Counted from the stretch's first letter, positions 1 through 64,000 are shown. The stretch is 64,000 nt of DNA from Methanothrix harundinacea (GCA_002506535.1 DAXT01000001.1:24165-88164), one strand, 5' to 3'. Numbers and translations are program-made. Notes: generated by a model from the letters alone, not told the origin.

Positions 1-237
1 CTTCGCCAGGGGTAGGAGGTCTGAGACGTGGTCGAGGTGAAGGTGGGTGAGGAGGACGAGGTCGACGTCCAGGGGGGAGGCCCCCGCCTCCGCCAGCCTC
101 AGCAGAACGCCGGCGCCGCAGTCGAATAAAAGGGATTTTCCCCCTCCGACGAGAAGCCCCGCCTGGGCCCGGCCCGAATGGGGTATCCCCACCCCCGTCC
201 CCAGAAGGGTCACCTCGATCTCCGCGACAATTGCCAT
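1..237 (-). CDS. MBL-fold metallo-hydrolase (RNase Z/BN-like), N-terminal fragment running off the window start
   Basis: Manual translation from the ATG at 237 (minus) gives MAIVAEIEVTLLGTGVGIPHSGRAQAGLLVGGGKSLLFDCGAGVLLRLAEAGASPLDVDLVLLTHLHLDHVSDLLPLAK. It contains the HxHxDH zinc motif (HLHLDH). It is absent from the ORF track because there is no stop inside the window. Confidence 0.6.
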   Translation of the reverse strand, partial: MAIVAEIEVTLLGTGVGIPHSGRAQAGLLVGGGKSLLFDCGAGVLLRLAEAGASPLDVDLVLLTHLHLDHVSDLLPLAK

Positions 238-365
238 GGTAACCTCTTCTGACATCTGGAGGTAGATAGAGGTTGCCTCGATCTTTACCGGTCGGTTTAA
301 GTAGATCCAAATAATCAGATCTCAGAAGCGATAATCCGACTACAGAATCGATCGAGGTGTGATAC

Positions 366-1622
366 TTGAAGGATAACGTCATCAAGGATGCGGGGCTGGC
401 CGATAAGGGCAAAAAGAGGATCGAGTGGGCGAGGAGGCACATGCCCGTCCTCCAGAAGATCAGGGAGGAGTACAGGGCGGAAAGGCCCCTCGAAGGCGTC
501 AAAGTCGTCGCCTGCCTCCACGTCACCGTCGAGACGGCGAACCTCCTCTCGACCCTGACGGCCGGAGGAGCCGAGATCGCCGTGGCGGGGTCAAACCCCC
601 TCAGCACCCAGGACGATGTCGCCGCCGCCCTGGCGGAGGAGGATATGTACGTCTACGCCTTCCACGGCGAGAACGACCAGGAGTACTACGACTGCATCAA
701 CAGGGCCCTGGACATACGCCCCAACGTCACCCTCGACGACGGCGCCGACACCATCGCCACCATCCACCGGGACCGTCAGGACCTGGCCGCCGATATCCTC
801 GGAGGGTGCGAGGAGACGACGACGGGGGTGATAAGGCTGCGGGCCCTAGCCGACGCCGGCAAGCTCATGTACCCGGTGATAGCCGTCAACGACGCCGAGA
901 CGAAGATGATGTTCGACAACCGGTACGGTACGGGACAGAGCACCATCCACGGTATCATGAACGCCACCAACTTCCTCTTCGCCGGCAAGACCGTCGTCGT
1001 CGGCGGCTACGGCTGGTGCGGCCGCGGCCTGGCGACGAGGGCGAGGGGGATGGGAGCGAACGTCGTCGTCGTCGAGGTGGAGCCCCGAAAAGCCCTGGAG
1101 GCGGCGATGGACGGCTTCCGGGTGATGTCGATGACCGCGGCTGCGCCTATAGGGGACTTATTCGTCACCGTAACCGGGAACGTCTCGGTCATAAGAAGAG
1201 AGCACGTCGATCTGATGAAGGACCAGGCGATCGTCGCCAACAGCGGTCACTTCAACGTGGAGATCGACATCCCCGCCCTGGAGGAGATGGCTTCGGGGGT
1301 GGCTGAGGTCCAGGAGAACGTCGCCGAGTACAAAATGTCCGACGGCCGGAGGATATACCTCCTGGCTGAAGGCCGACTGATTAACCTCGCCGCCGCCTAC
1401 GGCCACCCGCCGGAGGTGATGGACATGAGCTTCGCAAACCAGGCGCTCTGCGTCCGTTATATAGCAGAGAACGGCCCTGATCTCGACCGGAAGGTCTACC
1501 CCGTCCCCCCACAGATCGATAAGAGGGTGGCGGCCCTGAAGCTCGCGGCGATGGGGATCGAGATCGAGTCCCTGACTCCAGAGCAGGAGAAGTACCTCCA
1601 CAGCTGGGATATGGGGACCTGA
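366..1622 (+). CDS. ahcY: S-adenosyl-L-homocysteine hydrolase
   Basis: 418 aa and family-typical throughout: [16 protein letters not shown]-binding [18 protein letters not shown] start at 366. Confidence 0.95.
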
Positions 1623-1635
1623 GGGAGGATGGGAT

Positions 1636-2733
1636 ATGGATCTACAGAGAGGGGCGGTGGAAGCGTACCTCCGAAGCGTCGCAGGGGAGGACGCTGAACT
1701 GGTCGGGATGAGGAAGCTCGGAGAGACGGTCCCCACCACCGAGGACGTCAAGGGCTTCGGCTACGGCAGCCCCGTCCTTCTGGAGTACTCCGCCGGAGGG
1801 ATGGCGATGTCTGCGGTCCTCTCGACGATGCGGGTCCAGGAGGGTTTCGGCCACGACCACTTCTCCGACCGGGCCCAGGTCCTCCTCTGGCAGCACTCCG
1901 CCTTTGGGGGCCTCCCGAAGCACGCGAGGTCGATGGACGTCGGATACTTCGACTCCAACGGCCGCCTCACCTCCTGCGGCGACGCGAGAGAGTTCTTTAT
2001 CCTGATGGAGAAGATCGAGGGGAAAGAGTACTTCTTCGACCTGGAGCGGGTTAAGGAGGAGGGTTCGACGGACCTGGACATGAGACGGGCCGAGGCCCTA
2101 TCCACATACCTCGCCGAGATCCATGCGAAGAAGAAGGACTCTCCATCCCTCTACCGCCGGAAGATAAGGGAGACTGTCGGCCACGGCGAGTGCATCATGG
2201 GGATCCTCGACGACTACCCGGCAGACCCCGATTTCCTCGCTCCCGGGGAGCTGGCGGCGATCGAGAAGAGGTGCGTCGACTGGAGGTGGCGTCTCCGGGA
2301 TAAGACCCATCGGCTCTGCCAGACCCACGGCGACTTTCACCCCTGGAACGTGATGTTCCGGTCGGGGACGGACTATTCGGTCCTGGATCGGTCCCGTGGG
2401 GAGTGGGGGGAGGCGGCCGACGACGTCACGGCGATGACGACCAACTACATCTTCTACTCCGTCCAGAAGAGCCTGAGGCTCGAAGGCGGCCTGGCGGCCC
2501 TATTCGAGCTATTCTTCGAGAACTACCTCGACAAAACGGGGGACGAGGAGCTCCTCTCGGTGATCGCCTCCTTCTTCGCCTTCAGGATGGTCGTAGTCGC
2601 CAGCCCCACATGGTACCCCCTCCTCAACCGGGATGTCAGAAGGGCCCTCTTCAACTTCCTGGAGAACGTCCTCGACGCCGAAGAGTTCGACTACAAGCGG
2701 GTCAACAGATACCTGGAACCGTCCCGGATCTGA
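1636..2733 (+). CDS. APH/choline-kinase-like phosphotransferase family protein
   Basis: 365 aa. The catalytic-loop-like HGDFHPWNVMF...VLDRS matches the HxDxxxxN...D pattern of the aminoglycoside phosphotransferase fold. Codon usage looks native. Substrate unknown. Confidence 0.55.
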   Translation: MDLQRGAVEAYLRSVAGEDAELVGMRKLGETVPTTEDVKGFGYGSPVLLEYSAGGMAMSAVLSTMRVQEGFGHDHFSDRAQVLLWQHSAFGGLPKHARSMDVGYFDSNGRLTSCGDAREFFILMEKIEGKEYFFDLERVKEEGSTDLDMRRAEALSTYLAEIHAKKKDSPSLYRRKIRETVGHGECIMGILDDYPADPDFLAPGELAAIEKRCVDWRWRLRDKTHRLCQTHGDFHPWNVMFRSGTDYSVLDRSRGEWGEAADDVTAMTTNYIFYSVQKSLRLEGGLAALFELFFENYLDKTGDEELLSVIASFFAFRMVVVASPTWYPLLNRDVRRALFNFLENVLDAEEFDYKRVNRYLEPSRI

Positions 2734-2734
2734 G

Positions 2735-3739
2735 ATGGCGGCCCGATACGCCTTCGAGCTCTCGGGGGAGCACCCGACGATCCCGCGCAGCGAGGCGCTC
2801 TCCCTTCTGGAGGTCACCTCGGCCGGATATTGGATCATCTCCGAATCCGACCGGTGCCTCGTCGTCGAGGCCCGACACCTCGACCTCTCCCTCGCCCGCC
2901 TCGGCGCGAGGATGGCGATGACCCACCGGATCATCGAGGTAGCCGCCGATGGCGAGCCGACGGCTCAAGGCGTCTCCAAGGCCGCCGCGGAGCTCGACCT
3001 CCCGGATAAGACCTATAAAGTCCGGGCGAAGCGGCTCGGCGAGGCTTCCATCGCAAGCGACGAGGTGGAGAGGATGGTGGGCTCCGTTCTCTGGAGAAGG
3101 GGATACAAAGCCGACCTGGCCGAGCCCGAGATCGAGATCCGGGCGGTCGTCACCGAAGACCGGGTCCTTCTCGGCCGGGAAGTCGCCCGCTCCGATAGGG
3201 CCGGGTTTCGGGCCCGGCGCCCTCACCTGAAGCCCTTCTTCTACCCGGGGACTATTCTCCCGAAGCTCGCAAGAGCCCTCGTCAACCTCTCCTGCGCCAG
3301 AGAGGGGGAGCGGCTCCTCGACCCCTTCGCCGGGACCGGAGGGTTCCTGGTGGAGGCGGGGCTGATGGGGGTCCGGGGGGTCGGCCTCGACGTCCAGAGG
3401 AGAATCGTCCGGGGCGCCCTCGCCAACCTGGAGGGGCTCGACTGCTCCCTCATCGTCGGAGACGCCATGGCCCTTCCCCTCAAGGACAGGTCCGTCGAGG
3501 CGGCCGTCTCCGACGCCCCCTACGGCAGGTCGGCCCTCATCCAGGCCGGATCGCGAGACGAGCTTCTGGCTGGAAGCCTCGCCGAGCTGCGGCGGGTCCT
3601 TATCCCCGGCAGGAGGATGGTATTCGTCGACGACCGGCCCGTCGGTGAATTGATCGTGGAGGCGGGTTTTGAGGTCCTGGAGGTCCACCGGGAGCGGGTC
3701 CACAGGAGCCTGACGCGGCAGATATACGTCTGCAGGTGA
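2735..3739 (+). CDS. THUMP-domain SAM-dependent RNA methyltransferase, Trm-G10/Trm11-like (tRNA guanine-N2)
   Basis: I chose the ATG at 2735 (MAARYAFELSGEHPTIP...), in frame with track ORF 2633..3739. SAM motif LLDPFAGTGGFLVEAG and catalytic SDAPYG are present. Confidence 0.75.
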   Translation: MAARYAFELSGEHPTIPRSEALSLLEVTSAGYWIISESDRCLVVEARHLDLSLARLGARMAMTHRIIEVAADGEPTAQGVSKAAAELDLPDKTYKVRAKRLGEASIASDEVERMVGSVLWRRGYKADLAEPEIEIRAVVTEDRVLLGREVARSDRAGFRARRPHLKPFFYPGTILPKLARALVNLSCAREGERLLDPFAGTGGFLVEAGLMGVRGVGLDVQRRIVRGALANLEGLDCSLIVGDAMALPLKDRSVEAAVSDAPYGRSALIQAGSRDELLAGSLAELRRVLIPGRRMVFVDDRPVGELIVEAGFEVLEVHRERVHRSLTRQIYVCR

Positions 3740-3758
3740 GGAAGAGGCCGCCTTCGAA

Positions 3759-6005
3759 TCATGCCGCCAGGGCAGGATCTGCGGTGTTGGTGGTCGAATA
3801 GAAATAGGGTATCCCCGAATATCCTCTGACGGTGCCTGCCGGCTTTTGAGGGGCCTGCGGTGGGCTATTCTTCAGATCAATCTTGATCGATAGCGCTGGA
3901 TCTCCTAGCCAGAGGTACATCCTCAGGTTGTCCATGTAGATGCTGGAGGGACCATAGCCGTTGATCAGCCTGACGTTGGCCCGGTTCAAGGCCCAGCCGA
4001 TGTCGTATATCTCCTCGTTGCCCACGGCGTCGAAGAGGTATCTGTCGAAGTCGTGGTTTGGGACGGTGTATGAGGGGCGGGTCGCTCCCAGGAAGGCCAC
4101 CGCCAAGGAGTCGTCCTTGACGAAGGCCTCCCCCAGGGACTGCGAAGCGGTATCGAGGGCGGCGTTGTAGCAGGCGACGGAGAAGACGACGGGGGTCATC
4201 TCACCGTTCGCCAGGGCGTGGGCGTCGGCTGCGGTATAATCCTGGTTGTCCGCGTTCCATTGGGAACCCCAGGCGGTCGGCGATCCGTGGCCCCTGTAGT
4301 TTAAAATCCCAACGCCAGAATCGACAGAGCGTTTGACGTCGGCGTTGGTGGCCCCGCCTCCCCCCTGGGCGGGGAGGGCTCCGTAAGCCGTATCGAAGGT
4401 GGTGGGTTCAAGGTAGGATCTCGTCCTTATGCTCTCTTTGCACCCCTGGTATTTCCCGGGTGCTTCCTCCTTATGGGCCACCAGCAGGACCCTTTTGGAC
4501 CAGTCCCCCGGGGGATCTTCGGCGTAAGCGGTGATCTTTTTCACCTGCTGGGAGACCTCGGGGTCGCTCCTCACCGACAGCCTTCCCACCGCCAGCTCCG
4601 GCCAGAGGTCGTCTCCGAGGACGCAGCCGTACCAGTAGTCCCCGGGGATGCCGTTCCAGTCGGGCTTCCAGGGGAGTAGGTCGATATCACCCACCAGGAG
4701 GACGTACTCCATCTGCGGATGGGCGGAGTACCTGCCGGATATGAGGGCCTTGATATCCGCAGGCGTCGGCCGGACCCCCGCCGAGACGTTCCAGACCTCC
4801 ACGGGGAGACCGTTCTTCTCGTGGAGATCAACCAGGGGTCTGAGGCTCTCGTAAGATGAGGAGTCTTCGTGATATATCATCAGATACTTCGTCGTCGGAT
4901 CGAGCCGGCCGGGGTCGCCGACCTGATTGAACCCGGCCGGGGCGACGGCCTCCACCCACTCCCCCGGTTCGGGGGTCCCGACGACGACGTCGAGGGTCTC
5001 GTAGTTCAATATCGCCCTCCTGTAGATCTGCGCGAACTTCGGCTCCATCGTCCTCAGGGCGAAGGCAACGTCGTCACCGTATTCCACCCTGATCCTGATG
5101 TGGTCGTAGACCAACAGCTCCCCCGTCGCGGGGTTGGTGAAGACCGGGTTTATCTGGATGTTAACAACCGCGAGGTCCCTCCAGACCCCGGGCGCCCCGA
5201 GCACCACCATCTCTAGGGGGTAGAAGGCGTCGATGGAGTAGAACTCCCCGTCGATGAGAAATTCGACGGCTCCGTCTTCCCCTTCACCCCCGACCGCGCC
5301 CGGACCGCAGTCGAACTCCGGGGGCTGGACGGGATAGACCCGGTACCCATCGTATGTCGAGTAGTTCGCCTCCAGGACAGTCGCCCTGATCGCCCCCCCT
5401 TCGGGGACGGCGATGGTCTCCCGGATCACCGGGATCTGGGGCCGTCCCACCTCCTCGGTGTATCCCCGGTCGTGGATGGTGAGGATCTGGTATGCCGCCC
5501 CCTCGACCTCCACCTCTTCCACCTCAACGCCCCGGACCCGGACGTCGATGGTTATCCCTCCGCTGTCGAAGGCGAAGAGCTCCACCGAGGCCGTCACCTC
5601 GTCGCCGTTCAATATCGTCTTCATCCCCCCGGACCCGCTGCCGCTACCGCTGCTGCTGACGTTACCGCTGGCGTTGCCGCTGCCATCGTCCCGGAGATCC
5701 CGGTCCCCCGCGGGCTCTATGCCAGGGTCGATGTCGATATCGATACCGGTGTCCCCGAGACCGTCGAAGGGGTCGGCGATCGTCCCGAAGAGGTCGCCTT
5801 CCATCCCGGCGAACGCCGACCAATCTTCATCGATCCCCGAGCCGTTGGAGAAGACGGCCGGGAGAAAGCCCGCCGCCGTCCCGGCCCCGAGGCGGCCGTC
5901 CCAGCCCTCGACTGCCCCGGACGGGACGATGGATAATGATAAAGCCAGAAAAAATGCGAAGCTCACAATAAATGTAGAAGATGCCGTCTTCCTTCTCTCT
6001 GCCAT
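3759..6005 (-). CDS. Secreted peptidase C25 (gingipain-like cysteine protease) family protein
   Basis: I chose the internal ATG at 6005 because it gives a signal-peptide-like N-terminus (MAERRKTASSTFIVSFAFFLALSLSIVPSGA). Family hallmarks are VLLVGDIDLLPW, the catalytic His context NYRGHGS and the Cys context FSVACYN. There is a Ser/Gly linker (SSSGSGSGSGG) and an Asp-rich stretch. Confidence 0.75.
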   Translation of the reverse strand: MAERRKTASSTFIVSFAFFLALSLSIVPSGAVEGWDGRLGAGTAAGFLPAVFSNGSGIDEDWSAFAGMEGDLFGTIADPFDGLGDTGIDIDIDPGIEPAGDRDLRDDGSGNASGNVSSSGSGSGSGGMKTILNGDEVTASVELFAFDSGGITIDVRVRGVEVEEVEVEGAAYQILTIHDRGYTEEVGRPQIPVIRETIAVPEGGAIRATVLEANYSTYDGYRVYPVQPPEFDCGPGAVGGEGEDGAVEFLIDGEFYSIDAFYPLEMVVLGAPGVWRDLAVVNIQINPVFTNPATGELLVYDHIRIRVEYGDDVAFALRTMEPKFAQIYRRAILNYETLDVVVGTPEPGEWVEAVAPAGFNQVGDPGRLDPTTKYLMIYHEDSSSYESLRPLVDLHEKNGLPVEVWNVSAGVRPTPADIKALISGRYSAHPQMEYVLLVGDIDLLPWKPDWNGIPGDYWYGCVLGDDLWPELAVGRLSVRSDPEVSQQVKKITAYAEDPPGDWSKRVLLVAHKEEAPGKYQGCKESIRTRSYLEPTTFDTAYGALPAQGGGGATNADVKRSVDSGVGILNYRGHGSPTAWGSQWNADNQDYTAADAHALANGEMTPVVFSVACYNAALDTASQSLGEAFVKDDSLAVAFLGATRPSYTVPNHDFDRYLFDAVGNEEIYDIGWALNRANVRLINGYGPSSIYMDNLRMYLWLGDPALSIKIDLKNSPPQAPQKPAGTVRGYSGIPYFYSTTNTADPALAA

Positions 6006-6221
6006 CCAGCGTCCGCTCCCTTCAAACCCGACTAGACCCCTGGCTTGCCGTGCCAAGGTTGATGAAATAATGTAGGGGGGTTACGGATATATACCTTCGT
6101 CGGGGGCGGAAGGAGGGGATCGGGGGGGAGCATCGCGGCCGGGGCGCGGAGGGCCGGCGGGCGGCGCAGAAAGATCGGGGCTGCAACAAAAATGCGGTAT
6201 CGGGGGAGCGCGCCCTTTGGG

Positions 6222-6434
6222 CTATTCGGATCGATCGGGGGCGTCGATGCGCACGGCGTCGAGATCCTCCAGGCAAATCTCGATGACCTCTCTTATGTTC
6301 TCCAAAGCCTCTTCTAGGGTCTCTCCGTAAGAGTGGCAGCCCTTGAATTGGGGGCAGCTGGCTATGTAATAGCCGTCCTCGTCCATCTCGATGACTATGG
6401 GCAGGTGCAGTTTTTTTACTTCCGACGACATCAA
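6222..6434 (-). CDS. HicB/UPF0150-family antitoxin-like protein (no hicA partner seen)
   Basis: 70 aa: IVIEMDEDGYYIASCPQFKGCHSYGETLEEALENIREVIEICLED. This is the typical HicB N-domain signature. Confidence 0.75.
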   Translation of the reverse strand: MMSSEVKKLHLPIVIEMDEDGYYIASCPQFKGCHSYGETLEEALENIREVIEICLEDLDAVRIDAPDRSE

Positions 6435-6496
6435 CCCGATATATCGCTCTCCAAATTAAAGACGCTTTTGCCTAAAGGTTCCTGCTTATGAAGCCC

Positions 6497-6817
6497 TCAA
6501 AGCTCAACCCCCTTTATCAGGATGTGATTTCTCAACACGCTCTCGGCGAACCCGTCACCCTCGTTTTTCATAGCCTCCCACCTGTAAAAAGGGATCACCG
6601 TGAGCTGCGCCTCCCGCCCCAGCGCCGACTCGAGCTCCAGGGCCCGATCCCGGTCGACGTCGGACTCCTCGCCGATCACCAGGACGTCTAGGTCGCTATG
6701 CTCGTCGAGGTTCCCGGAGGCGAGGCTTCCGCGGACCTCAAGGAAGGTGCAGCCCTCGGCGATCCCCTCTGAGCCGAGGTCCTTGAGCCTGAGGATGCTG
6801 TAAGACCTCAAACTCAA
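6497..6817 (-). CDS. Minimal nucleotidyltransferase (MNT/MntA-like) domain protein
   Basis: 106 aa. The pol-beta-type NTase motif GSLASGNLDEHSDLDVLV is present. TTG start is uncertain. No HEPN partner ORF is adjacent. Confidence 0.7.
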   Translation of the reverse strand: MSLRSYSILRLKDLGSEGIAEGCTFLEVRGSLASGNLDEHSDLDVLVIGEESDVDRDRALELESALGREAQLTVIPFYRWEAMKNEGDGFAESVLRNHILIKGVEL

Positions 6818-6946
6818 AACTCGCGCCAGGGGCGTACGAAGAACTGGACCTCCACACCAAACGGGCTTTTGACACGCGAAATAGGCCGGAAAGTATGGTG
6901 ACGACGGGAAAGTTGAGGATGGTCTTTCTGAGCTTGTATACAGATG

Positions 6947-9900
6947 TTAAACATATGCTGGATCTGGGCCTGGTTTGGATCCGTTGGCCTCGATCGCCTT
7001 CTGGTGGCTCTTTTCAATCCTTCTTAGGCGCCTTCGGACATCCTTGGCTTGCCTTGTATACCTCTTTTTCAGATCCAAATCCTCTACATGATCACAACAG
7101 GCAAAAGCACGGTTTAAAGTCCGCTGGAACTCGGCCTTGCCAGTCTTTCGCTCATCTTCCCCATATGTTTCCAACTCGTACTCCAAAGCCAAGGCCAGGT
7201 GAAGATAATACTCAGGCTCTGCCCGCATGCAGACGGCTTTCTCCAATGAGTCAATGGCCTTTTTGATACCGCTGCCATCTCCCAGCTTCGCCTGTTTGTA
7301 GAGAATCCAACCTCCACAATGATAAAGCCTAGATTTCATATCAGTTTTATCGGAGTCATCTTCCATAGATAATTCTTTTATGTAATTGCCCGCGGCCTCA
7401 ACTATTTTTAAAACATATCCAAAATCTTCATTACGTTCCGCATATACATCACGTTCAGCATAAGACAATGCCATGTTTAAATAAGAACGACTCACCATAT
7501 AACCCAGAGAGAACTTTTGAAATCCAAGTTCAAGGCCTACCTCTACTAAAGATGCCATTTTCTGAAGTGTCATATCTTTATAGATATCTTTTTTCTCCTC
7601 TTTTAACTTTGGAAGATGGGAATCATTAACATATCTTAAAAGCTTGGTGTAGAGATCTTCGCATTCATTATATGATCTGTTCGCTAAGTAGGCGGAACCT
7701 AAATTATATTTTGCTACGAGATGGGATGAAATGTCGGATTTTTCTGTCAGGTTCATTGCTACAGTCCAGTTATATATCGCGTTGTCAAATTCGCCTAGCT
7801 CGTAATGAGCCTGACCGAGCCAAAAATGAGTCCACGTGCGAGACTTCATGCTATTTTCAGATTCATCTTCCCTCTTTATTGAGTCGCTCTGCAAGAGTTC
7901 TAAAGCTCGATTTAATATCTCGACGAACTTCTGTAAAGCATCCTGTCGCTTCTCGATGTCGCGAAGACCGATACCAAGCTCCGGGCGAGAAAATGCAATC
8001 TTTTGGAGCAATTCTAGATTTGCTGGATCGATGCTCAAACAGATCTTGAGCTGGGCGTTGACCTCCTCGAAGCTTTGATAGCCTCTGTAAACCTCGGAGA
8101 GCACACCGCGATCCCAAGAGCTCCTAGGATCCAAAGCCACCGACCGCTGGGCTTGATAAAGAGCCCGGCCATACTCTGGCTTCGTCTGGCTCATGAGAGC
8201 GTGCGCCAATTTGCCATGAAGCCCTTGTTTTCGGGTCTCCTGGGGATGGTCCTTTTCGAGATGGTGAACTGCCTCATTAATCTTGCTCACTTTTTTGCCA
8301 CTATCGCTCTCAAGATCTGCTAATTTTAGTAAAGCCAGTGCGTAACCCCAATCCCAACCAGAAAGGATGCTTTTCAAATTTTCCAGCCGAATCTTATAAG
8401 CATCTTCGGTTTCATTTTTCATGAAGTCCAACATGGCCTCATTTAACATCTCGCTGGTTTTGTTCTTATCGCCTCTAATATCTCTTAATTTTTGGAAAAC
8501 AAGTGCATAGCCCCAATTAGAAGGACTACTTATTAATATTCCAAGTTCGCATTTATAATTTTTTACAAATTTTACTTTTTCCAGCCCACACATAAATCTC
8601 GACAAATTTTTAATGGGAGGGTGCTTATCATTATCGAACTTTATCATGAATTTTAGTAATTTTCGTATATCTTCTGAATCCCCCTCAATCTCATATTCAA
8701 CCTCATATAATTCATATAATCTTGTTATTACTTGTACAATATACCAGTCTCTATCCAATTTATTATTGGATAGATTATCTAATACATTCTTAGATCGCTC
8801 CAACGTTTCTCTGTTAATCCCCGAGAGGTTGTCTACGGCGCGCTTATAAGCATAAAGTGCACTGTCAGCTAAACTTTGCTTTGAATAAGCCTCTGCTAAA
8901 TAGCTCCAGAAAACCGCCTTTGGGTTGATCTTCAGCGCATATTCCAAACACTTCGCAGCCTCTGAATATTTCCCAACATCGATCAACACCTTGCCCAGTT
9001 CAAAATAAAGGTCTGCATCGTTAGGAGTCAGATGGATCGATTGACAAAGTTCAAGCTTTCCGAAATAGGATGATATATGCAATGATAAAAAAATCTTCAT
9101 AATATTTTTTGCAGGTAAGTCTGCATAGCTAAGTGCCACTGCCAAGTTACGAGTACAGCTAGCAGATAATAATATCTTCTTATGGCCAACGTCCTCATCG
9201 CCTTTGAGTCTGCAAAGGCACATCTCCCGCCATGCCAACGCTGTTGCTACACCTCGAAACGGAACTACCTCGTCCCTCCAGTAATCTTGGCATTTACCAG
9301 TGGTAAGCTGCCCCTTTACCTCCTGCTCCTTGACCCGTCTCTTGACAAAACCCTTAAGATTCCAAGCTCTCACATTATCGGGCTGAAGTTTTATGGCTTG
9401 ATCACATAGCTTTAAAGTAAACTGGTAATCAACATCCTCCCATTTATTCGCCTTTTTTTTCTCCCCTATCATCTTTTCTTGAATCTGAAGATGATTTTGA
9501 GCCATAGCATGGTAGACATTAGAGAGGCGGTCTTTTGGCTCCTTTGGTTCTGCTGCTTCGGATAGCACCGAATAAGCAGACTCGTACTCCTCCAGTGCAA
9601 AGTATACTACACCTAGATTGTAATAGCAGCGCAAGAACTCTTTGTCCTCGCCCAAGGCTAAAAGGAAAGCCCGCTCAGCCTGACGAAGAAGCGGCTTTTT
9701 ATCCCTATCAGTTCGCAGAGTATCCCGATAGCAACGAAGACCGGTGGTGTAATGGCAAACAGCCCTCCAGCGAGGAGTTCCAATATGCTCTCTCTCAAGA
9801 TCGGTGAAGATGCGGTAAGCCAACTGCCGGATCATCCGACTTAAACGATCCCCCTCTTTAGGGATCTCTTCTGAGATCTCCGAACTTGAGACCCGCCAGT

Positions 9901-10888
9901 CTCCCTTAAGCCCTCCACCGCTAATCTTGGCGATGATAACCAGGCAATCGTCTTCTTTGTGGAGGCCGCCTGTCAACCTCGGCCCCTCCACAGTCATACT
10001 CAAGACGCCCATGATGGCGCCTACCGGCACCTCCAGGATACCCAACTTAACCTTAGAGTCGGAGGTAACGGCACTTTTGAGAGCCTCACCTACGTTGGAG
10101 CTGATCATCGGGTGTATAGATAGCTCATCTTTGCCTGGTGAGTCCATGCCTTGATAGGCCAGACCGTACGGATCTGTTTCATCCACCGTCAGGTAAAGGT
10201 CTACCAACCGCGCCAGCTCGTTTGACAAGACCGAAGATATCCCTTCCGCGCTGGATTTCAGCGTGTCATCCCCAGTAAGGTTGGAGAACTGAAGGATCGC
10301 GATCCGCGTGCGCGATTTGTAAGCCCAGCGAATCAAAATCAAAAGGGCCGAGATGGCGAAGACCTTCATCCAGAAATCCGGCATCAGGAGATCCATCCAC
10401 CATGGGGGAGAGTTCGTTATCGCGTCGCTGAGATTGCCGCTCGGGGCGATGGCAAGAGTCCCATTCAGCGTGCCGTTCAATGTCCCGCTGAGAGTTGCGT
10501 TGAAGGTGCTGTTTAAAGTGATATTTTGACCGCCATCATTTAGAGCGATTTGGATTATCTTAAGAATTGAGGCTACGCTAATCAGCAAAAGGATGGCTGG
10601 TCTCCAGCCGCTCGACAACCAGGAGAAGACGATCCCGCAGCCTTGGGAGACCCACCAGGCCAGATAACGGAACCTTATACTGAACCAGGCAGGAAAGATC
10701 AATGTTAGAAGGATGAAAAGCGCTTCGAAAAAAATTAGCGGTTGCATCAACGCAGGATTTACTGAATGGGGTATCACCCACTTTGCCAAGGCAAGGTAAA
10801 TCGGTATAATAAGAGGAAGCGTGAAAAGGAGATATCTAAACCGATAGGAGAAGAGGTACAAATCCCGCCTTATTTCGCAGAAATCCAT
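6947..10888 (-). CDS. Large membrane-anchored protein: about 5 TM helices, a sequon-rich loop, a TolB-N-like domain and a long TPR region
   Basis: 1313-aa uninterrupted ORF in a visibly AT-rich segment. The N-terminal roughly 190 aa are hydrophobic helices. The loop reads NITLNSTFNATLSGTLNGTLNGTL...GNLS. The motif RIAILQFSNLTGDD resembles the IAVLPFxNxSGD start of TolB-N-like domains in bacterial TPR/BTAD proteins. The remainder is TPR-like helical repeats (e.g. CYYNLGVVYFALEEYESA, FELGKVLIDVGKYSEAAKCLEYALKINP). Confidence 0.8.
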   Translation of the reverse strand: MDFCEIRRDLYLFSYRFRYLLFTLPLIIPIYLALAKWVIPHSVNPALMQPLIFFEALFILLTLIFPAWFSIRFRYLAWWVSQGCGIVFSWLSSGWRPAILLLISVASILKIIQIALNDGGQNITLNSTFNATLSGTLNGTLNGTLAIAPSGNLSDAITNSPPWWMDLLMPDFWMKVFAISALLILIRWAYKSRTRIAILQFSNLTGDDTLKSSAEGISSVLSNELARLVDLYLTVDETDPYGLAYQGMDSPGKDELSIHPMISSNVGEALKSAVTSDSKVKLGILEVPVGAIMGVLSMTVEGPRLTGGLHKEDDCLVIIAKISGGGLKGDWRVSSSEISEEIPKEGDRLSRMIRQLAYRIFTDLEREHIGTPRWRAVCHYTTGLRCYRDTLRTDRDKKPLLRQAERAFLLALGEDKEFLRCYYNLGVVYFALEEYESAYSVLSEAAEPKEPKDRLSNVYHAMAQNHLQIQEKMIGEKKKANKWEDVDYQFTLKLCDQAIKLQPDNVRAWNLKGFVKRRVKEQEVKGQLTTGKCQDYWRDEVVPFRGVATALAWREMCLCRLKGDEDVGHKKILLSASCTRNLAVALSYADLPAKNIMKIFLSLHISSYFGKLELCQSIHLTPNDADLYFELGKVLIDVGKYSEAAKCLEYALKINPKAVFWSYLAEAYSKQSLADSALYAYKRAVDNLSGINRETLERSKNVLDNLSNNKLDRDWYIVQVITRLYELYEVEYEIEGDSEDIRKLLKFMIKFDNDKHPPIKNLSRFMCGLEKVKFVKNYKCELGILISSPSNWGYALVFQKLRDIRGDKNKTSEMLNEAMLDFMKNETEDAYKIRLENLKSILSGWDWGYALALLKLADLESDSGKKVSKINEAVHHLEKDHPQETRKQGLHGKLAHALMSQTKPEYGRALYQAQRSVALDPRSSWDRGVLSEVYRGYQSFEEVNAQLKICLSIDPANLELLQKIAFSRPELGIGLRDIEKRQDALQKFVEILNRALELLQSDSIKREDESENSMKSRTWTHFWLGQAHYELGEFDNAIYNWTVAMNLTEKSDISSHLVAKYNLGSAYLANRSYNECEDLYTKLLRYVNDSHLPKLKEEKKDIYKDMTLQKMASLVEVGLELGFQKFSLGYMVSRSYLNMALSYAERDVYAERNEDFGYVLKIVEAAGNYIKELSMEDDSDKTDMKSRLYHCGGWILYKQAKLGDGSGIKKAIDSLEKAVCMRAEPEYYLHLALALEYELETYGEDERKTGKAEFQRTLNRAFACCDHVEDLDLKKRYTRQAKDVRRRLRRIEKSHQKAIEANGSKPGPDPAYV

Positions 10889-11205
10889 AAAGATCCTCTT
10901 ATTATTGCACGGTGAATTAATAGCAGATTTTTAGCCCATCTGAGAAGACTGAGATTGTCCCAGATCCTCCTTGCTGTGGTTTATTAATCGCTTTCTTGAA
11001 GATACCTTCTAGAGATTCCTACATTTTTAGATTAGATCTCTATACTTAGATGAGCAAATACTAATACTTAAATTTTTTCTAGCTAAATGCGGAAGTGATG
11101 AAATATTAGTTTATTAAAATTTAAAATAAAAAAAAAATACATCTACAAAAATGTGGCGGCGGTGAGCCAAGCGCATAATCCATCCGCCCACCAGCAATTT
11201 GTCCT

Positions 11206-11640
11206 TCAAATCTTCTGTATCTCGTCCTTCGTCGCGAGCTTGATCCCGGCGCCGGTGAGTACCTTCCTCGCCTTCTCGATGTTGTCGACCCGGATGATCA
11301 ATAGCGCCCGCTCGGCCTTCGTCGTGACGAAGGCGTAGGCGTAGTCGACGTTCACCTCGTTCTCCCCCAGGGCGTTGACGATCTCGTATAATCCCCCTGG
11401 GATATCCTTCATCTCGACGGCTAATACTTCAGTCTCGGAGACGGTGAAGCCGCTCTCGTGAAGGACCTTGTACCCCTTCTCCGGATCGTCGACGACCATC
11501 CGGATGACCCCGAAGTCTCCGGCCTCGGCGACGGTGAGGGCCCGGATGTTCACCCCGGCGTCGGATAGGGTCTTGGAGACCTTCGCCATCCTCCCGGGCC
11601 GGTTCTCTACGAACAACGATATCTGTTTGATTGCCACCAT
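11206..11640 (-). CDS. ACT domain-containing protein (tandem ACT)
   Basis: ATG at 11640 (MVAIKQISLFVENRPGRMAKVSKTLSDAGVNIRAL...). The track ORF extends to 12033, but its N-terminal 131 aa are Arg/Gly/Pro-rich read-through overlapping paaK. An ACT protein next to paaK is a common archaeal arrangement. Confidence 0.85.
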   Translation of the reverse strand: MVAIKQISLFVENRPGRMAKVSKTLSDAGVNIRALTVAEAGDFGVIRMVVDDPEKGYKVLHESGFTVSETEVLAVEMKDIPGGLYEIVNALGENEVNVDYAYAFVTTKAERALLIIRVDNIEKARKVLTGAGIKLATKDEIQKI

Positions 11641-11666
11641 TTTTTCCACCTCGTTTTTGTAGTCGT

Positions 11667-12995
11667 TCAGACCTTCCTCTTGTCGATCACCCTCACCGCC
11701 TTCCCCTCGGACCGGGGGATCGTCCCCGGCTCGACGAGCTCCACGTCGGCGACGACGTTCAAGACCCCTTTCATCTCCCTGGAGATCCTCCTGGAAAGGG
11801 CCATCAGGTCTCCTATCTTGTCGCTGAACCCCGTCTCCGTCACCTCCACCATCACCTTCATGATGTCCAGGGGACCCTTCCGGTCGACTATGATCTGGTA
11901 GTGGTCGCCGACCTCGGGGATCGTCATCAGGACCGACTCCACCTGGCTGGGGAAGACGTTGATTCCCCGGATGACGATCATGTCGTCTGTCCTTCCCAAA
12001 ATCCTCATCAGCCTCGGGTGGGTCCTTCCGCATGCGCAGGGCTCGGAGTTGATCTTAGTCAGGTCCCCGATCCTGTACCTGATGAGGGGTATCGCCCATT
12101 TGTTGAGGGTGGTGATCACCAGCTCGCCGGTCTCGCCGTCGGGGAGCTGCTCGCCGGTCTTGGGGTCGATCACCTCGATGAGGAATAGGTCGGACCAGAC
12201 GTGGATCCCGTTCTGCTCCCGGCACTCCGTGAAGAGGGGGCCGCTCATCTCGCTCGTACCGAAGATGTCGTAGGCCTTGATCCCCGTCGCCTCCTCGATC
12301 CTCCGCCGGGTCTCGTCGGACCACGGCTCAGCCCCGAAGACCCCGACCTTCAGGCTCGTGTCGTCCCGGATGGAGACGCCCATCCTCTCCGCCACCTCGG
12401 CGATGTGGAGGAAGTAGGAGGGGGTGCAGGCGATGGCGGTGCTCCCCAGGTCCTGCATCAGCATGATCTGTCGCTCGGTATTCCCCGTCCCGGTGGGAAG
12501 GACCGTCGCCCCGATCTTCTCCGCCCCGTAGTGGAGGCCCAGGCCGCCTGTGAACAGACCATAGCCGTACCCCACCTGGATGACGTCGCCGCGGCCGAGG
12601 CCTATGGAGGTGAGGGCCCTTGCCAGGGAATCCGACCACATCTCGATGTCGTCTTTGGTGTAGCCGACGACCGTCGGCTTTCCCGTGGTGCCGCTGGAGA
12701 CATGGTAGCGGACGATCCTGTTCCTGGGGAGGCTGAACATCCCCGTTGGATAGGTGTTCCGTAGATCGACCTTGTATGTGAAGGGCAGCTTCGCAAGGTC
12801 GCCGAGGACCTTTATATCCGATGGGACCACCCCGGCCTCTTTGAACCTCTCTTTATAGAAGGGGGAATGATCGTATACATAATGGACCATCGACTTCAGC
12901 CGATCCTCCTGGAGCTTGGCGAGGTCCTCTCTGGGCATGCGTTCGATCTGCGGATTCCAGTAATCAAACATGGCCATCAACCAGTCCATCCTCAC
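11667..12995 (-). CDS. paaK: Phenylacetate--CoA ligase (coenzyme F390 synthetase family)
   Basis: 442 aa. The N-terminus YWNPQIERMPREDLAKLQEDRLK, the AMP-binding SSGTTGKPT and the family-typical remainder are all present. The true start may be one of the ATGs at codons 7-9. Confidence 0.9.
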   Translation of the reverse strand: MRMDWLMAMFDYWNPQIERMPREDLAKLQEDRLKSMVHYVYDHSPFYKERFKEAGVVPSDIKVLGDLAKLPFTYKVDLRNTYPTGMFSLPRNRIVRYHVSSGTTGKPTVVGYTKDDIEMWSDSLARALTSIGLGRGDVIQVGYGYGLFTGGLGLHYGAEKIGATVLPTGTGNTERQIMLMQDLGSTAIACTPSYFLHIAEVAERMGVSIRDDTSLKVGVFGAEPWSDETRRRIEEATGIKAYDIFGTSEMSGPLFTECREQNGIHVWSDLFLIEVIDPKTGEQLPDGETGELVITTLNKWAIPLIRYRIGDLTKINSEPCACGRTHPRLMRILGRTDDMIVIRGINVFPSQVESVLMTIPEVGDHYQIIVDRKGPLDIMKVMVEVTETGFSDKIGDLMALSRRISREMKGVLNVVADVELVEPGTIPRSEGKAVRVIDKRKV

Positions 12996-13139
12996 TCCCT
13001 TGTACGATAAATATCAATCGATCGCCCCTTCGCGCCCTGGGGTGTATCTCGAGCCCCTTCGACCTTCCCGACGATCCCATCCGGGAAAGCCTTCGGAAAT
13101 CAGATATACGATCATGACCAAGGACTATCCGGTGTCGAA

Positions 13140-14237
13140 GTGACTTTGAGGGGAAAGATCTACCTTTGGGCCCTGCTGGCGACGCTCCTCCTGGCGGGCC
13201 AGTCGTGGTGTCAGATGGCGGAGTTCGAGAAGATCGGAGCCGGCGACGACGCCTCCGAGCCGGTGCTGGTCATAGGAACCTCCACCGAACCTCAGGGTCT
13301 ACTGCCTTCGGTGAAAAGGGTCCAGTTCAGAACAGAGACGGGATGGTCGAGCTGGCTCTCCCTGAAGGGGGTCAGGCTGACGACGGATCCCGCGGCGGTA
13401 TCGCCGGAGCCGGGGGTAGTCGACATCCTCACCGGAGGAAACGACAACGATCTCTGGCAGATCCGCCTCATCGGCCATGACAGCTGGTCAGACTGGATCA
13501 AGGTCTTCGGCCCCCCGCCCTACAACAAGAACCTAGGCGGGGTCCACTTCAGAAAGTACGAGCTGGCGGCGGTATCGACCGGCTCGTCCGGCAGCGACTA
13601 CCACCTCTTCACCTGGGGTCCTACAAACCACTGCCTATACAAAAGATGCTGGGGGTCTGATGGAAGGGTCGCCTGCGACCGGACCCTCGACTGGATACCG
13701 ATGGAGGGAGAGATCGGATCGAGGCCTGCCGCCGTCCTCTCCTCCGGGAAGATCCACCTATTCGCCCTCGACAGCTCCAGAAGGCTCGTCTGGAACAGCG
13801 CCGACCTCCCGGCGACTGGGTCGAGAGATGCCCCCTCCTGGGAGGGCTGGTCCCCGCTGCGGGGCGGCTTCGTCTCGCCTCCGGCAGCGGCCACCGACGC
13901 AGAGACGATCCACGTCTTCGCCCTGACGGAGGGGGGCGGCGTCGGGCACTTATCCATCGACCCAGAGAGCGGTGACTCCGCCTTCGAGACGATAGACCTG
14001 AGGATGGACTCCGCCCCCGCCGTCGTCATTGACGGGGATCGGATCGACCTCTTCGGAGTTCGGGGAGATGAACTGATCCACGTCCTCTACGACGGCGAAT
14101 CCTGGGTTAGAGGCGATAACCTGAAGGGGTCGATCTCCGGCCAGCCGACGGCCGTCTCTGATGGCCTGGGCCAGATCTGGATCTTCGCCCGGGGTCAGGG
14201 CGGATGGCTCTGGGGTATCCATTATGCACCCAGCTAA
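13140..14237 (+). CDS. Secreted beta-propeller repeat protein (PLL/tectonin- or DUF346-like blades)
   Basis: 365 aa with a GTG start and a signal-like N-terminus (LWALLATLLLAGQSWC). There are six to seven blade-like repeats of the form xPAAVxxxxxIHxFAxxxxGxL: AAVSPEPGVVDIL, AAVLSSGKIHLFAL, AAATDAETIHVFAL, APAVVIDGDRIDLFGV, PTAVSDGLGQIWIFAR. Confidence 0.55.
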   Translation: MTLRGKIYLWALLATLLLAGQSWCQMAEFEKIGAGDDASEPVLVIGTSTEPQGLLPSVKRVQFRTETGWSSWLSLKGVRLTTDPAAVSPEPGVVDILTGGNDNDLWQIRLIGHDSWSDWIKVFGPPPYNKNLGGVHFRKYELAAVSTGSSGSDYHLFTWGPTNHCLYKRCWGSDGRVACDRTLDWIPMEGEIGSRPAAVLSSGKIHLFALDSSRRLVWNSADLPATGSRDAPSWEGWSPLRGGFVSPPAAATDAETIHVFALTEGGGVGHLSIDPESGDSAFETIDLRMDSAPAVVIDGDRIDLFGVRGDELIHVLYDGESWVRGDNLKGSISGQPTAVSDGLGQIWIFARGQGGWLWGIHYAPS

Positions 14238-14346
14238 TAGGCCCAGGTGCTTCAAGAGGTCCATACCATCGAGGACAGGGCTGCGAAAGATTGCCTGAAT
14301 GATGCTAGAGATATTCCAAGGAGATGGGGGGCGAGGCGTTCCCCCA

Positions 14347-15780
14347 TCAGATCCCGTCGAGCGCCTCCTTGACGAGGCGGTTCGCCTCCCCTGGATCCGC
14401 TCTTCCCCGGGTCTTCTTCATAACGACGCCGACGATGAAGTTGATCGCCTTCTCGTTTCCGGCCCTGTAGTCTGCCACCGCCTGGGCTGACTCCTCCACG
14501 GCGGCCCTGACCGCCGCCTTTACGGCGTCGTCCTCGGCCCTGGCGAGTCCCTTCGCCTCTACGACCGCGACCGGATCCACCACCGACGGATCTCCTGAGT
14601 GGTCCAGGATCGTCCGGATCACCTCGACGGCCGCCTTCTCAGTGATCTTTCCCTTCTCGATCATATCGAGGATCTCGACCATCTGGTGGGAGCTGAACCT
14701 ATCGATGGTGACGTCACGGTAGTTCAGCTCCCCCTTGAGGACGTCGGCGATCCAGACGGCGGCGAGCCTCGGGGGCGCCCTCTTTGCCACCACCTCATAG
14801 AAGTTGGCGACCCTGATCTCGGAGGTGAGGGACCTAGCGTGGTCGTCGGCTATGGCGTACTGTGCGACGAACCTTTCCCTCTTGGCGTCGGGGAGCTCCG
14901 GAAGCTCTGCCTCTACCTTTGGCACCCAGTCGGCGATCCTCATGGGGACGAGGTCCGGCTCGGGGAAGTAGCGGTAGTCGTGGGCCTCCTCCTTAGTCCT
15001 GATGGATACGGTGATCCCCCGCAGCTCGTCGTAGTGGCGGGTCTCCTGGACCTGGGCGACCCCCCTCCTCCGGGCAGACCTCTGCCTGGTGATCTCGTAG
15101 GCGAGGGCCTTCTCGACCCCCTTGTGGCTCGATATGTTCTTCACCTCTGCCCTCTCGCCTCCGGTGAGGGATATATTCGAGTCAATTCTCATCGCCCCTT
15201 CGAGGTCTCCGTCGAAGACGTCCAGGTATTCCAAAATGTTCCGCAGTTTATCGAGGAAGGACCTCGCCTCCTTCGGGGACCGAAGGTCCGGCTCCGTCAC
15301 CACCTCGAGAAGGGACATGCCGCATCGGTTGTAGTCGACCATCGAGTACTTGGCCCGGTCGATGGTGCCGGCGTGGACGAGCCTTCCGGGGTCCTCCTCC
15401 ATGTGGACCCTGGTGATCCTGATCTTCTTCTCCTCGCCGTCCTCCCCCTTGATCAGGATGGATCCCCCGAGCCCCAGGGGGAAGTCGTACTGGGTTATCT
15501 GGAAGGCCTTGGGAAGGTCGGGGTAGTAGTAGTTCTTCCGGTAGAAGAGAGTCTCCCCCTGGATATCGCAGTTGAGGGCTAGAGCGACCCGGATGGCGTA
15601 CTCGACCGCCCTCCTGTTCACCACGGGAAGGGTTCCCGGAAGGCCAAGACAGACGGGACAGGTATGGGTGTTGGGGTCCGAGGCGTGATAGTCGGTGGAG
15701 CAGCCGCAGAAGAGTTTGGAGCGGAGGCGGTTCAGCTGGACGTGGACCTCCAGGCCTATGATGACGTCTTTTTCGGCCAT
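14347..15780 (-). CDS. gatB: Asp/Glu-tRNA amidotransferase subunit B
   Basis: 477 aa; IGLEVHVQL...KLFCGCS...CPVCLGLPGTLPV is the canonical GatB N-terminus. Confidence 0.95.
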   Translation of the reverse strand: MAEKDVIIGLEVHVQLNRLRSKLFCGCSTDYHASDPNTHTCPVCLGLPGTLPVVNRRAVEYAIRVALALNCDIQGETLFYRKNYYYPDLPKAFQITQYDFPLGLGGSILIKGEDGEEKKIRITRVHMEEDPGRLVHAGTIDRAKYSMVDYNRCGMSLLEVVTEPDLRSPKEARSFLDKLRNILEYLDVFDGDLEGAMRIDSNISLTGGERAEVKNISSHKGVEKALAYEITRQRSARRRGVAQVQETRHYDELRGITVSIRTKEEAHDYRYFPEPDLVPMRIADWVPKVEAELPELPDAKRERFVAQYAIADDHARSLTSEIRVANFYEVVAKRAPPRLAAVWIADVLKGELNYRDVTIDRFSSHQMVEILDMIEKGKITEKAAVEVIRTILDHSGDPSVVDPVAVVEAKGLARAEDDAVKAAVRAAVEESAQAVADYRAGNEKAINFIVGVVMKKTRGRADPGEANRLVKEALDGI

Positions 15781-15781
15781 C

Positions 15782-17239
15782 CTAGACCACCTCCTTCGGG
15801 ACCGCCTCGTGGTACGGAGTCGCGTCCTCGTAGGCTTTGGCGGCCCGGAGGATGGAGGCCTCGTCGAAGTGGCGGCCGATGATCTGCAGGCCTATGGGAA
15901 GGCCCCCGGCAAAGCCGCAGGGGACGGATATCGCCGGGACCCCGGCCAGGTTTATCGGGACGGTGAAGACGTCCGCCATATAGAGGGAGAGGGGGTCCTC
16001 GATCCTCTCGCCGATCTTGAAGGCGGGAAAGGGCATGGTGGGGGTGACGAGGAGGTCTGCTCCGCCTGCCGACAGCGCCCTCTCGAAGTCCTCTTTTATC
16101 AGAGTCCTCACCTTGAGGGCTTTTAGGTAGTACCGACCATAATAGCCGGCGGAGAGGGCGTAGGTCCCTAAAAGAATCCGCCTCTTCACCTCGGGGCCGA
16201 AGCCCGCCGCCCTGATCTCGGAGAAGGTAGTGTGCCAGTCCTGGTCGGCTCCAAGCCGCAGGCCGTACCGCAGACCGTCGAACCTCGCCAGGTTCGACGA
16301 CGCCTCGCTCATGGCGATGATGTAGTAGGCGGCGAGGGCGTACTTGGTATGGGGAAGGCTCACCATCTTCCAGGCAGCCCCCAGATCCTCCAGCTTCGAT
16401 ATGGCGTCCCAGACCGCCTTCTCCACCTCTGGGTCCACACCCTCCCCGAAGTACTCCTCGGGGACTCCCAGGGTGAGCCCCTTGACTCCATTTGTCAAGG
16501 ATGGCAAGTATCTTTCTGTATGGGGTAAGAATACTCTATCCTGTTCGGCGGAGGTCGAGTCCCGCGGGTCGTGGCCTGCGATGACGTCCAAGACCAGGGC
16601 CGCGTCCTCGACGGTCAGAGCGAGGGGGCCGATCTGCTCGAGGCTGTTGGCGTAGGAGACGAGGCCGTACCTCGATACGAGGCCGTAGGTCGGCTTTATG
16701 CCGACGATCCCGCAGAAGGAGGCGGGGCACCGGATGGAGCCGCCGGTGTCTGAACCCAGGGCCGCCGGGGCTTCGCCGGCGGCGACGGCCGCGGCTGACC
16801 CGCCGGAGGAGCCCCCAGGGACCCGGTCGGTGTCCCATGGATTTCTTGTGGGGCCCAAGCAGCTCGTCTCGGTGGAGGTCCCCATGGCGAACTCGTCCAT
16901 GTTCGTCTTCCCTATGATGATCGCCCCCTCCTCCTTCAGCCGCTCGATGACGTGAGCGTCGTATGGGGGGATGTAGCCCGAGAGGATCCGCGATGAGCAG
17001 TTCGTCTCGATCCCCTTAGTCGAGATGGAGCTCTTGATGGCTATGGGGACGCCGGCCAACAGCCCACCCCACGGCTTTTTATCGAAATTCTTCGCCCTTT
17101 CCAGGGCCGACTCCTCGGAGAGGCAGTTGTAGGCGTTCAGCCTGCTCCTCTTGATCTTCTCAAATATGGCCGAGACGACTTCCTCGGCCGAAGCCCCCGC
17201 CGCTAGCCCCTCCTTCAGCTCTCTCAACATGGCGATCAC
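15782..17239 (-). CDS. gatA: Asp/Glu-tRNA amidotransferase subunit A
   Basis: 485 aa; amidase signature GGSSGGSAAAVA and KPTYGLVSRYG. Confidence 0.95.
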   Translation of the reverse strand: MIAMLRELKEGLAAGASAEEVVSAIFEKIKRSRLNAYNCLSEESALERAKNFDKKPWGGLLAGVPIAIKSSISTKGIETNCSSRILSGYIPPYDAHVIERLKEEGAIIIGKTNMDEFAMGTSTETSCLGPTRNPWDTDRVPGGSSGGSAAAVAAGEAPAALGSDTGGSIRCPASFCGIVGIKPTYGLVSRYGLVSYANSLEQIGPLALTVEDAALVLDVIAGHDPRDSTSAEQDRVFLPHTERYLPSLTNGVKGLTLGVPEEYFGEGVDPEVEKAVWDAISKLEDLGAAWKMVSLPHTKYALAAYYIIAMSEASSNLARFDGLRYGLRLGADQDWHTTFSEIRAAGFGPEVKRRILLGTYALSAGYYGRYYLKALKVRTLIKEDFERALSAGGADLLVTPTMPFPAFKIGERIEDPLSLYMADVFTVPINLAGVPAISVPCGFAGGLPIGLQIIGRHFDEASILRAAKAYEDATPYHEAVPKEVV

Positions 17240-17517
17240 ACGATCCTGGGGCTCTTGAAGTAGCCGTTCTCCGTCCTGGGAGCGTTTCTAAGCGACTCCT
17301 CCTGGGAGATGGACTCTTTAACCACGTCCTCCCGGAAGACGTTGGTGAGGTCCACCACCCTGTAAGTGGGCTCCACATCCTCCGTCTCCAGCTCGTCGAG
17401 CTGATGGAAGTAGTCGAGGACCGAGTTGAAGGAAGCGACGAAGGCCGACCTCTCCTCCTCAGATACCTTTATGCTGGCAAGCCAGCTTATATGATCCACA
17501 TCTTCTCCTGTAATCAT
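17236..17517 (-). CDS. gatC: Asp/Glu-tRNA amidotransferase subunit C
   Basis: 93 aa. It overlaps gatA by 4 nt, and VDHISWLASIKVSEEE is GatC-like. Confidence 0.88.
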   Translation of the reverse strand: MITGEDVDHISWLASIKVSEEERSAFVASFNSVLDYFHQLDELETEDVEPTYRVVDLTNVFREDVVKESISQEESLRNAPRTENGYFKSPRIV

Positions 17518-17715
17518 CGCGATCCCACGCCTATCGACGAGGATGAAAATCCTGGGAGGCTATGAACCTTTTGCCGGAGGATGGGAAGAAAACAGGAAGG
17601 TTCGATGAGTTACGAATAGACGAAGAGAGACGGAGCGCAGACCGTCGGGGAAGAGACGGACTGATCGACGGAGAAGAGACGGGCCGATCAAGAATAAAAC
17701 AAAAAAGGGTCGTAG

Positions 17716-17789
17716 CGGACTCGCCGGGATTCGAACCCGGGACTGAGGCTCCGGAGGCCCCCGTGTTATCCAGACTATACTACGAGTCC
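17716..17789 (-). tRNA. tRNA-Arg (anticodon CCG)
   Basis: Hand-folded. 7-bp acceptor GGACUCG/CGAGUCC; anticodon stem GGGGC/GCCUC with loop CUCCGGA; T-arm CCGGG-UUCGAAU-CCCGG. The D-stem has one A.C mismatch. No encoded CCA. Confidence 0.8.
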
Positions 17790-17791
17790 AG

Positions 17792-18100
17792 CTAAGATTC
17801 CAGTACTATCTCGATGTTGACGTTCTTGGGAACCTGTATCCGCATCAGCTGGCGGAGGGCCCGCTCGTCGGCGTCCAGGTCGATCATCCGCTTGTGGACC
17901 CGCATCTCCCAGTGGTCCCAGGTGGCGGTCCCCTCCCCATCGGGGCTCTTTCTCGTGGGAACTACCATCTTCTTCGTCGGGAGCGGGATAGGTCCCGCCA
18001 TGTGCACGCCCGTCCTCTGGGCGATCCCCTTAACCTGGGTGCATATCTCGTCCAGGGAGCGGGGATCGGTCCCAGATAGCCGTATTCTTGCCTTCTGCAT
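17792..18100 (-). CDS. rps10: 30S ribosomal protein S10 (uS10)
   Basis: 102 aa; [21 protein letters not shown]...RLMRIQVP is typical archaeal S10. Confidence 0.95.
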
Positions 18101-18125
18101 AACTCAAACACCAGATAAATTTGAG

Positions 18126-19394
18126 TTAGCGGGGTGTGATGTTCATGCACATGCCCGCTGCTACCGTCTGGCCCATGTCCCTGATGGCGAACCTGCCCAG
18201 CTGGGGGATCTCCTTGACCTTCTCGATCACCATCGGCTTTGTCGGCAGCACGGTGACTATGGCGGCGTCGCCAGCCTTGATGAAGGCCGGATTCTGCTCC
18301 TTCACCGCGCCGGTCCTGGGGTCGAGCTTCGCCTTGATCTCGGTCAGGGTACAGGCGACCTGGGCGGTGTGGCAGTGGAAGACCGGGGTGTAGCCTGCGG
18401 AGATGGCGCTCGGATGCTGCAGGACCACGATCTGGGCGGTGAACTCCTTGGCTACGGTCGGCGGCGAATCGACGTGTCCGCAGACATCGCCTCTCCTGAT
18501 GTCCTTCTTTCCGACGCCCCTGACGTTCCAGCCTATGTTGTCGCCGGGGAGGGCCTGTTCGGCCTCTTCGTGATGCATCTCGATCGTCTTAACCTCGCCG
18601 ATTACGCTGGCCGGCTCGAAGATGATCTTATCTCCCTTCTTTATGATCCCGGTCTCGACCCTCCCCACGGGGACGGTTCCTACGCCGGATATGGTGTAGA
18701 CGTCCTGGACGGGGAGCCTGAGGGGCAGGTTAGTCGGCTTTTCGGGGACCTTCAGGTTGTTCAGCGCCTGGAGAAGGGTAGGCCCGGTGTACCAGGTGAG
18801 GTTGTCGCCGCGGGCGATGACGTTGTCGCCTACGAAGGCGGATACGGGCAGGAAGGGTATATCTGCAACCTTATATCCGACCATCTGGAGGAGCTTTCCT
18901 ACCTCCTCCTTCACCTCGTTGAACCGAGCCTCGCTGTACTTGGCGGCGTCGATCTTGTTGATGGCGATGACGAGCTGGTTGATCCCCAGGGTCCTGGCTA
19001 GGAAGACGTGCTCCCTCGTCTGGGCCATGACGCCGTCGGGGGCCGCGATCACCAGAACCGCGGCGTCTGCCTGGCTCGCGCCGGTGATCATGTTCTTGAT
19101 GAAGTCTCTATGTCCGGGACAGTCCACGATCGTGAAGTAGTACGTGTCGGTGTCGAACCTCTGGTGACCGATGTCGATGGTGACGCCTCTCTCTCGCTCC
19201 TCTTTCAGGCTGTCCATCACCCAGGCGAACTCGAAGGACCCCTTGCCCTTGGACTCGGCCTCTTTCTTGTACTGCTCGATGATATGTGGAGAAACGGCGC
19301 CGGACTCGAACATCAGCCTCCCTACGAGAGTGGACTTCCCGTGGTCGACGTGTCCGATGAACGCCAGGTTCATGTGTGGCTTCTGTGATGCCAT
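18126..19394 (-). CDS. tuf: Translation elongation factor aEF-1 alpha
   Basis: 422 aa; [22 protein letters not shown]-motifs. Confidence 0.97.
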
Positions 19395-19465
19395 CTTTAT
19401 CTCCTCCGGTTAACTCTTAACTCCGTATTTACGTCTATTCCGTTTAAATCTTTTCAGAGAAGGCC

Positions 19466-21661
19466 TCAAGCCTTCAGGTAATCGCTGGGCTTAGGCATCT
19501 CGGTCTTTAAACCTTTGCGCCCCCGGATCTGGCGTACCGTCTCTACCATCGCCGCTGGCGGGATGGGCTCAAAGCCGGCAAACTCCGTGCTCCATAGGGA
19601 CCTGCCCTCGGTGGCTCCCCGGATCGCGCCCGCGAACCCGAAGAGCTCCGAGACCGGCGCCTTCGCCTTGATTATGATCATGTCGCCCTCGGTCTCCATG
19701 CTCAGGATCATGCCTCTTCGGCCCTGGATCTCGGACATGGCTCCCCCCATCTGCTCCTGTGGAACCTGTATAAAGACGTTCTGGAAGGGTTCCAGGAGGG
19801 TGGGGTTCGCCATGAGGATCCCGGCCTGAACAGCCTGCCTGACAGCGGGGATGACCTGGGCCGGCCCCCGGTGGATGGCGTCCTCGTGGAGCTTGACATC
19901 GATAAGCTTCGCCTTTACGCCCTGGACCGGCTCTCTGCATATGGGGCCGTTCTTCGTCGCCTCGACGAAACCCTCCAGCATCAGCTCCATCGTCTCTCGG
20001 AGGTACTGGACGCCCTTGGTCATGTTGATGAAGATGTTGGACTCGAAGATGCCGGATATGTTCCTCGACTCTTCCTTGTCCATCCCCTTGCTGATCAGGA
20101 TGTTCCTGCGCTCCAGCTCCTCCATCTTCATGGAGACCTCGCCGGCCTTGATCGCGTCTACAACCTCGGGTAGCAACGGCTCGATCTCGATGTAGAAGCG
20201 GTTGTGGTGGTTGGGGGACTTGCCCTCGACGGCACCGGAAGTCTTTCCTCCTATCGACTCCCGATAGACGACGATGGGCGGGGATGTGGTGATCTCGACG
20301 CCCTTGTCCCTCTGAATCCTGTAGGCGACGATCTCCAGGTGGAGCTCCCCCATCCCTGCCATCAGGTGCTCGCCGGTCTCCTCGTTGATGTTGATGTTGA
20401 GGGTCGGATCTTCTTTCGCCACCTGCCGGAGAACCTCCACCAGCTTGGGGAGGTCGCGGGTGTTCTTAGCCTCCACCGCCACGGTGACCACAGGCTCGCT
20501 GACGTGCTTTATGTCCTCGAAGGGCGTTGCGTCCCTATCCGAGGAGACGGTGGACCCGACGAAGGCGTCCCGCAGGCCGGTCACCGCCGCGATGTTCCCG
20601 GCGGGGATCTTCTCCACCTCGATCCTGTCGGCTCCCATGAATATCCCCGTCTGCTGGACCCTGTTGGGCTTTGCGACACCGGATATGGAGAGCTCCATCC
20701 CCCTCTCCAGGGTTCCCGAGAAGAGCCTCCCCGTCGCCACCTCCCCTGCGTGGGGGTCGACGGAGATGTCGGTGACCATGAAGGCGATGGGTCCCGCGGG
20801 GTCGCAGGATTCCATCGACTTGTAGAGCTTGCTGCTCCTGTCGCCGTGCCAGATGACTCCGACACGCTCTTTCTGGGCCTTGATGGGGCTTGGGAGGAAG
20901 CGGATGACCATGTCGTTGACGGCGACGTATAGAGGGCATCTCTCAGCCAGGGTCTTCATATCTCCGATCTGGCAGTAGTCGTAGACCTCGCCGAAGCCGA
21001 TCCCGGTGCTCTTCATCTGGGGAACGCTGATCGCCCAGTTGTAAAGGGCGGAGCCGAAGGCTACGCTCCCCTCAGCGGCGTCGACCTTCCAGCCCGCCTT
21101 GTACTTCTCCTCGTTCATCCCCCGTATGAGCTTGTTTATGTTGTCGATCAATTTTCCGAGCCGCAGCTGCATCTCCTGCTTGTCGACCTTCAGCTCGTTG
21201 AGGAGCCTATCTACCTTGTTGACGAATAGAACCGGATGGACGTTCTCTTTGAGCGCCTGCCGCAGGACCGTCTCGGTCTGGGGCATCGCCCCCTCGACGG
21301 CATCGACGACTACGACGGCGCCATCGACGGCCCGCATCGCCCTCGTCACGTCGCCGCCGAAGTCGACGTGGCCTGGGGTGTCGATCATATTGATGAGGTA
21401 CTCCTCACCCTTGAACTCGTGGACCATGGAGACGTTGGCGGAATCGATGGTGATGCCCCTCGCCTGCTCCAGGGGGTCGAAGTCCATGAATAGCTGCTTG
21501 CCCGCCAGCTCCATGGATATCATCCCAGCTCCTGCAAGCAGATTGTCAGATAACGTCGTCTTGCCGTGATCGATATGCGCAACAATACCGATATTTCGAA
21601 TCTTATCTGGCTTGTCCATCAGCGCCGTTACGCGCTCAGCTATCTTCTTCCTCTTGCCCAT
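19466..21661 (-). CDS. fusA: Translation elongation factor aEF-2
   Basis: I chose the ATG at 21661 ([39 protein letters not shown]). The 51 upstream codons of the track ORF are not EF-2-like. Confidence 0.95.
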
Positions 21662-22045
21662 ATCAAGCCTCGCGAAATTTGAGATAAAGCTCAGAATCTT
21701 GGAGTCTCGGTTCCATTTTCGTACACCTATATAAGCCTTCGGCCCTCGGCGCCAACGTCCGGGGGGTAGCCACCATCGATTTTTCGTCGCCGGATGGCGT
21801 TTGATATGAGGCACTTGCCCCCAAGATGCATTATATTGAAGGAAAAAGTGAGAGAGAATCTGGCGATCGAAGGAGAGCGTCTTCTTGGTGAAGGCCGGAT
21901 CATCTCCCCGGAGAGCCGCTTCTGCCCATCGGCAGAGGAACCTCCTGGGGCAGGGACGGCCGCCGATTTAGAATATACAACATCAATTATAAAACGGTGA
22001 GTAAAGCTTATATCGATGGGATGGGACCTTCACAGGGTTTTCAAG

Positions 22046-23446
22046 ATGGCACGCTTGGTAATGAAGTTTGGCGGATCCTCGGTCGCCGACGGGGCGAAGC
22101 TTCGAAACGTCGGAGAGCTGGTGAAGAGCCTGAGTGAAGATAACGAGATCGTCGTCGTCACCTCTGCTCTGGGGGGGGTCACCGACGACCTCCTCCAGTG
22201 CGCCAGGGCGTCGGCGGATGGAGGGAAGGTGGAGGATATAGTCACCTTCGTCGACAGGCTGAGCAAGAGGCACATCCAGGCTCTGATGGAGGCGGTAAAG
22301 GACCCGGAGATCGTAAAGGAGCTGAAGGAGGTCGTCATCAAGAGGCTCGGCGAGCTGGAGAAGGCTTACATCGGCATCTGCTACCTGGGGGAGCTGTCGC
22401 CGAGGTCCATCGACAGGATATCGAGCTACGGCGAGAGGCTCGCCGCCCCCATCCTCTCGGGGGTACTGAGGGACCTGGGGCTGAAGTCGAGGCATTACAC
22501 CGGGGGCGAGGCCGGGATCGTCACCAACAGCGATTACGGGAACGGAAAGCCCCTGGAGAAGACCTACGACCTCCTCTCCTCGAGGCTCACACCCCTCGAC
22601 GGCGTCCCGGTGGTGACGGGGTTCATCGCCGAGGACGAGAGGGGGAACATCACCACGTTGGGCAGAGGCGGCTCGGACTTCTCGGCTTCCCTCATCGGGG
22701 CGGCCATCGGGGCGGACGAGATATGGTTCTGGAAGGATACGACCGGCGTTCTGACCACCGACCCCCGGATCGTCTCGGAGGCGAAGAACATACCCGTCAT
22801 CTCCTACCGGGAGGCGATGGAGATGTCCTACTTCGGGGCGAAGGTCCTCCACCCCAGGGCGATCGAGCCAGCCATCAGGAAGGGGATCCCCGTCCGGGTG
22901 AAGTGCACCTTCGATCCTCTCGATCCGGGCACCCTGATAGTGAAGGAGGGGGCGGCCAAAGAGGACGTCATAAAGGCGGTCACCCTCTCAAGGAACGTGG
23001 CGCTCCTCACCATCTCCGGCGCCGGGATGATCGGGACCCCCGGCATCGCGGCCCGGGCCTTCACCTCCCTCGCCAACGCCGGGGTGAACATCATCATGAT
23101 CAGCCAGGGATCCAGCGAGGCGAACATCTCTATCGTCGTCGACGAGCCCCAGGCAGAGGCGGCCGAGATCGCCCTGCGGGCGGAGTTTCCGACGACGATA
23201 GTGAGGGAGATCTCTCACAACAAAGACGTGGCCGTCGTCGCCGTGGTGGGGGCCGGTATGGTGGGGACCCCCGGAGTCGCCGGGAGGGTCTTCGGCGCCA
23301 TGGGCAGGTCGAAGATCAACGTCCTGATGATCAGCCAGGGGTCGAGCGAGCACAACATCTCCTTCGTCGTCTCCATCTCCGAGGCGGAGAGGGCGGTCCT
23401 GGAGCTCCACCGGGAGTTCGGCCTTGAGAGCGGGTCGAAGAGATAA
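22046..23446 (+). CDS. lysC: Aspartate kinase
   Basis: ATG at 22046 (MARLVMKFGGSSVADG). Kinase core plus two C-terminal ACT domains (ISGAGMIGTPGIAARAF / VGAGMVGTPGVAGRVF). Confidence 0.9.
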   Translation: MARLVMKFGGSSVADGAKLRNVGELVKSLSEDNEIVVVTSALGGVTDDLLQCARASADGGKVEDIVTFVDRLSKRHIQALMEAVKDPEIVKELKEVVIKRLGELEKAYIGICYLGELSPRSIDRISSYGERLAAPILSGVLRDLGLKSRHYTGGEAGIVTNSDYGNGKPLEKTYDLLSSRLTPLDGVPVVTGFIAEDERGNITTLGRGGSDFSASLIGAAIGADEIWFWKDTTGVLTTDPRIVSEAKNIPVISYREAMEMSYFGAKVLHPRAIEPAIRKGIPVRVKCTFDPLDPGTLIVKEGAAKEDVIKAVTLSRNVALLTISGAGMIGTPGIAARAFTSLANAGVNIIMISQGSSEANISIVVDEPQAEAAEIALRAEFPTTIVREISHNKDVAVVAVVGAGMVGTPGVAGRVFGAMGRSKINVLMISQGSSEHNISFVVSISEAERAVLELHREFGLESGSKR

Positions 23447-23457
23447 GAGGTGAGGAT

Positions 23458-24450
23458 ATGAAGAGGCTTACCTACGCCGACTCCGGCGTCGACATCAGGG
23501 CGGAGGAGAGGGCGATCTCCGCCATGAAGAGGGTGATGACCGGCAGGCGTAAGGGTATCGGCGCCCCGATCACCGATATCGGCCACTACGCCGGCCTCAT
23601 CGATATGGGCGATTACGCCATAGCCATGACCACCGACGGGGTCGGAAGCAAGGTCCTGATCGCAAGCGAGATGAAGAAGTGGGATACCGTCGGTATCGAC
23701 TGCATGGCGATGAACGTCAACGACCTCCTCGCCATCGGGGCCGAGCCCCTCGCCTTCGTCGACTACCTCGCCCTGGAGAGGATCGATCCGGAGATGACCG
23801 CTCAGATAGCCGTCGGCCTTGAGCGAGGGGCAAAGATATCCAACGTCAGCATCGTCGGGGGCGAGACCGCCTCCTTGCCCGAGATCATCCGGGGCTTCGA
23901 CCTCGCCGGAACCTGCATCGGCATGATCAAAAAAGAGGACGTAGTCACCGGCGAGAAGATAGAAAAAGGGGACGTCGTCGTCGGCCTTCCAAGCAGTGGC
24001 CTTCACAGCAACGGCTTCTCCCTCGCACGGAAGATCGTCGCTGAGTCGAGCTACACCTACTTCGACAAGATGCCCGGCTCGGAGAAGACGATCGGCGAGC
24101 TCCTCCTGGAGCCGACGAGGATCTACATGGAGGCGCTGGAAGTAATAAGGAAGGCCGATATCCACGGGATGGCCCACATAACGGGGAGCGGCCTACTCAA
24201 GCTCCACCGGATCAGCGGCTTCGGCTTTGAGATCGACGACCCCCTCGAGCCCCAGCCGATATTCCGGTTCCTCCAGGAGGAAGGAGGCGTAGCCGAGGAC
24301 GAGATGTACCGGACCTTCAACATGGGGATGGGATGGGTCTTCGTCCTCCCGGAGGATGACGCCGACGCCGTCCTGGGAATGACCGACGGAAAGGTCGTGG
24401 GCAAGATCGTCGCCGAGGGGCTGCGGCTCGGGGATATCGAGCTGAAGTAA
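23458..24450 (+). CDS. purM: Phosphoribosylformylglycinamidine cyclo-ligase (AIR synthetase)
   Basis: 330 aa; TYADSGVDI, MTTDGVGSK, DCMAMNVNDL motifs. Confidence 0.95.
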   Translation: MKRLTYADSGVDIRAEERAISAMKRVMTGRRKGIGAPITDIGHYAGLIDMGDYAIAMTTDGVGSKVLIASEMKKWDTVGIDCMAMNVNDLLAIGAEPLAFVDYLALERIDPEMTAQIAVGLERGAKISNVSIVGGETASLPEIIRGFDLAGTCIGMIKKEDVVTGEKIEKGDVVVGLPSSGLHSNGFSLARKIVAESSYTYFDKMPGSEKTIGELLLEPTRIYMEALEVIRKADIHGMAHITGSGLLKLHRISGFGFEIDDPLEPQPIFRFLQEEGGVAEDEMYRTFNMGMGWVFVLPEDDADAVLGMTDGKVVGKIVAEGLRLGDIELK

Positions 24451-24561
24451 AGCGGCCGGATGGACCGATCAAATCGAGATTTGGGCGGGGGGCTAATCTG
24501 GCAACGACCTGGCTATAAGGCCCCAAAACAATATTTTAAGATGAAAATAGAAGCTGGAGGA

Positions 24562-24825
24562 TTAAGGGATCACAATATACCCTTTACCCCTTCTGAAAGC
24601 CCTCTGGACCCAGACGACACCGCTTTCGACGAAGTATTCGAACCTGTGCTCTCCAACCCGCAACCGATAAAGGTCTTGGGACTTGCCTTTGAGCCTCTTG
24701 ATGTCGGCACCGCTCCTGGAGGTGAAGGGGTCCTCCCCAAGCTTCCTCAAAACGTCCTTGAGCCTCTCTTTCTCTCCGCTATCGTCGAGGTACCTTTTGA
24801 CCTGGGGATGAACTCGGACCTCCAT
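24562..24825 (-). CDS. relE: RelE/ParE-family type II toxin
   Basis: 87 aa; IKRLKGKSQDLYRLRVGEHRFEYFV matches the RelE core (K.L.G....yRlRvGdyR..Y). Confidence 0.7.
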   Translation of the reverse strand: MEVRVHPQVKRYLDDSGEKERLKDVLRKLGEDPFTSRSGADIKRLKGKSQDLYRLRVGEHRFEYFVESGVVWVQRAFRRGKGYIVIP

Positions 24826-25023
24826 CTAAATATCTTCCAGGGGGATGTAGTCCTTCTTCTCCTTCTGCAGCTTCAACCATCGAGCCTCGATGATCTCTTC
24901 GACGTCCATATCCTCGAGGGAGTCCATCAACCGATTGAGGATCTCGTCGTAGGACTCCCCCTCGCGGCCGAAGAGCTGGAGCCTGTTTTTAACCCCCTCA
25001 TCTACGTGGATAGCGGTGCTCAT
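24826..25023 (-). CDS. Putative cognate antitoxin
   Basis: 65 aa, acidic. Its stop directly abuts the relE start. I did not recognise a family. Confidence 0.5.
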   Translation of the reverse strand: MSTAIHVDEGVKNRLQLFGREGESYDEILNRLMDSLEDMDVEEIIEARWLKLQKEKKDYIPLEDI

Positions 25024-25168
25024 AGAAGTACAAAGTTGGAAAGGCGATTATTAAAGATTGCGTCGAGGGGATATCTGGTCATGACGAGGCTTTTGCCGGG
25101 GGCGATACTTTTCCCAGCTTTCCCGACTTAAAAAGAGGTTGAGGAAAGATGAGAACCTCCGAGGCGGC

Positions 25169-25966
25169 CTACACGACCTTCCCGCCCTTCGCCGCCTCCT
25201 CCTTCGCCATCTTCCCGAAGAGCTCCTCCAGCTTCACCTTGATCTCCTTGATCGCCTCGATCCCCGGCCCCCCGACGTCCAGGGGCGACTTTCCGGCGAG
25301 GTCCGCCTCCATGAAGTTTCTGTCGAAGGGTATCATCCCAAGGACGGGGACGTTCATCTCCGCCAGCTTCTCTTTTATCTTCGCCTGCTCCTCGGGGGCC
25401 TTGTTGATCACCGCCATCACCCTCTCGATCCCCAGGTCTTTTGCGAGCTTCTTGATCCTCTCCAGGGTCTCGACGGACCGCAGGCCCGGCTCGACGACGG
25501 CGATCATGACGTCGACCCCCTTCGTCGTCCCGCGCCCCAGGTGCTCGATGCCCGCCTCCATGTCCAGGATGACCAGGTCCTTCTCCCGGAGGATGACGTG
25601 CCGGAGGAGAGCCCGCAGGAAGGCGGTCTCAGGGCACATGCAGCCGCTTCCGCCGGTGTCGATCGTCCCCATGACGGCGAGCTTCACTCCGTCGGGGCCG
25701 ACGCAGCCGCACTTCTCGATGACGTCGTCGACCTTGGGGTTGAGCTTGAACATGCCGAACTCGGCGCTCGCCCTCTCCTGGACCATCTCCTTGTAGTCGG
25801 TGATGGGCCGCGGGTTCTCGGGGACGCCCAGGGCTGACGCCAGGTTCATGTCGGGGTCTGCGTCTATCGCGATGACGTTGTACCCATCCCGGGCGAAGAG
25901 GCGGGCGAGGGTTCCGGCGAGGGTCGTCTTTCCGACGCCCCCCTTTCCAGTGATGGCTATCTTGAT
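25169..25966 (-). CDS. cooC: CooC-type Ni-insertion ATPase (CODH/ACS maturation factor), apparently with a non-canonical start
   Basis: The track ORF (25169..25849) lacks the P-loop. The frame stays open upstream and encodes (I)KIAITGKGGVGKTTLAGTLARLFARDGYNVIAIDADPD. A GGAGGT Shine-Dalgarno lies 6 nt before an ATC codon at 25966. The CXC nickel motif GCMCP is present. Confidence 0.75.
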   Translation of the reverse strand: MKIAITGKGGVGKTTLAGTLARLFARDGYNVIAIDADPDMNLASALGVPENPRPITDYKEMVQERASAEFGMFKLNPKVDDVIEKCGCVGPDGVKLAVMGTIDTGGSGCMCPETAFLRALLRHVILREKDLVILDMEAGIEHLGRGTTKGVDVMIAVVEPGLRSVETLERIKKLAKDLGIERVMAVINKAPEEQAKIKEKLAEMNVPVLGMIPFDRNFMEADLAGKSPLDVGGPGIEAIKEIKVKLEELFGKMAKEEAAKGGKVV

Positions 25967-26140
25967 GGTAAGACCTCCAGGAAGTTGAATATCGTCTCAG
26001 GTTGGATCTCGGCTCGGATCTTCTCGGTTCAGATCTCCAGATATATATGGGAGGATCACAGTTTATATCGCTTCTGGACGGGCCGACCGGGGGCGGATCG
26101 GAGAGGAGAGGGACGATGGGGATTAAGAAGGGCGACGGGG

Positions 26141-27949
26141 ATGAAGACGGAAGAGAGGATGGATAGCCAGGATATTGAAGGAATCCGCCGGGCTGACGGG
26201 GCGAAGAAGACGCCCTCTACATCCCGGCCCCGGTATAGCCCGGCCACCGGCCTCGGCCCCTTCGCCCCGGAGCTTCTCAGGAAGAGGTACCTGCGGCGGG
26301 ACCTCTCCGGGAACGTCGCCGAGACGGCCGAGGAGATGTTCAGCCGGGTGGCCCGGACCGTCGCTCGCGCCGAAGGGAGGTTCGGCGGCGATGCCACCGC
26401 CATGGCGTCGAGGTTTCGGGACGCCATGGCGGGGGGGGTCTTCCTCCCCAACTCCCCGACCCTGATGAACGCAGGCCTCTCCCTGGGGCAGCTCTCGGCA
26501 TGCTTCGTCCTCCCGGTGGAGGACTCCATGGACGGGATCTTCGGCGCCCTCAAAGAGATGGCGAAGATCCACCAGAGCGGCGGGGGGACCGGCTTCTCCT
26601 TCTCGCGCCTGCGGCCGAAGGGCGACCCCGTCCGGGCTACGGGGGGCGTCGCCAGCGGCCCCGTCTCCTTCATGGAGGTCTTCGACGCCGCCACCGAGGT
26701 GATAAAGCAGGGGGGCAGGAGGCGCGGGGCGAATATGGCGGTCCTGCGGGCTGACCATCCCGACATCCTCGAGTTCGTGAGGGCAAAGGAGAGGGCGGGG
26801 AGGCTTCAGAACTTCAACCTCTCCGTCGGTATCACCGACGACCTGATGAGGAGGGCCCGGTCGGGGAAGGACTTCGACCTCATAAACCCCAGGACCGGCA
26901 AGGTGGCGCAGACGATCGAAGCCTCAGCCCTCTTACGAGAGATAGCCGCCAACGCCTGGAGGCGGGGCGACCCCGGCGTCCTCTTCCTCGACAGGATCAA
27001 CGACGCCCACCCCCTCCAGGGGACGATCGAGGCGACGAACCCCTGCGGCGAGCAGCCGCTTCTTCCCTACGAGTCCTGTAACCTCGGCTCTGTTAACCTC
27101 TCCCGCTTCGCCGGAGGAGGCGAGGTCGACTGGGACGGCCTTGCGGAGACGGCCCGCCTTGCCGTCCGGTTCTTGGACGACGTCATCGAGGTGAACCGCT
27201 TCCCCCTCCGGAAGATCCGGGAGGCGACCTTGAAGAGCAGGAAGATCGGCCTGGGGGTGATGGGCTTCGCCGAGATGCTGATCGAGCTTGGGATCGGCTA
27301 CGCATCGAAGGAGGCGGTCGAGATGGCGGAGGAGACGATGAAATTCATCGCCGCCGTCGCCAGGGACGAGTCTTGCCACCTCGGCGAGGAGCGCGGCTCC
27401 TTCCCGCTCCTGGAGGTGAGCAGCCTCGACTACGACGCCATGAGAAACGCCACCGTCACCACCATCGCGCCGACGGGGTCGATCAGCCTCATCGCCGGGA
27501 CAAGCCCCGGGATCGAGCCCTTATTCGGCCTATCCTACTCCCGGGACCTCCTCGGCGATGATATGGTGGCGACTAGCCCCCTCTTCGAGAGGATGGCGAA
27601 AGATAGGGGGCTTTACACCGAGGGCCTGATCCGGCACCTCGCGGCGCGGGGGACCCTGGCAGGGGCCGAGAGCGTCCCCGAGGACCTCAAAGATTTATTC
27701 GTCACGGCGATGGAGGTCGCCCCGGCCCAGCACGTCAAAATCCAGGCGGCCTTCCAGAGGTTCACCGACAACGGCGTCTCCAAGACCGTCAACCTCCAGT
27801 CGGAGGCGACGGTCGAGGAGGTCCTGGAGATCTTCGCCCTCGCCTACGACCTCGGCTGTAAAGGGATCACCGTCTACCGGTACGGCTCGCGGGACCAGCT
27901 CCTCCACCTGGGAGATCGCTTGAAGTGTGAAGAGTGCGGCGGAGGGTAG
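26141..27949 (+). CDS. nrdJ: Adenosylcobalamin-dependent (class II) ribonucleotide reductase
   Basis: I chose the ATG at 26141 within the track ORF. Hallmark TNPCGEQPLLPYESCNLGS, and a C-terminal Cys pair (CEECGGG). The size gives no sign of an intein. Confidence 0.9.
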   Translation: MKTEERMDSQDIEGIRRADGAKKTPSTSRPRYSPATGLGPFAPELLRKRYLRRDLSGNVAETAEEMFSRVARTVARAEGRFGGDATAMASRFRDAMAGGVFLPNSPTLMNAGLSLGQLSACFVLPVEDSMDGIFGALKEMAKIHQSGGGTGFSFSRLRPKGDPVRATGGVASGPVSFMEVFDAATEVIKQGGRRRGANMAVLRADHPDILEFVRAKERAGRLQNFNLSVGITDDLMRRARSGKDFDLINPRTGKVAQTIEASALLREIAANAWRRGDPGVLFLDRINDAHPLQGTIEATNPCGEQPLLPYESCNLGSVNLSRFAGGGEVDWDGLAETARLAVRFLDDVIEVNRFPLRKIREATLKSRKIGLGVMGFAEMLIELGIGYASKEAVEMAEETMKFIAAVARDESCHLGEERGSFPLLEVSSLDYDAMRNATVTTIAPTGSISLIAGTSPGIEPLFGLSYSRDLLGDDMVATSPLFERMAKDRGLYTEGLIRHLAARGTLAGAESVPEDLKDLFVTAMEVAPAQHVKIQAAFQRFTDNGVSKTVNLQSEATVEEVLEIFALAYDLGCKGITVYRYGSRDQLLHLGDRLKCEECGGG

Positions 27950-28380
27950 ATATTTTGATGGAGATTGTGGAGGATCTGATGATGGAGCTTCGATTTAAGT
28001 CGGATTGAAGGGAGACGAAAGATTAAAATAAACTAAGTTATAAGTTAAAATATGATATTAATGGTAATCAGCTCCTGAAGATCAAAAGTTATACGACAGA
28101 TTTCTGGTTTATAATTCTGTTAAGTTGAACTGGAAAAGGAGCGATGCACAGATTCGATCGATATTTTGGCTGCGACTGTTAATCAACGGATCTAGCCCCA
28201 TTGATCCACAGCCAGCGTCTTCCATCGCGAAGACCTGCAGATAAAGGAGGGTAATGATCATATAAATCAATAAAAATCGATAAATTATTGTCAAACGAAA
28301 AATTTAAGTATAATAAAGAAAAATCCCGGTGGGGCAACTTATGTGCTTGTAGACTTAAGTTGTTCCGAGGAACCGGATAG

Positions 28381-28818
28381 GTGCAGATTATGGCAGAGTC
28401 AAAGTTAGAGAATCTTACGGAATCTGTGAGCAGAGATATCCTGGCCAGGGCGGGAATAAGCGATGAGGTGGCAGACAAGCTCGACCGACTTTATGAAGAA
28501 GCTCCGTTGCTCGGTGGCACCGTCGACCAGGAGATAAGCATTCAGATAACGAACGGACATGGGTCGGGAGGGGTGGACAAAACCACCGCCTGGGTGACCA
28601 TCACCGGCTACTGCGAAATAAAAGAGCCTGCCAACGGCACATGGACGATCATCGCAAAAGACGGCGGAAAGACGGTTTTCAATCGCAGTGGATTAAAAAA
28701 AGGAGACAAAGTAGATTTCAGCTACAAGACAGATTTTAAGCTGCACCTAAAAGTCGAGGCGATCTGGAGTGAGGGCGGAGATACGACCTTAAAGGCGTTC
28801 ATACACGCCACGTATTGA
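28381..28818 (+). CDS. Hypothetical protein (helical N-terminus, beta-rich C-terminus)
   Basis: 145-aa ORF (GTG 28381 or ATG 28390) following an AT-rich 430-bp spacer. No recognisable motifs and no signal peptide. Confidence 0.45.
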   Translation: MQIMAESKLENLTESVSRDILARAGISDEVADKLDRLYEEAPLLGGTVDQEISIQITNGHGSGGVDKTTAWVTITGYCEIKEPANGTWTIIAKDGGKTVFNRSGLKKGDKVDFSYKTDFKLHLKVEAIWSEGGDTTLKAFIHATY

Positions 28819-28966
28819 GGACGCCTCCGAGATTTTGGCGCTTCGATAAATCGTCCTGCTGATGGCAGATGTGTCTTGTGCCGATCCCCCGATCCCACAA
28901 TTTGTGCCGTCTGCATGACCTTATTTTTAGCACGACCTCCAAGGATATTGTAGAGGCCTTCGATAA

Positions 28967-29461
<495 letters not shown>

Positions 29462-29841
29462 GGCAGAGATATTCAAAATCGGTTAATTTGGTTTAAGATT
29501 TTTATATTTAAGATCACGTATATGCAGTATAATGCCCCAAAGAGATTCCTTTTAGAGGAAAAATTTTTTTATTCAAAGTTATGAATGAATCGTAAGATAT
29601 GATTTCAGGAATCGTATAATGAACGGAAGATATGGACTATAGCTTAATGAGAATACATGCACGTTAATTCGGAACATGCTGGTTTTTGTGTTTCGGGATG
29701 TATCGATGAATCGAGAACGTTTATGCAAAATGATCCAACAAGTCTGCGAACTTGGGAAAATCTATTTAACTAAGTTTGGAGATAAGCTATGGCGATTAGA
29801 GCGGCCTTATTTATAGCAATATAAGGCCGAGTTAAGAAAGG

Positions 29842-32800
29842 ATGTTGATGGTTGGAGGGAGATCGATGAATTGTCGAAGCTGGCCTTACCAGTCGAGGAA
29901 TATAATCCGACTTGCATTAGCATTTTCGTTTGTCCTATTACTAATCGGTCAGGTAGATTGCGCCATTGATATAAATTTTGCAGATAGATATAGTAATCCG
30001 AGTTTCGAGCCCGGTGAAGAGATAGTGATTAAATGGAACGTGGATTCCACAAAAGAATTGGAATACTACACCGTTTCAGTCCACGAAAAAAATACATCAG
30101 CGGAGAAGTGGTCGCATAAATTCATGCCGGGTTTTGATATACAGGAGTCCGAAACACTTCGTATACGAGATGAAGGGCAATATTACGTCCAAATAGCGAC
30201 ACGTCCAACTGATCCCCACCTTCCTCCGGACAGCTATTCCAATGCCTTCTCAGTTACGATTGAAAAAGGAAGCATACTAATTGAGAAATTTTATGATACT
30301 AATGATAATGGCATCATGGACCCTGGTGAGGGGCTTGCAGGTCAGTTCAACGTGGCATTTATTGGCGGAAATCCGCAACAATACTCTACCGATAATGGAA
30401 GTTTGATTATTCCCGACCGAGGGACGGTTGAGCATATTATTGAGGACGTGGGGGTCCAACAGGGATGGCGCACCATCGATCCTAGGAGAACCGTAACAGT
30501 AAAAGCTCGCGAAACGGTAGCGGTTAAATTCAAAACAGTACCAACTCCTGTAATCATATCTGAACTTACGCCGAAACATGATTCTCGATTCAGCTCTAAT
30601 GATGTAAGATTCTCTTGGAAGACATCTGAGAGCAGCACTAGCAAGTTATATTTAAAGGCGGTGGGAGATACGAACTACCGGCTTCTGACCGGAGCCGATG
30701 GATTCGATCATTCAATCGATGCTACAGGTCTCGAACGAAATACTGCTTATGATTTCTATGTTAAGAGTGAGTCGGGGATTAGATCGGGCCAGAGTGAACC
30801 TAGGAGATTCTTTGTAGATAACGGGATTACCTTTGACCCGAGATCATACGAATTTGATATCAATAGGGATTACAACCAACAGAAATTCCTATCTATTACT
30901 AATACGGACTCAAGGGCACATGATCTTCTCGTGGGCATATCTAACCCGTACGAAGATATATATTTGGATTTTGTAGGAAATGGCTCTGCTGGCAGAGAAA
31001 TCAGATTAGAGCCTGGCGAGGCTAGAGATCTTGAACTGGTTATCCATGCCCAGGATGCCATGTCGGAAAGCTACGCCTTGGATGCAAACCTGACGAACCT
31101 CGGCCCAGAGGAAATAGTAGACTACGCCTCGGTCAAAGTGAATGTCAGGCAGCCTAATATCGATTTTGATTTCAGAGAAGTAGGCACCGATCCGTTCACG
31201 CTGACCAAGACGTATAGGATCACAAATCGCAAAGACCCCTTGACGGATCTGAGCGTGATGCCTGATAAGGATCTAGAGAGAAATGTCGTCATTCAGCCCG
31301 TTGTTGAGCATTATTACTTGGGAACTGGGGAATCTATCGAATTCTCTGTTAGTCCTCTATGGTCAACGGAGATCGGATCGATCAGTGGTACCTTAAGGGC
31401 CTCTGCAGCTAGCTCGAGCAAAGTACTGGATGTAGATTTCTCATGTGATGGGGGGCGGCAGCTTCACCAAGTAATACTCACGCATCCTATATTGTACTTC
31501 GATCTTAAGAGCCTCTACTGCACCAACGCATGTCCTCTTGGAGGTACGTTCAACCTGCCTCCAGGGCTTACTTCTGACAAGGTAGTATATGCTCGAATAA
31601 ATCTGGAGCTCAATTCGGAAGATCTGAATAAACAGTTGAGAAGATACAGTACCTGGATAAATATCAACGACCACTTGGTTGGGAGGTTGGATAATACCAT
31701 CCCGTCTGGACATCACGTGTTTGAAATCGACCCAGCTCATTTCAACTACGCGATGGCAGGTTCCGCCTCAAACAGTTATACTCTGGATTCGGATATAACT
31801 CGATCTTACTTAACAATGCTATCCAACATCAGAGTAATAATATGCGTGGATGAGCTGAGGCTATACATCTGTGCTGAAAACCAGCAGGATGCAGAAAAGA
31901 TTGCATGGACAGCTCCTTGGATTTACAGACCATCCGAAGAAATTGATGCAGATATCATCTCGCCTGAAAGCGGTGAATGGGTGGAAGAAGGCAAACCTGT
32001 GATTATAAAAGCAAAAATTTTGGGTGATGAAGGGCGAGAGGAGAAGCATTGCACCGTTATAGCAACAATTAGCGATAGCGATCACCAGATATATCTGGTA
32101 GATAACGGGCGGCATGGCGATGGTCAGGCGGATGATGGGATCTATGCCAACACGTGGACCCCTCATAAAACCGGCGTCTTTGAGATAGGTGTGAGGGCGA
32201 GCAACTGCGCAAGCGAGGGAACGGCATCTATGCAGGTCGGTGTAACGAGCCGGAATAGGCTTGAGATCGTGAATTTCCATGATCTTAACAACAACGGCAG
32301 GCAGGATCCCGGTGAAATCGGTCTTTCTGGATGGGAGTTCGCTATCCAAGGTCCTGCCGGTATCGAAACAAAGCTTTCCGATATTGATGGGAGAATTCGC
32401 TATATTTATACTCCTGGGAGATATGTGATTAACCAATCTGTCAAACCTGGATGGTACAGCACCTCTGTTTTCCCAAGAGAGGCGCCACTTGATAGCGGAC
32501 TTGTAACGCTCTATTTCGGAGTCGATGAGCTAAAGAACCTAAATATTTATCTGTTCGAGGATCGAAACAGAAATGGCTTGCTCGATTCTGGAGAGTCAGG
32601 AATACCCAACCGAGAATTTAGAATCGTCAGCCAAAACGGATCCAATGAAATCATGTACACCGATTCGGAGGGCAAGATCGTATACGAGGTCCGCTCCAAC
32701 AGCAGATACACGGTATCAGAGACGTTGCCCTTGGGATGGTACAATTCGACCCCAACGAAACAGACCGCAGAGGTAGGCCTTAGCGACTTGAATCTGTTTT

Positions 32801-34254
32801 TCGGAGATTATCAGTTACCTCCTGTCATAGAGGTCCAGGCGTACGATGACATCAACTGCGACGGGATATGGGATCATCCGAAAGAGACAGGTGTAGCCAA
32901 TAGGGTCTTTAGAATCGTTGGCCCTGAGGACTTAATCGATACGATAGTAACGAACGAGGACGGGTATGCTTATTACTTATGTCCTAGCCCTGGGAATTAT
33001 ACGATTGAAGAGATTGAGTCATCCTGCTGGTGCAATACAACCTCATCCACCGTACGCACCTTTGAGATGAAGATGGGAGATCGTACAAGGGAGGTTTTCG
33101 GCAGCTACGAATGTTGTTCTCAATGCGTATGTATGCCACCAGTGGAATCAACGATGTTTAGATTTGGCGATCTCGACGTCACGAAGTCTATAAGACCCCA
33201 CATTTTATATCCCAATCAGATCAACTCTAAAAATGGGTCCGTTATAAATTACACACTACAAGTTAGCGTTAGGCCCAAGATGCCACCGACGGATCTGGTG
33301 ATCGCAGTTGACACATCGAACAGCCTTTTGAAAGCGGGTCAAAAAGCCCGCGATGATACAAAGAAGGGCATAACAAGGTTCATAGAAGCAAACAGAGGCA
33401 GCCCGGATCTAAGGATAGGGTTGGCCTCCTGGGATGAAGATATCGATTTCTCAGTGGGACCAACAGACAACTATACTGCTCTCATGGAAGCTGTTGATAA
33501 CCTCGAAGCAAACCACCTGGAGGCAGCAGATTATCAGGTCGGAATAGAAGCCGCCCTTGATGCATTCGGGAAATCTCCCAGCGATGCCAGGAAGGTGGTC
33601 GTCTTCATAACCTATGCTCAAGATGAATACGGATCATTCGAGAATTATGCGGCTCTTGATGAGCACGTTATCTACGCGATCGCGATCGTTCCAGGAAATC
33701 TCGACGAGGCTTATGAGCAGATGCTAGCTGACATCACCAGAGAGCATCGCGGAGAACTGATAATCTTGGAGGATCCGGAGAGGATCGAATCAAGCCTAAT
33801 CAGATTGACTTCGGAGAAGCTTCTGGCTACCAGATATCTGGAGAACGTGCAGGTGATCGATTCGCTTCCGAGCTATCTGAGCCCGATAGATGGGACTTTC
33901 ACAAGGGAGCCCTCTGATATCAGGATAAACGACGACGGAAGAAGCTGGAAAACGAAGACGATGGTGTGGGATATAGCCAACCTATCTTCAGATGGGGGAT
34001 GGAATACATCTTATGATGTCCTATTCTGCTGGAGAATCCAAGGGAATGTTTACCAGAAACTCGATTCGCCGAGGGTGACATCTGAGATCATTTACACCGA
34101 CCTAGAATCAGGTGCCATGAGGCGCCTCCCAGTACCAGAAGGAGGAATTTGGATAATGCCACATCCACTCGAAAAGCCTTCTGGAATCCCAGGCTTTGGA
34201 ATATTGATGTCAGTAGTAATATTTTTAATAACGATACGCATATTTAGGAAGTAA
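29842..34254 (+). CDS. Giant cell-surface protein: signal peptide, SdrD-B-like repeats, vWA domain and a PGF-CTERM-like anchor
   Basis: 1470 aa in an AT-rich island. Signal-like N-terminus LALAFSFVLLLIGQVDCA. Four Ca-binding-type repeats: YDTNDNGIMDPGEGLAG, FHDLNNNGRQDPGEIGLSGW, FEDRNRNGLLDSGESGIPN, YDDINCDGIWDHPKETGVAN. vWA MIDAS motif DLVIAVDTSNS (33310-33324). C-terminus PSGIPGFGILMSVVIFLITIRIFRK. Confidence 0.85.
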   Translation: MLMVGGRSMNCRSWPYQSRNIIRLALAFSFVLLLIGQVDCAIDINFADRYSNPSFEPGEEIVIKWNVDSTKELEYYTVSVHEKNTSAEKWSHKFMPGFDIQESETLRIRDEGQYYVQIATRPTDPHLPPDSYSNAFSVTIEKGSILIEKFYDTNDNGIMDPGEGLAGQFNVAFIGGNPQQYSTDNGSLIIPDRGTVEHIIEDVGVQQGWRTIDPRRTVTVKARETVAVKFKTVPTPVIISELTPKHDSRFSSNDVRFSWKTSESSTSKLYLKAVGDTNYRLLTGADGFDHSIDATGLERNTAYDFYVKSESGIRSGQSEPRRFFVDNGITFDPRSYEFDINRDYNQQKFLSITNTDSRAHDLLVGISNPYEDIYLDFVGNGSAGREIRLEPGEARDLELVIHAQDAMSESYALDANLTNLGPEEIVDYASVKVNVRQPNIDFDFREVGTDPFTLTKTYRITNRKDPLTDLSVMPDKDLERNVVIQPVVEHYYLGTGESIEFSVSPLWSTEIGSISGTLRASAASSSKVLDVDFSCDGGRQLHQVILTHPILYFDLKSLYCTNACPLGGTFNLPPGLTSDKVVYARINLELNSEDLNKQLRRYSTWININDHLVGRLDNTIPSGHHVFEIDPAHFNYAMAGSASNSYTLDSDITRSYLTMLSNIRVIICVDELRLYICAENQQDAEKIAWTAPWIYRPSEEIDADIISPESGEWVEEGKPVIIKAKILGDEGREEKHCTVIATISDSDHQIYLVDNGRHGDGQADDGIYANTWTPHKTGVFEIGVRASNCASEGTASMQVGVTSRNRLEIVNFHDLNNNGRQDPGEIGLSGWEFAIQGPAGIETKLSDIDGRIRYIYTPGRYVINQSVKPGWYSTSVFPREAPLDSGLVTLYFGVDELKNLNIYLFEDRNRNGLLDSGESGIPNREFRIVSQNGSNEIMYTDSEGKIVYEVRSNSRYTVSETLPLGWYNSTPTKQTAEVGLSDLNLFFGDYQLPPVIEVQAYDDINCDGIWDHPKETGVANRVFRIVGPEDLIDTIVTNEDGYAYYLCPSPGNYTIEEIESSCWCNTTSSTVRTFEMKMGDRTREVFGSYECCSQCVCMPPVESTMFRFGDLDVTKSIRPHILYPNQINSKNGSVINYTLQVSVRPKMPPTDLVIAVDTSNSLLKAGQKARDDTKKGITRFIEANRGSPDLRIGLASWDEDIDFSVGPTDNYTALMEAVDNLEANHLEAADYQVGIEAALDAFGKSPSDARKVVVFITYAQDEYGSFENYAALDEHVIYAIAIVPGNLDEAYEQMLADITREHRGELIILEDPERIESSLIRLTSEKLLATRYLENVQVIDSLPSYLSPIDGTFTREPSDIRINDDGRSWKTKTMVWDIANLSSDGGWNTSYDVLFCWRIQGNVYQKLDSPRVTSEIIYTDLESGAMRRLPVPEGGIWIMPHPLEKPSGIPGFGILMSVVIFLITIRIFRK

Positions 34255-34302
34255 TAAGCTGCTGACATATACATTTCAATATTTTTACAAAGAGGAACTT
34301 GT

Positions 34303-35112
34303 ATGGACGGTGGGAACGTAGCGCATAGTACGAGAGATATTGGGTGGTTTTTGGACCAGCTCAAAATTGGACTATTAATATATATAGTAGTACAGGTCCC
34401 TTCATATTTAAGCTCTATTTCTATTGTATTTTCAATTATAATTGCAATTATATTTATTATAATTTTTTCATTACTTCCTATAAACACTATAAATCGTATG
34501 ATACCCTGCGCTCGCGATAAAATAAATCGTATGATTTTTTATCTGGGACTTTCTATTGCTGTTGTTATCACCTCGATATTCATTTGGGGATTTAGTTACG
34601 GTTCTGTAATACCATTAATGTTTTTATTAATGTTGCTAATTATAGCACTTAAATCTACTCAAATTTTTAATTTTACCAGTGCAAAGCTGAATTTAATTTT
34701 GCACAGAATAGCAGCGTATAGTATTATCCTTTCTTTAGCCACAAGTGCTGCACCGATTGTTGGGGAATTCGATGAATTTAATAAGGATAGAACGAATAAT
34801 GCTTTATCTTATCAATTAATAATCAAGAACGAATGCAATTTTCCGATCAATTACGAGATTCGAGGAATCAATATAGACTTGATGCCTGGAAAATACCAAA
34901 GTGTTCCAGCTCCACCATACATTTTAATCGTGGCACATCATGGATCATATATTTCTGTCTGCGACTCTAATGGAATACTAAATCAAATTTTTAAAATACC
35001 ACCTAATAAATCTATATTTATATCTATAGATAATCAACCGTTAATTCCTGGAGATCGCAAAGAGATATACCCAGATAAGGATCATGTATTAGTGATAAAA
35101 AGTCGATATTGA
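34303..35112 (+). CDS. Hypothetical polytopic membrane protein with a C-terminal soluble domain
   Basis: 269 aa and extremely AT-rich. About 5 hydrophobic helices precede a roughly 110-aa non-hydrophobic tail. It lies 48 nt downstream of the surface protein on the same strand. Confidence 0.6.
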   Translation: MDGGNVAHSTRDIGWFLDQLKIGLLIYIVVQVPSYLSSISIVFSIIIAIIFIIIFSLLPINTINRMIPCARDKINRMIFYLGLSIAVVITSIFIWGFSYGSVIPLMFLLMLLIIALKSTQIFNFTSAKLNLILHRIAAYSIILSLATSAAPIVGEFDEFNKDRTNNALSYQLIIKNECNFPINYEIRGINIDLMPGKYQSVPAPPYILIVAHHGSYISVCDSNGILNQIFKIPPNKSIFISIDNQPLIPGDRKEIYPDKDHVLVIKSRY

Positions 35113-35387
35113 CCTTTAATCCGGAGACGACTGAATTTGTTCTTCAGTTTTGTTTCGCGATTAGGTCTGCATGTAGCAACTTCACGATTCGGCCTGGCAA
35201 CTTTCAGGATAATATTCGGAACGACAACTTACAATCGATGTCGGATAATATTCAGAGGAGAAAGTAGATTTGCGGTTGTCTCTAATCGATCGCCTCCTCC
35301 GCCAAGAGAATATACTTTGACCGAACATTACGAAAATGTGCCCAGAAGAATTTCGATTATCAGCACACGCGCCCGGAGGCTCCGATC

Positions 35388-36464
35388 GTGCCCAAGCTGA
35401 AGATCCGGGGCGGGGACCTGGACCTGGTGGAGTACGAGTTCAGCCCCTTCTCCCCCGGCGAGAAAGTCAACACCATGGGGATCGGAAAGGACCGCAAGCT
35501 TGGGCCGATCGAGGGGAAGGTGAGGGTGACGGCGCCGGGGAGGATCCACCTCACCGTCCTGGACATGAACCGCTTCGCCCCCAACAGGCCCGGCGGCGGC
35601 GGGGTCGGCTTCGCCCTCTCGATTTACTGCTTTGCGGAGGTGGAGTGCACGCCTGGGAAGACCGAGATCGACTACTCCCGGGAGCCGATCGTCCGCCACT
35701 TCGTCGCCGTCTTCAAGGAGGCGATCGGCTACTCCGGCGGCTTTTTGATCAAGGTGAGGGATCACGACCAAAAGCACGTCGGCCTCGGCTCCACCGGATC
35801 GGTCCTGGTCGCCCTGGCCAACGCCATGAACGAGGCCCTCGGGGGACCTCTGACAAAAGACGAGATCCGCCTGCTCATCGGTAACAACTACGTCGAGGAG
35901 ACGGAGGACGGCCGCGTGACTTTGGGCTTTGAGACCGGCGTCGGCCCCGCCGCCGTCACCTACGGCGGGATGGCGGTGATGGGCGACGAGCTCTCCCTCG
36001 CCTACCACCACCCCTTTGCCGAAGGAAAGAACGTCTTCGTCATCATCCCCGAGACGACCGTCTCCTCCTCAGGAAGGGCGGAGTTCGACCTCCTGATGAA
36101 CCGGGCCCGTAACCTCGACTACCAGGACCGGGAGCTGAAGGCCTACTTCATCCTCATGGACCTGATCCCCGCCCTGGAGCGAGGGGATTTGAAGAGGATC
36201 GGGGAGGTCATCTGGGAGATCGAGTTTCGGGGCTCGAAGCGGGCGGAGGTCGAGCACCACGGATTTCTCATCTACCAGCACATGAGCCGCCTGCGGGAGG
36301 AGGGCCTGGAGTTCGTCGGGATGAGTTCAGTCGGGCCGTCGATCGCCGTCGTGACGGAGCGGTCGGAGAAAGAGATGGCCGAGATCCTGGAGCCGATGGG
36401 CCTTTCGATCGCCATATCGACGAAGGTCGACAACGTCGGCCTGAAGGTGGAGAGGATCGGGTAG
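35388..36464 (+). CDS. Beta-ribofuranosylaminobenzene 5'-phosphate synthase-like GHMP-kinase-fold protein (methanopterin pathway family)
   Basis: 358 aa, GTG start. RIHLTVLDMNRF...GGGGVGFAL and GLGSTGSVLVA (GHMP motif-like) are present. The first roughly 30-45 aa may be a start-site over-extension. Confidence 0.7.
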   Translation: MPKLKIRGGDLDLVEYEFSPFSPGEKVNTMGIGKDRKLGPIEGKVRVTAPGRIHLTVLDMNRFAPNRPGGGGVGFALSIYCFAEVECTPGKTEIDYSREPIVRHFVAVFKEAIGYSGGFLIKVRDHDQKHVGLGSTGSVLVALANAMNEALGGPLTKDEIRLLIGNNYVEETEDGRVTLGFETGVGPAAVTYGGMAVMGDELSLAYHHPFAEGKNVFVIIPETTVSSSGRAEFDLLMNRARNLDYQDRELKAYFILMDLIPALERGDLKRIGEVIWEIEFRGSKRAEVEHHGFLIYQHMSRLREEGLEFVGMSSVGPSIAVVTERSEKEMAEILEPMGLSIAISTKVDNVGLKVERIG

Positions 36465-36517
36465 GAGCCGCCGCCCGCGACCCATCCCCCATCATGAGTT
36501 AGAGTTTTATTGGCCCC

Positions 36518-37396
36518 TCAATCCAAAGGCACCGGAAGCTTCTCCTCCGGCCCATAAGGAAGGGTCGCCCTATGCATGACGAGGCTCTCGTCGAAATGCA
36601 AAGCCCGATTAAGAACCAGCCGCTTTCCCATATCGGTGAGGGCGTAGACCGGTATCGAGATCCCGATCTGAAGCTTTGCCCGCCTTCCCACGACCTCCCG
36701 GACCTCCCGCGAGGCGCAGGCCCAGACGACGTCGCAGGTCTCGGCAAGGAGGCGGGCGCCCTCCTCAGATACGCCGAGGTTGTGGACCGCGAAGATGACC
36801 GGCCCCTCCCCCGACGCCGACCCACCCGCCGAAGCTACAGCCGTCTTTCTGATCTCTCCGGCCTCGAAGGCCCTCCTTCCGGTGATGGTGACGACGACCC
36901 TCTCAAAACCCGCGGCAAGAGCCCTTCTGTACCCCTCGACCTGATCGATGGTGCCCCGGTCGTCGAGGAGGATGCACCCCCTCTCGAGCAGGCCCGACTG
37001 GACCTCCTCGATCGGCTCGGTCTTCGCGAGGCCGGTCATGTGGGCGCCGATGGCCGCCACCACCTCCGGCCTCGCTGCGACGACCGTCCCCGCCCCCTCG
37101 CAGACGACGACGGCGGCATCGACGAGACCCGATCTCATGGCGTCGGCGATCATCTCCGAGGCGCCGAAGCTGACGGGCCGCTCGGTTAACTCTAAAACCC
37201 GGTCGGGGCCGTACATCCCGAGCTCCTCCATGTGGCCTCTCAGGACCGCCTCGACGGTCTCTTTCGACTCCTCACCGATCCCGTAGAGGCCGCTTCGAAG
37301 GGGACACCATTTGACCTTCGGGTCCGTCAGGACCTCGATCTCTCCGTCCGTCACCCTCACCAGGGCTCCGGCCATCTCCACCAGATGCTCAGCCAA
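36518..37396 (-). CDS. Conserved archaeal protein, DUF2099 / methanogenesis-marker-8-like
   Basis: 292 aa with native composition. The family assignment is from memory of the pattern (...CPL...GI...FGASE...AAVVVCEGAGTV...) and is not verified. Confidence 0.5.
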   Translation of the reverse strand: MAEHLVEMAGALVRVTDGEIEVLTDPKVKWCPLRSGLYGIGEESKETVEAVLRGHMEELGMYGPDRVLELTERPVSFGASEMIADAMRSGLVDAAVVVCEGAGTVVAARPEVVAAIGAHMTGLAKTEPIEEVQSGLLERGCILLDDRGTIDQVEGYRRALAAGFERVVVTITGRRAFEAGEIRKTAVASAGGSASGEGPVIFAVHNLGVSEEGARLLAETCDVVWACASREVREVVGRRAKLQIGISIPVYALTDMGKRLVLNRALHFDESLVMHRATLPYGPEEKLPVPLD

Positions 37397-37426
37397 AGAG
37401 ATCGACCTTATGAATATAGGAGGTGG

Positions 37427-37831
37427 TCATAACTGATCGTCCGGGACGAACCTGAGGGCGACGGAGTTGATGCAGTACCGTAGCCCCGTCGGGGGCGGCC
37501 CGTCCTCGAAGACGTGGCCGAGGTGGGAGTCGCACCTCCCGCAGATCACCTCGACCCTCACCATCCCATAGCCCTCGTCCTTGCGCTCCGTGACGGCATC
37601 TTCGGTGATCGGCTCCACGAAGCTCGGCCAACCCGACCCGGAATCGAACTTCCTCTCCGAGGAGAAGAGGTCGTTTCCGCAAGCTACACACCGGTAGATC
37701 CCCTTCCCCTTGAAATCGTAGTATTTGCCGGAGAAGGGAGGCTCCGTCCCATGCTTCCTGGTGACGATGTACTCCTCCCTGGTGAGGAGCCTCTTCCACC
37801 CCTCGTCGGTCTTTACCACCTTCTCGACCAT
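37427..37831 (-). CDS. msrB: Peptide-methionine (R)-S-oxide reductase
   Basis: 134 aa; CxxC pairs (CVACGNDLF, CGRCDSHLGHVF) and GWPSF. Confidence 0.95.
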   Translation of the reverse strand: MVEKVVKTDEGWKRLLTREEYIVTRKHGTEPPFSGKYYDFKGKGIYRCVACGNDLFSSERKFDSGSGWPSFVEPITEDAVTERKDEGYGMVRVEVICGRCDSHLGHVFEDGPPPTGLRYCINSVALRFVPDDQL

Positions 37832-37940
37832 CAGAATACCAACCTCGGACCTCGATATTTAACGCCATTTCTGCCCGGCGGCTCCCATCGCCTCCGCCTC
37901 CCGCCTCGGCTCCCACCGTCCAGCCTCGATGGCGGCCCCC

Positions 37941-38462
37941 TCATCCCCAGCTCTCGAAGGTGACGATATCGTCCCTCTCCTTCCGGAGCCTGGCGGAGGG
38001 CTCCTCTGCGGGGTAGCCTATGGGCAGGAGGGCGACGACCCTCACCTCGGGGGGTATCTTCAGGATCCTCTTGACCTCCTCCTCGTAGAAGGCCCCGATC
38101 CAGCATGTGCCCAGCCCCTCCGCCGTCGCCGCGAGGGTCATGTGGTCGACGGCTATGGCGAGGTCGATGGGGTATGTCAGCTGGCCGCAGGTCATGACGT
38201 AATCGGTGACGGTGGCGCAGGCGGCGATCACCACAGGCGCCTCGCCGACGAAGGTCTGGCCCTTGGCAGCCTCGGCGAGCCGCTTGCGCCTCCCCTCGTC
38301 CCGAACGACTACAAACCTCCACTCCTGGAGGTTCTTCGCCGAAGGTGCGAGCCTTCCCGCCTCCAGGACCCGGTCGAGCTTGTCGTTCTCGACCTTCCGG
38401 GGCTGGTACTTCCTGATGCTCCTCCTCCTTCCGATCGCCTCATAGACGTCCATCCCCCTCAC
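37941..38462 (-). CDS. Nitroreductase family protein
   Basis: 173 aa; RRSIRKYQPRKV, APSAKNLQEWRFVVV. Confidence 0.85.
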   Translation of the reverse strand: MRGMDVYEAIGRRRSIRKYQPRKVENDKLDRVLEAGRLAPSAKNLQEWRFVVVRDEGRRKRLAEAAKGQTFVGEAPVVIAACATVTDYVMTCGQLTYPIDLAIAVDHMTLAATAEGLGTCWIGAFYEEEVKRILKIPPEVRVVALLPIGYPAEEPSARLRKERDDIVTFESWG

Positions 38463-38704
38463 ACCCTCTTCTTCAGCTCTTTCGAAATTTCGATCCCCAG
38501 GTCGGTGAAGTTCCAGACGCCGTCCGTCTCCTTCAAGAGCCCCCTTCCTGCGACCTCTTCCAGGGCCCTCCCCACCACGGGGGCAGTGAGCCTGCCGAAC
38601 TTGGCTATCTTCTCGGCGGGCTGGGGCCCCTTCGACTCGAGCACCTCCAATACCTTTATCCTCTGCTTATTTCCCATGACAAAGCCTATCATCTCTTCCA
38701 TCAT
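38459..38704 (-). CDS. Small winged-helix transcriptional regulator
   Basis: 81 aa; NKQRIKVLEVLESKGPQPAEKIAKFGRLTAPVVGRALEEVAGRGLL is wHTH-like. It overlaps the nitroreductase start by 4 nt, suggesting an operon. Confidence 0.65.
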   Translation of the reverse strand: MMEEMIGFVMGNKQRIKVLEVLESKGPQPAEKIAKFGRLTAPVVGRALEEVAGRGLLKETDGVWNFTDLGIEISKELKKRV

Positions 38705-38724
38705 CTCGCTAAACCTCCTTGGTC

Positions 38725-38808
38725 AATCACGGTTAAGATCACGGTTCAGATCACATATCAAATCCCGCATAAAATCGCGGGCCAAATCCCGGGCGAGATC
38801 TTGCGTTA
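38725..38808. repeat. Degenerate 12-nt periodic array (seven units, each starting with ATC)
   Basis: The units are ATCACGGTTAAG / ATCACGGTTCAG / ATCACATATCAAA / ATCCCGCATAAA / ATCGCGGGCCAA / ATCCCGGGCGAG / ATCTTGCGTTAG. ATC occurs at 38725, 38737, 38749, 38762, 38774, 38786 and 38798. The array lies between the wHTH gene start and the SRP RNA gene. Confidence 0.6.
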
Positions 38809-38810
38809 GG

Positions 38811-38818
38811 TTTATGTT
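38811..38818 (+). promoter_or_regulatory. Candidate TATA box for the SRP RNA gene
   Basis: TTTATGTT is centred about 27 nt upstream of the inferred SRP RNA 5' end (38841). Confidence 0.4.
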
Positions 38819-38840
38819 CCACCAAATGACTCTCTTATCC

Positions 38841-39152
38841 GCGGGCTAGTCCGGGTGGTTCGGCGTCACCTGTAACCCGATATCGCCGATATGCGGGGGA
38901 CGAAGCTGGTGGACGACTGAGGGTGTTGCAGGTTCAGTCCAGTTGCTGACTGTGATTCTCCGCCCTGTGGGGACGGCATTGGTGTCCGGGCCTGCCGGAG
39001 GGCAGGTCTGTTCATCTCAACTGCGGGGACCGGTTCAGGCCCGGAAGGGAGCAGACCTACCGCGGATAACCGTCGCTTGCAGACTTGCGGGGAGGAGAAG
39101 GTTTCTGGGTCACCTGGCCTGCGGCATCGCTGGCTACCGCCAGCGCGCCCGC
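38841..39152 (+). ncRNA. Signal recognition particle RNA (archaeal 7S RNA)
   Basis: The 5' GCGGGCUAGUCCGGGUGGUUCGGCGUCACCUGUAACC is typical of the archaeal Alu domain. The helix-8 core is GGUUCAGGCCCGGAAGGGAGCAGAC with a GGAA tetraloop. The termini pair (GCGGGC...GCCCGC). Length is about 312 nt, and no credible ORF covers it. Confidence 0.85.
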
Positions 39153-39166
39153 ATTAAAAAATCAAT

Positions 39167-39751
39167 TTACTCGATCTTGATCTCCTTGCCCTTCTCCGCC
39201 TTCACCTTCTTCTCCAGCTCTACGGAGAGGACCCCGTTCTTATAGCTGGCTTTGGCACTATCGGGGTCGACCTCGGAGTCGAGGGCGATCGTCTTCGCGA
39301 ACTTCTTATCGCCGGTCGTCTCGATCCGGATCGACCGCTCGGTGGAGTCGAGCTTGATCGTCTCCTTCTCGACCCCCGGAAGCTCGGCGAAGATCTTGTA
39401 GAGGTCGCCGTCCTCCATCACGTCGACCAAGGGCTCGCGGCCGGCGCTCGGCTCGATCCCGCTGCGGCCGGGGCGGATGTTCCCAAACTCTCTGAAGGTC
39501 GGCTCCTTGCCCGGCTCGGCGGTGTAGCTGAAGCCGTAGACGAAGGGGCCGTAGCGACGGGACGTCCCCGCCGGGGTCTCCTCCTCCCGGACCAGCTCCT
39601 TCAGGTCCTCGGGGATCCCCTCCTGGAACCTCTTTATCAGGTCGTCGAAGGGGTCTCTATAAACCCCCCCCTCGTGCTCCTCCTCGAAGGGAAAGCCTCT
39701 GAAGAGCCCCTCGAAGGCGTCGAATATGGACGGGTATCTCCTTCTTCTCAC
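39167..39751 (-). CDS. Hsp20/alpha-crystallin small heat-shock protein
   Basis: 194 aa; alpha-crystallin domain VDVMEDGDLYKIFAELPGVEKETIKL...ASYKNGVLSVELEKK. Confidence 0.9.
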   Translation of the reverse strand: MRRRRYPSIFDAFEGLFRGFPFEEEHEGGVYRDPFDDLIKRFQEGIPEDLKELVREEETPAGTSRRYGPFVYGFSYTAEPGKEPTFREFGNIRPGRSGIEPSAGREPLVDVMEDGDLYKIFAELPGVEKETIKLDSTERSIRIETTGDKKFAKTIALDSEVDPDSAKASYKNGVLSVELEKKVKAEKGKEIKIE

Positions 39752-39874
39752 GATTTGTCACCTCTTTTTTATCGGTCGAGGTTATTATTATAGGGGCGCT
39801 CGGATATACGCTTTTTGGTGATCGGGGAGAGGTGGGGCGGGATAGACTTCCGGAAGTCTAGTGGGTTGTCTAAC

Positions 39875-40005
39875 GCCTCACGGACGACCCAGACCCCCAG
39901 GGCACCCGGCGCTCCTCGGCGATCTCCCGGACGATCAGGGCCGAAGCCTGCCGCCACATCTCGGCTAGTCGCTCCAGGACCGCGAGGCGGGCAGCTCGGC
40001 GCACC
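39875..40005 (-). pseudogene. Decayed duplicate of the nreA 3' region
   Basis: About 130 nt align by eye with nreA at 40417-40547. Fragment: gacgacccagacccccagggcacccggcgctcctcggcgatctcccggac. nreA: gacgacccagacccccaggggcgcccagtactcctcggtgatctcccggac. The fragment translates as RAARLAVLERLAEMWRQASALIVREIAEE then, after a frameshift, LGVWVVREAL. nreA reads YAARLALLERLADMRRQACVLAVREITEEYWAPLGVWVVREAA. Confidence 0.6.
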
Positions 40006-40041
40006 TGTTCACTCTCGTTGGATGTTAAAGCAGCTCATGGG

Positions 40042-40218
40042 TCATAATCCGAGCTCTGCCTTGAGGTTCTTCCAGGAAATGCCCTTCTCCCTAGTCTCTC
40101 GGGCGAGCCTGTCCAGCTCCTCGGGCTCGGGTTCGCCCGCATCGACATCTCGAACCGAATCTCGCCTAACCTTGACCGAAGACATCAAAATCCTCGTGCC
40201 ATTATCTCCGCGTTCCAT
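40042..40218 (-). CDS. Small ORF (58 aa), possibly antitoxin-like; below the ORF-track cutoff
   Basis: Manual translation gives MERGDNGTRILMSSVKVRRDSVRDVDAGEPEPEELDRLARETREKGISWKNLKAELGL*. Its TGA overlaps an ATG (ATGA) that opens only a 6-codon ORF. It lies between nreA and the nreA 3' fragment. Confidence 0.3.
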   Translation of the reverse strand: MERGDNGTRILMSSVKVRRDSVRDVDAGEPEPEELDRLARETREKGISWKNLKAELGL

Positions 40219-40256
40219 AGGCGCCCCTCACCGAATTTATAATCCATCATACCCCT

Positions 40257-41567
40257 TCAAAAGAACCTCGCCAGCGTCGTCTGCCCCGCCCCCCGCGCCA
40301 GCTCCGAATGCGCCCGCCACTCCCGCGCGGGCGTCCGGATCCGCGTCGCCATATTCGCCAGGGCCGCCTCGAGGGTCTCGAACCTCTTCGGCTCGCCCGC
40401 CAGGGCGGCCCTCGCCGCCTCCCTGACGACCCAGACCCCCAGGGGCGCCCAGTACTCCTCGGTGATCTCCCGGACCGCGAGGACGCAGGCCTGCCGCCTC
40501 ATATCGGCCAGTCGTTCGAGAAGTGCGAGGCGGGCGGCGTAGTACCCGCCGGCGAGGCTGCTGTACCCCTTCTTCGGGCCGGGGCCCTCCCGGTCCGAGC
40601 CGATCCACGCCTCCTTCCCCGACCAGACAGACCGGGGCAGCCAGATCTCGATCAGCTCGTAGGTGAAAGAGCCGGGGGCGAAGAGGACCTCGAAGCGATT
40701 TCCCAGCCTCTCGCCTGAGAAGAGTAGAAAGTCGCCGATGGGCTGGTAGTCGAGGATCGTGGAGATGAGATGCTTTCCGGCGATGTCGTCGGAGGCGGTG
40801 ATCGACCACCTCGTAGGGACGAGCTTTCTGTTCTTGCCGAGGAGCCCCAGGGATAGGAGCCGGGAGATCCCGTCCACCTCCACCCCCGACCCGTAAAGCT
40901 CGCCGACGGCGGCTGCGGCCAGTAGGTCGGTATCCCCCACCACCTCGTCGACCTTCCGGGGTACCGTCGGGTTCGAGATGATCACCATCTCCTCGACGGT
41001 GCCGACCGGCCCCGAGGGCATCATGAAGCCGTCGAAGCGCAGCCTCCCCCGTGGGGGCTTTGCGAAGGTCACCTCCGTCTCTACCGGAGTCGAGGAGATG
41101 GCGATCTCCTGGGCCATCTCCAGGAGCTTTCCGGGGTTTTTGGCGTCAAAGACCGCCACCTTCGAGGCGGACCTCACCATCGACGACCTGAGGGCGACGA
41201 TCTCCCCTACGCCCATGAGGGCCAGCTCCGCCGGCCGGGAGAAGAGAGATGGGGGGAGGGGGGTAAAGGGGTCGATTTCGGGGACGTTCACTGAATCGGA
41301 GATGGTGGCGGACCTGGAGGAGGCCGATCGAGAAGAGAGGGCTGAGCAGATCCCGTCCCCATAACTGCTTCCATCCGCCGGGACCAGGGGGCCGGCGGAG
41401 ACCCGGGGGTAGCCGAACCTCCCGACGAAGACCTCCGGGGGCGACGGCCCCTCGATCGTCGTCCCGAGCTTCGGGATCTGCTCCACGACCCGGAAGCTCT
41501 GGAGGATCGGGCAGACCGGCCTTCCGCAGAGCCCCCTCCCCTTGCACCGGACGCACCTAGTAGCCAA
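40257..41567 (-). CDS. nreA: NreA-family archaeal DNA repair protein (DUF650/DUF651)
   Basis: 436 aa. N-terminal Cys cluster MATRCVRCKGRGLCGRPVCPIL, then PPEVFVGRFGYPRV. The family is recalled from memory. Confidence 0.7.
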   Translation of the reverse strand: MATRCVRCKGRGLCGRPVCPILQSFRVVEQIPKLGTTIEGPSPPEVFVGRFGYPRVSAGPLVPADGSSYGDGICSALSSRSASSRSATISDSVNVPEIDPFTPLPPSLFSRPAELALMGVGEIVALRSSMVRSASKVAVFDAKNPGKLLEMAQEIAISSTPVETEVTFAKPPRGRLRFDGFMMPSGPVGTVEEMVIISNPTVPRKVDEVVGDTDLLAAAAVGELYGSGVEVDGISRLLSLGLLGKNRKLVPTRWSITASDDIAGKHLISTILDYQPIGDFLLFSGERLGNRFEVLFAPGSFTYELIEIWLPRSVWSGKEAWIGSDREGPGPKKGYSSLAGGYYAARLALLERLADMRRQACVLAVREITEEYWAPLGVWVVREAARAALAGEPKRFETLEAALANMATRIRTPAREWRAHSELARGAGQTTLARFF

Positions 41568-41613
41568 CTGATCGAAAACGGCTTTTATAGGATATAGCCC
41601 CTATCATCCAGCC

Positions 41614-41964
41614 ATGATGGAGATCAAGGGCGACCTCATCCCGGCGGTCGTCCAGGATATAGAGACCGGCGAGGTCCTGATGCTCGCCTATATGAACCGC
41701 GAAGCCCTGGCGAAGACCCTGGAGACGGGCAAGGCCCACTACTGGTCGCGGTCGAGGGGTAAGCTCTGGCTGAAGGGAGAGTCCTCCGGCCACTTCCAGA
41801 GGGTCGTGGAGGCGAGGATCGACTGCGACCAGGACGCGATCCTCCTTAAGGTGGAGCAGGAGGGAGGGGCCTGTCATACAGGCTACCGGACCTGCTTCTA
41901 CCGGGATCTGGAGGGGAAGGTGGTGGGTGAACGGGTCTTCAATCCCGACGAGGTCTACCGGTGA
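41614..41964 (+). CDS. hisI: Phosphoribosyl-AMP cyclohydrolase
   Basis: 116 aa; LIPAVVQD...[10 protein letters not shown]...YWSRSR..LW.KGE.SG......DCD.D..L..V...G.ACHTG..SCF pattern. Confidence 0.95.
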
Positions 41965-43082
41965 ATAAGGGGGCGAAGGAAGCGAGCGAACCTAAGCGGT
42001 ACACCCTGGCCTCCAGCCCCCTCCTCCGGGCCGAGGCTTCCGTCGCGGACGGGAGGGTGAGGCTGGAGGCGGCGGGACCCCTCGGACGCCTCCCCTTCGT
42101 CAAGTCGGCCCAACGAATCGCCGACGGCCAGATCCCTGTGATGGCCGGGGAGAAACGGTTGATCCTCTCGACATGGTTTCCGCCCATCCCGAGCCGGGCC
42201 TTCGACCGGCTGGCGAAGAGCTACCTCAAGGCCTCCTTCGGCCTGCGGACCCCCGACCAGGTGACGATATCCATCACCGAGGACTGCCCCAACCGCTGCC
42301 TCCACTGCGCCCTGCCGGATACGGGAAGACACCACCGACTGGAGCCAGCGGAGGTCGAAGACGTCGTCGGCCAGGTCCTGGACCTCGGGACGACCCTCGT
42401 CATATTCGACGGCGGGGAGCCGACGACCTACCGGGAGCTCCCCGACCTCGTCCGGTCCGTCGACGACCGGGCGGTATCAACAATGTTCACCTCTGGGGCA
42501 GGTTTCACCGAACGGCTCGCCCGGAATTTGAAAGATGCGGGCCTCTACGCCGTCAACGTCAGCCTCGACTCCGCCGCCGAGGCGGAGCACGACCGGATGA
42601 GGGGGAGAACTGGCGCTTTTCGCGATGCTATGAAGGCCGTCGAGAACGCCCTCGCAGCCGGCCTCCTCGTGGACCTGTACGTCGTCCTGAGGCGGGAGAA
42701 CGTCTCCGAGATCGGGGAGCTTCACAGCCTCGCCGCCGAGTTGAAAGCCAGCGAGATGACCCTCTTCGAGGTCGTCCCGACGGGGAGGTGGACCGGCGAG
42801 GACGATTCCTTCCTGACAGAAGATGATCGTGCCCTCATCGACGGGTTCGTCTCGGAGGCGCCGCCTCCCAGAATATTCTCCGTCCCTTCGGCCTTCCGGG
42901 AGCTCGGATGCTTCGCCGGGAGAAACTGGATGCACATCACCCCTGAGGGAGACGTCTATCCATGCGCCTGTCTTCCCAAAGTGGTCGGAAATGTCCGGAA
43001 GGAGTCTGTCAGGAAAATATGGCGAAAGATGGCGAGACTACCCTTCCGAGGGAGAAAAATCTGTCCGGCACGCAAGTATTAG
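41961..43082 (+). CDS. Radical SAM protein with a SPASM/twitch-like C-terminal Cys cluster
   Basis: CPNRCLHC (CxxxCxxC) at about residue 110. C-terminal [24 protein letters not shown]. The GTG start overlaps the hisI stop, so the real start may lie further downstream. Confidence 0.75.
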
Positions 43083-43116
43083 CCCAAAGATCAACACGTA
43101 TTTATAGCTCATAATC

Positions 43117-44010
43117 ATGAAGGACGATCCGATCAGTATGGAGCTCACACAGATACAGCGAGAGATACTGACTGCTCTGATAAACTTGCAGAGACGGGAG
43201 GGGAGGGCTGTCAAGGGCGAGGAGATCGCCACCATCATCGACCGAAACCCCGGCACCATCAGGAACCAGATGCAATCACTGAAAGCTCTTCATCTGGTAG
43301 AGGGAGTTCCAGGGCCCAAAGGGGGGTATCGGGCCATATCCGCCGCCTACGAAGCTATGAACCTGGATGGGGCCGACGACGTAGTGGACGTCCCTGTGGT
43401 AAGGAACGGATCTCCCGTCCAGGGGGCCACCGCCAACGAGATCACCTTCTTCACCGTCATGAGGCCGAACCAGTGCAGCGGCATCGTCCAGATCATCGGG
43501 AACATCAGGGACTTCAACATCGACGACGAGATCGAGATAGGGCCGACCCCCGTCAACAAGACCCATATCAAGGGGGTCGTAACCGGAAGGGACGACACCA
43601 CCAACCGGCTGATATTCGATATAAAGGAGATGGCTTCGATACCCAAGATCCCGGTGAAGAACCTGGCCAGTCCTGCCATCACCATTGACCCCGAGACCAC
43701 TCTCCTCGAAGCGTGTCAGAGGCTCTCCGATTCGAAGGTCCGGGCAGCCCTCGTAGGAAAGAACGGGGACCGGATGGGGCTCATCTCCATGGAGGAGATC
43801 GTCCGGGGGGTGGCGGAGGGTAGGATGGACCGGCCGGTGAAGGAGTCGATGGATAGGGATTATCCCACCGTCGAGGGGGACGAACCGCTCCACGCCGCCA
43901 TCACCAAGCTCGGTGAGACGGGAGCCTCTCAGGTGGTAGTCACCGACTCCGACGTCCCATCAGGGATGCTGGAGGCGAAAGACCTCGTCCGCTGCATGAT
44001 CCGGTTTTAG
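43117..44010 (+). CDS. HTH (HrcA-N-like wHTH) plus CBS-pair domain regulator
   Basis: 297 aa. N-terminal LTQIQREILTALINLQRREGRAVKGEEIATIIDRNPGTIRNQMQSLKALHLVEGVPGPKGGY. The C-terminus is CBS-pair-like. Confidence 0.7.
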   Translation: MKDDPISMELTQIQREILTALINLQRREGRAVKGEEIATIIDRNPGTIRNQMQSLKALHLVEGVPGPKGGYRAISAAYEAMNLDGADDVVDVPVVRNGSPVQGATANEITFFTVMRPNQCSGIVQIIGNIRDFNIDDEIEIGPTPVNKTHIKGVVTGRDDTTNRLIFDIKEMASIPKIPVKNLASPAITIDPETTLLEACQRLSDSKVRAALVGKNGDRMGLISMEEIVRGVAEGRMDRPVKESMDRDYPTVEGDEPLHAAITKLGETGASQVVVTDSDVPSGMLEAKDLVRCMIRF

Positions 44011-44028
44011 GGGCCGAAAGGCCCCGGT

Positions 44029-44697
44029 TCAGGAGATCTCCGTACCAGAGTGGCCGCCTTCGGCCCCTCTCTTCAGGTTTTCCGCGTCCGCGCCGTGGAC
44101 TACGACGGTAAATATGGATGACCGCTCGATGATCTTCGCCGCCAGGGGGTCGACGGGCGAGCGCGACCCCGCCTTCATCTCCGTCTCCATGGCGAGGCGG
44201 ACGAGGTCTTTGGCGCTCATCTTATCGAACTTCACCGCCCCCGGATCGACCTCCGGGTCGGCGGAGTAGACGCCGTCGACGGAGGTGGCCACGATCAGCC
44301 GATCGGCGCCGACGTACTCGGCCAGGAGGGCTGCCACGGCGTCCGTCGTCTGGCCGGGGGCCATCCCCCCGAGGACGACGATTCTTCCTCCGGCAGAGGC
44401 AGAAAGGGCACCAGCGTAGCTCTCGGCAGGTTCGGGGGCGGCCGCCTTCCCCAGGGCGGCGATGAGGAGCATGGCGTTGAGCCTCGTGGCTCCGATCCCC
44501 AGAAGATCGCAGAAGGCCTCTCCGGCCTGGAGGGCCCGAGCCTTTCCTATGTACTCCCGGGCGATCTTTCCGCCGCCGACGACGACGAAGATCTGGTGGT
44601 CCGCCGCGAGGTTCTTTAGAGCGGCAGCATACTCCTTGAGGCTCTCGGCATCGCGGCCCGCCAGGATGGAGCCGCCGAGGGAATAGACGAGTATCAT
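44029..44697 (-). CDS. pyrH: UMP kinase (archaeal type)
   Basis: I chose the ATG at 44697 (MILVYSLGGSIL...VVVGGGKIAREY). The amino-acid kinase fold is evident. Confidence 0.9.
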   Translation of the reverse strand: MILVYSLGGSILAGRDAESLKEYAAALKNLAADHQIFVVVGGGKIAREYIGKARALQAGEAFCDLLGIGATRLNAMLLIAALGKAAAPEPAESYAGALSASAGGRIVVLGGMAPGQTTDAVAALLAEYVGADRLIVATSVDGVYSADPEVDPGAVKFDKMSAKDLVRLAMETEMKAGSRSPVDPLAAKIIERSSIFTVVVHGADAENLKRGAEGGHSGTEIS

Positions 44698-44741
44698 GGG
44701 GGAGAGCAGGATTATCGGCGGATAAAAAGGTTCCTTGTGAT

Positions 44742-47237
44742 CTAGTCGGACCACTCCGCCAGCTTCTTGCAGACGGCATCGGCGGAGGGGCTCTCGATCT
44801 CCTCGAAGATGGCGAGAGCGGACCTGGCCAGAGAGAGGGCCTCCTCATTTTGGCCCAGGGCGTGCAGAGAGAGGCTCATATTGAACAGGCCCTTTCCTTC
44901 GCCCCGCCGGTCCCCGATCTCCCAGGAGATTACAAGAGCCTCTTCGTAAAAATCGATCGCCTTCCGGGGATCGCCAAGATCGAAGTAAGCAAGCCCCAGG
45001 TTGCCCAGGTGGCTTCCTTCGCCCTGCCGGTCCCCGATCTCTCGTGAGATCTCGAGAGCCTGATCGTAGAGTTTGATGGCTTTTTGGAGGTTATTCAGAT
45101 GAAAATAAGCAATCCCAAGTTTGCCCAGATGAGCTCCTTCGGCTCTGCGGTAGCTGATCTCTTGTGAGATCTTGAGGGCTCGATCGTAGAACTCGATTGC
45201 CTTTTGGGGATCGCCCAGAAAGAGGTAGATTTCGCCCACATTGCCCAGGTGTATTCCTTCATTCTCCTTGTCTCCGATCTTGCGAGAAATTTTGAGCGCT
45301 TGCTCATAGTATTCGATGGCCTTGTGAGGATCCCCAAGATGAAAGTAGGCTAGGCCTAGGTTACTCAGGTTAATTCCTTCACCTCGAAGGTCTCCGATCT
45401 TATGAGAGATTTTGATTGACTGCTCGTAATACTCGATCGCCTTCTGAGTATCGCCCACATGAAAGTAGGCTAGGCCGAGATTCCCCAAATGTGCTATTTC
45501 GCCCACTAGGTCTCCGATCGAACGAGAAATTTTGAGCGCCTGCTCATAGTACTCGATGGCCTTATGAGGATCGCCAAGATGGGAGTGGTACTTACCAAGG
45601 TTATCTAGGCTATTTGCTACTGCTTTCCAGTCTTCTATATCACTAGAAATTTTGAGTACTTGTTCGGTGTATTCTATGGCCTTGTTAGGATCACCCAAAT
45701 GAGAGTAAGCTAGGCCCAGGTTGCCCAGGCTATATATTGCGAGCTGCTCGTCCCCGATTTCACGAGAAATCTTGAGTGCTTGCTCGAAATATTCTATGGC
45801 CTTGTGAGGATTGCCCAGATGAAAGTAGGCTAGGCCGAGATTCCCCAAGTGTGCCCCTTCTGCCCCCTTATTATTTATCTCACGCACTGCAGTAAGCGCC
45901 TCGTTCAACCATTCGATATATTTGGAAGGATGCAACCTTAAATTTAAAATATTGCCCATCCAGGCAAAGTCGCTGCAAATTTCTGCTATTTCGGTGCACT
46001 TGAATTTGTTCTCACTCGCCCACTTCTGCCCAGCCTCAATGTTTATCCAATCTATATCGAAAAGCATCAAGCCCATTGCCAAAAAATCATTGCCTTCCTG
46101 AATTGATTCTTCTGCCTTCCTTAGAATATTTAGGTAGTATCTGGCATGTCTCAATCTGGCCGTCTCGCGGCTATAATCATATAATTTCGATCCGGCAAAA
46201 TCCCGCGCCAGGTCGTGGAGCCGATATCGTCCCCCTTCGCCGGTGGCGGAAGGTGAAAATTCCACCAGGCTCCACCGGATCAGCTCGCCTAGAGCGTCCT
46301 CGGCGGGCATCTCTTCCATCTCCCAGACGGCCGCCGCTCCGGCGAGGTCGAAGTCTGCGGGAAATATGGAGAGGAGGGACCAGAGCCTCTGCAGCTCCGG
46401 GGTGAGGAGGTCGTAGCTCAGGGTGAAGGAGGCTTCCACCAGCTCCAGCCGCTCCCTGGCATCTCCCAATCTCTTGATGTAGTTGGCAACGCTCAAATTC
46501 GGCTTCTCTCTCAAGATAGAGGCGGCGTTTCTCAGGGCGATGGGAAGGCGACCGCAGAGCTTTGCCAGCTCTTCCGCATGATCGCCGATACGCTCGCAGA
46601 TCTCCAGGAGGAGATTCTTGGCGTCATCCTGGGGGAGGACGTCCAGGTCTTTTTCCGCCAAACCGGGAAGGGTGAATTTATTGCGAGAGGTCACCAAAAG
46701 AGAGCAGCTATTTGGTGGCAGGAGGGGCTCAACCTGGTCACGATCTGCGGCATTGTCGAGCAAGATCAAGGCCTTCTTGCCGTTTAGGACAGTTAGATAA
46801 AGCCCGCTCAGTCCATTCAACTCCTCCGGCAATGAGGCATCGGCTCCAAGATAGGAGCGAATTACGTGAGCCATGGCATCTTTGGGGTCGAGCGGGCTCT
46901 TGCTTGTGCCCAGCATATCCAAGAAGAGCTGGCCGTCTGCAAAACGATTTTTGAGTCGATCGGCCAGAACCAGGGCCAGAGCAGTCTTGCCCACGCCGCC
47001 CATGCCTCTTAGACCTGTGATGGTTGCACCATGGCCGAACTTCTCAAGAAGGCCTTTGATTTCGTCCTCACGGCCCGTGAAGTCTGCCGGTTGTGGCGGG
47101 ATTTCCTGAGGGACCGGCAAAGCCGAGGCTGAACCAGGTGGTTGAATGATCACCTTACCAGCACGGCGAATGTTGATCTGTTCTTTTACAGACTGGCCTT
47201 TTTGGTCGAAGTCTGATGGCTCCGTCATCTTCGTCAT
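44742..47237 (-). CDS. NLR-like STAND NTPase: N-terminal short Gln/Asn motif, NB-ARC domain and about 9 TPR repeats
   Basis: 831 aa. Walker A GLRGMGGVGKTALA, Walker B KALILLDNA, and LLVTSRN (RNBS-B-like). Eight near-identical 40-aa TPRs (AIEYYEQALKISRxIGDxxGEGxHLGNLGLAYFHLGDPxK) plus one degenerate repeat. Composition is lower GC than the flanks. Confidence 0.9.
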   Translation of the reverse strand: MTKMTEPSDFDQKGQSVKEQINIRRAGKVIIQPPGSASALPVPQEIPPQPADFTGREDEIKGLLEKFGHGATITGLRGMGGVGKTALALVLADRLKNRFADGQLFLDMLGTSKSPLDPKDAMAHVIRSYLGADASLPEELNGLSGLYLTVLNGKKALILLDNAADRDQVEPLLPPNSCSLLVTSRNKFTLPGLAEKDLDVLPQDDAKNLLLEICERIGDHAEELAKLCGRLPIALRNAASILREKPNLSVANYIKRLGDARERLELVEASFTLSYDLLTPELQRLWSLLSIFPADFDLAGAAAVWEMEEMPAEDALGELIRWSLVEFSPSATGEGGRYRLHDLARDFAGSKLYDYSRETARLRHARYYLNILRKAEESIQEGNDFLAMGLMLFDIDWINIEAGQKWASENKFKCTEIAEICSDFAWMGNILNLRLHPSKYIEWLNEALTAVREINNKGAEGAHLGNLGLAYFHLGNPHKAIEYFEQALKISREIGDEQLAIYSLGNLGLAYSHLGDPNKAIEYTEQVLKISSDIEDWKAVANSLDNLGKYHSHLGDPHKAIEYYEQALKISRSIGDLVGEIAHLGNLGLAYFHVGDTQKAIEYYEQSIKISHKIGDLRGEGINLSNLGLAYFHLGDPHKAIEYYEQALKISRKIGDKENEGIHLGNVGEIYLFLGDPQKAIEFYDRALKISQEISYRRAEGAHLGKLGIAYFHLNNLQKAIKLYDQALEISREIGDRQGEGSHLGNLGLAYFDLGDPRKAIDFYEEALVISWEIGDRRGEGKGLFNMSLSLHALGQNEEALSLARSALAIFEEIESPSADAVCKKLAEWSD
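44840..45920 (-). repeat. Coding tandem repeats (120-nt period) of the TPR array
   Basis: Near-identical 120-nt units are visible at about 45300, 45420, 45540, 45660 and 45780, for example gcctgctcatagta[tc]tcgatggcctt[ga]tgaggatc. Confidence 0.75.
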
Positions 47238-47239
47238 CT

Positions 47240-47641
47240 CTATTTGGTGCCGATATTTACTGAGCCTTGCACATTTCCGATATTGGTCTGGGATCCAACA
47301 TTCTGTCCACGCTGATCAAAGATTATGCGATTTGAGGAAGCCTCATTATTAATTTCATCAAATAGCTTTTTGGCCAATTCAGCAAACTCGGGGTCATCTT
47401 TCATCTTCTCAGCTAGGATTCCTTTGAGCGCAATCTGCCGGTCATCTGATTCAGGCATCTCCTGGGCTCGGGCCAAGGTCTGCTCTGCATAAGAATCTCC
47501 TTTGAATTTATTAGCTACAGCCTCGCAAAAATCAACCATCTTCCCGCCCAATTTCTCCCCGGCGGTCTTGGTGAAAGCTTCTGCGCCTTTGGCTAAGAGC
47601 GGTGCGGCAAAGGCGGCCAAACTGACCGGATCAAGTACCAT
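47240..47641 (-). CDS. Small helical protein with a C-terminal Gly/Asn/Gln-rich motif matching the NLR N-terminus (candidate Bell/HeLo-like effector)
   Basis: 133 aa. Hydrophobic N-terminus MVLDPVSLAAFAAPLLAKGAEAF, a charged helical middle, and the tail IIFDQRGQNVGSQTNIGNVQGSVNIGTK*. Its stop lies 2 nt before the NLR ATG. Confidence 0.6.
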   Translation of the reverse strand: MVLDPVSLAAFAAPLLAKGAEAFTKTAGEKLGGKMVDFCEAVANKFKGDSYAEQTLARAQEMPESDDRQIALKGILAEKMKDDPEFAELAKKLFDEINNEASSNRIIFDQRGQNVGSQTNIGNVQGSVNIGTK

Positions 47642-47732
47642 TTCAATCGAAAGATAAGTTGGTGAATGAAGATGATAAGTTTTTGGATAACACCAAACAA
47701 AAAGAGCAAAAAAAGTTATGAAGATGGGCGCT

Positions 47733-48377
47733 TTAAATCTTATCCAGCGCCACGGCGACCTTCCCGAAGATCTCCTTGATATCCCCTACGCCGATGACCG
47801 TCGCCACGATCCCCCTTTTGTCGTAGTAGTCGATGAGGGGCTGGGTCTGGGCGTGGTAGGCCTGGAGCCTCTCCTTGACCGTCTCCTCGGTGTCGTCCGC
47901 CCTCTGGTAGAGGTCGGCTCCGCAGGCGTCGCACTTGCCGGCGACCTTCGGCGGGTTGAACTGGACGTGGTATGTGGTCCCGCACTTGCACATCCTCCGG
48001 CCGGTGACCCTCTTGACCAGCTCCCCGTCGGGGACGTCGATGTTCAGGACGACATCGATCTTCTGGCCCAGATTGGGGAGGATCTTGTCCATCGCCTCGG
48101 CCTGGGGCATCGTCCGGGGGTAGCCGTCGAGCATCCAGCCGCCCTTGACGTCGTCTTTGGCCAGCCTGTCCTTGATGATGTCGATGAGGAGGCTGTCGGG
48201 GACGAGCTTTCCCGCCTCCATGAACTTCTTCGCCTCCACTCCCAGGGGGGTGCCGTTTCGCACGTTCTCCCTGAGGATGTCTCCGGTGGAGATGTGAACC
48301 ACGCCGTACTTATCTGCTATCATCTTCGCCTGGGTGCCCTTTCCGGATCCTGGTGGACCGAGTAGTACTATGTTCAT
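47733..48377 (-). CDS. adk: Adenylate kinase (long, zinc-lid type)
   Basis: 214 aa; GPPGSGKGTQ P-loop and lid Cys pairs CKCG...CDACG. Confidence 0.95.
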   Translation of the reverse strand: MNIVLLGPPGSGKGTQAKMIADKYGVVHISTGDILRENVRNGTPLGVEAKKFMEAGKLVPDSLLIDIIKDRLAKDDVKGGWMLDGYPRTMPQAEAMDKILPNLGQKIDVVLNIDVPDGELVKRVTGRRMCKCGTTYHVQFNPPKVAGKCDACGADLYQRADDTEETVKERLQAYHAQTQPLIDYYDKRGIVATVIGVGDIKEIFGKVAVALDKI

Positions 48378-48570
48378 AATATCCCTCCTATCTTCTTCTC
48401 GATGAATAGCAACCTTTCGACGCCTGCGCTCCCGAGGGTCAAGATCCCAAAGATTCCATCGAAAGCTTGTGGATTCTCAGCCCAAAGCCGGACGGCATAG
48501 CCGCAGGCGGTTGCTCTGCTCTCTTTTAAGTTGACTCTCAACAACGTTAAAAAACCTTTCTCCGCCGGAT

Positions 48571-49227
48571 TCAGATGAGGACTGCAACGGTCATCGCCGA
48601 CCCGGCGAAGAGGGGGATGGTGAGGTTGTCGTCGACGACCCTATCCCGGAAGGAGAGGGGGACGGCGTCGGCGAAGGTCGCCGCGGCGGCGCCGGTGGTG
48701 CAGACGAGGAGGGATAGAACCCCCGGGCCGGAGAAGTAGATCCCCTCGATGATGCTTGCGGCATAACCGACGGCGAGGCAGACGGCGAAGGTCCCCACCA
48801 CCACCGGGACCGGCTTTATCCTGCGCCCCCCGCCCTCCATGATCAGGGTCCTGACCGCCGACCCCCGGACGACGGAGCCTATGATCCCGGAAGCGGCGTC
48901 CCCCAGGGCGAGCATCAGCATCGCGGCGATGGCGATCGGTGGGGTGAAGAAGAGGACCGCCAGAAGGGCTCCCAATATGTAGTAGAAGTAACCCGCGACC
49001 CTCTCCGCCTCGTGGTCGCGGACCGCCGGAAGCCTGACCTTCCCCGAGAGCCTCGCCCGCTCCAGGATGACCGCCACCACCAGGGCCGCGGCGACGAACC
49101 CGACGGCAGCGCCCTTCCCGAAGAGGAGGATCGCCGCCGGGACCAAGAGACCGGTGAGGTGGATCGCCTTCCTCCTCATCTCCATCGAAAGAGACGCCCG
49201 CCGCTCTGGCCCCTTCATCATCACCAT
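48571..49227 (-). CDS. Polyprenol/dolichol kinase-like membrane protein (CTP-transferase-1 family)
   Basis: 218 aa and polytopic. RRKAIHLTGLL and LGDAASGIIG resemble the dolichol/phytol kinase motifs. Confidence 0.55.
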   Translation of the reverse strand: MVMMKGPERRASLSMEMRRKAIHLTGLLVPAAILLFGKGAAVGFVAAALVVAVILERARLSGKVRLPAVRDHEAERVAGYFYYILGALLAVLFFTPPIAIAAMLMLALGDAASGIIGSVVRGSAVRTLIMEGGGRRIKPVPVVVGTFAVCLAVGYAASIIEGIYFSGPGVLSLLVCTTGAAAATFADAVPLSFRDRVVDDNLTIPLFAGSAMTVAVLI

Positions 49228-49284
49228 TCAAACCCCCTTCGATGGAGAGATCAGGCCGCCTTCCGCCCGAGATCCCCCTCCCCT

Positions 49285-51018
49285 TCAGCCCCGGTGGGGG
49301 GATCCGGCCCCGGCGAATTCCGTCTCCCCTCTGAGGAGGGAGGCGACGATCTTCGCCACATCGGACCTTGCGACCCTGATCTGGGCCATGGAGTCGCGGT
49401 CCCTGATGGTGACCGTCCCCTCCTCCAGGGTCTCGTAGTCGACGGTGACGCAGTAGGGGGTTCCCACCTCGTCGTTTCGGCGGTACCTGCGCCCTATCGA
49501 CCCCGATGAGTCGTACTCCACCCGCAGGTCGAGGGATCGAAGCTCCCTGGCGACCTCCTCGGCGGGGCCGACCAATTCGTCCCGGTCCATCAGGGGCAAG
49601 ACAGCCACCTGGATCGGAACGACCCGGTTCTTGAGGGCGAGGACCGCCCTCGTCTCCCCCTCCACCATCTCCTCCCGGTAGGAGTGCTCCAGGATGGAGT
49701 AGAGGATCCGGTCTATCCCGAAGGAGGGCTCGATGACGTGGGGTACGACCTCCTCGCCCCGGACCTCCACCACCTCCATCTCGAAGGCGACGAGGGAGGG
49801 ATCGACCTCGACCTCATCGCCGTCGACGACGACAACGATGGGGTCGCGCTTCAGCTCCTCCATCGGCAGGGCGCAGAGGGCGTCGGCGACGGCCTTGGCC
49901 CCCTTGCGGAATAGCGGGCCGAGGCTCTTCATGTCGGGCCTGACCACCAGCCGTTCCTCTTTCCTCGGCAGGTCGAAGGGGAGGTAGACGGTGAGGTTCG
50001 CCTGGCTCTGGGCCATGTGGGACCGCAGGTCGTAGTTCGTCCTGTCGGCGACCCCCACGATCTCGATCCAGCCGAACCGGTCCAGGAGCGCCTCGGCGTC
50101 CCAGCAGTCGGCGGCGTAGTGGGCCATCTCATCGGCCTTGTGCTGCCGGAACCGGAGCCTCTCCCTCGAGAGCCCCGCCTCGACGAGGAACTGGTAGGTC
50201 CGGGCGACGTAGTAGGCGAGGGTCTCGTGGGCTATGATCCCTCTTTCCACGGCCTCGCCGACGGTCATCTCCTCCGTCACCCCCCTCTCCTGGCCCTCCT
50301 GGGAGTAGAGGGTCATCACCAGATCCGCCACCTCCCCGAACCGGGGATGGCTCTTATCCGCCGGGTTGATGAAGATCTCCGCCTCGGCCTGGGTGAACTC
50401 CCGCAGCCTTATGACCCCCTGGCGGGGGGAGATCTCGTTTCTATAGGACTTTCCTATCTGGACGGCTCCGAAGGGGAGGCGGTCGCGGTAGTGGCGCAGG
50501 AGCCGCGAAAAGTTGACGAACATCCCCTGGGCGGTCTCGGGGCGGAGGTAGCCGGGCTGCTTTCCTCCGGGGCCGATGGAGGTCTTGAACATCAGGTTGA
50601 ACTCGTATATCTCCGATAGGTCGCCGCCGCACTCGGGGCAGAAAACGTCGTTCTCCTTTATGACCCGGTATATCTCGTCGTTTGCCAGGGCGTCGGGGAC
50701 CTCGACGATGTGCTTTATGAGGTGGTCGGCCCGATATATCTCGCGGCACTCCCGGCACTCGGTGAGGGGGTCGGAGAAGCCGGATAGGTGGCCAGAGGCC
50801 TTGAAGATCTCCTCGACCCCGATGGTGGGGCACTCGATCTCGCAGAACCCCTCCCGGATGACGAAGAAACCCCTCCAGAGGTCTTCGATCCCTCTCTTCA
50901 AGGGGGCTCCCAGGGGGCCGTAATCGTAGAAGCCCGCGGCACCGCCGTAGAGCTCGAAGGCGGGCCATATGAACCCCCGCCTCCGGGCAAGCTCGATCAC
51001 CTTCTCGTACATGTCCAT
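49285..51018 (-). CDS. glyS: Glycine--tRNA ligase (archaeal/eukaryotic type)
   Basis: 577 aa; RRGFIWPAFELYGG..G.YDYGPLG, RPETAQG, GIDR motifs. Confidence 0.95.
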   Translation of the reverse strand: MDMYEKVIELARRRGFIWPAFELYGGAAGFYDYGPLGAPLKRGIEDLWRGFFVIREGFCEIECPTIGVEEIFKASGHLSGFSDPLTECRECREIYRADHLIKHIVEVPDALANDEIYRVIKENDVFCPECGGDLSEIYEFNLMFKTSIGPGGKQPGYLRPETAQGMFVNFSRLLRHYRDRLPFGAVQIGKSYRNEISPRQGVIRLREFTQAEAEIFINPADKSHPRFGEVADLVMTLYSQEGQERGVTEEMTVGEAVERGIIAHETLAYYVARTYQFLVEAGLSRERLRFRQHKADEMAHYAADCWDAEALLDRFGWIEIVGVADRTNYDLRSHMAQSQANLTVYLPFDLPRKEERLVVRPDMKSLGPLFRKGAKAVADALCALPMEELKRDPIVVVVDGDEVEVDPSLVAFEMEVVEVRGEEVVPHVIEPSFGIDRILYSILEHSYREEMVEGETRAVLALKNRVVPIQVAVLPLMDRDELVGPAEEVARELRSLDLRVEYDSSGSIGRRYRRNDEVGTPYCVTVDYETLEEGTVTIRDRDSMAQIRVARSDVAKIVASLLRGETEFAGAGSPHRG

Positions 51019-51252
51019 AAGCCAATCCTCGCCTCATCTAGACCCCGAGGGATCATTTAACCTTTGTCGTTTGGCGGGGGGCCAGAGATGAAGAGGGGTG
51101 GGTCTGACGGGGATCTCTTTCCGAGATATTGTAATCCGATGTTGATGCCGTGGAAAAGCCCCTTTACGCCACGGCCCTGGCTGCGGGGGGGTCCTTTCGC
51201 CCGACAGGGTTTTATGGATGGGAGGGTATCGGCGGTTGGTGAGTGATCACTC

Positions 51253-51621
51253 ATGAAAGAGATTATGAAGTTAGGGTTAGTGATGGGCGTGCTCTTCTGC
51301 ACAGCCCTCGGCGCGGCGAGCGCCCAAGAGGCGTTCTCTGAGGACTACAAGGCGGGTTTCTACGATGCGGCGATGATCATAGGCCAGGCGACCTTCGAGT
51401 ACGGAACCCTGGCGGACCTGTACTTCAGCCTGGGCGGCGAATCGACGGTATTGAGCCCTGAAAACCAGGAGATCGTCGATTACTACAACAACCAGTCCAC
51501 CCAGTTCAACCAGGAGAGAGTTCCCTTCGTCAACAGCGTCATCGACCAGATCTTCGGCCCCAACGACAACAGGACCGAGGACCTGTACATGCCACAGCTT
51601 CCCATCATTCCCATATCCTGA
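51253..51621 (+). CDS. Small secreted hypothetical protein
   Basis: 122 aa with a signal peptide (LGLVMGVLFCTALGAASAQEA). No recognised domain. Confidence 0.5.
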   Translation: MKEIMKLGLVMGVLFCTALGAASAQEAFSEDYKAGFYDAAMIIGQATFEYGTLADLYFSLGGESTVLSPENQEIVDYYNNQSTQFNQERVPFVNSVIDQIFGPNDNRTEDLYMPQLPIIPIS

Positions 51622-51747
51622 GCTAAATGGCAATAATGACCGGAGGGCGGCAGGGCCGCCCCCTGATCACTTCCTTATTTTATCATCGGCCTAAAGGGTC
51701 CTTCTTTTATCTGGATGAGCCCGCGGGCTTCAGCAGTCCCCCATCGA

Positions 51748-52986
51748 TCAGACCCCGGCCCTCACCGTCTCCTGGACGCAGATCCCCCGTTCCTCCAGCT
51801 CTCCGATGTACCTCTCGTAGGCCGCCCCCCGGATCCCGTCCTCGGGGGCGACGATCCCCTTCTCTTTGACCTCGTGCCTTCCCAACATCACCGCGGCGAC
51901 GGCCGCCGAGAAGCCCGTAACCCTCGCCATCGCCGATATGCCGGCGACCTCATCGGGGCCGGCCAGGAGGCGGTGGTCGACCCGGGCCGCCTCGCCCCCC
52001 TTCTTCCCCAGGACGGTGTTCATCATGACGCAGATATCCGTCTCCCCCGGGAGCGGCTGAAGCTTCGGCCCCACCACCGATATGAAGAACTCCCGGGGGC
52101 TGATCTCCATCCCCCCGAAGGGATGGGGGTCCAACTCCAAGAGGCCGCACCCCCTGAGAAGGTCGATCCCCTCAAAGTGACCCGGCCAGCGGATCGTCTT
52201 CTCCGAGAACTCGGCAAGATCCGGCCTGGTGTAAAGGAGGCTCGGCATCCCGGGGGTGACGGCTGCCTCGAAGGTCTCCCCCAGGGGCTCGAAGACGAAG
52301 GTCTCCCGGTCCGCCAGGGCGGGGACCTCGACGATCCTCCCGTTGCGTAGGACCATCGCACCGATCATGTACTCCCGGAGGGCGTGTCCGAAGGACCAGG
52401 TTACGGTGTACCGGAGGGGGTGATTGGCCGCCGCCTCCTTCGAGGGGATGCCGCCGACCCTGGCGGTGGCGGCCTCGGCGGAGTCGAGAAGGTCGATCCC
52501 CCGGCCGATGGAGGCGTTGGAGAGCCCCGGAGCAAAGCCCATCCCGTCGAGGAAGGTGACGTCGTTCTCCTCCGCCCTCTCGTGGAGAAAGTCGCCGTAC
52601 TCCACTGGGGTCATCCCGCCGGGGATGGCGAGCCCCTCCGTCTCGTGGGCGTCGGGGCGCCGGTGGTACTCCTCCAGGACGTCGACGGCGGGAAGGCTTG
52701 AGTCGATGGCCGCCTCCAGAGCCCGGTAGCTCGTCCTTCTGTCTGGGAGGGCGAAGACCCCGACGTCGTAGCCGTCCATCAGCCGACGGACCTCGCGGAC
52801 GTCGCCAGAGGCGGCGTCGCAGGGGTGGAGACGGATCTTATCAGACCCGATCCGGGCAGCGGCCCTCTTCAGCCCCTCCTCCTTCTTTCCTACCAGACCC
52901 ACCTCTTCGACCTCTTCTGCCAGCGCCAGATCCCAGGCGGCGGCAGACCCGATCCTCCCCGTCCCTCCGAAGACCAGCACCCTCAT
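51748..52986 (-). CDS. Saccharopine dehydrogenase family NAD(P)-binding protein
   Basis: I chose the ATG at 52986 (MRVLVFGGTGRIGSAAAWDLA). A Rossmann N-terminus plus a Sacchrp_dh C-like remainder. Confidence 0.8.
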   Translation of the reverse strand: MRVLVFGGTGRIGSAAAWDLALAEEVEEVGLVGKKEEGLKRAAARIGSDKIRLHPCDAASGDVREVRRLMDGYDVGVFALPDRRTSYRALEAAIDSSLPAVDVLEEYHRRPDAHETEGLAIPGGMTPVEYGDFLHERAEENDVTFLDGMGFAPGLSNASIGRGIDLLDSAEAATARVGGIPSKEAAANHPLRYTVTWSFGHALREYMIGAMVLRNGRIVEVPALADRETFVFEPLGETFEAAVTPGMPSLLYTRPDLAEFSEKTIRWPGHFEGIDLLRGCGLLELDPHPFGGMEISPREFFISVVGPKLQPLPGETDICVMMNTVLGKKGGEAARVDHRLLAGPDEVAGISAMARVTGFSAAVAAVMLGRHEVKEKGIVAPEDGIRGAAYERYIGELEERGICVQETVRAGV

Positions 52987-53246
52987 CTGCCAACCCCTCC
53001 GCAAAACCCGTCCTCTCTGGGCATATCATCACCTCTTCGCCGATTCTCGTCCCCCATTTTATATCAAGAGCCCGCCGGGTGGGCAGAGCCCGGACAACCG
53101 GAGTCCCTGGACTGAGGAGGACGGCCGGTGGGGAGCCGGATCGCCACCACCCCCGGCAATAGTCTTCCGGCGGACCCTTGTGCCCTTCGCCCCTCGATCC
53201 CGTCGAAACCTATTTAGACCACCTCCTTGCTTGTGGTGGCGATACT

Positions 53247-54338
53247 ATGATCGGCGTCTTAGGGTTGGAAGACGGCACCAGGGTCGAAGGGGTGGGCTTC
53301 GGCGCCCCCAGCGTCGTCTCTGGGGAGCTGGTCTTCGTGACGGTGATGTCCGGGTACGAGGAAGCGCTCACCGATCCCTCCTACAAGGGACAGCTTCTGA
53401 TGTTCACCTACCCCCTCATGGGAAACTACGGGGTGAGCGGCGACAACTTCCAGTCGGACCGGATCGGCCCGACGGCGATGGTCTGTCGGGAGGTCTGGGA
53501 TAGGCCCCTCCACCACCGGTCAACGAGGACGATATCGAATTTCCTGGAGGATGAGGGGGTCCCCGGAGTCTCTGGATTGGATACGAGGATGCTCACCATC
53601 AAGATCAGAAGCCAGGGGGCGATGAGGGCCACCCTCGCCGTCGGGGAGACGGCGGACGTCTCCGCCGAAGACGTCGTAGGCCTGGCAAGAGATCAGCCGG
53701 AGATCTCAACCCTGGACCTGATCTCCGCCGTCTCCTGCCGCCAGCCCTACCGGATCCCCGGCGAGGGTCCAAAGGTGGTGATGATCGACCTCGGGATAAA
53801 GAGAAGCATCCTCGATTCCATGGCATGCCTTGGGTTCGATATAGTCGTCGTCCCCTCGCAGACGAGTCCGTCGCAGATCGAGGGTTACGAGCCGGACGCC
53901 CTCTTCATATCCAACGGCCCCGGCGACCCCCAGCAGGCGGCGGGGGCGATCGAGGCGGTGAAGCACTTTGCAGGAGAGAAGCCGGTCTATGGGATATGCC
54001 TGGGCCTCCAGGTGATCTGCCTCGCCCTGGGGGCGGAGACCTACAAGCTGAAGTTCGGCCACCACGGCGGAAACCAGCCGGTCAAAGACCTCGCCAGCGG
54101 CGTCGTCCGCATCACGTCCCAGAACCACAACTTCGCCCTGCGCCCCCAGTCGGCGGAGGGGACGGGGATCAAGATCACCCAGGTCAACGCCAACGACGGG
54201 ACGGTCGAGGGGATCAGGAACGACTACCTGGGGATGGAGGCGGTCCAGTACCACCCCGAGGCGAGCCCCGGCCCCCTCTGCACGAAGGAGAGGTTCTTCG
54301 CGTCGGTCGCAAAAGAGATCGAAGGGAGGAGGAGGTGA
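53247..54338 (+). CDS. carA: Carbamoyl-phosphate synthase small (glutaminase) subunit
   Basis: I chose the ATG at 53247 (MIGVLGLEDGTRVEGVGFGA). GATase catalytic context ICLGLQ and HHGGNQPV are present. Confidence 0.95.
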   Translation: MIGVLGLEDGTRVEGVGFGAPSVVSGELVFVTVMSGYEEALTDPSYKGQLLMFTYPLMGNYGVSGDNFQSDRIGPTAMVCREVWDRPLHHRSTRTISNFLEDEGVPGVSGLDTRMLTIKIRSQGAMRATLAVGETADVSAEDVVGLARDQPEISTLDLISAVSCRQPYRIPGEGPKVVMIDLGIKRSILDSMACLGFDIVVVPSQTSPSQIEGYEPDALFISNGPGDPQQAAGAIEAVKHFAGEKPVYGICLGLQVICLALGAETYKLKFGHHGGNQPVKDLASGVVRITSQNHNFALRPQSAEGTGIKITQVNANDGTVEGIRNDYLGMEAVQYHPEASPGPLCTKERFFASVAKEIEGRRR

Positions 54339-54344
54339 TCGGAG

Positions 54345-57300
54345 TTGCCGAAGAGATCTGATATCAAGAAGGTTCTCCTCATAGGGTCGGGGCCTATCCA
54401 GATCGGCCAGGCGGCGGAGTTCGACTTCTCGGGGTCCCAGGCCTGCAAGTCCCTCCGGGAGGAGGGGGTGGAGGTCGTCCTCGTCAACTCCAACCCCGCC
54501 ACCATCATGACCGACCCGGAGATGGCGGAGAGGATCTACATCGAGCCGCTCGTCCCCGAGGTCGTCGCCAAGATCATCGAGAAGGAGAGGCCCGACGGGA
54601 TCATCGCCGGGATCGGGGGCCAGACCGGCCTGAACATAACGAGCGAGCTCGCCGAGGGAGGGGTCCTGGAGAAGTTCAACGTCGAGGTCCTGGGGACCTC
54701 CGTCGACGCCATCCGGGAGACCGAAGACCGCGACCTCTTCAAGAGCGCCATGATCAGGATAGGCGAGCCTGTCCCCAGGAGCCGGGCCGTCGAGACGATG
54801 GAGGAGGCCGAGGAGGCGCTGGCGGAGCTGGGCCTTCCCCTCATCATCAGGCCCGCCTACACCCTCGGCGGCTCCGGCGGAGGCGCCGCCGAGACGGAGG
54901 AGGAGTACTACCGGATCGTCGATATGGGGATGAAGAGGTCCCGGATCCACCAGGTCCTCGTCGAGGAGAGCCTCGTCGGCTGGACGGAGCTGGAGTACGA
55001 GGTGATGCGGGACGGAAATGACACCTGCATCACCATCTGCAACATGGAGAACATGGACCCCATGGGGATCCACACCGGCGAATCCATAGTCGTCACCCCC
55101 ATCCAGACACTATCAGACCAGGAGGTCCAGACCCTCAGGACCGCGGCCATAAACATCATCCGGGCCCTCAAGATCGAGGGGGGGTGCAACATCCAGTTCG
55201 CCGCCAAGGACGGCGATTACAGAGTGATCGAGGTGAACCCCAGAGTCTCCAGAAGCTCCGCCCTCGCCTCCAAGGCGACAGGCTACCCCATCGCCCGGGT
55301 CACCGCCAAGATCGCCATCGGGATGACCCTCGACGAGATCGGAAACGACGTCACCGGGGAGACCCCCGCCTCCTTCGAGCCGGCGGTCGACTACGTCGTC
55401 ATGAAGATCCCCCGGTGGCCCTTCGACAAGTTCGTCAAAGCCGACAAGACCCTCACCACCGCCATGAAGTCGACGGGAGAGGTGATGGCCATCGGGAGGA
55501 GCTACGAGGAGGCGCTGATGAAGGCGGTCCGGTCCCTGGAGATCGATATGGACCTGGGCTACGCCGGCAAGTACGAGCCCTGGACCGACGAGGAGGTCAG
55601 AAGCCTCCTCTCGACCCCGACGGACGAGAGGCTCTTCGCCATCTACCAGGCGCTCCGGCGGGGGATATCCGTCGAGGAGATAGCGGATCTGACAAAAATC
55701 CACCCCTACTTCATCTGGAGGATCGAGAACGTCATCGCCATGGAAGACGAGGTCCGAGACCGCTTCTCCGTCCCGATTTTGAGGAAAGCAAAGAGGATGG
55801 GGTTCTCCGACGACCGGATCGCCAGGATCCTCGGGAAGGAGAGGGCGGAGATCGCCGATCTGCGGATCGAGAACGGGATCGTTCCCACCTACAAGATGGT
55901 CGACACCTGCGCCGCGGAGTTCGCAGCCAAGACCCCCTACTACTACTCCTCTTATGAGGATGAGTGCGAGCTAGCCCCAACGGACGAGAAGAAGGTCCTG
56001 ATCATAGGCTCCGGCCCCATCAGGATCGGCCAGGGGATCGAGTTCGACTACTCCACCGTCCACGCCGTCATGGCCCTCCGGGAGCTGGGAATCGAGGCCC
56101 ATATCGCCAACAACAACCCCGAGACCGTCTCCACCGACTACGACACCTCAGATAAGCTCTTCTTCGAGCCCCTGACCCTCGAGGACGTCATGAACATCAT
56201 CGAGAAGGAGAGACACTTTGGCGTGATGGTCCAGTTCGGAGGCCAGACGGCGATGAACCTTGCAATCCCCCTGGAGAGGGAGATCGCAAGACGGGGGCTA
56301 GATACCAAGATCCTGGGGACGAGCCCCGAGAAGATCGACGTCGCCGAGGACCGGGAGAGGTTCAACCTCGCCCTCCAAAAGATGGGGATACCCCAGCCGG
56401 AGGCCGGTTACGCCACTAGCCCGCAGGAGGCGAAGGCGGAGGCGCGGCGGATCGGCTACCCGGTCCTAGTGAGGCCCAGCTACGTCCTCGGCGGCAGGGC
56501 CATGGAGATCGTCTACGACGAGAAGGAATTGGAGGTCTACATGAGGGAGGCGGTGAGGGTATCGCCGCAGCACCCCATCCTCATCGACGACTTCCTTCAG
56601 AACGCCGTGGAGATCGACGTCGACGCCGTCTGCGACGGCCGGGACGTCCTCATCGGGGCGATCATGGAGCATATCGAGGAGGCTGGGATCCACTCCGGGG
56701 ACAGCGCCTGCATCATCCCTCCCCAGACGATACCTGCGGCCGTTCAGGAGACCGTCCGGGAGTACGTCAAAAAGATCGCCCTCGCCCTGGAGGTGAAGGG
56801 GATCCTCAACATCCAGATGGCCTACAAGGACGGGATCGTCTACGTCCTGGAGGCAAACCCCCGGTCTTCCAGGACGATCCCCTTCGTATCGAAGACGGTG
56901 GGGATCCCCCTGGCCAAGATCGCCGCCTCCGTCATGGCAGGAAAGACCCTGGCAGAGCTGGGGTACACCCGCGAGCCGAAGATCCCCTACGTCTCGGTGA
57001 AGGAGGTCCTCCTCCCCTTCGAGAAGCTTCCCGGAGCCGACACCCTCCTGGGGCCGGAGATGAGGTCGACGGGGGAGGTGATGGGGATCGACCGCGTCCC
57101 CGGCCTCGCCTTCTTCAAGGCGGAGCTCTCCGCCGACAACCCCCTCCCGACGGAAGGGGTGGTCTTCATCTCGGTGAAGGACGAGGACAAAGGCGCCATC
57201 GCCGAGGTGGCGAGGAGGCTCACAGAATCCGACCTCTCGATCATCGCCACCGAGGGGACGGCCGAGTTCCTCGCCAGGATGGGGGTCGCCGTCGAGAGGG

Positions 57301-57557
57301 TCGAGAAGATCTACGCCGGAAGCCCCAACGTCCTCGACTACATGAAGCGGGGGGAGGTGAGCCTCATCATCAACACCCCGACGACGAAGCAGTCGGTGAG
57401 GGACGGCTTCCAGATCCGGCGTAACGCCGTCGACTACCACGTCCCCTACATAACGACGGTCCAGGCGGCCCGGGCCGCGGCCCAGGCGATCGAGATCGCC
57501 AAGTCCGGCGAGATCACCATCAAGCCCCTCAACGAGTACCATCAGGAAGTACGGTGA
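54345..57557 (+). CDS. carB: Carbamoyl-phosphate synthase large subunit
   Basis: 1070 aa with a TTG start after GGAGG. Duplicated ATP-grasp halves (VLLIGSGPIQIGQAAEFDFSG / VLIIGSGPIRIGQGIEFDYS). Confidence 0.97.
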   Translation: MPKRSDIKKVLLIGSGPIQIGQAAEFDFSGSQACKSLREEGVEVVLVNSNPATIMTDPEMAERIYIEPLVPEVVAKIIEKERPDGIIAGIGGQTGLNITSELAEGGVLEKFNVEVLGTSVDAIRETEDRDLFKSAMIRIGEPVPRSRAVETMEEAEEALAELGLPLIIRPAYTLGGSGGGAAETEEEYYRIVDMGMKRSRIHQVLVEESLVGWTELEYEVMRDGNDTCITICNMENMDPMGIHTGESIVVTPIQTLSDQEVQTLRTAAINIIRALKIEGGCNIQFAAKDGDYRVIEVNPRVSRSSALASKATGYPIARVTAKIAIGMTLDEIGNDVTGETPASFEPAVDYVVMKIPRWPFDKFVKADKTLTTAMKSTGEVMAIGRSYEEALMKAVRSLEIDMDLGYAGKYEPWTDEEVRSLLSTPTDERLFAIYQALRRGISVEEIADLTKIHPYFIWRIENVIAMEDEVRDRFSVPILRKAKRMGFSDDRIARILGKERAEIADLRIENGIVPTYKMVDTCAAEFAAKTPYYYSSYEDECELAPTDEKKVLIIGSGPIRIGQGIEFDYSTVHAVMALRELGIEAHIANNNPETVSTDYDTSDKLFFEPLTLEDVMNIIEKERHFGVMVQFGGQTAMNLAIPLEREIARRGLDTKILGTSPEKIDVAEDRERFNLALQKMGIPQPEAGYATSPQEAKAEARRIGYPVLVRPSYVLGGRAMEIVYDEKELEVYMREAVRVSPQHPILIDDFLQNAVEIDVDAVCDGRDVLIGAIMEHIEEAGIHSGDSACIIPPQTIPAAVQETVREYVKKIALALEVKGILNIQMAYKDGIVYVLEANPRSSRTIPFVSKTVGIPLAKIAASVMAGKTLAELGYTREPKIPYVSVKEVLLPFEKLPGADTLLGPEMRSTGEVMGIDRVPGLAFFKAELSADNPLPTEGVVFISVKDEDKGAIAEVARRLTESDLSIIATEGTAEFLARMGVAVERVEKIYAGSPNVLDYMKRGEVSLIINTPTTKQSVRDGFQIRRNAVDYHVPYITTVQAARAAAQAIEIAKSGEITIKPLNEYHQEVR

Positions 57558-57759
57558 GAAGGATCTGGGCCGGCAGATTCAGGGATTGAAAAGGAGAAGA
57601 GGGACGGCGAGAGAAGAGACGGGGATGGAGGAGGGGCGGGGATTGAGGAGGAGAGGCGCAAAGATGGGCAGCGGGGTGGCGGCAACAGGTGCCGGGGGCC
57701 GCGAAGCCCACCGGATCCCGTCCCGGCGCCCTCCCTCAACCTCGCCTCAGACCGAAGGG

Positions 57760-57767
57760 TTTATCTT
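57760..57767 (+). promoter_or_regulatory. Candidate TATA box for the tRNA-Val/tRNA-Phe transcript
   Basis: TTTATCTT lies about 35-40 nt upstream of the tRNA-Val 5' end, consistent with a short leader. Confidence 0.3.
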
Positions 57768-57799
57768 CAAAAAGCCCAGTGGGAGCATCCGTCGTTTGT

Positions 57800-57873
57800 G
57801 GGCTCGTGGTCTAGCTGGTTATGACATCGCCTTGACATGGCGGGGATCATGCGTTCGAATCGCATCGAGCCCA
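57800..57873 (+). tRNA. tRNA-Val (anticodon GAC)
   Basis: Hand-folded. Acceptor GGGCUCG/CGAGCCC; anticodon stem UCGCC/GGCGG with loop UUGACAU; T-arm GCGUUCGAAUCGC. Confidence 0.9.
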
Positions 57874-57881
57874 CCTAACTC

Positions 57882-57955
57882 GCCCAGGTAGCTCAGTCCG
57901 GGAGAGCGTCAGACTGAAGATCTGAATGTCCCCGGTTCGAATCCGGGTCTGGGCA
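57882..57955 (+). tRNA. tRNA-Phe (anticodon GAA)
   Basis: Hand-folded. Acceptor GCCCAGG/UCUGGGC; D-arm GCUC-AGUCCGGGA-GAGC; anticodon loop CUGAAGA; T-arm CCCGG-UUCGAAU-CCGGG. Confidence 0.9.
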
Positions 57956-58781
57956 CTAATTTTCTTTCTGCATAATCCCCCAGCAGATCCTCTCTTTATC
58001 GTCGCGTCCGGGATATGCGGTTCCAGCGACTCCATCTATCTAGGAGGTCCGATCTACGAAATCTGTGAGGATCCCCCTATAATTTTCTTGGAGGAAAGAA
58101 ATGATTATATAGGTTCAGTATAAAAATGTTTGAGCATGGCGCGAAAACCCAAAGCAGATTTGGATCCTGTCGAAGAGGCGGCCGGAGAAGGGGCCGAGAA
58201 GGGGAAGAAGGGAAAGAAGGGGAAGACTGACGGCGAACCGAGAGCGTCGAAGGTTGTGGTCGTCAAGAGGTGAGGGTGGCCGATGGATCAAGACCACGGA
58301 TCAGATGGGATCCGGGATCAGGGCGCCCAGGGGTGCAAGAGGCGCGAGATATAATGCCGCAAAGCGGCAGGTTATGATCCTGGCAGGAGAGATCGCAGAA
58401 TTTCTGGTGGAGAGGAGGGTGCTTTTCGCCGGTCTGGCGGTCTGGCGCTAGCCATCGTTGATCAACAAAACCGGAAGACTTTTCGCCTTTGATGGCAAAG
58501 GGGATAGGCGGTGATCTCGGATGGCGTTGCATAAGAAGATCCTCAAGGTGCTGGCTCTGATCGGGATAAGCAAAATTATCGGGCTCATTAAAAAGAGGTA
58601 TAAGCGCCGCCGCTGACCCTCCGACCTTACTCCGGCCTTATCTTCTCCGGCCTTCCTCCTGCCGTCCATGGGACAAGACCGATAAATTTTTCACAGCCCT
58701 TGACAGCCTCTCCTAGGCAGAGGAAGGTGAGGAGGGCATAGAAGATGATTCTGAAACTGATTTTGCGGACGGTGGCCGGCG

Positions 58782-59438
58782 ATGGCGAGGATCGATGACC
58801 TATTGCAGGATCTGAAGAGCGGCGATCTCCGTGCCCGCACGATGGCGGCTTACGTCCTCGGCAGGATCGGCGACCCCGTCGCTACAGAGCCCCTCATAGA
58901 AGCCCTGAAGGACAGGGATGGGAGGGTCCGGGAGAGGGCCGTCTGGTCCCTGGGAAGGATAGGAGACCCGAGGGCGACTGAGCCGCTCATCGGTGCCCTG
59001 AAGGACGATGACTGGCGGGTCCGGGCGAGGGCGGCCTCTTCCCTCGGCAGGATCGGCGACCCGGGGGCGGCCGGTCATCTGATGGAGGCCCTCGTCGACG
59101 AGAAGAGAGGTGTGAGGTGGATGGCCGTCGAGGCCCTGGGAAGGGTAGGAGACCCCGGAGCCGTCGACGATCTCATCGGCGCCCTGGGGGACGCCGTATG
59201 GTCCGTCCGGTCGAGGGCCGCCTGGTCCCTCGGGAGGATTGGCGACCCGAAGGCCGTCGATCCGCTGATCGGCGCTCTGAAGGACGATCACGCTTATGTC
59301 CGCCGCAATGCCGTCATCGCCCTCTGCAGGATAGGGGATCTGAGAGCGAAAGCGCCCATCGCCGGGGCCCTCGACGATGTGGACAGGCTGGTCCGGGAGG
59401 CTGCTCGCGAGGCTCTGGAGAGGCTGGGGTCGGATTAG
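58782..59438 (+). CDS. HEAT-repeat (PBS-lyase-type) protein
   Basis: 218 aa with seven repeats of about 31 aa (VRxRAxWSLGRIGDPxAxEPLIxALKDxD). Confidence 0.85.
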   Translation: MARIDDLLQDLKSGDLRARTMAAYVLGRIGDPVATEPLIEALKDRDGRVRERAVWSLGRIGDPRATEPLIGALKDDDWRVRARAASSLGRIGDPGAAGHLMEALVDEKRGVRWMAVEALGRVGDPGAVDDLIGALGDAVWSVRSRAAWSLGRIGDPKAVDPLIGALKDDHAYVRRNAVIALCRIGDLRAKAPIAGALDDVDRLVREAAREALERLGSD

Positions 59439-59444
59439 CCCCAG

Positions 59445-59488
59445 CCCCTCCCCCCATCTCCGGTGGGAGACGGAGATGGGGAGGGGGG
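59445..59488 (+). terminator. Long GC-rich hairpin directly after the HEAT gene
   Basis: The arms are CCCCTCCCCCCATCTCCG and CGGAGATGGGGAGGGGGG (18 nt, near-perfect) around the 8-nt loop GTGGGAGA. The hairpin starts 7 nt after the stop. A role as a terminator is inferred. Confidence 0.35.
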
Positions 59489-59667
59489 CGGCGGCAGGAC
59501 GGGATCGGGACCGGGATCGGGACCGGGACTGCTAATTTCTTTTTAATCGCAATTCTTCGTCTGCGTTCCTTCTCGATCCTGAAAGACGACCCCCCCGGCG
59601 CGGCCGGGGGATCGCAAGAGGCCAGAGGGAGGGTACATTTGTCCCGAATTATTGAAATTATTGACGC

Positions 59668-59886
59668 CTAAACCGAGAGCCATTCCTCTCTCTTGATCCC
59701 TGCCTCCCGAAGGATGATAGCCAGAAGCTTGACACCGATCTTCCCGCCGTGAGGGTTTGGTATCGTGACGATGAGGTCTCCTCTGGCCATATAAGGATGC
59801 TTCGTTCCGGGATAGGGGCCCTCGAATCCGAGCTTTCGCAGCCGCCGGATCAGCTCTCTGGAAGAGACGGGCAACAGCTTAGACAA
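59668..59886 (-). CDS. hicA: HicA-family mRNA interferase toxin
   Basis: 72 aa; SSRELIRRLRKLGFEGPYPGTKHPYM...VTIPNPHGGKIGVKLLAIILREAGI is the YcfA/HicA pattern. Confidence 0.8.
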   Translation of the reverse strand: MSKLLPVSSRELIRRLRKLGFEGPYPGTKHPYMARGDLIVTIPNPHGGKIGVKLLAIILREAGIKREEWLSV

Positions 59887-60130
59887 CGGCTTCGGGCTCC
59901 GCTGATACCTCGATAGTCTTTCCGCCTATGGGGGGTATGGCCATCCCGAGCCTCAGCCGAAGGGCGATCCATCCTTCCAGAACCTCGATGAGGTTCGTCC
60001 GGCACTCCTCCACCGTCCCACCTACGGCGATGACCCCCCGAAGGCCGGGGACCGTGGCGCAGTGTTCGCCGTCTTCGATCGGCTCGTAGACAGCCCGGGC
60101 GAGGGCCGCCTGGATGTACTCTGAGAACAT
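59879..60130 (-). CDS. hicB: HicB-family antitoxin
   Basis: I chose the ATG at 60130 (MFSEYIQAALARAVYEPIEDGEHCATVPGLRGVIAVGGTVEECRTNLIEVLEGWI). The track ORF allows upstream starts at 60193 and 60205. It overlaps hicA by 8 nt. Confidence 0.75.
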   Translation of the reverse strand: MFSEYIQAALARAVYEPIEDGEHCATVPGLRGVIAVGGTVEECRTNLIEVLEGWIALRLRLGMAIPPIGGKTIEVSAEPEAVV

Positions 60131-60415
60131 AGCCTGATCCTTCTTATGGCCCCCCGCCAATTTATACCCTTTTCCCGGCCTGGGATCGACCATCTGATCC
60201 TCCATCTCCTTTCTTCCTTCTCGATCCCGGAGAACGAAGGGTGGCGGGAGAGACCGTCGAGGATATATCGAGTCGTTAATATATCATTAGAAATATACCC
60301 CATGCTGCGAAAGACCGACCGACTCACGCTCCCCACCCCGCCGATTGATGCCCTTCTACCGACCCGACATCGGCCCCCTCATCCTCCTCCTTTCCTTCTC
60401 GATCCCGAAAGACAA

Positions 60416-60441
60416 CCGCCCGGCGCGGAAGCGCCGGGCGG
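60416..60441 (-). terminator. Perfect 11-bp GC hairpin (CCGCCCGGCGC-GGAA-GCGCCGGGCGG), copy A
   Basis: Perfect palindrome with a GNRA-like loop. On the minus strand it follows the RM-tail fragment ORF and is followed by TTGTCTTTCGGG. Function is inferred. Confidence 0.4.
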
Positions 60442-60495
60442 CGCAGCGCCCAGGATAGGCCAGAAGGAAAGACGCCCGAAGCCAGGGCAACGCCT

Positions 60496-60681
60496 TCACC
60501 GGGCAGCCTCCTCCACGATGGCGACCTCCTCCTCCGAGAGGCCGTAAAGCTCGTAAACCAGGGCGTCGATCTGCCGGTCGGTGCCATCGATCTGCCGCGA
60601 GAGAAGGGTCTTCTCGTGGCCGGTCTTCGATGCGGAAAGCCGCCTGACAAAAGCGAGCATATGATCGGCGCGGACCACCAT
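60496..60681 (-). pseudogene. C-terminal fragment of a type IIG/IIL-class (Eco57I/MmeI/PglX-like) RM methyltransferase, copy A
   Basis: MVVRADHMLAFVRRLSASKTGHEKTLLSRQIDGTDRQIDALVYELYGLSEEEVAIVEEAAR*. The xDRQIDxLVYELYGLxEEE tail is the conserved extreme C-terminus of that enzyme class, and no catalytic body is present. Confidence 0.55.
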
Positions 60682-60870
60682 CGAAAGGTGGCGGGAGAGA
60701 CCGTCGAGGATATATCGAGTCTTTTAAATATCATTATAAATATACTCCAGGCGGCGAACGACCGCCCCGCCCGCCAGCCTCTCGCCCCCCTACCCGCCAA
60801 TTTAAGCCCTTCTATCGGCCCGACATCGGCCCCCTCATCCTCCTCCTTTCCTTCCCGATCCCGACGAACG

Positions 60871-60896
60871 ACCGCCCGGCGCGGAAGCGCCGGGCG
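60871..60896 (-). terminator. Perfect 11-bp GC hairpin, copy B
   Basis: Sequence identical to 60416-60441. Confidence 0.4.
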
Positions 60897-60951
60897 GCGC
60901 AAGGGTAAGGATAGGCCAGAAGAGAAGACGCGTGGGGCCAGTGCGGCGCCG

Positions 60952-61083
60952 TCACCGGGCGACCTCCTCCACGATGACGACCTCCTCTTCCGCCAGCCCG
61001 TAAAGCTCGTAAACCAGGGAGTCGATCTGCCGGTCGGTGCCATCGATCTGCCGCGAAAGGAGGGTCATCATCCACGGCTCCAT
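60952..61083 (-). pseudogene. C-terminal fragment of the RM methyltransferase tail, copy B
   Basis: Manual translation gives MEPWMMTLLSRQIDGTDRQIDSLVYELYGLAEEEVVIVEEVAR*. At 43 aa it is below the ORF-track cutoff. Confidence 0.5.
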
Positions 61084-61214
61084 CAAAGCCAGCAAAGTAG
61101 CTAGCTGAACAAAATGGGCTCAAAAAACACAAATATTGTGATTACACATTTATGATCACAATTAGGGGAATTAATGTGATCATGAATGTGAGTTTATATT
61201 TAGCGCACGTTTCA

Positions 61215-62942
61215 TCATCCATCGCAGTAAATGTATCGAGAACCACGCCCCTTGCCTACGAGTTCAACTTTTCCGGGATTTTCGTCTACAAGTTCCCTCA
61301 TTAAGCGGATAACCTGGTATCTACCTAAATGTGTGATCTGTCGAATTTCAGTATTTGAAAGCCCACTTTCGCCACGTTCAAATCTCTGCTTGAGAACGCT
61401 GAGTATCCTCGTCTTCGCTGCATCCCAGTCTATGCGCCGGTCTCTTTCTGGATGACCAGACGCCGAAAGCTTACGGTGCAAGTCAGAGCGTAATATCCAA
61501 TAGGTTCCACGACCAGATCCACCACGTTCAAGATAGTTTCGATTAAGTTCCATCTCACTGAGAGTTTCATGTGCTTGTTCCTCTGAACGCTGGCATATTC
61601 GAGCTGCTTCGATACTGCTCAGCTCAGCATGACGTAAAAGGTATTGAAGAATCAAAAGTTGATCAACCAAAAGACCTCTACCAATTTTGCTCTCTTCTTC
61701 AACGAAGGCGCGGAATGTTGTGGACAAGTCACCAGATAGTAATGTTACCCTCACCGACTCTCCCTGTTCTTCGATTAGGGGTGGCTCCTTTCCTTCAATC
61801 AGCATGTATTTGAACATGCGCGAAATTCCTAAGTTGCTACGGTTGACAAGGTGTAGCTTTGAAAGAGCATTTACTAAGTGAGGATTCCTAGACACTGGAT
61901 GATGATGTAATATATTTTTTGGAGTAATGCCGCCGATGAACCCACCTGGATTGCTGATTTCTAATTTGGAGGGGTATTGCTTGACTAGAATCGGTCCACC
62001 GATTCTATAGTCCGCATGACTAAAGGCGTTCATCAGAGCCTCACGAAGGGCGATTTCTGGATATGTACGATATTCGAAATGGAAAGGGCCGTACACTATA
62101 GTAGTGAGGGGGTTGTCTGCCATGATTCGATCGATTAAACGAGCCAACGCTATGGGCAACGCATCGCGACCGTCCATCCGATCCGAATAATCAGTATCAT
62201 CTTTCATTCGAAGATGAGTCCACACATAACCCGGAAGGTGCTCCTGAATTGATTCCCTCTTTCCGACAAGGAGCAGTCCGGACCTGGTTAAACATCCCTT
62301 CCGAAGAAGACCGATCGATTCTAAGAAATCAATATTATTTATCTGTAATAGTTCTTCAGGCGTATGACTTGCTCGCGCCACATCACGAAGATATTCCACA
62401 GCAGAAGCAGAAATATGTGAAGTAGGGTCACCCGGCACCTCGATTGCGGTGAAGTCTGTCTCGCCTGTTTCCACCATCACACGGCGTCGCATGGTTCCTG
62501 TGAGGGGTTGGCAATCCTTGCCGACGCGAATCTTGCCTTCTCCAGAAGTAGTTGTGTAAGGCGGAAGGCCCGGAAATACATACATTACCAAAAGACGACC
62601 AGTGCCTTCAGGCACTTCTAACTCTTCAAACTGAGGTGTAAGTCTTGGATCGGTGGAATCATAGACTGCTTTTTTTAGCTGGTTGATATCTATTTCAGCT
62701 GGGACACCAGAAATGGCGCGAGATCTTCCTACGACATTGTCGTTCACTCCAAATACGGTGGCCCCTCCACCCCCGTTTGCCATGCATACGGCCATATCTA
62801 CAACCATTTTCACTGATTGTTCTTTGCTATCGAAGATCCATCTCTTGAAGTCCAAGTCCTGATTTTCCAGCTCATCTGCAATTTTGGTATCCAACTCATC
62901 AAGAAGCATGGAAATCTCTTTTAGGCTACGCATTTTAATCAC
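61215..62942 (-). CDS. AlbA_2 (Schlafen-like) plus HATPase_c_4 ATP-binding protein with a C-terminal wHTH (RecG-like regulator family)
   Basis: 575 aa and AT-rich. N-terminal ENQDLDFKR...GGGATVFGV matches AlbA_2. EALMNAFSHADYRIGGPILVKQYPSKLEISNPGG matches the HATPase_c_4 core. The C-terminus is wHTH-like. Confidence 0.7.
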   Translation of the reverse strand: MIKMRSLKEISMLLDELDTKIADELENQDLDFKRWIFDSKEQSVKMVVDMAVCMANGGGGATVFGVNDNVVGRSRAISGVPAEIDINQLKKAVYDSTDPRLTPQFEELEVPEGTGRLLVMYVFPGLPPYTTTSGEGKIRVGKDCQPLTGTMRRRVMVETGETDFTAIEVPGDPTSHISASAVEYLRDVARASHTPEELLQINNIDFLESIGLLRKGCLTRSGLLLVGKRESIQEHLPGYVWTHLRMKDDTDYSDRMDGRDALPIALARLIDRIMADNPLTTIVYGPFHFEYRTYPEIALREALMNAFSHADYRIGGPILVKQYPSKLEISNPGGFIGGITPKNILHHHPVSRNPHLVNALSKLHLVNRSNLGISRMFKYMLIEGKEPPLIEEQGESVRVTLLSGDLSTTFRAFVEEESKIGRGLLVDQLLILQYLLRHAELSSIEAARICQRSEEQAHETLSEMELNRNYLERGGSGRGTYWILRSDLHRKLSASGHPERDRRIDWDAAKTRILSVLKQRFERGESGLSNTEIRQITHLGRYQVIRLMRELVDENPGKVELVGKGRGSRYIYCDG

Positions 62943-62985
62943 ATCTTATACTTTTTAATATTATATATATCTTGGGTTTGGGGCT

Positions 62986-63075
62986 CACGCCTTCGCTTCC
63001 TCCACGATCTCGATCTCCTCCTCCGAGAGGCCGTAAAGCTCGGAGATAGGGGGCATCGATCCGCTGATCCGACAT
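62986..63075 (-). pseudogene. Third, frameshifted remnant of the RM-methyltransferase C-terminal tail
   Basis: The minus strand reads MSDQRIDAP, then after a 1-nt shift ISELYGLSEEEIEIVEEAKA*. Confidence 0.45.
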
Positions 63076-63115
63076 CACCTTTTTACGCAATTCTACCGGC
63101 CAGGTATCGGCTCTT

Positions 63116-64000
63116 TTAGAGCCTCCATAGCTCACTTAAGATCTCTATTAAATGTTCTTGCCTTTTTTCAATAACTTCTGGGGTCCACTCTTGTTCTTGC
63201 AGAACCTGTGTAGTTAAAACGAAAGGTGAAATCCCTTTATCGGTGGCGAAGTATTGTCGTTTTTTCTTATCGAAATCATAGTTTCGTGCTTGGCTGTTTT
63301 TCTTGCGAGATAGCAATACCAAATTGCCTAGCTTATGAACGAACATTTCTCTGTCTTCTTTTTCAGGAAAGTGTTTAGTCCAATAGCTTCCATCACTGGG
63401 GTTTTGCGGCAATACATGCTCAATTGTTATTAATGGATACTCATAAGATGCGTTACCGTCAGAGAGAGCGGCATCTAATCTGAGAAGAACATACCGGGGT
63501 ACATTCTTGGATAAATAAATATTTCCATCCAATACATTTAAGATCTCACTTCTCTCCTGAGGTGTAATCTGCAGCGGAGAGCTTGATGTATTGAGATCAT
63601 CTCCAGCATCGATATAAGTCAAAAGCCTACCATACCGATCAAGACGTTGGTTGATATTTGCACGCAGAATCATTAAACTTGCCGCAAGACGTTCTAAGTC
63701 TGTGAAGAAATCGAATAACATATTTGGTTTATCTTTATTCTTTGAGAAATAGAGTACCGCAGGAGGTATCCAATCAACATTGTCTATTCGATTCAACCAA
63801 GATAATAGAGCGTTTACTTCCTCTGCATGTTTATAGCTCTGATACGATGAATTCTTAATAACATCGAAAGCATTGGCATACGGGATTAATACATTATCTA
63901 TAAAATTCTTAGAATCTTTGGTCGGATTTACATACTGGCGGAACTCTTTAAGGATCGTATCTTTTGGTTTAGTTTTTCGATGAATCATTCTGATATGAGC
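63116..64000 (-). CDS. GmrSD-like type IV restriction nuclease, C-terminal (DUF1524 His-Me finger) part; continues past the window end
   Basis: ITIEHVLPQNPS...HKLGNLVLLSRKKNSQARNYDFDKK is the DUF1524 signature. The frame is still open at 64000 upstream of the track's ATG (63988), so the N-terminal DUF262-type domain is probably outside the window. Confidence 0.7.
   Translation of the reverse strand, partial: AHIRMIHRKTKPKDTILKEFRQYVNPTKDSKNFIDNVLIPYANAFDVIKNSSYQSYKHAEEVNALLSWLNRIDNVDWIPPAVLYFSKNKDKPNMLFDFFTDLERLAASLMILRANINQRLDRYGRLLTYIDAGDDLNTSSSPLQITPQERSEILNVLDGNIYLSKNVPRYVLLRLDAALSDGNASYEYPLITIEHVLPQNPSDGSYWTKHFPEKEDREMFVHKLGNLVLLSRKKNSQARNYDFDKKKRQYFATDKGISPFVLTTQVLQEQEWTPEVIEKRQEHLIEILSELWRL

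Follow-up and report, generated by a model that had tools for sequence, protein, structure and literature searches.

A probable Bell/NLR amyloid-signalling gene pair between adk and pyrH in Methanothrix

Two adjacent genes of a Methanothrix archaeon probably form a two-gene Bell/NLR amyloid-signalling module, a reading to which we give a probability of roughly 0.7. The pair lies in a 64,000-nucleotide stretch of Methanothrix harundinacea DNA, referred to here as the window, and its features are collected in Table 1. We base this reading on the anatomy of the genes, a motif matched between the termini of their products, intact ATPase motifs in the sensor, the predicted helical bundle and disordered tail of the small protein, and its family profile. 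It draws further on co-variation and purifying selection across orthologous pairs, on a published pair and peptide from M. soehngenii GP6, and on the precedent of the Bab/Agp abortive infection (Abi) system.

Table 1. Features of the Bell/NLR locus, in window coordinates.
Feature	Position	Strand	Details
Bell-domain effector gene (putative)	47240..47641	(-)	Intact ORF, 133 aa; coordinates include the stop codon
NB-ARC/TPR STAND (NLR-like) sensor gene	44742..47237	(-)	831 aa from M1; 828 aa from M4
Bell helical bundle (predicted)	47333..47629	(-)	aa 5-103; AlphaFold2
Effector-side signalling motif (putative)	47243..47320	(-)	Bell aa 108-133, FDQRGQNVGSQTNIGNVQGSVNIGTK
Sensor-side signalling motif (putative)	47142..47210	(-)	NLR aa 10-32, FDQKGQSVKEQINIRRAGKVIIQ; core aa 10-23 = nt 47169-47210
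Pro-rich linker	47073..47141	(-)	aa 33-55, PPGSASALPVPQEIPPQPADFTG; joins motif to NB-ARC
NB-ARC nucleotide-binding domain	46203..47063	(-)	aa 59 to ~345; Pfam PF00931 and motifs
TPR sensor region	44745..45920	(-)	aa ~440-831; Pfam TPR_12 and related, E down to 6e-86
adk-Bell intergenic region	47642..47732	(-)	91 nt, T-rich; read from sequence only

Coordinates and sequences agree with an earlier sequence-only reading that the genes are co-oriented on the minus strand and 2 nt apart, the TAG of the 133-aa frame occupying 47242-47240 and the ATG of the 831-aa frame 47237-47235. A second NLR ATG (M4) stands at 47228-47226, and since the NLR of most orthologues begins 10-12 nt past the Bell stop, at the equivalent of M4, this codon may be the true start, in which case the gap is 11 nt. 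Both candidate starts lie upstream of the signalling motif, whose codons are in frame in all orthologues, so the motif is not lost from the NLR by a downstream start. Orthologous pairs share this layout, most of them with a spacing of -14 to +12 nt, and the window pair shows the collinear adjacency of Bell/NLR pairs (~10 bp or less, or overlapping). The spacer between adk and the Bell gene presumably holds the adk terminator and the promoter of the pair, and Rfam and tRNA scans returned no match inside the locus.

AlphaFold2 (AF2) predicted six helices in the small protein (residues 5-18, 20-27, 29-46, 50-61, 66-82 and 84-103), with block-mean pLDDT values of 71-92 over the bundle, in keeping with the hydrophobic N-terminus and helical body first read from the sequence. 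An acidic residue precedes the hydrophobic helix at residues 5-18 (DPVSLAAFAAPLLAK), and the N-terminus, MVLDPVSLAAFAAPLLAK, follows a pattern conserved across the family, MDPxSLAA... in most homologues. More than 160 homologues were found, all the named ones from Methanothrix or Methanotrichaceae, and a profile search retrieved 993 cluster representatives, Bell-type proteins of ~125-150 aa whose tails are varied, G/N/Q/V-rich and BASS-like, some resembling the published BASS6. The cluster members of ten distant relatives are almost exclusively metagenome proteins, one of them from an Anaerolineae bacterium. Bell domains are alpha-helical, ~100 aa long, set in proteins of 120-140 aa, and begin with a hydrophobic helix and an acidic residue at positions 2-4. 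By its size, predicted helices, N-terminal helix and family profile, the 133-aa protein can be classed as a putative Bell-domain protein, an assignment made without a Pfam Bell model, as none exists, and in which the M. soehngenii protein AEB69174.1 is likened by its tail only.

No unrelated, characterised family claimed the small protein, since searches of Pfam, PADLOC and NCBIfam gave sub-threshold noise only and the profile retrieved Bell-type clusters. The HeLo/HELL/SesA Pfam models (PF14479, PF17111, PF17707) did not match it even at E ≤ 1. Foldseek searches of its AF2 model against PDB and BFVD returned generic helical bundles at best (E 1.4 and 0.79), with no HeLo or MLKL chains listed among the PDB matches, and a profile search of PDB sequences yielded nothing relevant. 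On these three lines we rejected a HeLo, HELL or SesA identity, and because no Foldseek E value fell below 0.79, a likeness to HeLo, MLKL or Bab is not demonstrable. We count the lack of a HeLo/HELL/SesA Pfam match, and of a significant HeLo, MLKL, PDB or viral fold match, against the module reading. Two other candidates were discarded: a covalent cytochrome c555 trimer, which scored E 9e-6 in the PDB profile search by summing three weak stretches, is spurious (monomer E 0.19), and a PF20701 tag precomputed on two Bell homologues was not reproduced on rescan.

The 831-aa protein has the Pro-rich linker, NB-ARC domain and TPRs proposed for it, the linker being read from the sequence and the domains from PF00931 and TPR matches. 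PF00931 matches residues 59-257 (E 4e-7), and the Walker A (GMGGVGKT, 78-85), Walker B (LILLDN, 157-162), TSR (LLVTSR, 180-185), GLPL-like (GRLPIA, 229-234) and MHD-like LHD (340-342) motifs are all intact. Eight regular 40-aa TPR units occupy residues 458-777, with the consensus xxEGxHLGNLGLAYFHLGDPxKAIEYYEQALKISxxIGDx, and the DNA of this region contains 120-bp tandem repeats with 69-74% matches. An equivalent of the P-rich linker, which ends in DFTGR, was found in all orthologues. The protein therefore combines the elements of an NLR-like STAND protein (NB-ARC or NACHT with TPR or WD repeats). PADLOC returned generic TPR models only for the NLR, with no Avs or NLR model, and no match for the Bell protein, and we rejected a known antiphage STAND system (Avs/bNACHT) as modelled there. 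We also rejected a SARP/AfsR- or MalT-type STAND regulator because the DNA-binding domain, SARP/BTAD or LuxR HTH, is absent; the N-terminal 55 residues consist of motif and linker only, and matches to the AfsR and HaaT NCBIfam models are confined to the NB-ARC/TPR core, far under cut-off (282 vs 1430 bits).

The best local alignment of the whole Bell protein with the whole NLR pairs Bell residues 108-121 (FDQRGQNVGSQTNI) with NLR residues 10-23 (FDQKGQSVKEQINI), giving a common motif, FDQ[RK]GQxVxxQxNI, at the C-terminus of one and the N-terminus of the other. Its score of 47 (BLOSUM62) compares with 18.3 ± 3.7 for shuffled termini, 1 of 5000 shuffles reaching 47. The shared terminal motif of the sequence-only reading thus stands, but its count of 10 identical positions in 14 does not: 9 are identical, with R/K and N/S as conservative changes. 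As that reading also held, no similarity was found beyond the motif in the whole-protein alignment; the Bell tail matched none of the other ORFs in the window. Continuing the alignment past 14 residues without a gap brings no gain (9/26); shifting it by 1 residue would, by eye, pick up G, V and I, but the evidence from this is weak. The Bell tail is 69% Q/N/G/V/I and without P or L; in the NLR motif these five residues make up a fraction of 0.54, and L is likewise absent. In length and composition the pair corresponds to matching signalling motifs (~15-25 aa, rich in Q/N/G/V/I, with little P or L). The Bell tail is disordered in the AF2 model (pLDDT ~50 or less), which says nothing on amyloid formation. 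Two features of the window pair speak against the module reading: the clean ungapped alignment is limited to the first 14 motif residues, and the NLR-side motif is among the more diverged, with a cognate score of 47 vs a mean of 60. By eye, the window motif fits poorly both BASS2 (VHNxISGGxQxGPVLQGRD) and BASS3 (xGVQ[IV]GxxNxQxNxF).

No more than ~110 nt separate the two motifs, so that local duplication would be mechanistically easy, and their likeness could in principle be a neutral, functionless remnant of a duplication or gene conversion that copied sequence between the Bell gene's 3′ end and the NLR gene's 5′ end. We consider this reading, which has next to no probability left, already refuted by the codon, selection and co-variation data. 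The motif copies are identical at 24/42 nucleotides and use different codons at 7 of their 9 identical residues, the two CAG codons alone coinciding, which rejects a recent DNA duplication or gene conversion as their origin. In orthologues, the Bell-side motif has a pN/pS of 0.17 over 23 codons, and the NLR-side codons are conserved in frame in all, with a pN/pS of 0.23 at pS 0.63. Both motifs are conserved across lineages (pS about 0.5-0.6, pN/pS about 0.2) and are under purifying selection despite near-saturated synonymous change. Together with the codon differences, this agrees with the earlier claims that codons differ at most matched positions and that the similarity does not stem from recent duplication.

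The neutral reading is further contradicted by the way in which the motifs co-vary. Comparing cognate with permuted pairing across 57 non-identical Methanotrichaceae Bell/NLR pairs, we obtained a cognate motif score of 60 vs 42.2 ± 1.6 for permuted pairs, and 0 of 10000 permutations scored as high. Bell tails and NLR heads carry matched, subtype-specific substitutions and indels, such as VGTQ vs VHGxQ, FDQRGQ vs F[SH]GQ and QTNI vs QT[VI]I; FDL, EANAPV[FI]SG and GN[IV]GTVN[FI]G are also matched in both partners. The two motifs co-evolve across these 57 pairs, and orthologues do carry matching termini. The cognate NLR head ranked first for only 6 of the 57 Bell tails; poor cognate ranks fall, by eye, mainly among pairs of the window's own motif subtype, within which cognate specificity is, again by eye, weak, a further point against the module reading.

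Co-variation shows that the motifs interact or share a constraint, not in what manner they do so. The motif might instead serve one-to-one docking without any amyloid, for instance as a beta-strand zipper or heterodimerisation tag, with the Bell protein a regulatory or adaptor subunit of the STAND ATPase and neither templated polymerisation nor membrane killing. That the Bell bundle has no fold match among known pore-formers, and that the clean alignment of the window pair extends over ~14 residues only, would suit such a docking peptide. However, the motifs have a composition typical of BASS, with an excess of Q/N/G/V/I and few P or L residues; the homologous peptide of GP6 forms amyloid aggregates in vitro (PMC8086366), and amyloid templating drives the same architecture in fungi and in E. 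coli Bab/Agp. The conserved hydrophobic N-terminal helix with its D/E-P-x-S start is, moreover, the distinguishing mark of killing domains such as Bell, Hell and their relatives. On balance we find a docking peptide improbable and favour amyloid signalling, a reading supported by co-variation, the Bell-family profile, the upstream NLR start and the published GP6 pair. Of the refuting conditions that the sequence-only reading named, all those within reach of sequence analysis went in its favour.

The sequence-only reading took archaeal examples to be at best sparsely documented and in this overestimated the novelty of the pair, as a Bell/NLR pair from this very genus, AEB69174.1/AEB69175.1 of M. 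soehngenii GP6, appears with the same motif in Fig. 1C and Table S2 of Dyrka 2020 (bioRxiv 10.1101/2020.01.06.895854). There, a M. soehngenii protein whose tail is the same serves as a Bell example, and the species is flagged as multicellular. The NLR-side peptide AEB69175.1(5-29) forms Congo-red-positive, amyloid-like aggregates with a beta-arch-compatible FTIR signature (Dyrka 2021, PMC8086366). The window pair is not new in kind, since the GP6 pair has been catalogued and its peptide tested. In both, a Bell gene is followed by a collinear NB-ARC NLR gene (GP6 gap 11 bp), and the common core is FDQRGQxVxxxQxN[IV], the GP6 sequences being RTAFDQRGQTVHGSQTNIAGNVNRP on the Bell side and KSRFDQRGQKVIGQQINVAGDATLP on the NLR side. 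The window motif subtype differs in having one residue fewer from V to Q (VGSQTNI) and in a tail that finishes in GNVQGSVNIGTK, whereas that of GP6 continues AGNV...SGTFSGPVN; the window pair has its place between adk and pyrH. The amyloid peptide result belongs to the GP6 pair and bears on the window motifs indirectly. Family labels for the GP6 motif are inconsistent: its Bell side was flagged bass_02:all_24 and its NLR side fell in no BASS1-10 HMM (Dyrka 2020, Table S2), and the motif was later called BASS3-like (Dyrka 2021, PMC8086366).

Bacterial Bell/NLR BASS1-10 pairs of Actinobacteria and Cyanobacteria (Dyrka 2020) are likewise collinear neighbours, typically 10 bp or less apart. A ~25-aa G/N/Q/V/I-rich motif closes their Bell protein and opens their NLR, the NB-ARC/TPR sensor has internally conserved repeats, and the host is multicellular or filamentous. 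The window pair differs in its archaeal host, which is itself of a filamentous kind, as the named homologues and all 22 genome loci with the pair come from Methanothrix or Methanotrichaceae. The small helical effector of E. coli Bab/Agp is Bell-related and ends in an amyloid motif; once activated through the matching motif at the N-terminus of the neighbouring sensor, it executes Abi, with cell death and membrane alteration established by experiment (Ibarlosa 2024, bioRxiv 10.1101/2024.11.07.622273). This effector is the shorter Babybell domain (~80 aa), and the motif is BASS11. Fungal NWD2/HET-S, like HELLP/PNT1 and sigma, follows the same logic, the N-terminal motif of an NLR templating the C-terminal motif of an adjacent effector. 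The HET-S type effector is helical and membrane-targeting, and the Bell protein lacks a HeLo/HELL/SesA match in Pfam or in structure. The HET-s prion domain consists of two 21-aa pseudo-repeats that form a beta-solenoid; any such repeat in the window tail is no more than a short internal echo (NVGSQTNIG / NVQGSVNIG). The resemblance to NWD2/HET-S is one of mechanism, not of demonstrable homology.

The window pair looks like a genuine sensor-to-killer suicide switch, and from NWD2/HET-S, the bacterial BASS pairs and Bab/Agp we infer by analogy a function in cell death and defence. A trigger, probably viral or otherwise non-self, would bind the TPR array and cause the NB-ARC domains to oligomerise, gathering the N-terminal motifs into a nucleus of beta-arch or amyloid type. 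The matching Bell tail would be templated on this nucleus, and its conversion would free the Bell N-terminal helix for membrane attack and cell death, the outcome being abortive infection or altruistic suicide inside a filament.

At least 14 related genomes have the pair in this interval between adk and pyrH. In the window, GC3 is 0.49 in the Bell gene and 0.61 in the NLR gene, vs 0.78-0.90 for neighbouring genes, and it is low for the pair in all of those genomes too. The lower GC noted from the sequence was therefore borne out, but a window-specific horizontal insert was rejected because both the position and the low GC3 recur in these genomes. The NLR alleles vary independently of the genes on either side: adk and NB-ARC identity are uncorrelated (Spearman 0.08), and two loci with identical adk proteins (L003 and L019, 97.7% nt identity) have NB-ARC domains only 53% identical. 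One Bell tail subtype carries two NLR head classes, two pairs that differ in motif subtype (L001 and L014) coexist in the MAG JAGOLL01, and two copies of the pair are degraded (L021 and L022). In relatives, the adk-pyrH interval also hosts HicAB and other accessory genes.

Such high polymorphism beside conserved flanks, in a filamentous genus whose M. soehngenii is flagged multicellular and with a fungal paradigm, NWD2/HET-S, that is an incompatibility system, could also mean that amyloid signalling here has a het-locus-like function, serving allorecognition or developmental death of cells in one Methanothrix filament or between filaments, and not antiviral defence. Yet hypervariable sensors are just as typical of antiviral NLRs, HicAB and accessory genes occupy the interval as they would a defence hotspot, and the sole functional prokaryotic precedent is antiphage (bioRxiv 10.1101/2024.11.07.622273); we hold such a role to be unlikely.

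With regard to the locus as a whole, we tentatively suggest, as a possibility short of an even chance, that the Methanothrix adk-pyrH interval is a long-lived, vertically positioned immune locus in which divergent Bell/NLR cassettes are kept as alleles or swapped time and again among lineages, with co-evolving motif subtypes acting as barcodes. The rank correlation of 0.08, the L003/L019 contrast, the two head classes, the JAGOLL01 pairs, the low GC3 and the degraded copies are all consistent with such a locus. It would imply trans-species polymorphism or an exchange of cassettes, of the kind known from fungal het and plant R loci, and the barcodes would stop cross-talk between paralogous sensor-effector channels within one genome.

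The window pair adds one well-supported archaeal instance of NLR-to-effector amyloid signalling, which has been described in fungi and bacteria and noted before in Methanothrix; its value is confirmatory and it opens no new question. As comparative evidence, co-variation with matched indels across 57 pairs argues more strongly for an interaction of the termini than does the one GP6 pair on record, and the fixed adk-pyrH position makes it easy to study in populations how archaeal NLRs diversify.

The genes for the 133-aa Bell protein and the adjoining 831-aa NB-ARC/TPR protein (hereafter the NLR) lie in the co-oriented, closely spaced arrangement that the sequence-only reading had described (Table). 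In the highest-scoring local alignment of the full-length proteins, Bell residues 108-121 (FDQRGQNVGSQTNI) pair with NLR residues 10-23 (FDQKGQSVKEQINI), the C-terminal tail of one against the N-terminal head of the other; the score is 47 (BLOSUM62) against 18.3±3.7 for shuffled termini, with 47 reached in 1 of 5000 shuffles. Nine of the 14 motif positions are identical rather than the ten first counted, and, as first noted, most matched positions use different codons (7 of the 9 identical residues; nucleotide identity 24/42). Apart from the NLR, no ORF in the window resembled the Bell tail. Orthologous NLRs mostly start 10-12 nt past the Bell stop, so the second ATG (M4, 47228-47226) may be the true initiation codon; from either ATG, translation begins ahead of the motif. 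At its other end, the NLR stop codon region (44742-44754) overlaps the longest pyrH ORF (GTG start 44754) by 13 nt; pyrH itself probably initiates further downstream, and thus the overlap may be merely apparent.

Table. Protein-coding features considered in the window.
Feature	Position	Strand	Remarks
Bell ORF, 133 aa	47240..47641	-	TAG stop 47242-47240
NLR ORF, 831 aa	44742..47237	-	ATG 47237-47235, 2 nt past Bell stop
ORF, 1313 aa	6947-10888	-	TPR repeats; low-GC island (GC 0.41-0.49, flanks ~0.63)
ORF, 1470 aa	29842-34254	+	SdrD_B, SpaA-like and VWA domains
ORF, 269 aa	34303-35112	+	No Pfam match
Protein, 575 aa	within 61215-63988	-	Schlafen AlbA_2 and HATPase_c_4
Protein, 290 aa	within 61215-63988	-	GmrSD_C (DUF1524-type) endonuclease domain

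The proposed NB-ARC and TPR make-up of the larger protein was borne out. An NB-ARC domain (PF00931, residues 59-257) with intact motifs (Walker A GMGGVGKT, Walker B LILLDN, LLVTSR, GRLPIA and LHD) is followed by strong TPR matches, comprising eight regular 40-aa units that appear in the DNA as 120-bp repeats. Residues 1-55 hold the motif and a Pro-rich linker and nothing more, the NLR has no DNA-binding domain, and its AfsR and HaaT NCBIfam matches span the core alone, with scores far under the cut-offs.

The Bell protein matched no family in Pfam, PADLOC or NCBIfam. Its AlphaFold2 model has six helices across residues 5-103 (block-mean pLDDT 71-92) and leaves residues 104-133 disordered: a predicted helical bundle that carries a disordered tail of amyloid type. 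A Foldseek search of the model against PDB and BFVD gave no significant match, and a sequence-profile search of PDB gave no relevant one. Close homologues number more than 160, with a highly conserved tail, and all named ones are from Methanothrix or Methanotrichaceae. A family profile (E≤0.001) retrieved 993 cluster representatives, most of them 125-150 aa long with the N-terminus MDPxxLAxxAVxLLAPYLAKAGE; their varied tails have a high content of G, N, Q and V, and certain of them look like published tails of the bacterial amyloid signalling family BASS6 (e.g. SGERS[IV]A..G..ITGD). The family is that which Dyrka et al. (2020) defined as Bell. Some Methanotrichaceae relatives join the Bell domain and motif to further modules: CHAT in P0121 (383 aa), HATPase_c_4, NB-ARC and TPR in P0135 (1108 aa), and NB-ARC directly in P0140 (305 aa, partial). 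In several of these, another conserved segment is present as well, GGEAxDxRGxxGAIYKPSGxVxQHxGD.

Co-variation of the two termini across orthologous pairs, proposed as a check on the signalling idea, was indeed found. Genome and metagenome scans yielded 100 loci which, together with the window's own pair, gave 57 non-identical pairs of Bell tail and NLR head. Cognate local-alignment scores averaged 60.0, compared with 42.2±1.6 for permuted partners, and none of 10,000 permutations matched the observed value. The signal arises from subtype-specific changes matched in both partners: a one-residue indel (V-GT-QTNI versus V-HGx-QTNI), FDQRGQ versus F[SH]GQ (L019, L020, L074, L076) and QTNI versus QT[VI]I, along with FDL (L068), EANAPV[FI]SG (L018, L070, L072) and GN[IV]GTVN[FI]G (L014), each common to both partners. 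Cognate specificity is weak inside the window's own motif subtype, and the window's NLR head is among the more diverged. Over 25 unique DNA versions, pN/pS was 0.23 on the NLR side (14 codons, pS 0.63) and 0.17 on the Bell side (23 codons, pS 0.49), values which indicate that both motifs are translated and under purifying selection. A recent duplication is excluded as the source of the motif likeness. The termini of the two proteins co-evolve under purifying selection.

At L016, L062, L063 and L067, a Bell-like N-terminal domain runs into an ORF of ~418 aa ending ...FDQGIVALLLEGIPEENKPELL (L016 match ~4001-4390), and the adjoining NLR begins MDFRDSKGAIINPTGKVEQHIGDQYNNY; comparison of this ORF end with the NLR start gave no match (score 15-19). 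In the L049 and L052 NLRs, in-frame sequence upstream of the NB-ARC match has a long hydrophobic, transmembrane-like stretch (…SAVILLIVLSALAILLGLFPD…VAVGVVSGVIEIIGFL), which in L052 lies ahead of the motif; it could reflect a membrane-anchored form of the NLR or spurious read-through from an upstream ORF.

The pair had also been described as a lower-GC insert between pyrH and adk. The low GC holds at third codon positions (GC3 0.49 for Bell and 0.61 for the NLR versus 0.78-0.90 for neighbours), as it does for all related genomes with the pair at this position, but the pair is not peculiar to the window: at least 14 of 22 genome loci have it between adk and pyrH. In related Methanothrix genomes, the gap between adk and Bell holds a 515-aa calcineurin-like phosphoesterase (metallophosphoesterase) and a HicB/HicA toxin-antitoxin pair in L019 (1706-3920), and two small ORFs without Pfam match in L008 (2921-3780); with this extra cargo, the adk-pyrH interval behaves as a variable hotspot. 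Degraded Bell remnants occupy the position in L021 (4001-4159) and L022 (2449-2580), the L021 NLR is cut down to a 54-aa TPR fragment, and decay appears to have removed the pair from some lineages. Across 19 loci, adk identity was 83-100% and NB-ARC identity 48-98%, with a Spearman correlation between them of 0.08. L003 and L019 encode an identical adk protein (97.7% nt) with NB-ARC identity of just 53%, and L003, L019 and L009 share 99-100% adk protein identity (96-98% nt) with 52-75% in NB-ARC and differing Bell-tail subtypes. These identities indicate that the NLR diverges independently of the flanks, with which its alleles are incongruent. One metagenome-assembled genome, JAGOLL01, carries two pairs of different motif subtypes (L001, L014).

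Elsewhere in the window, the 1313-aa TPR-repeat ORF may encode a further protein of accessory or sensor type. A low-GC island on the plus strand (28000-35112, GC 0.35-0.50) includes the 1470-aa ORF, whose product resembles surface or adhesin-type proteins, followed by the 269-aa ORF, and the low-GC window end (61215-63988, minus strand, GC 0.40-0.46) holds two defence-like genes. RNA genes at 38839-39154 (+), 17715-17789 (-) and 57800-57956 (+), unrelated to the pair, comprise an archaeal SRP RNA (201 bits), tRNA-Arg(CCG), tRNA-Val(GAC) and tRNA-Phe(GAA), and confirm an archaeal chromosome.

Archaeal examples had been thought sparsely documented, yet this kind is already catalogued in the same genus. 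Among 1183 archaeal genomes, 94, all of them Methanosarcinales, were reported to encode Bell domains, with one from M. soehngenii shown in Fig. 1C and the M. soehngenii GP6 pair AEB69174.1/AEB69175.1 (RTAFDQRGQTVHGSQTNIAGNVNRP versus KSRFDQRGQKVIGQQINVAGDATLP) in Table S2 (Dyrka et al., 2020, bioRxiv 10.1101/2020.01.06.895854). One peptide, synthetic AEB69175.1(5-29), formed Congo-red-positive aggregates whose FTIR fits a beta-arch (Dyrka et al., 2021, PMC8086366). The window's pair is a further member of this kind, with the same motif core as the M. soehngenii pair but a slightly different motif subtype. GFP or RFP fusions in Podospora have served as a prion assay for the motifs BASS1, BASS3 and BASS11. 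In E. coli, the Bell-related effector Bab is activated via a shared amyloid motif, leading to abortive infection, and the function of Bell/NLR pairs is said to remain to be elucidated (Ibarlosa et al., 2024, bioRxiv 10.1101/2024.11.07.622273).

The architecture, the intact ATPase motifs and the co-evolving termini under purifying selection support amyloid signalling by the pair. By analogy with known systems, ligand binding to the TPR array would oligomerise the NB-ARC domains, whose N-terminal motifs would nucleate a beta-arch or amyloid that templates the Bell tail; the hydrophobic helix 1 of Bell, once freed, would damage the membrane and end in cell death. Candidate triggers are viral, as in defence, or allogeneic, as in incompatibility. 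Beyond the literature, our analysis contributes quantitative co-variation over 57 pairs and identifies the adk-pyrH interval as a Bell/NLR cassette site that is at once conserved and hypervariable.
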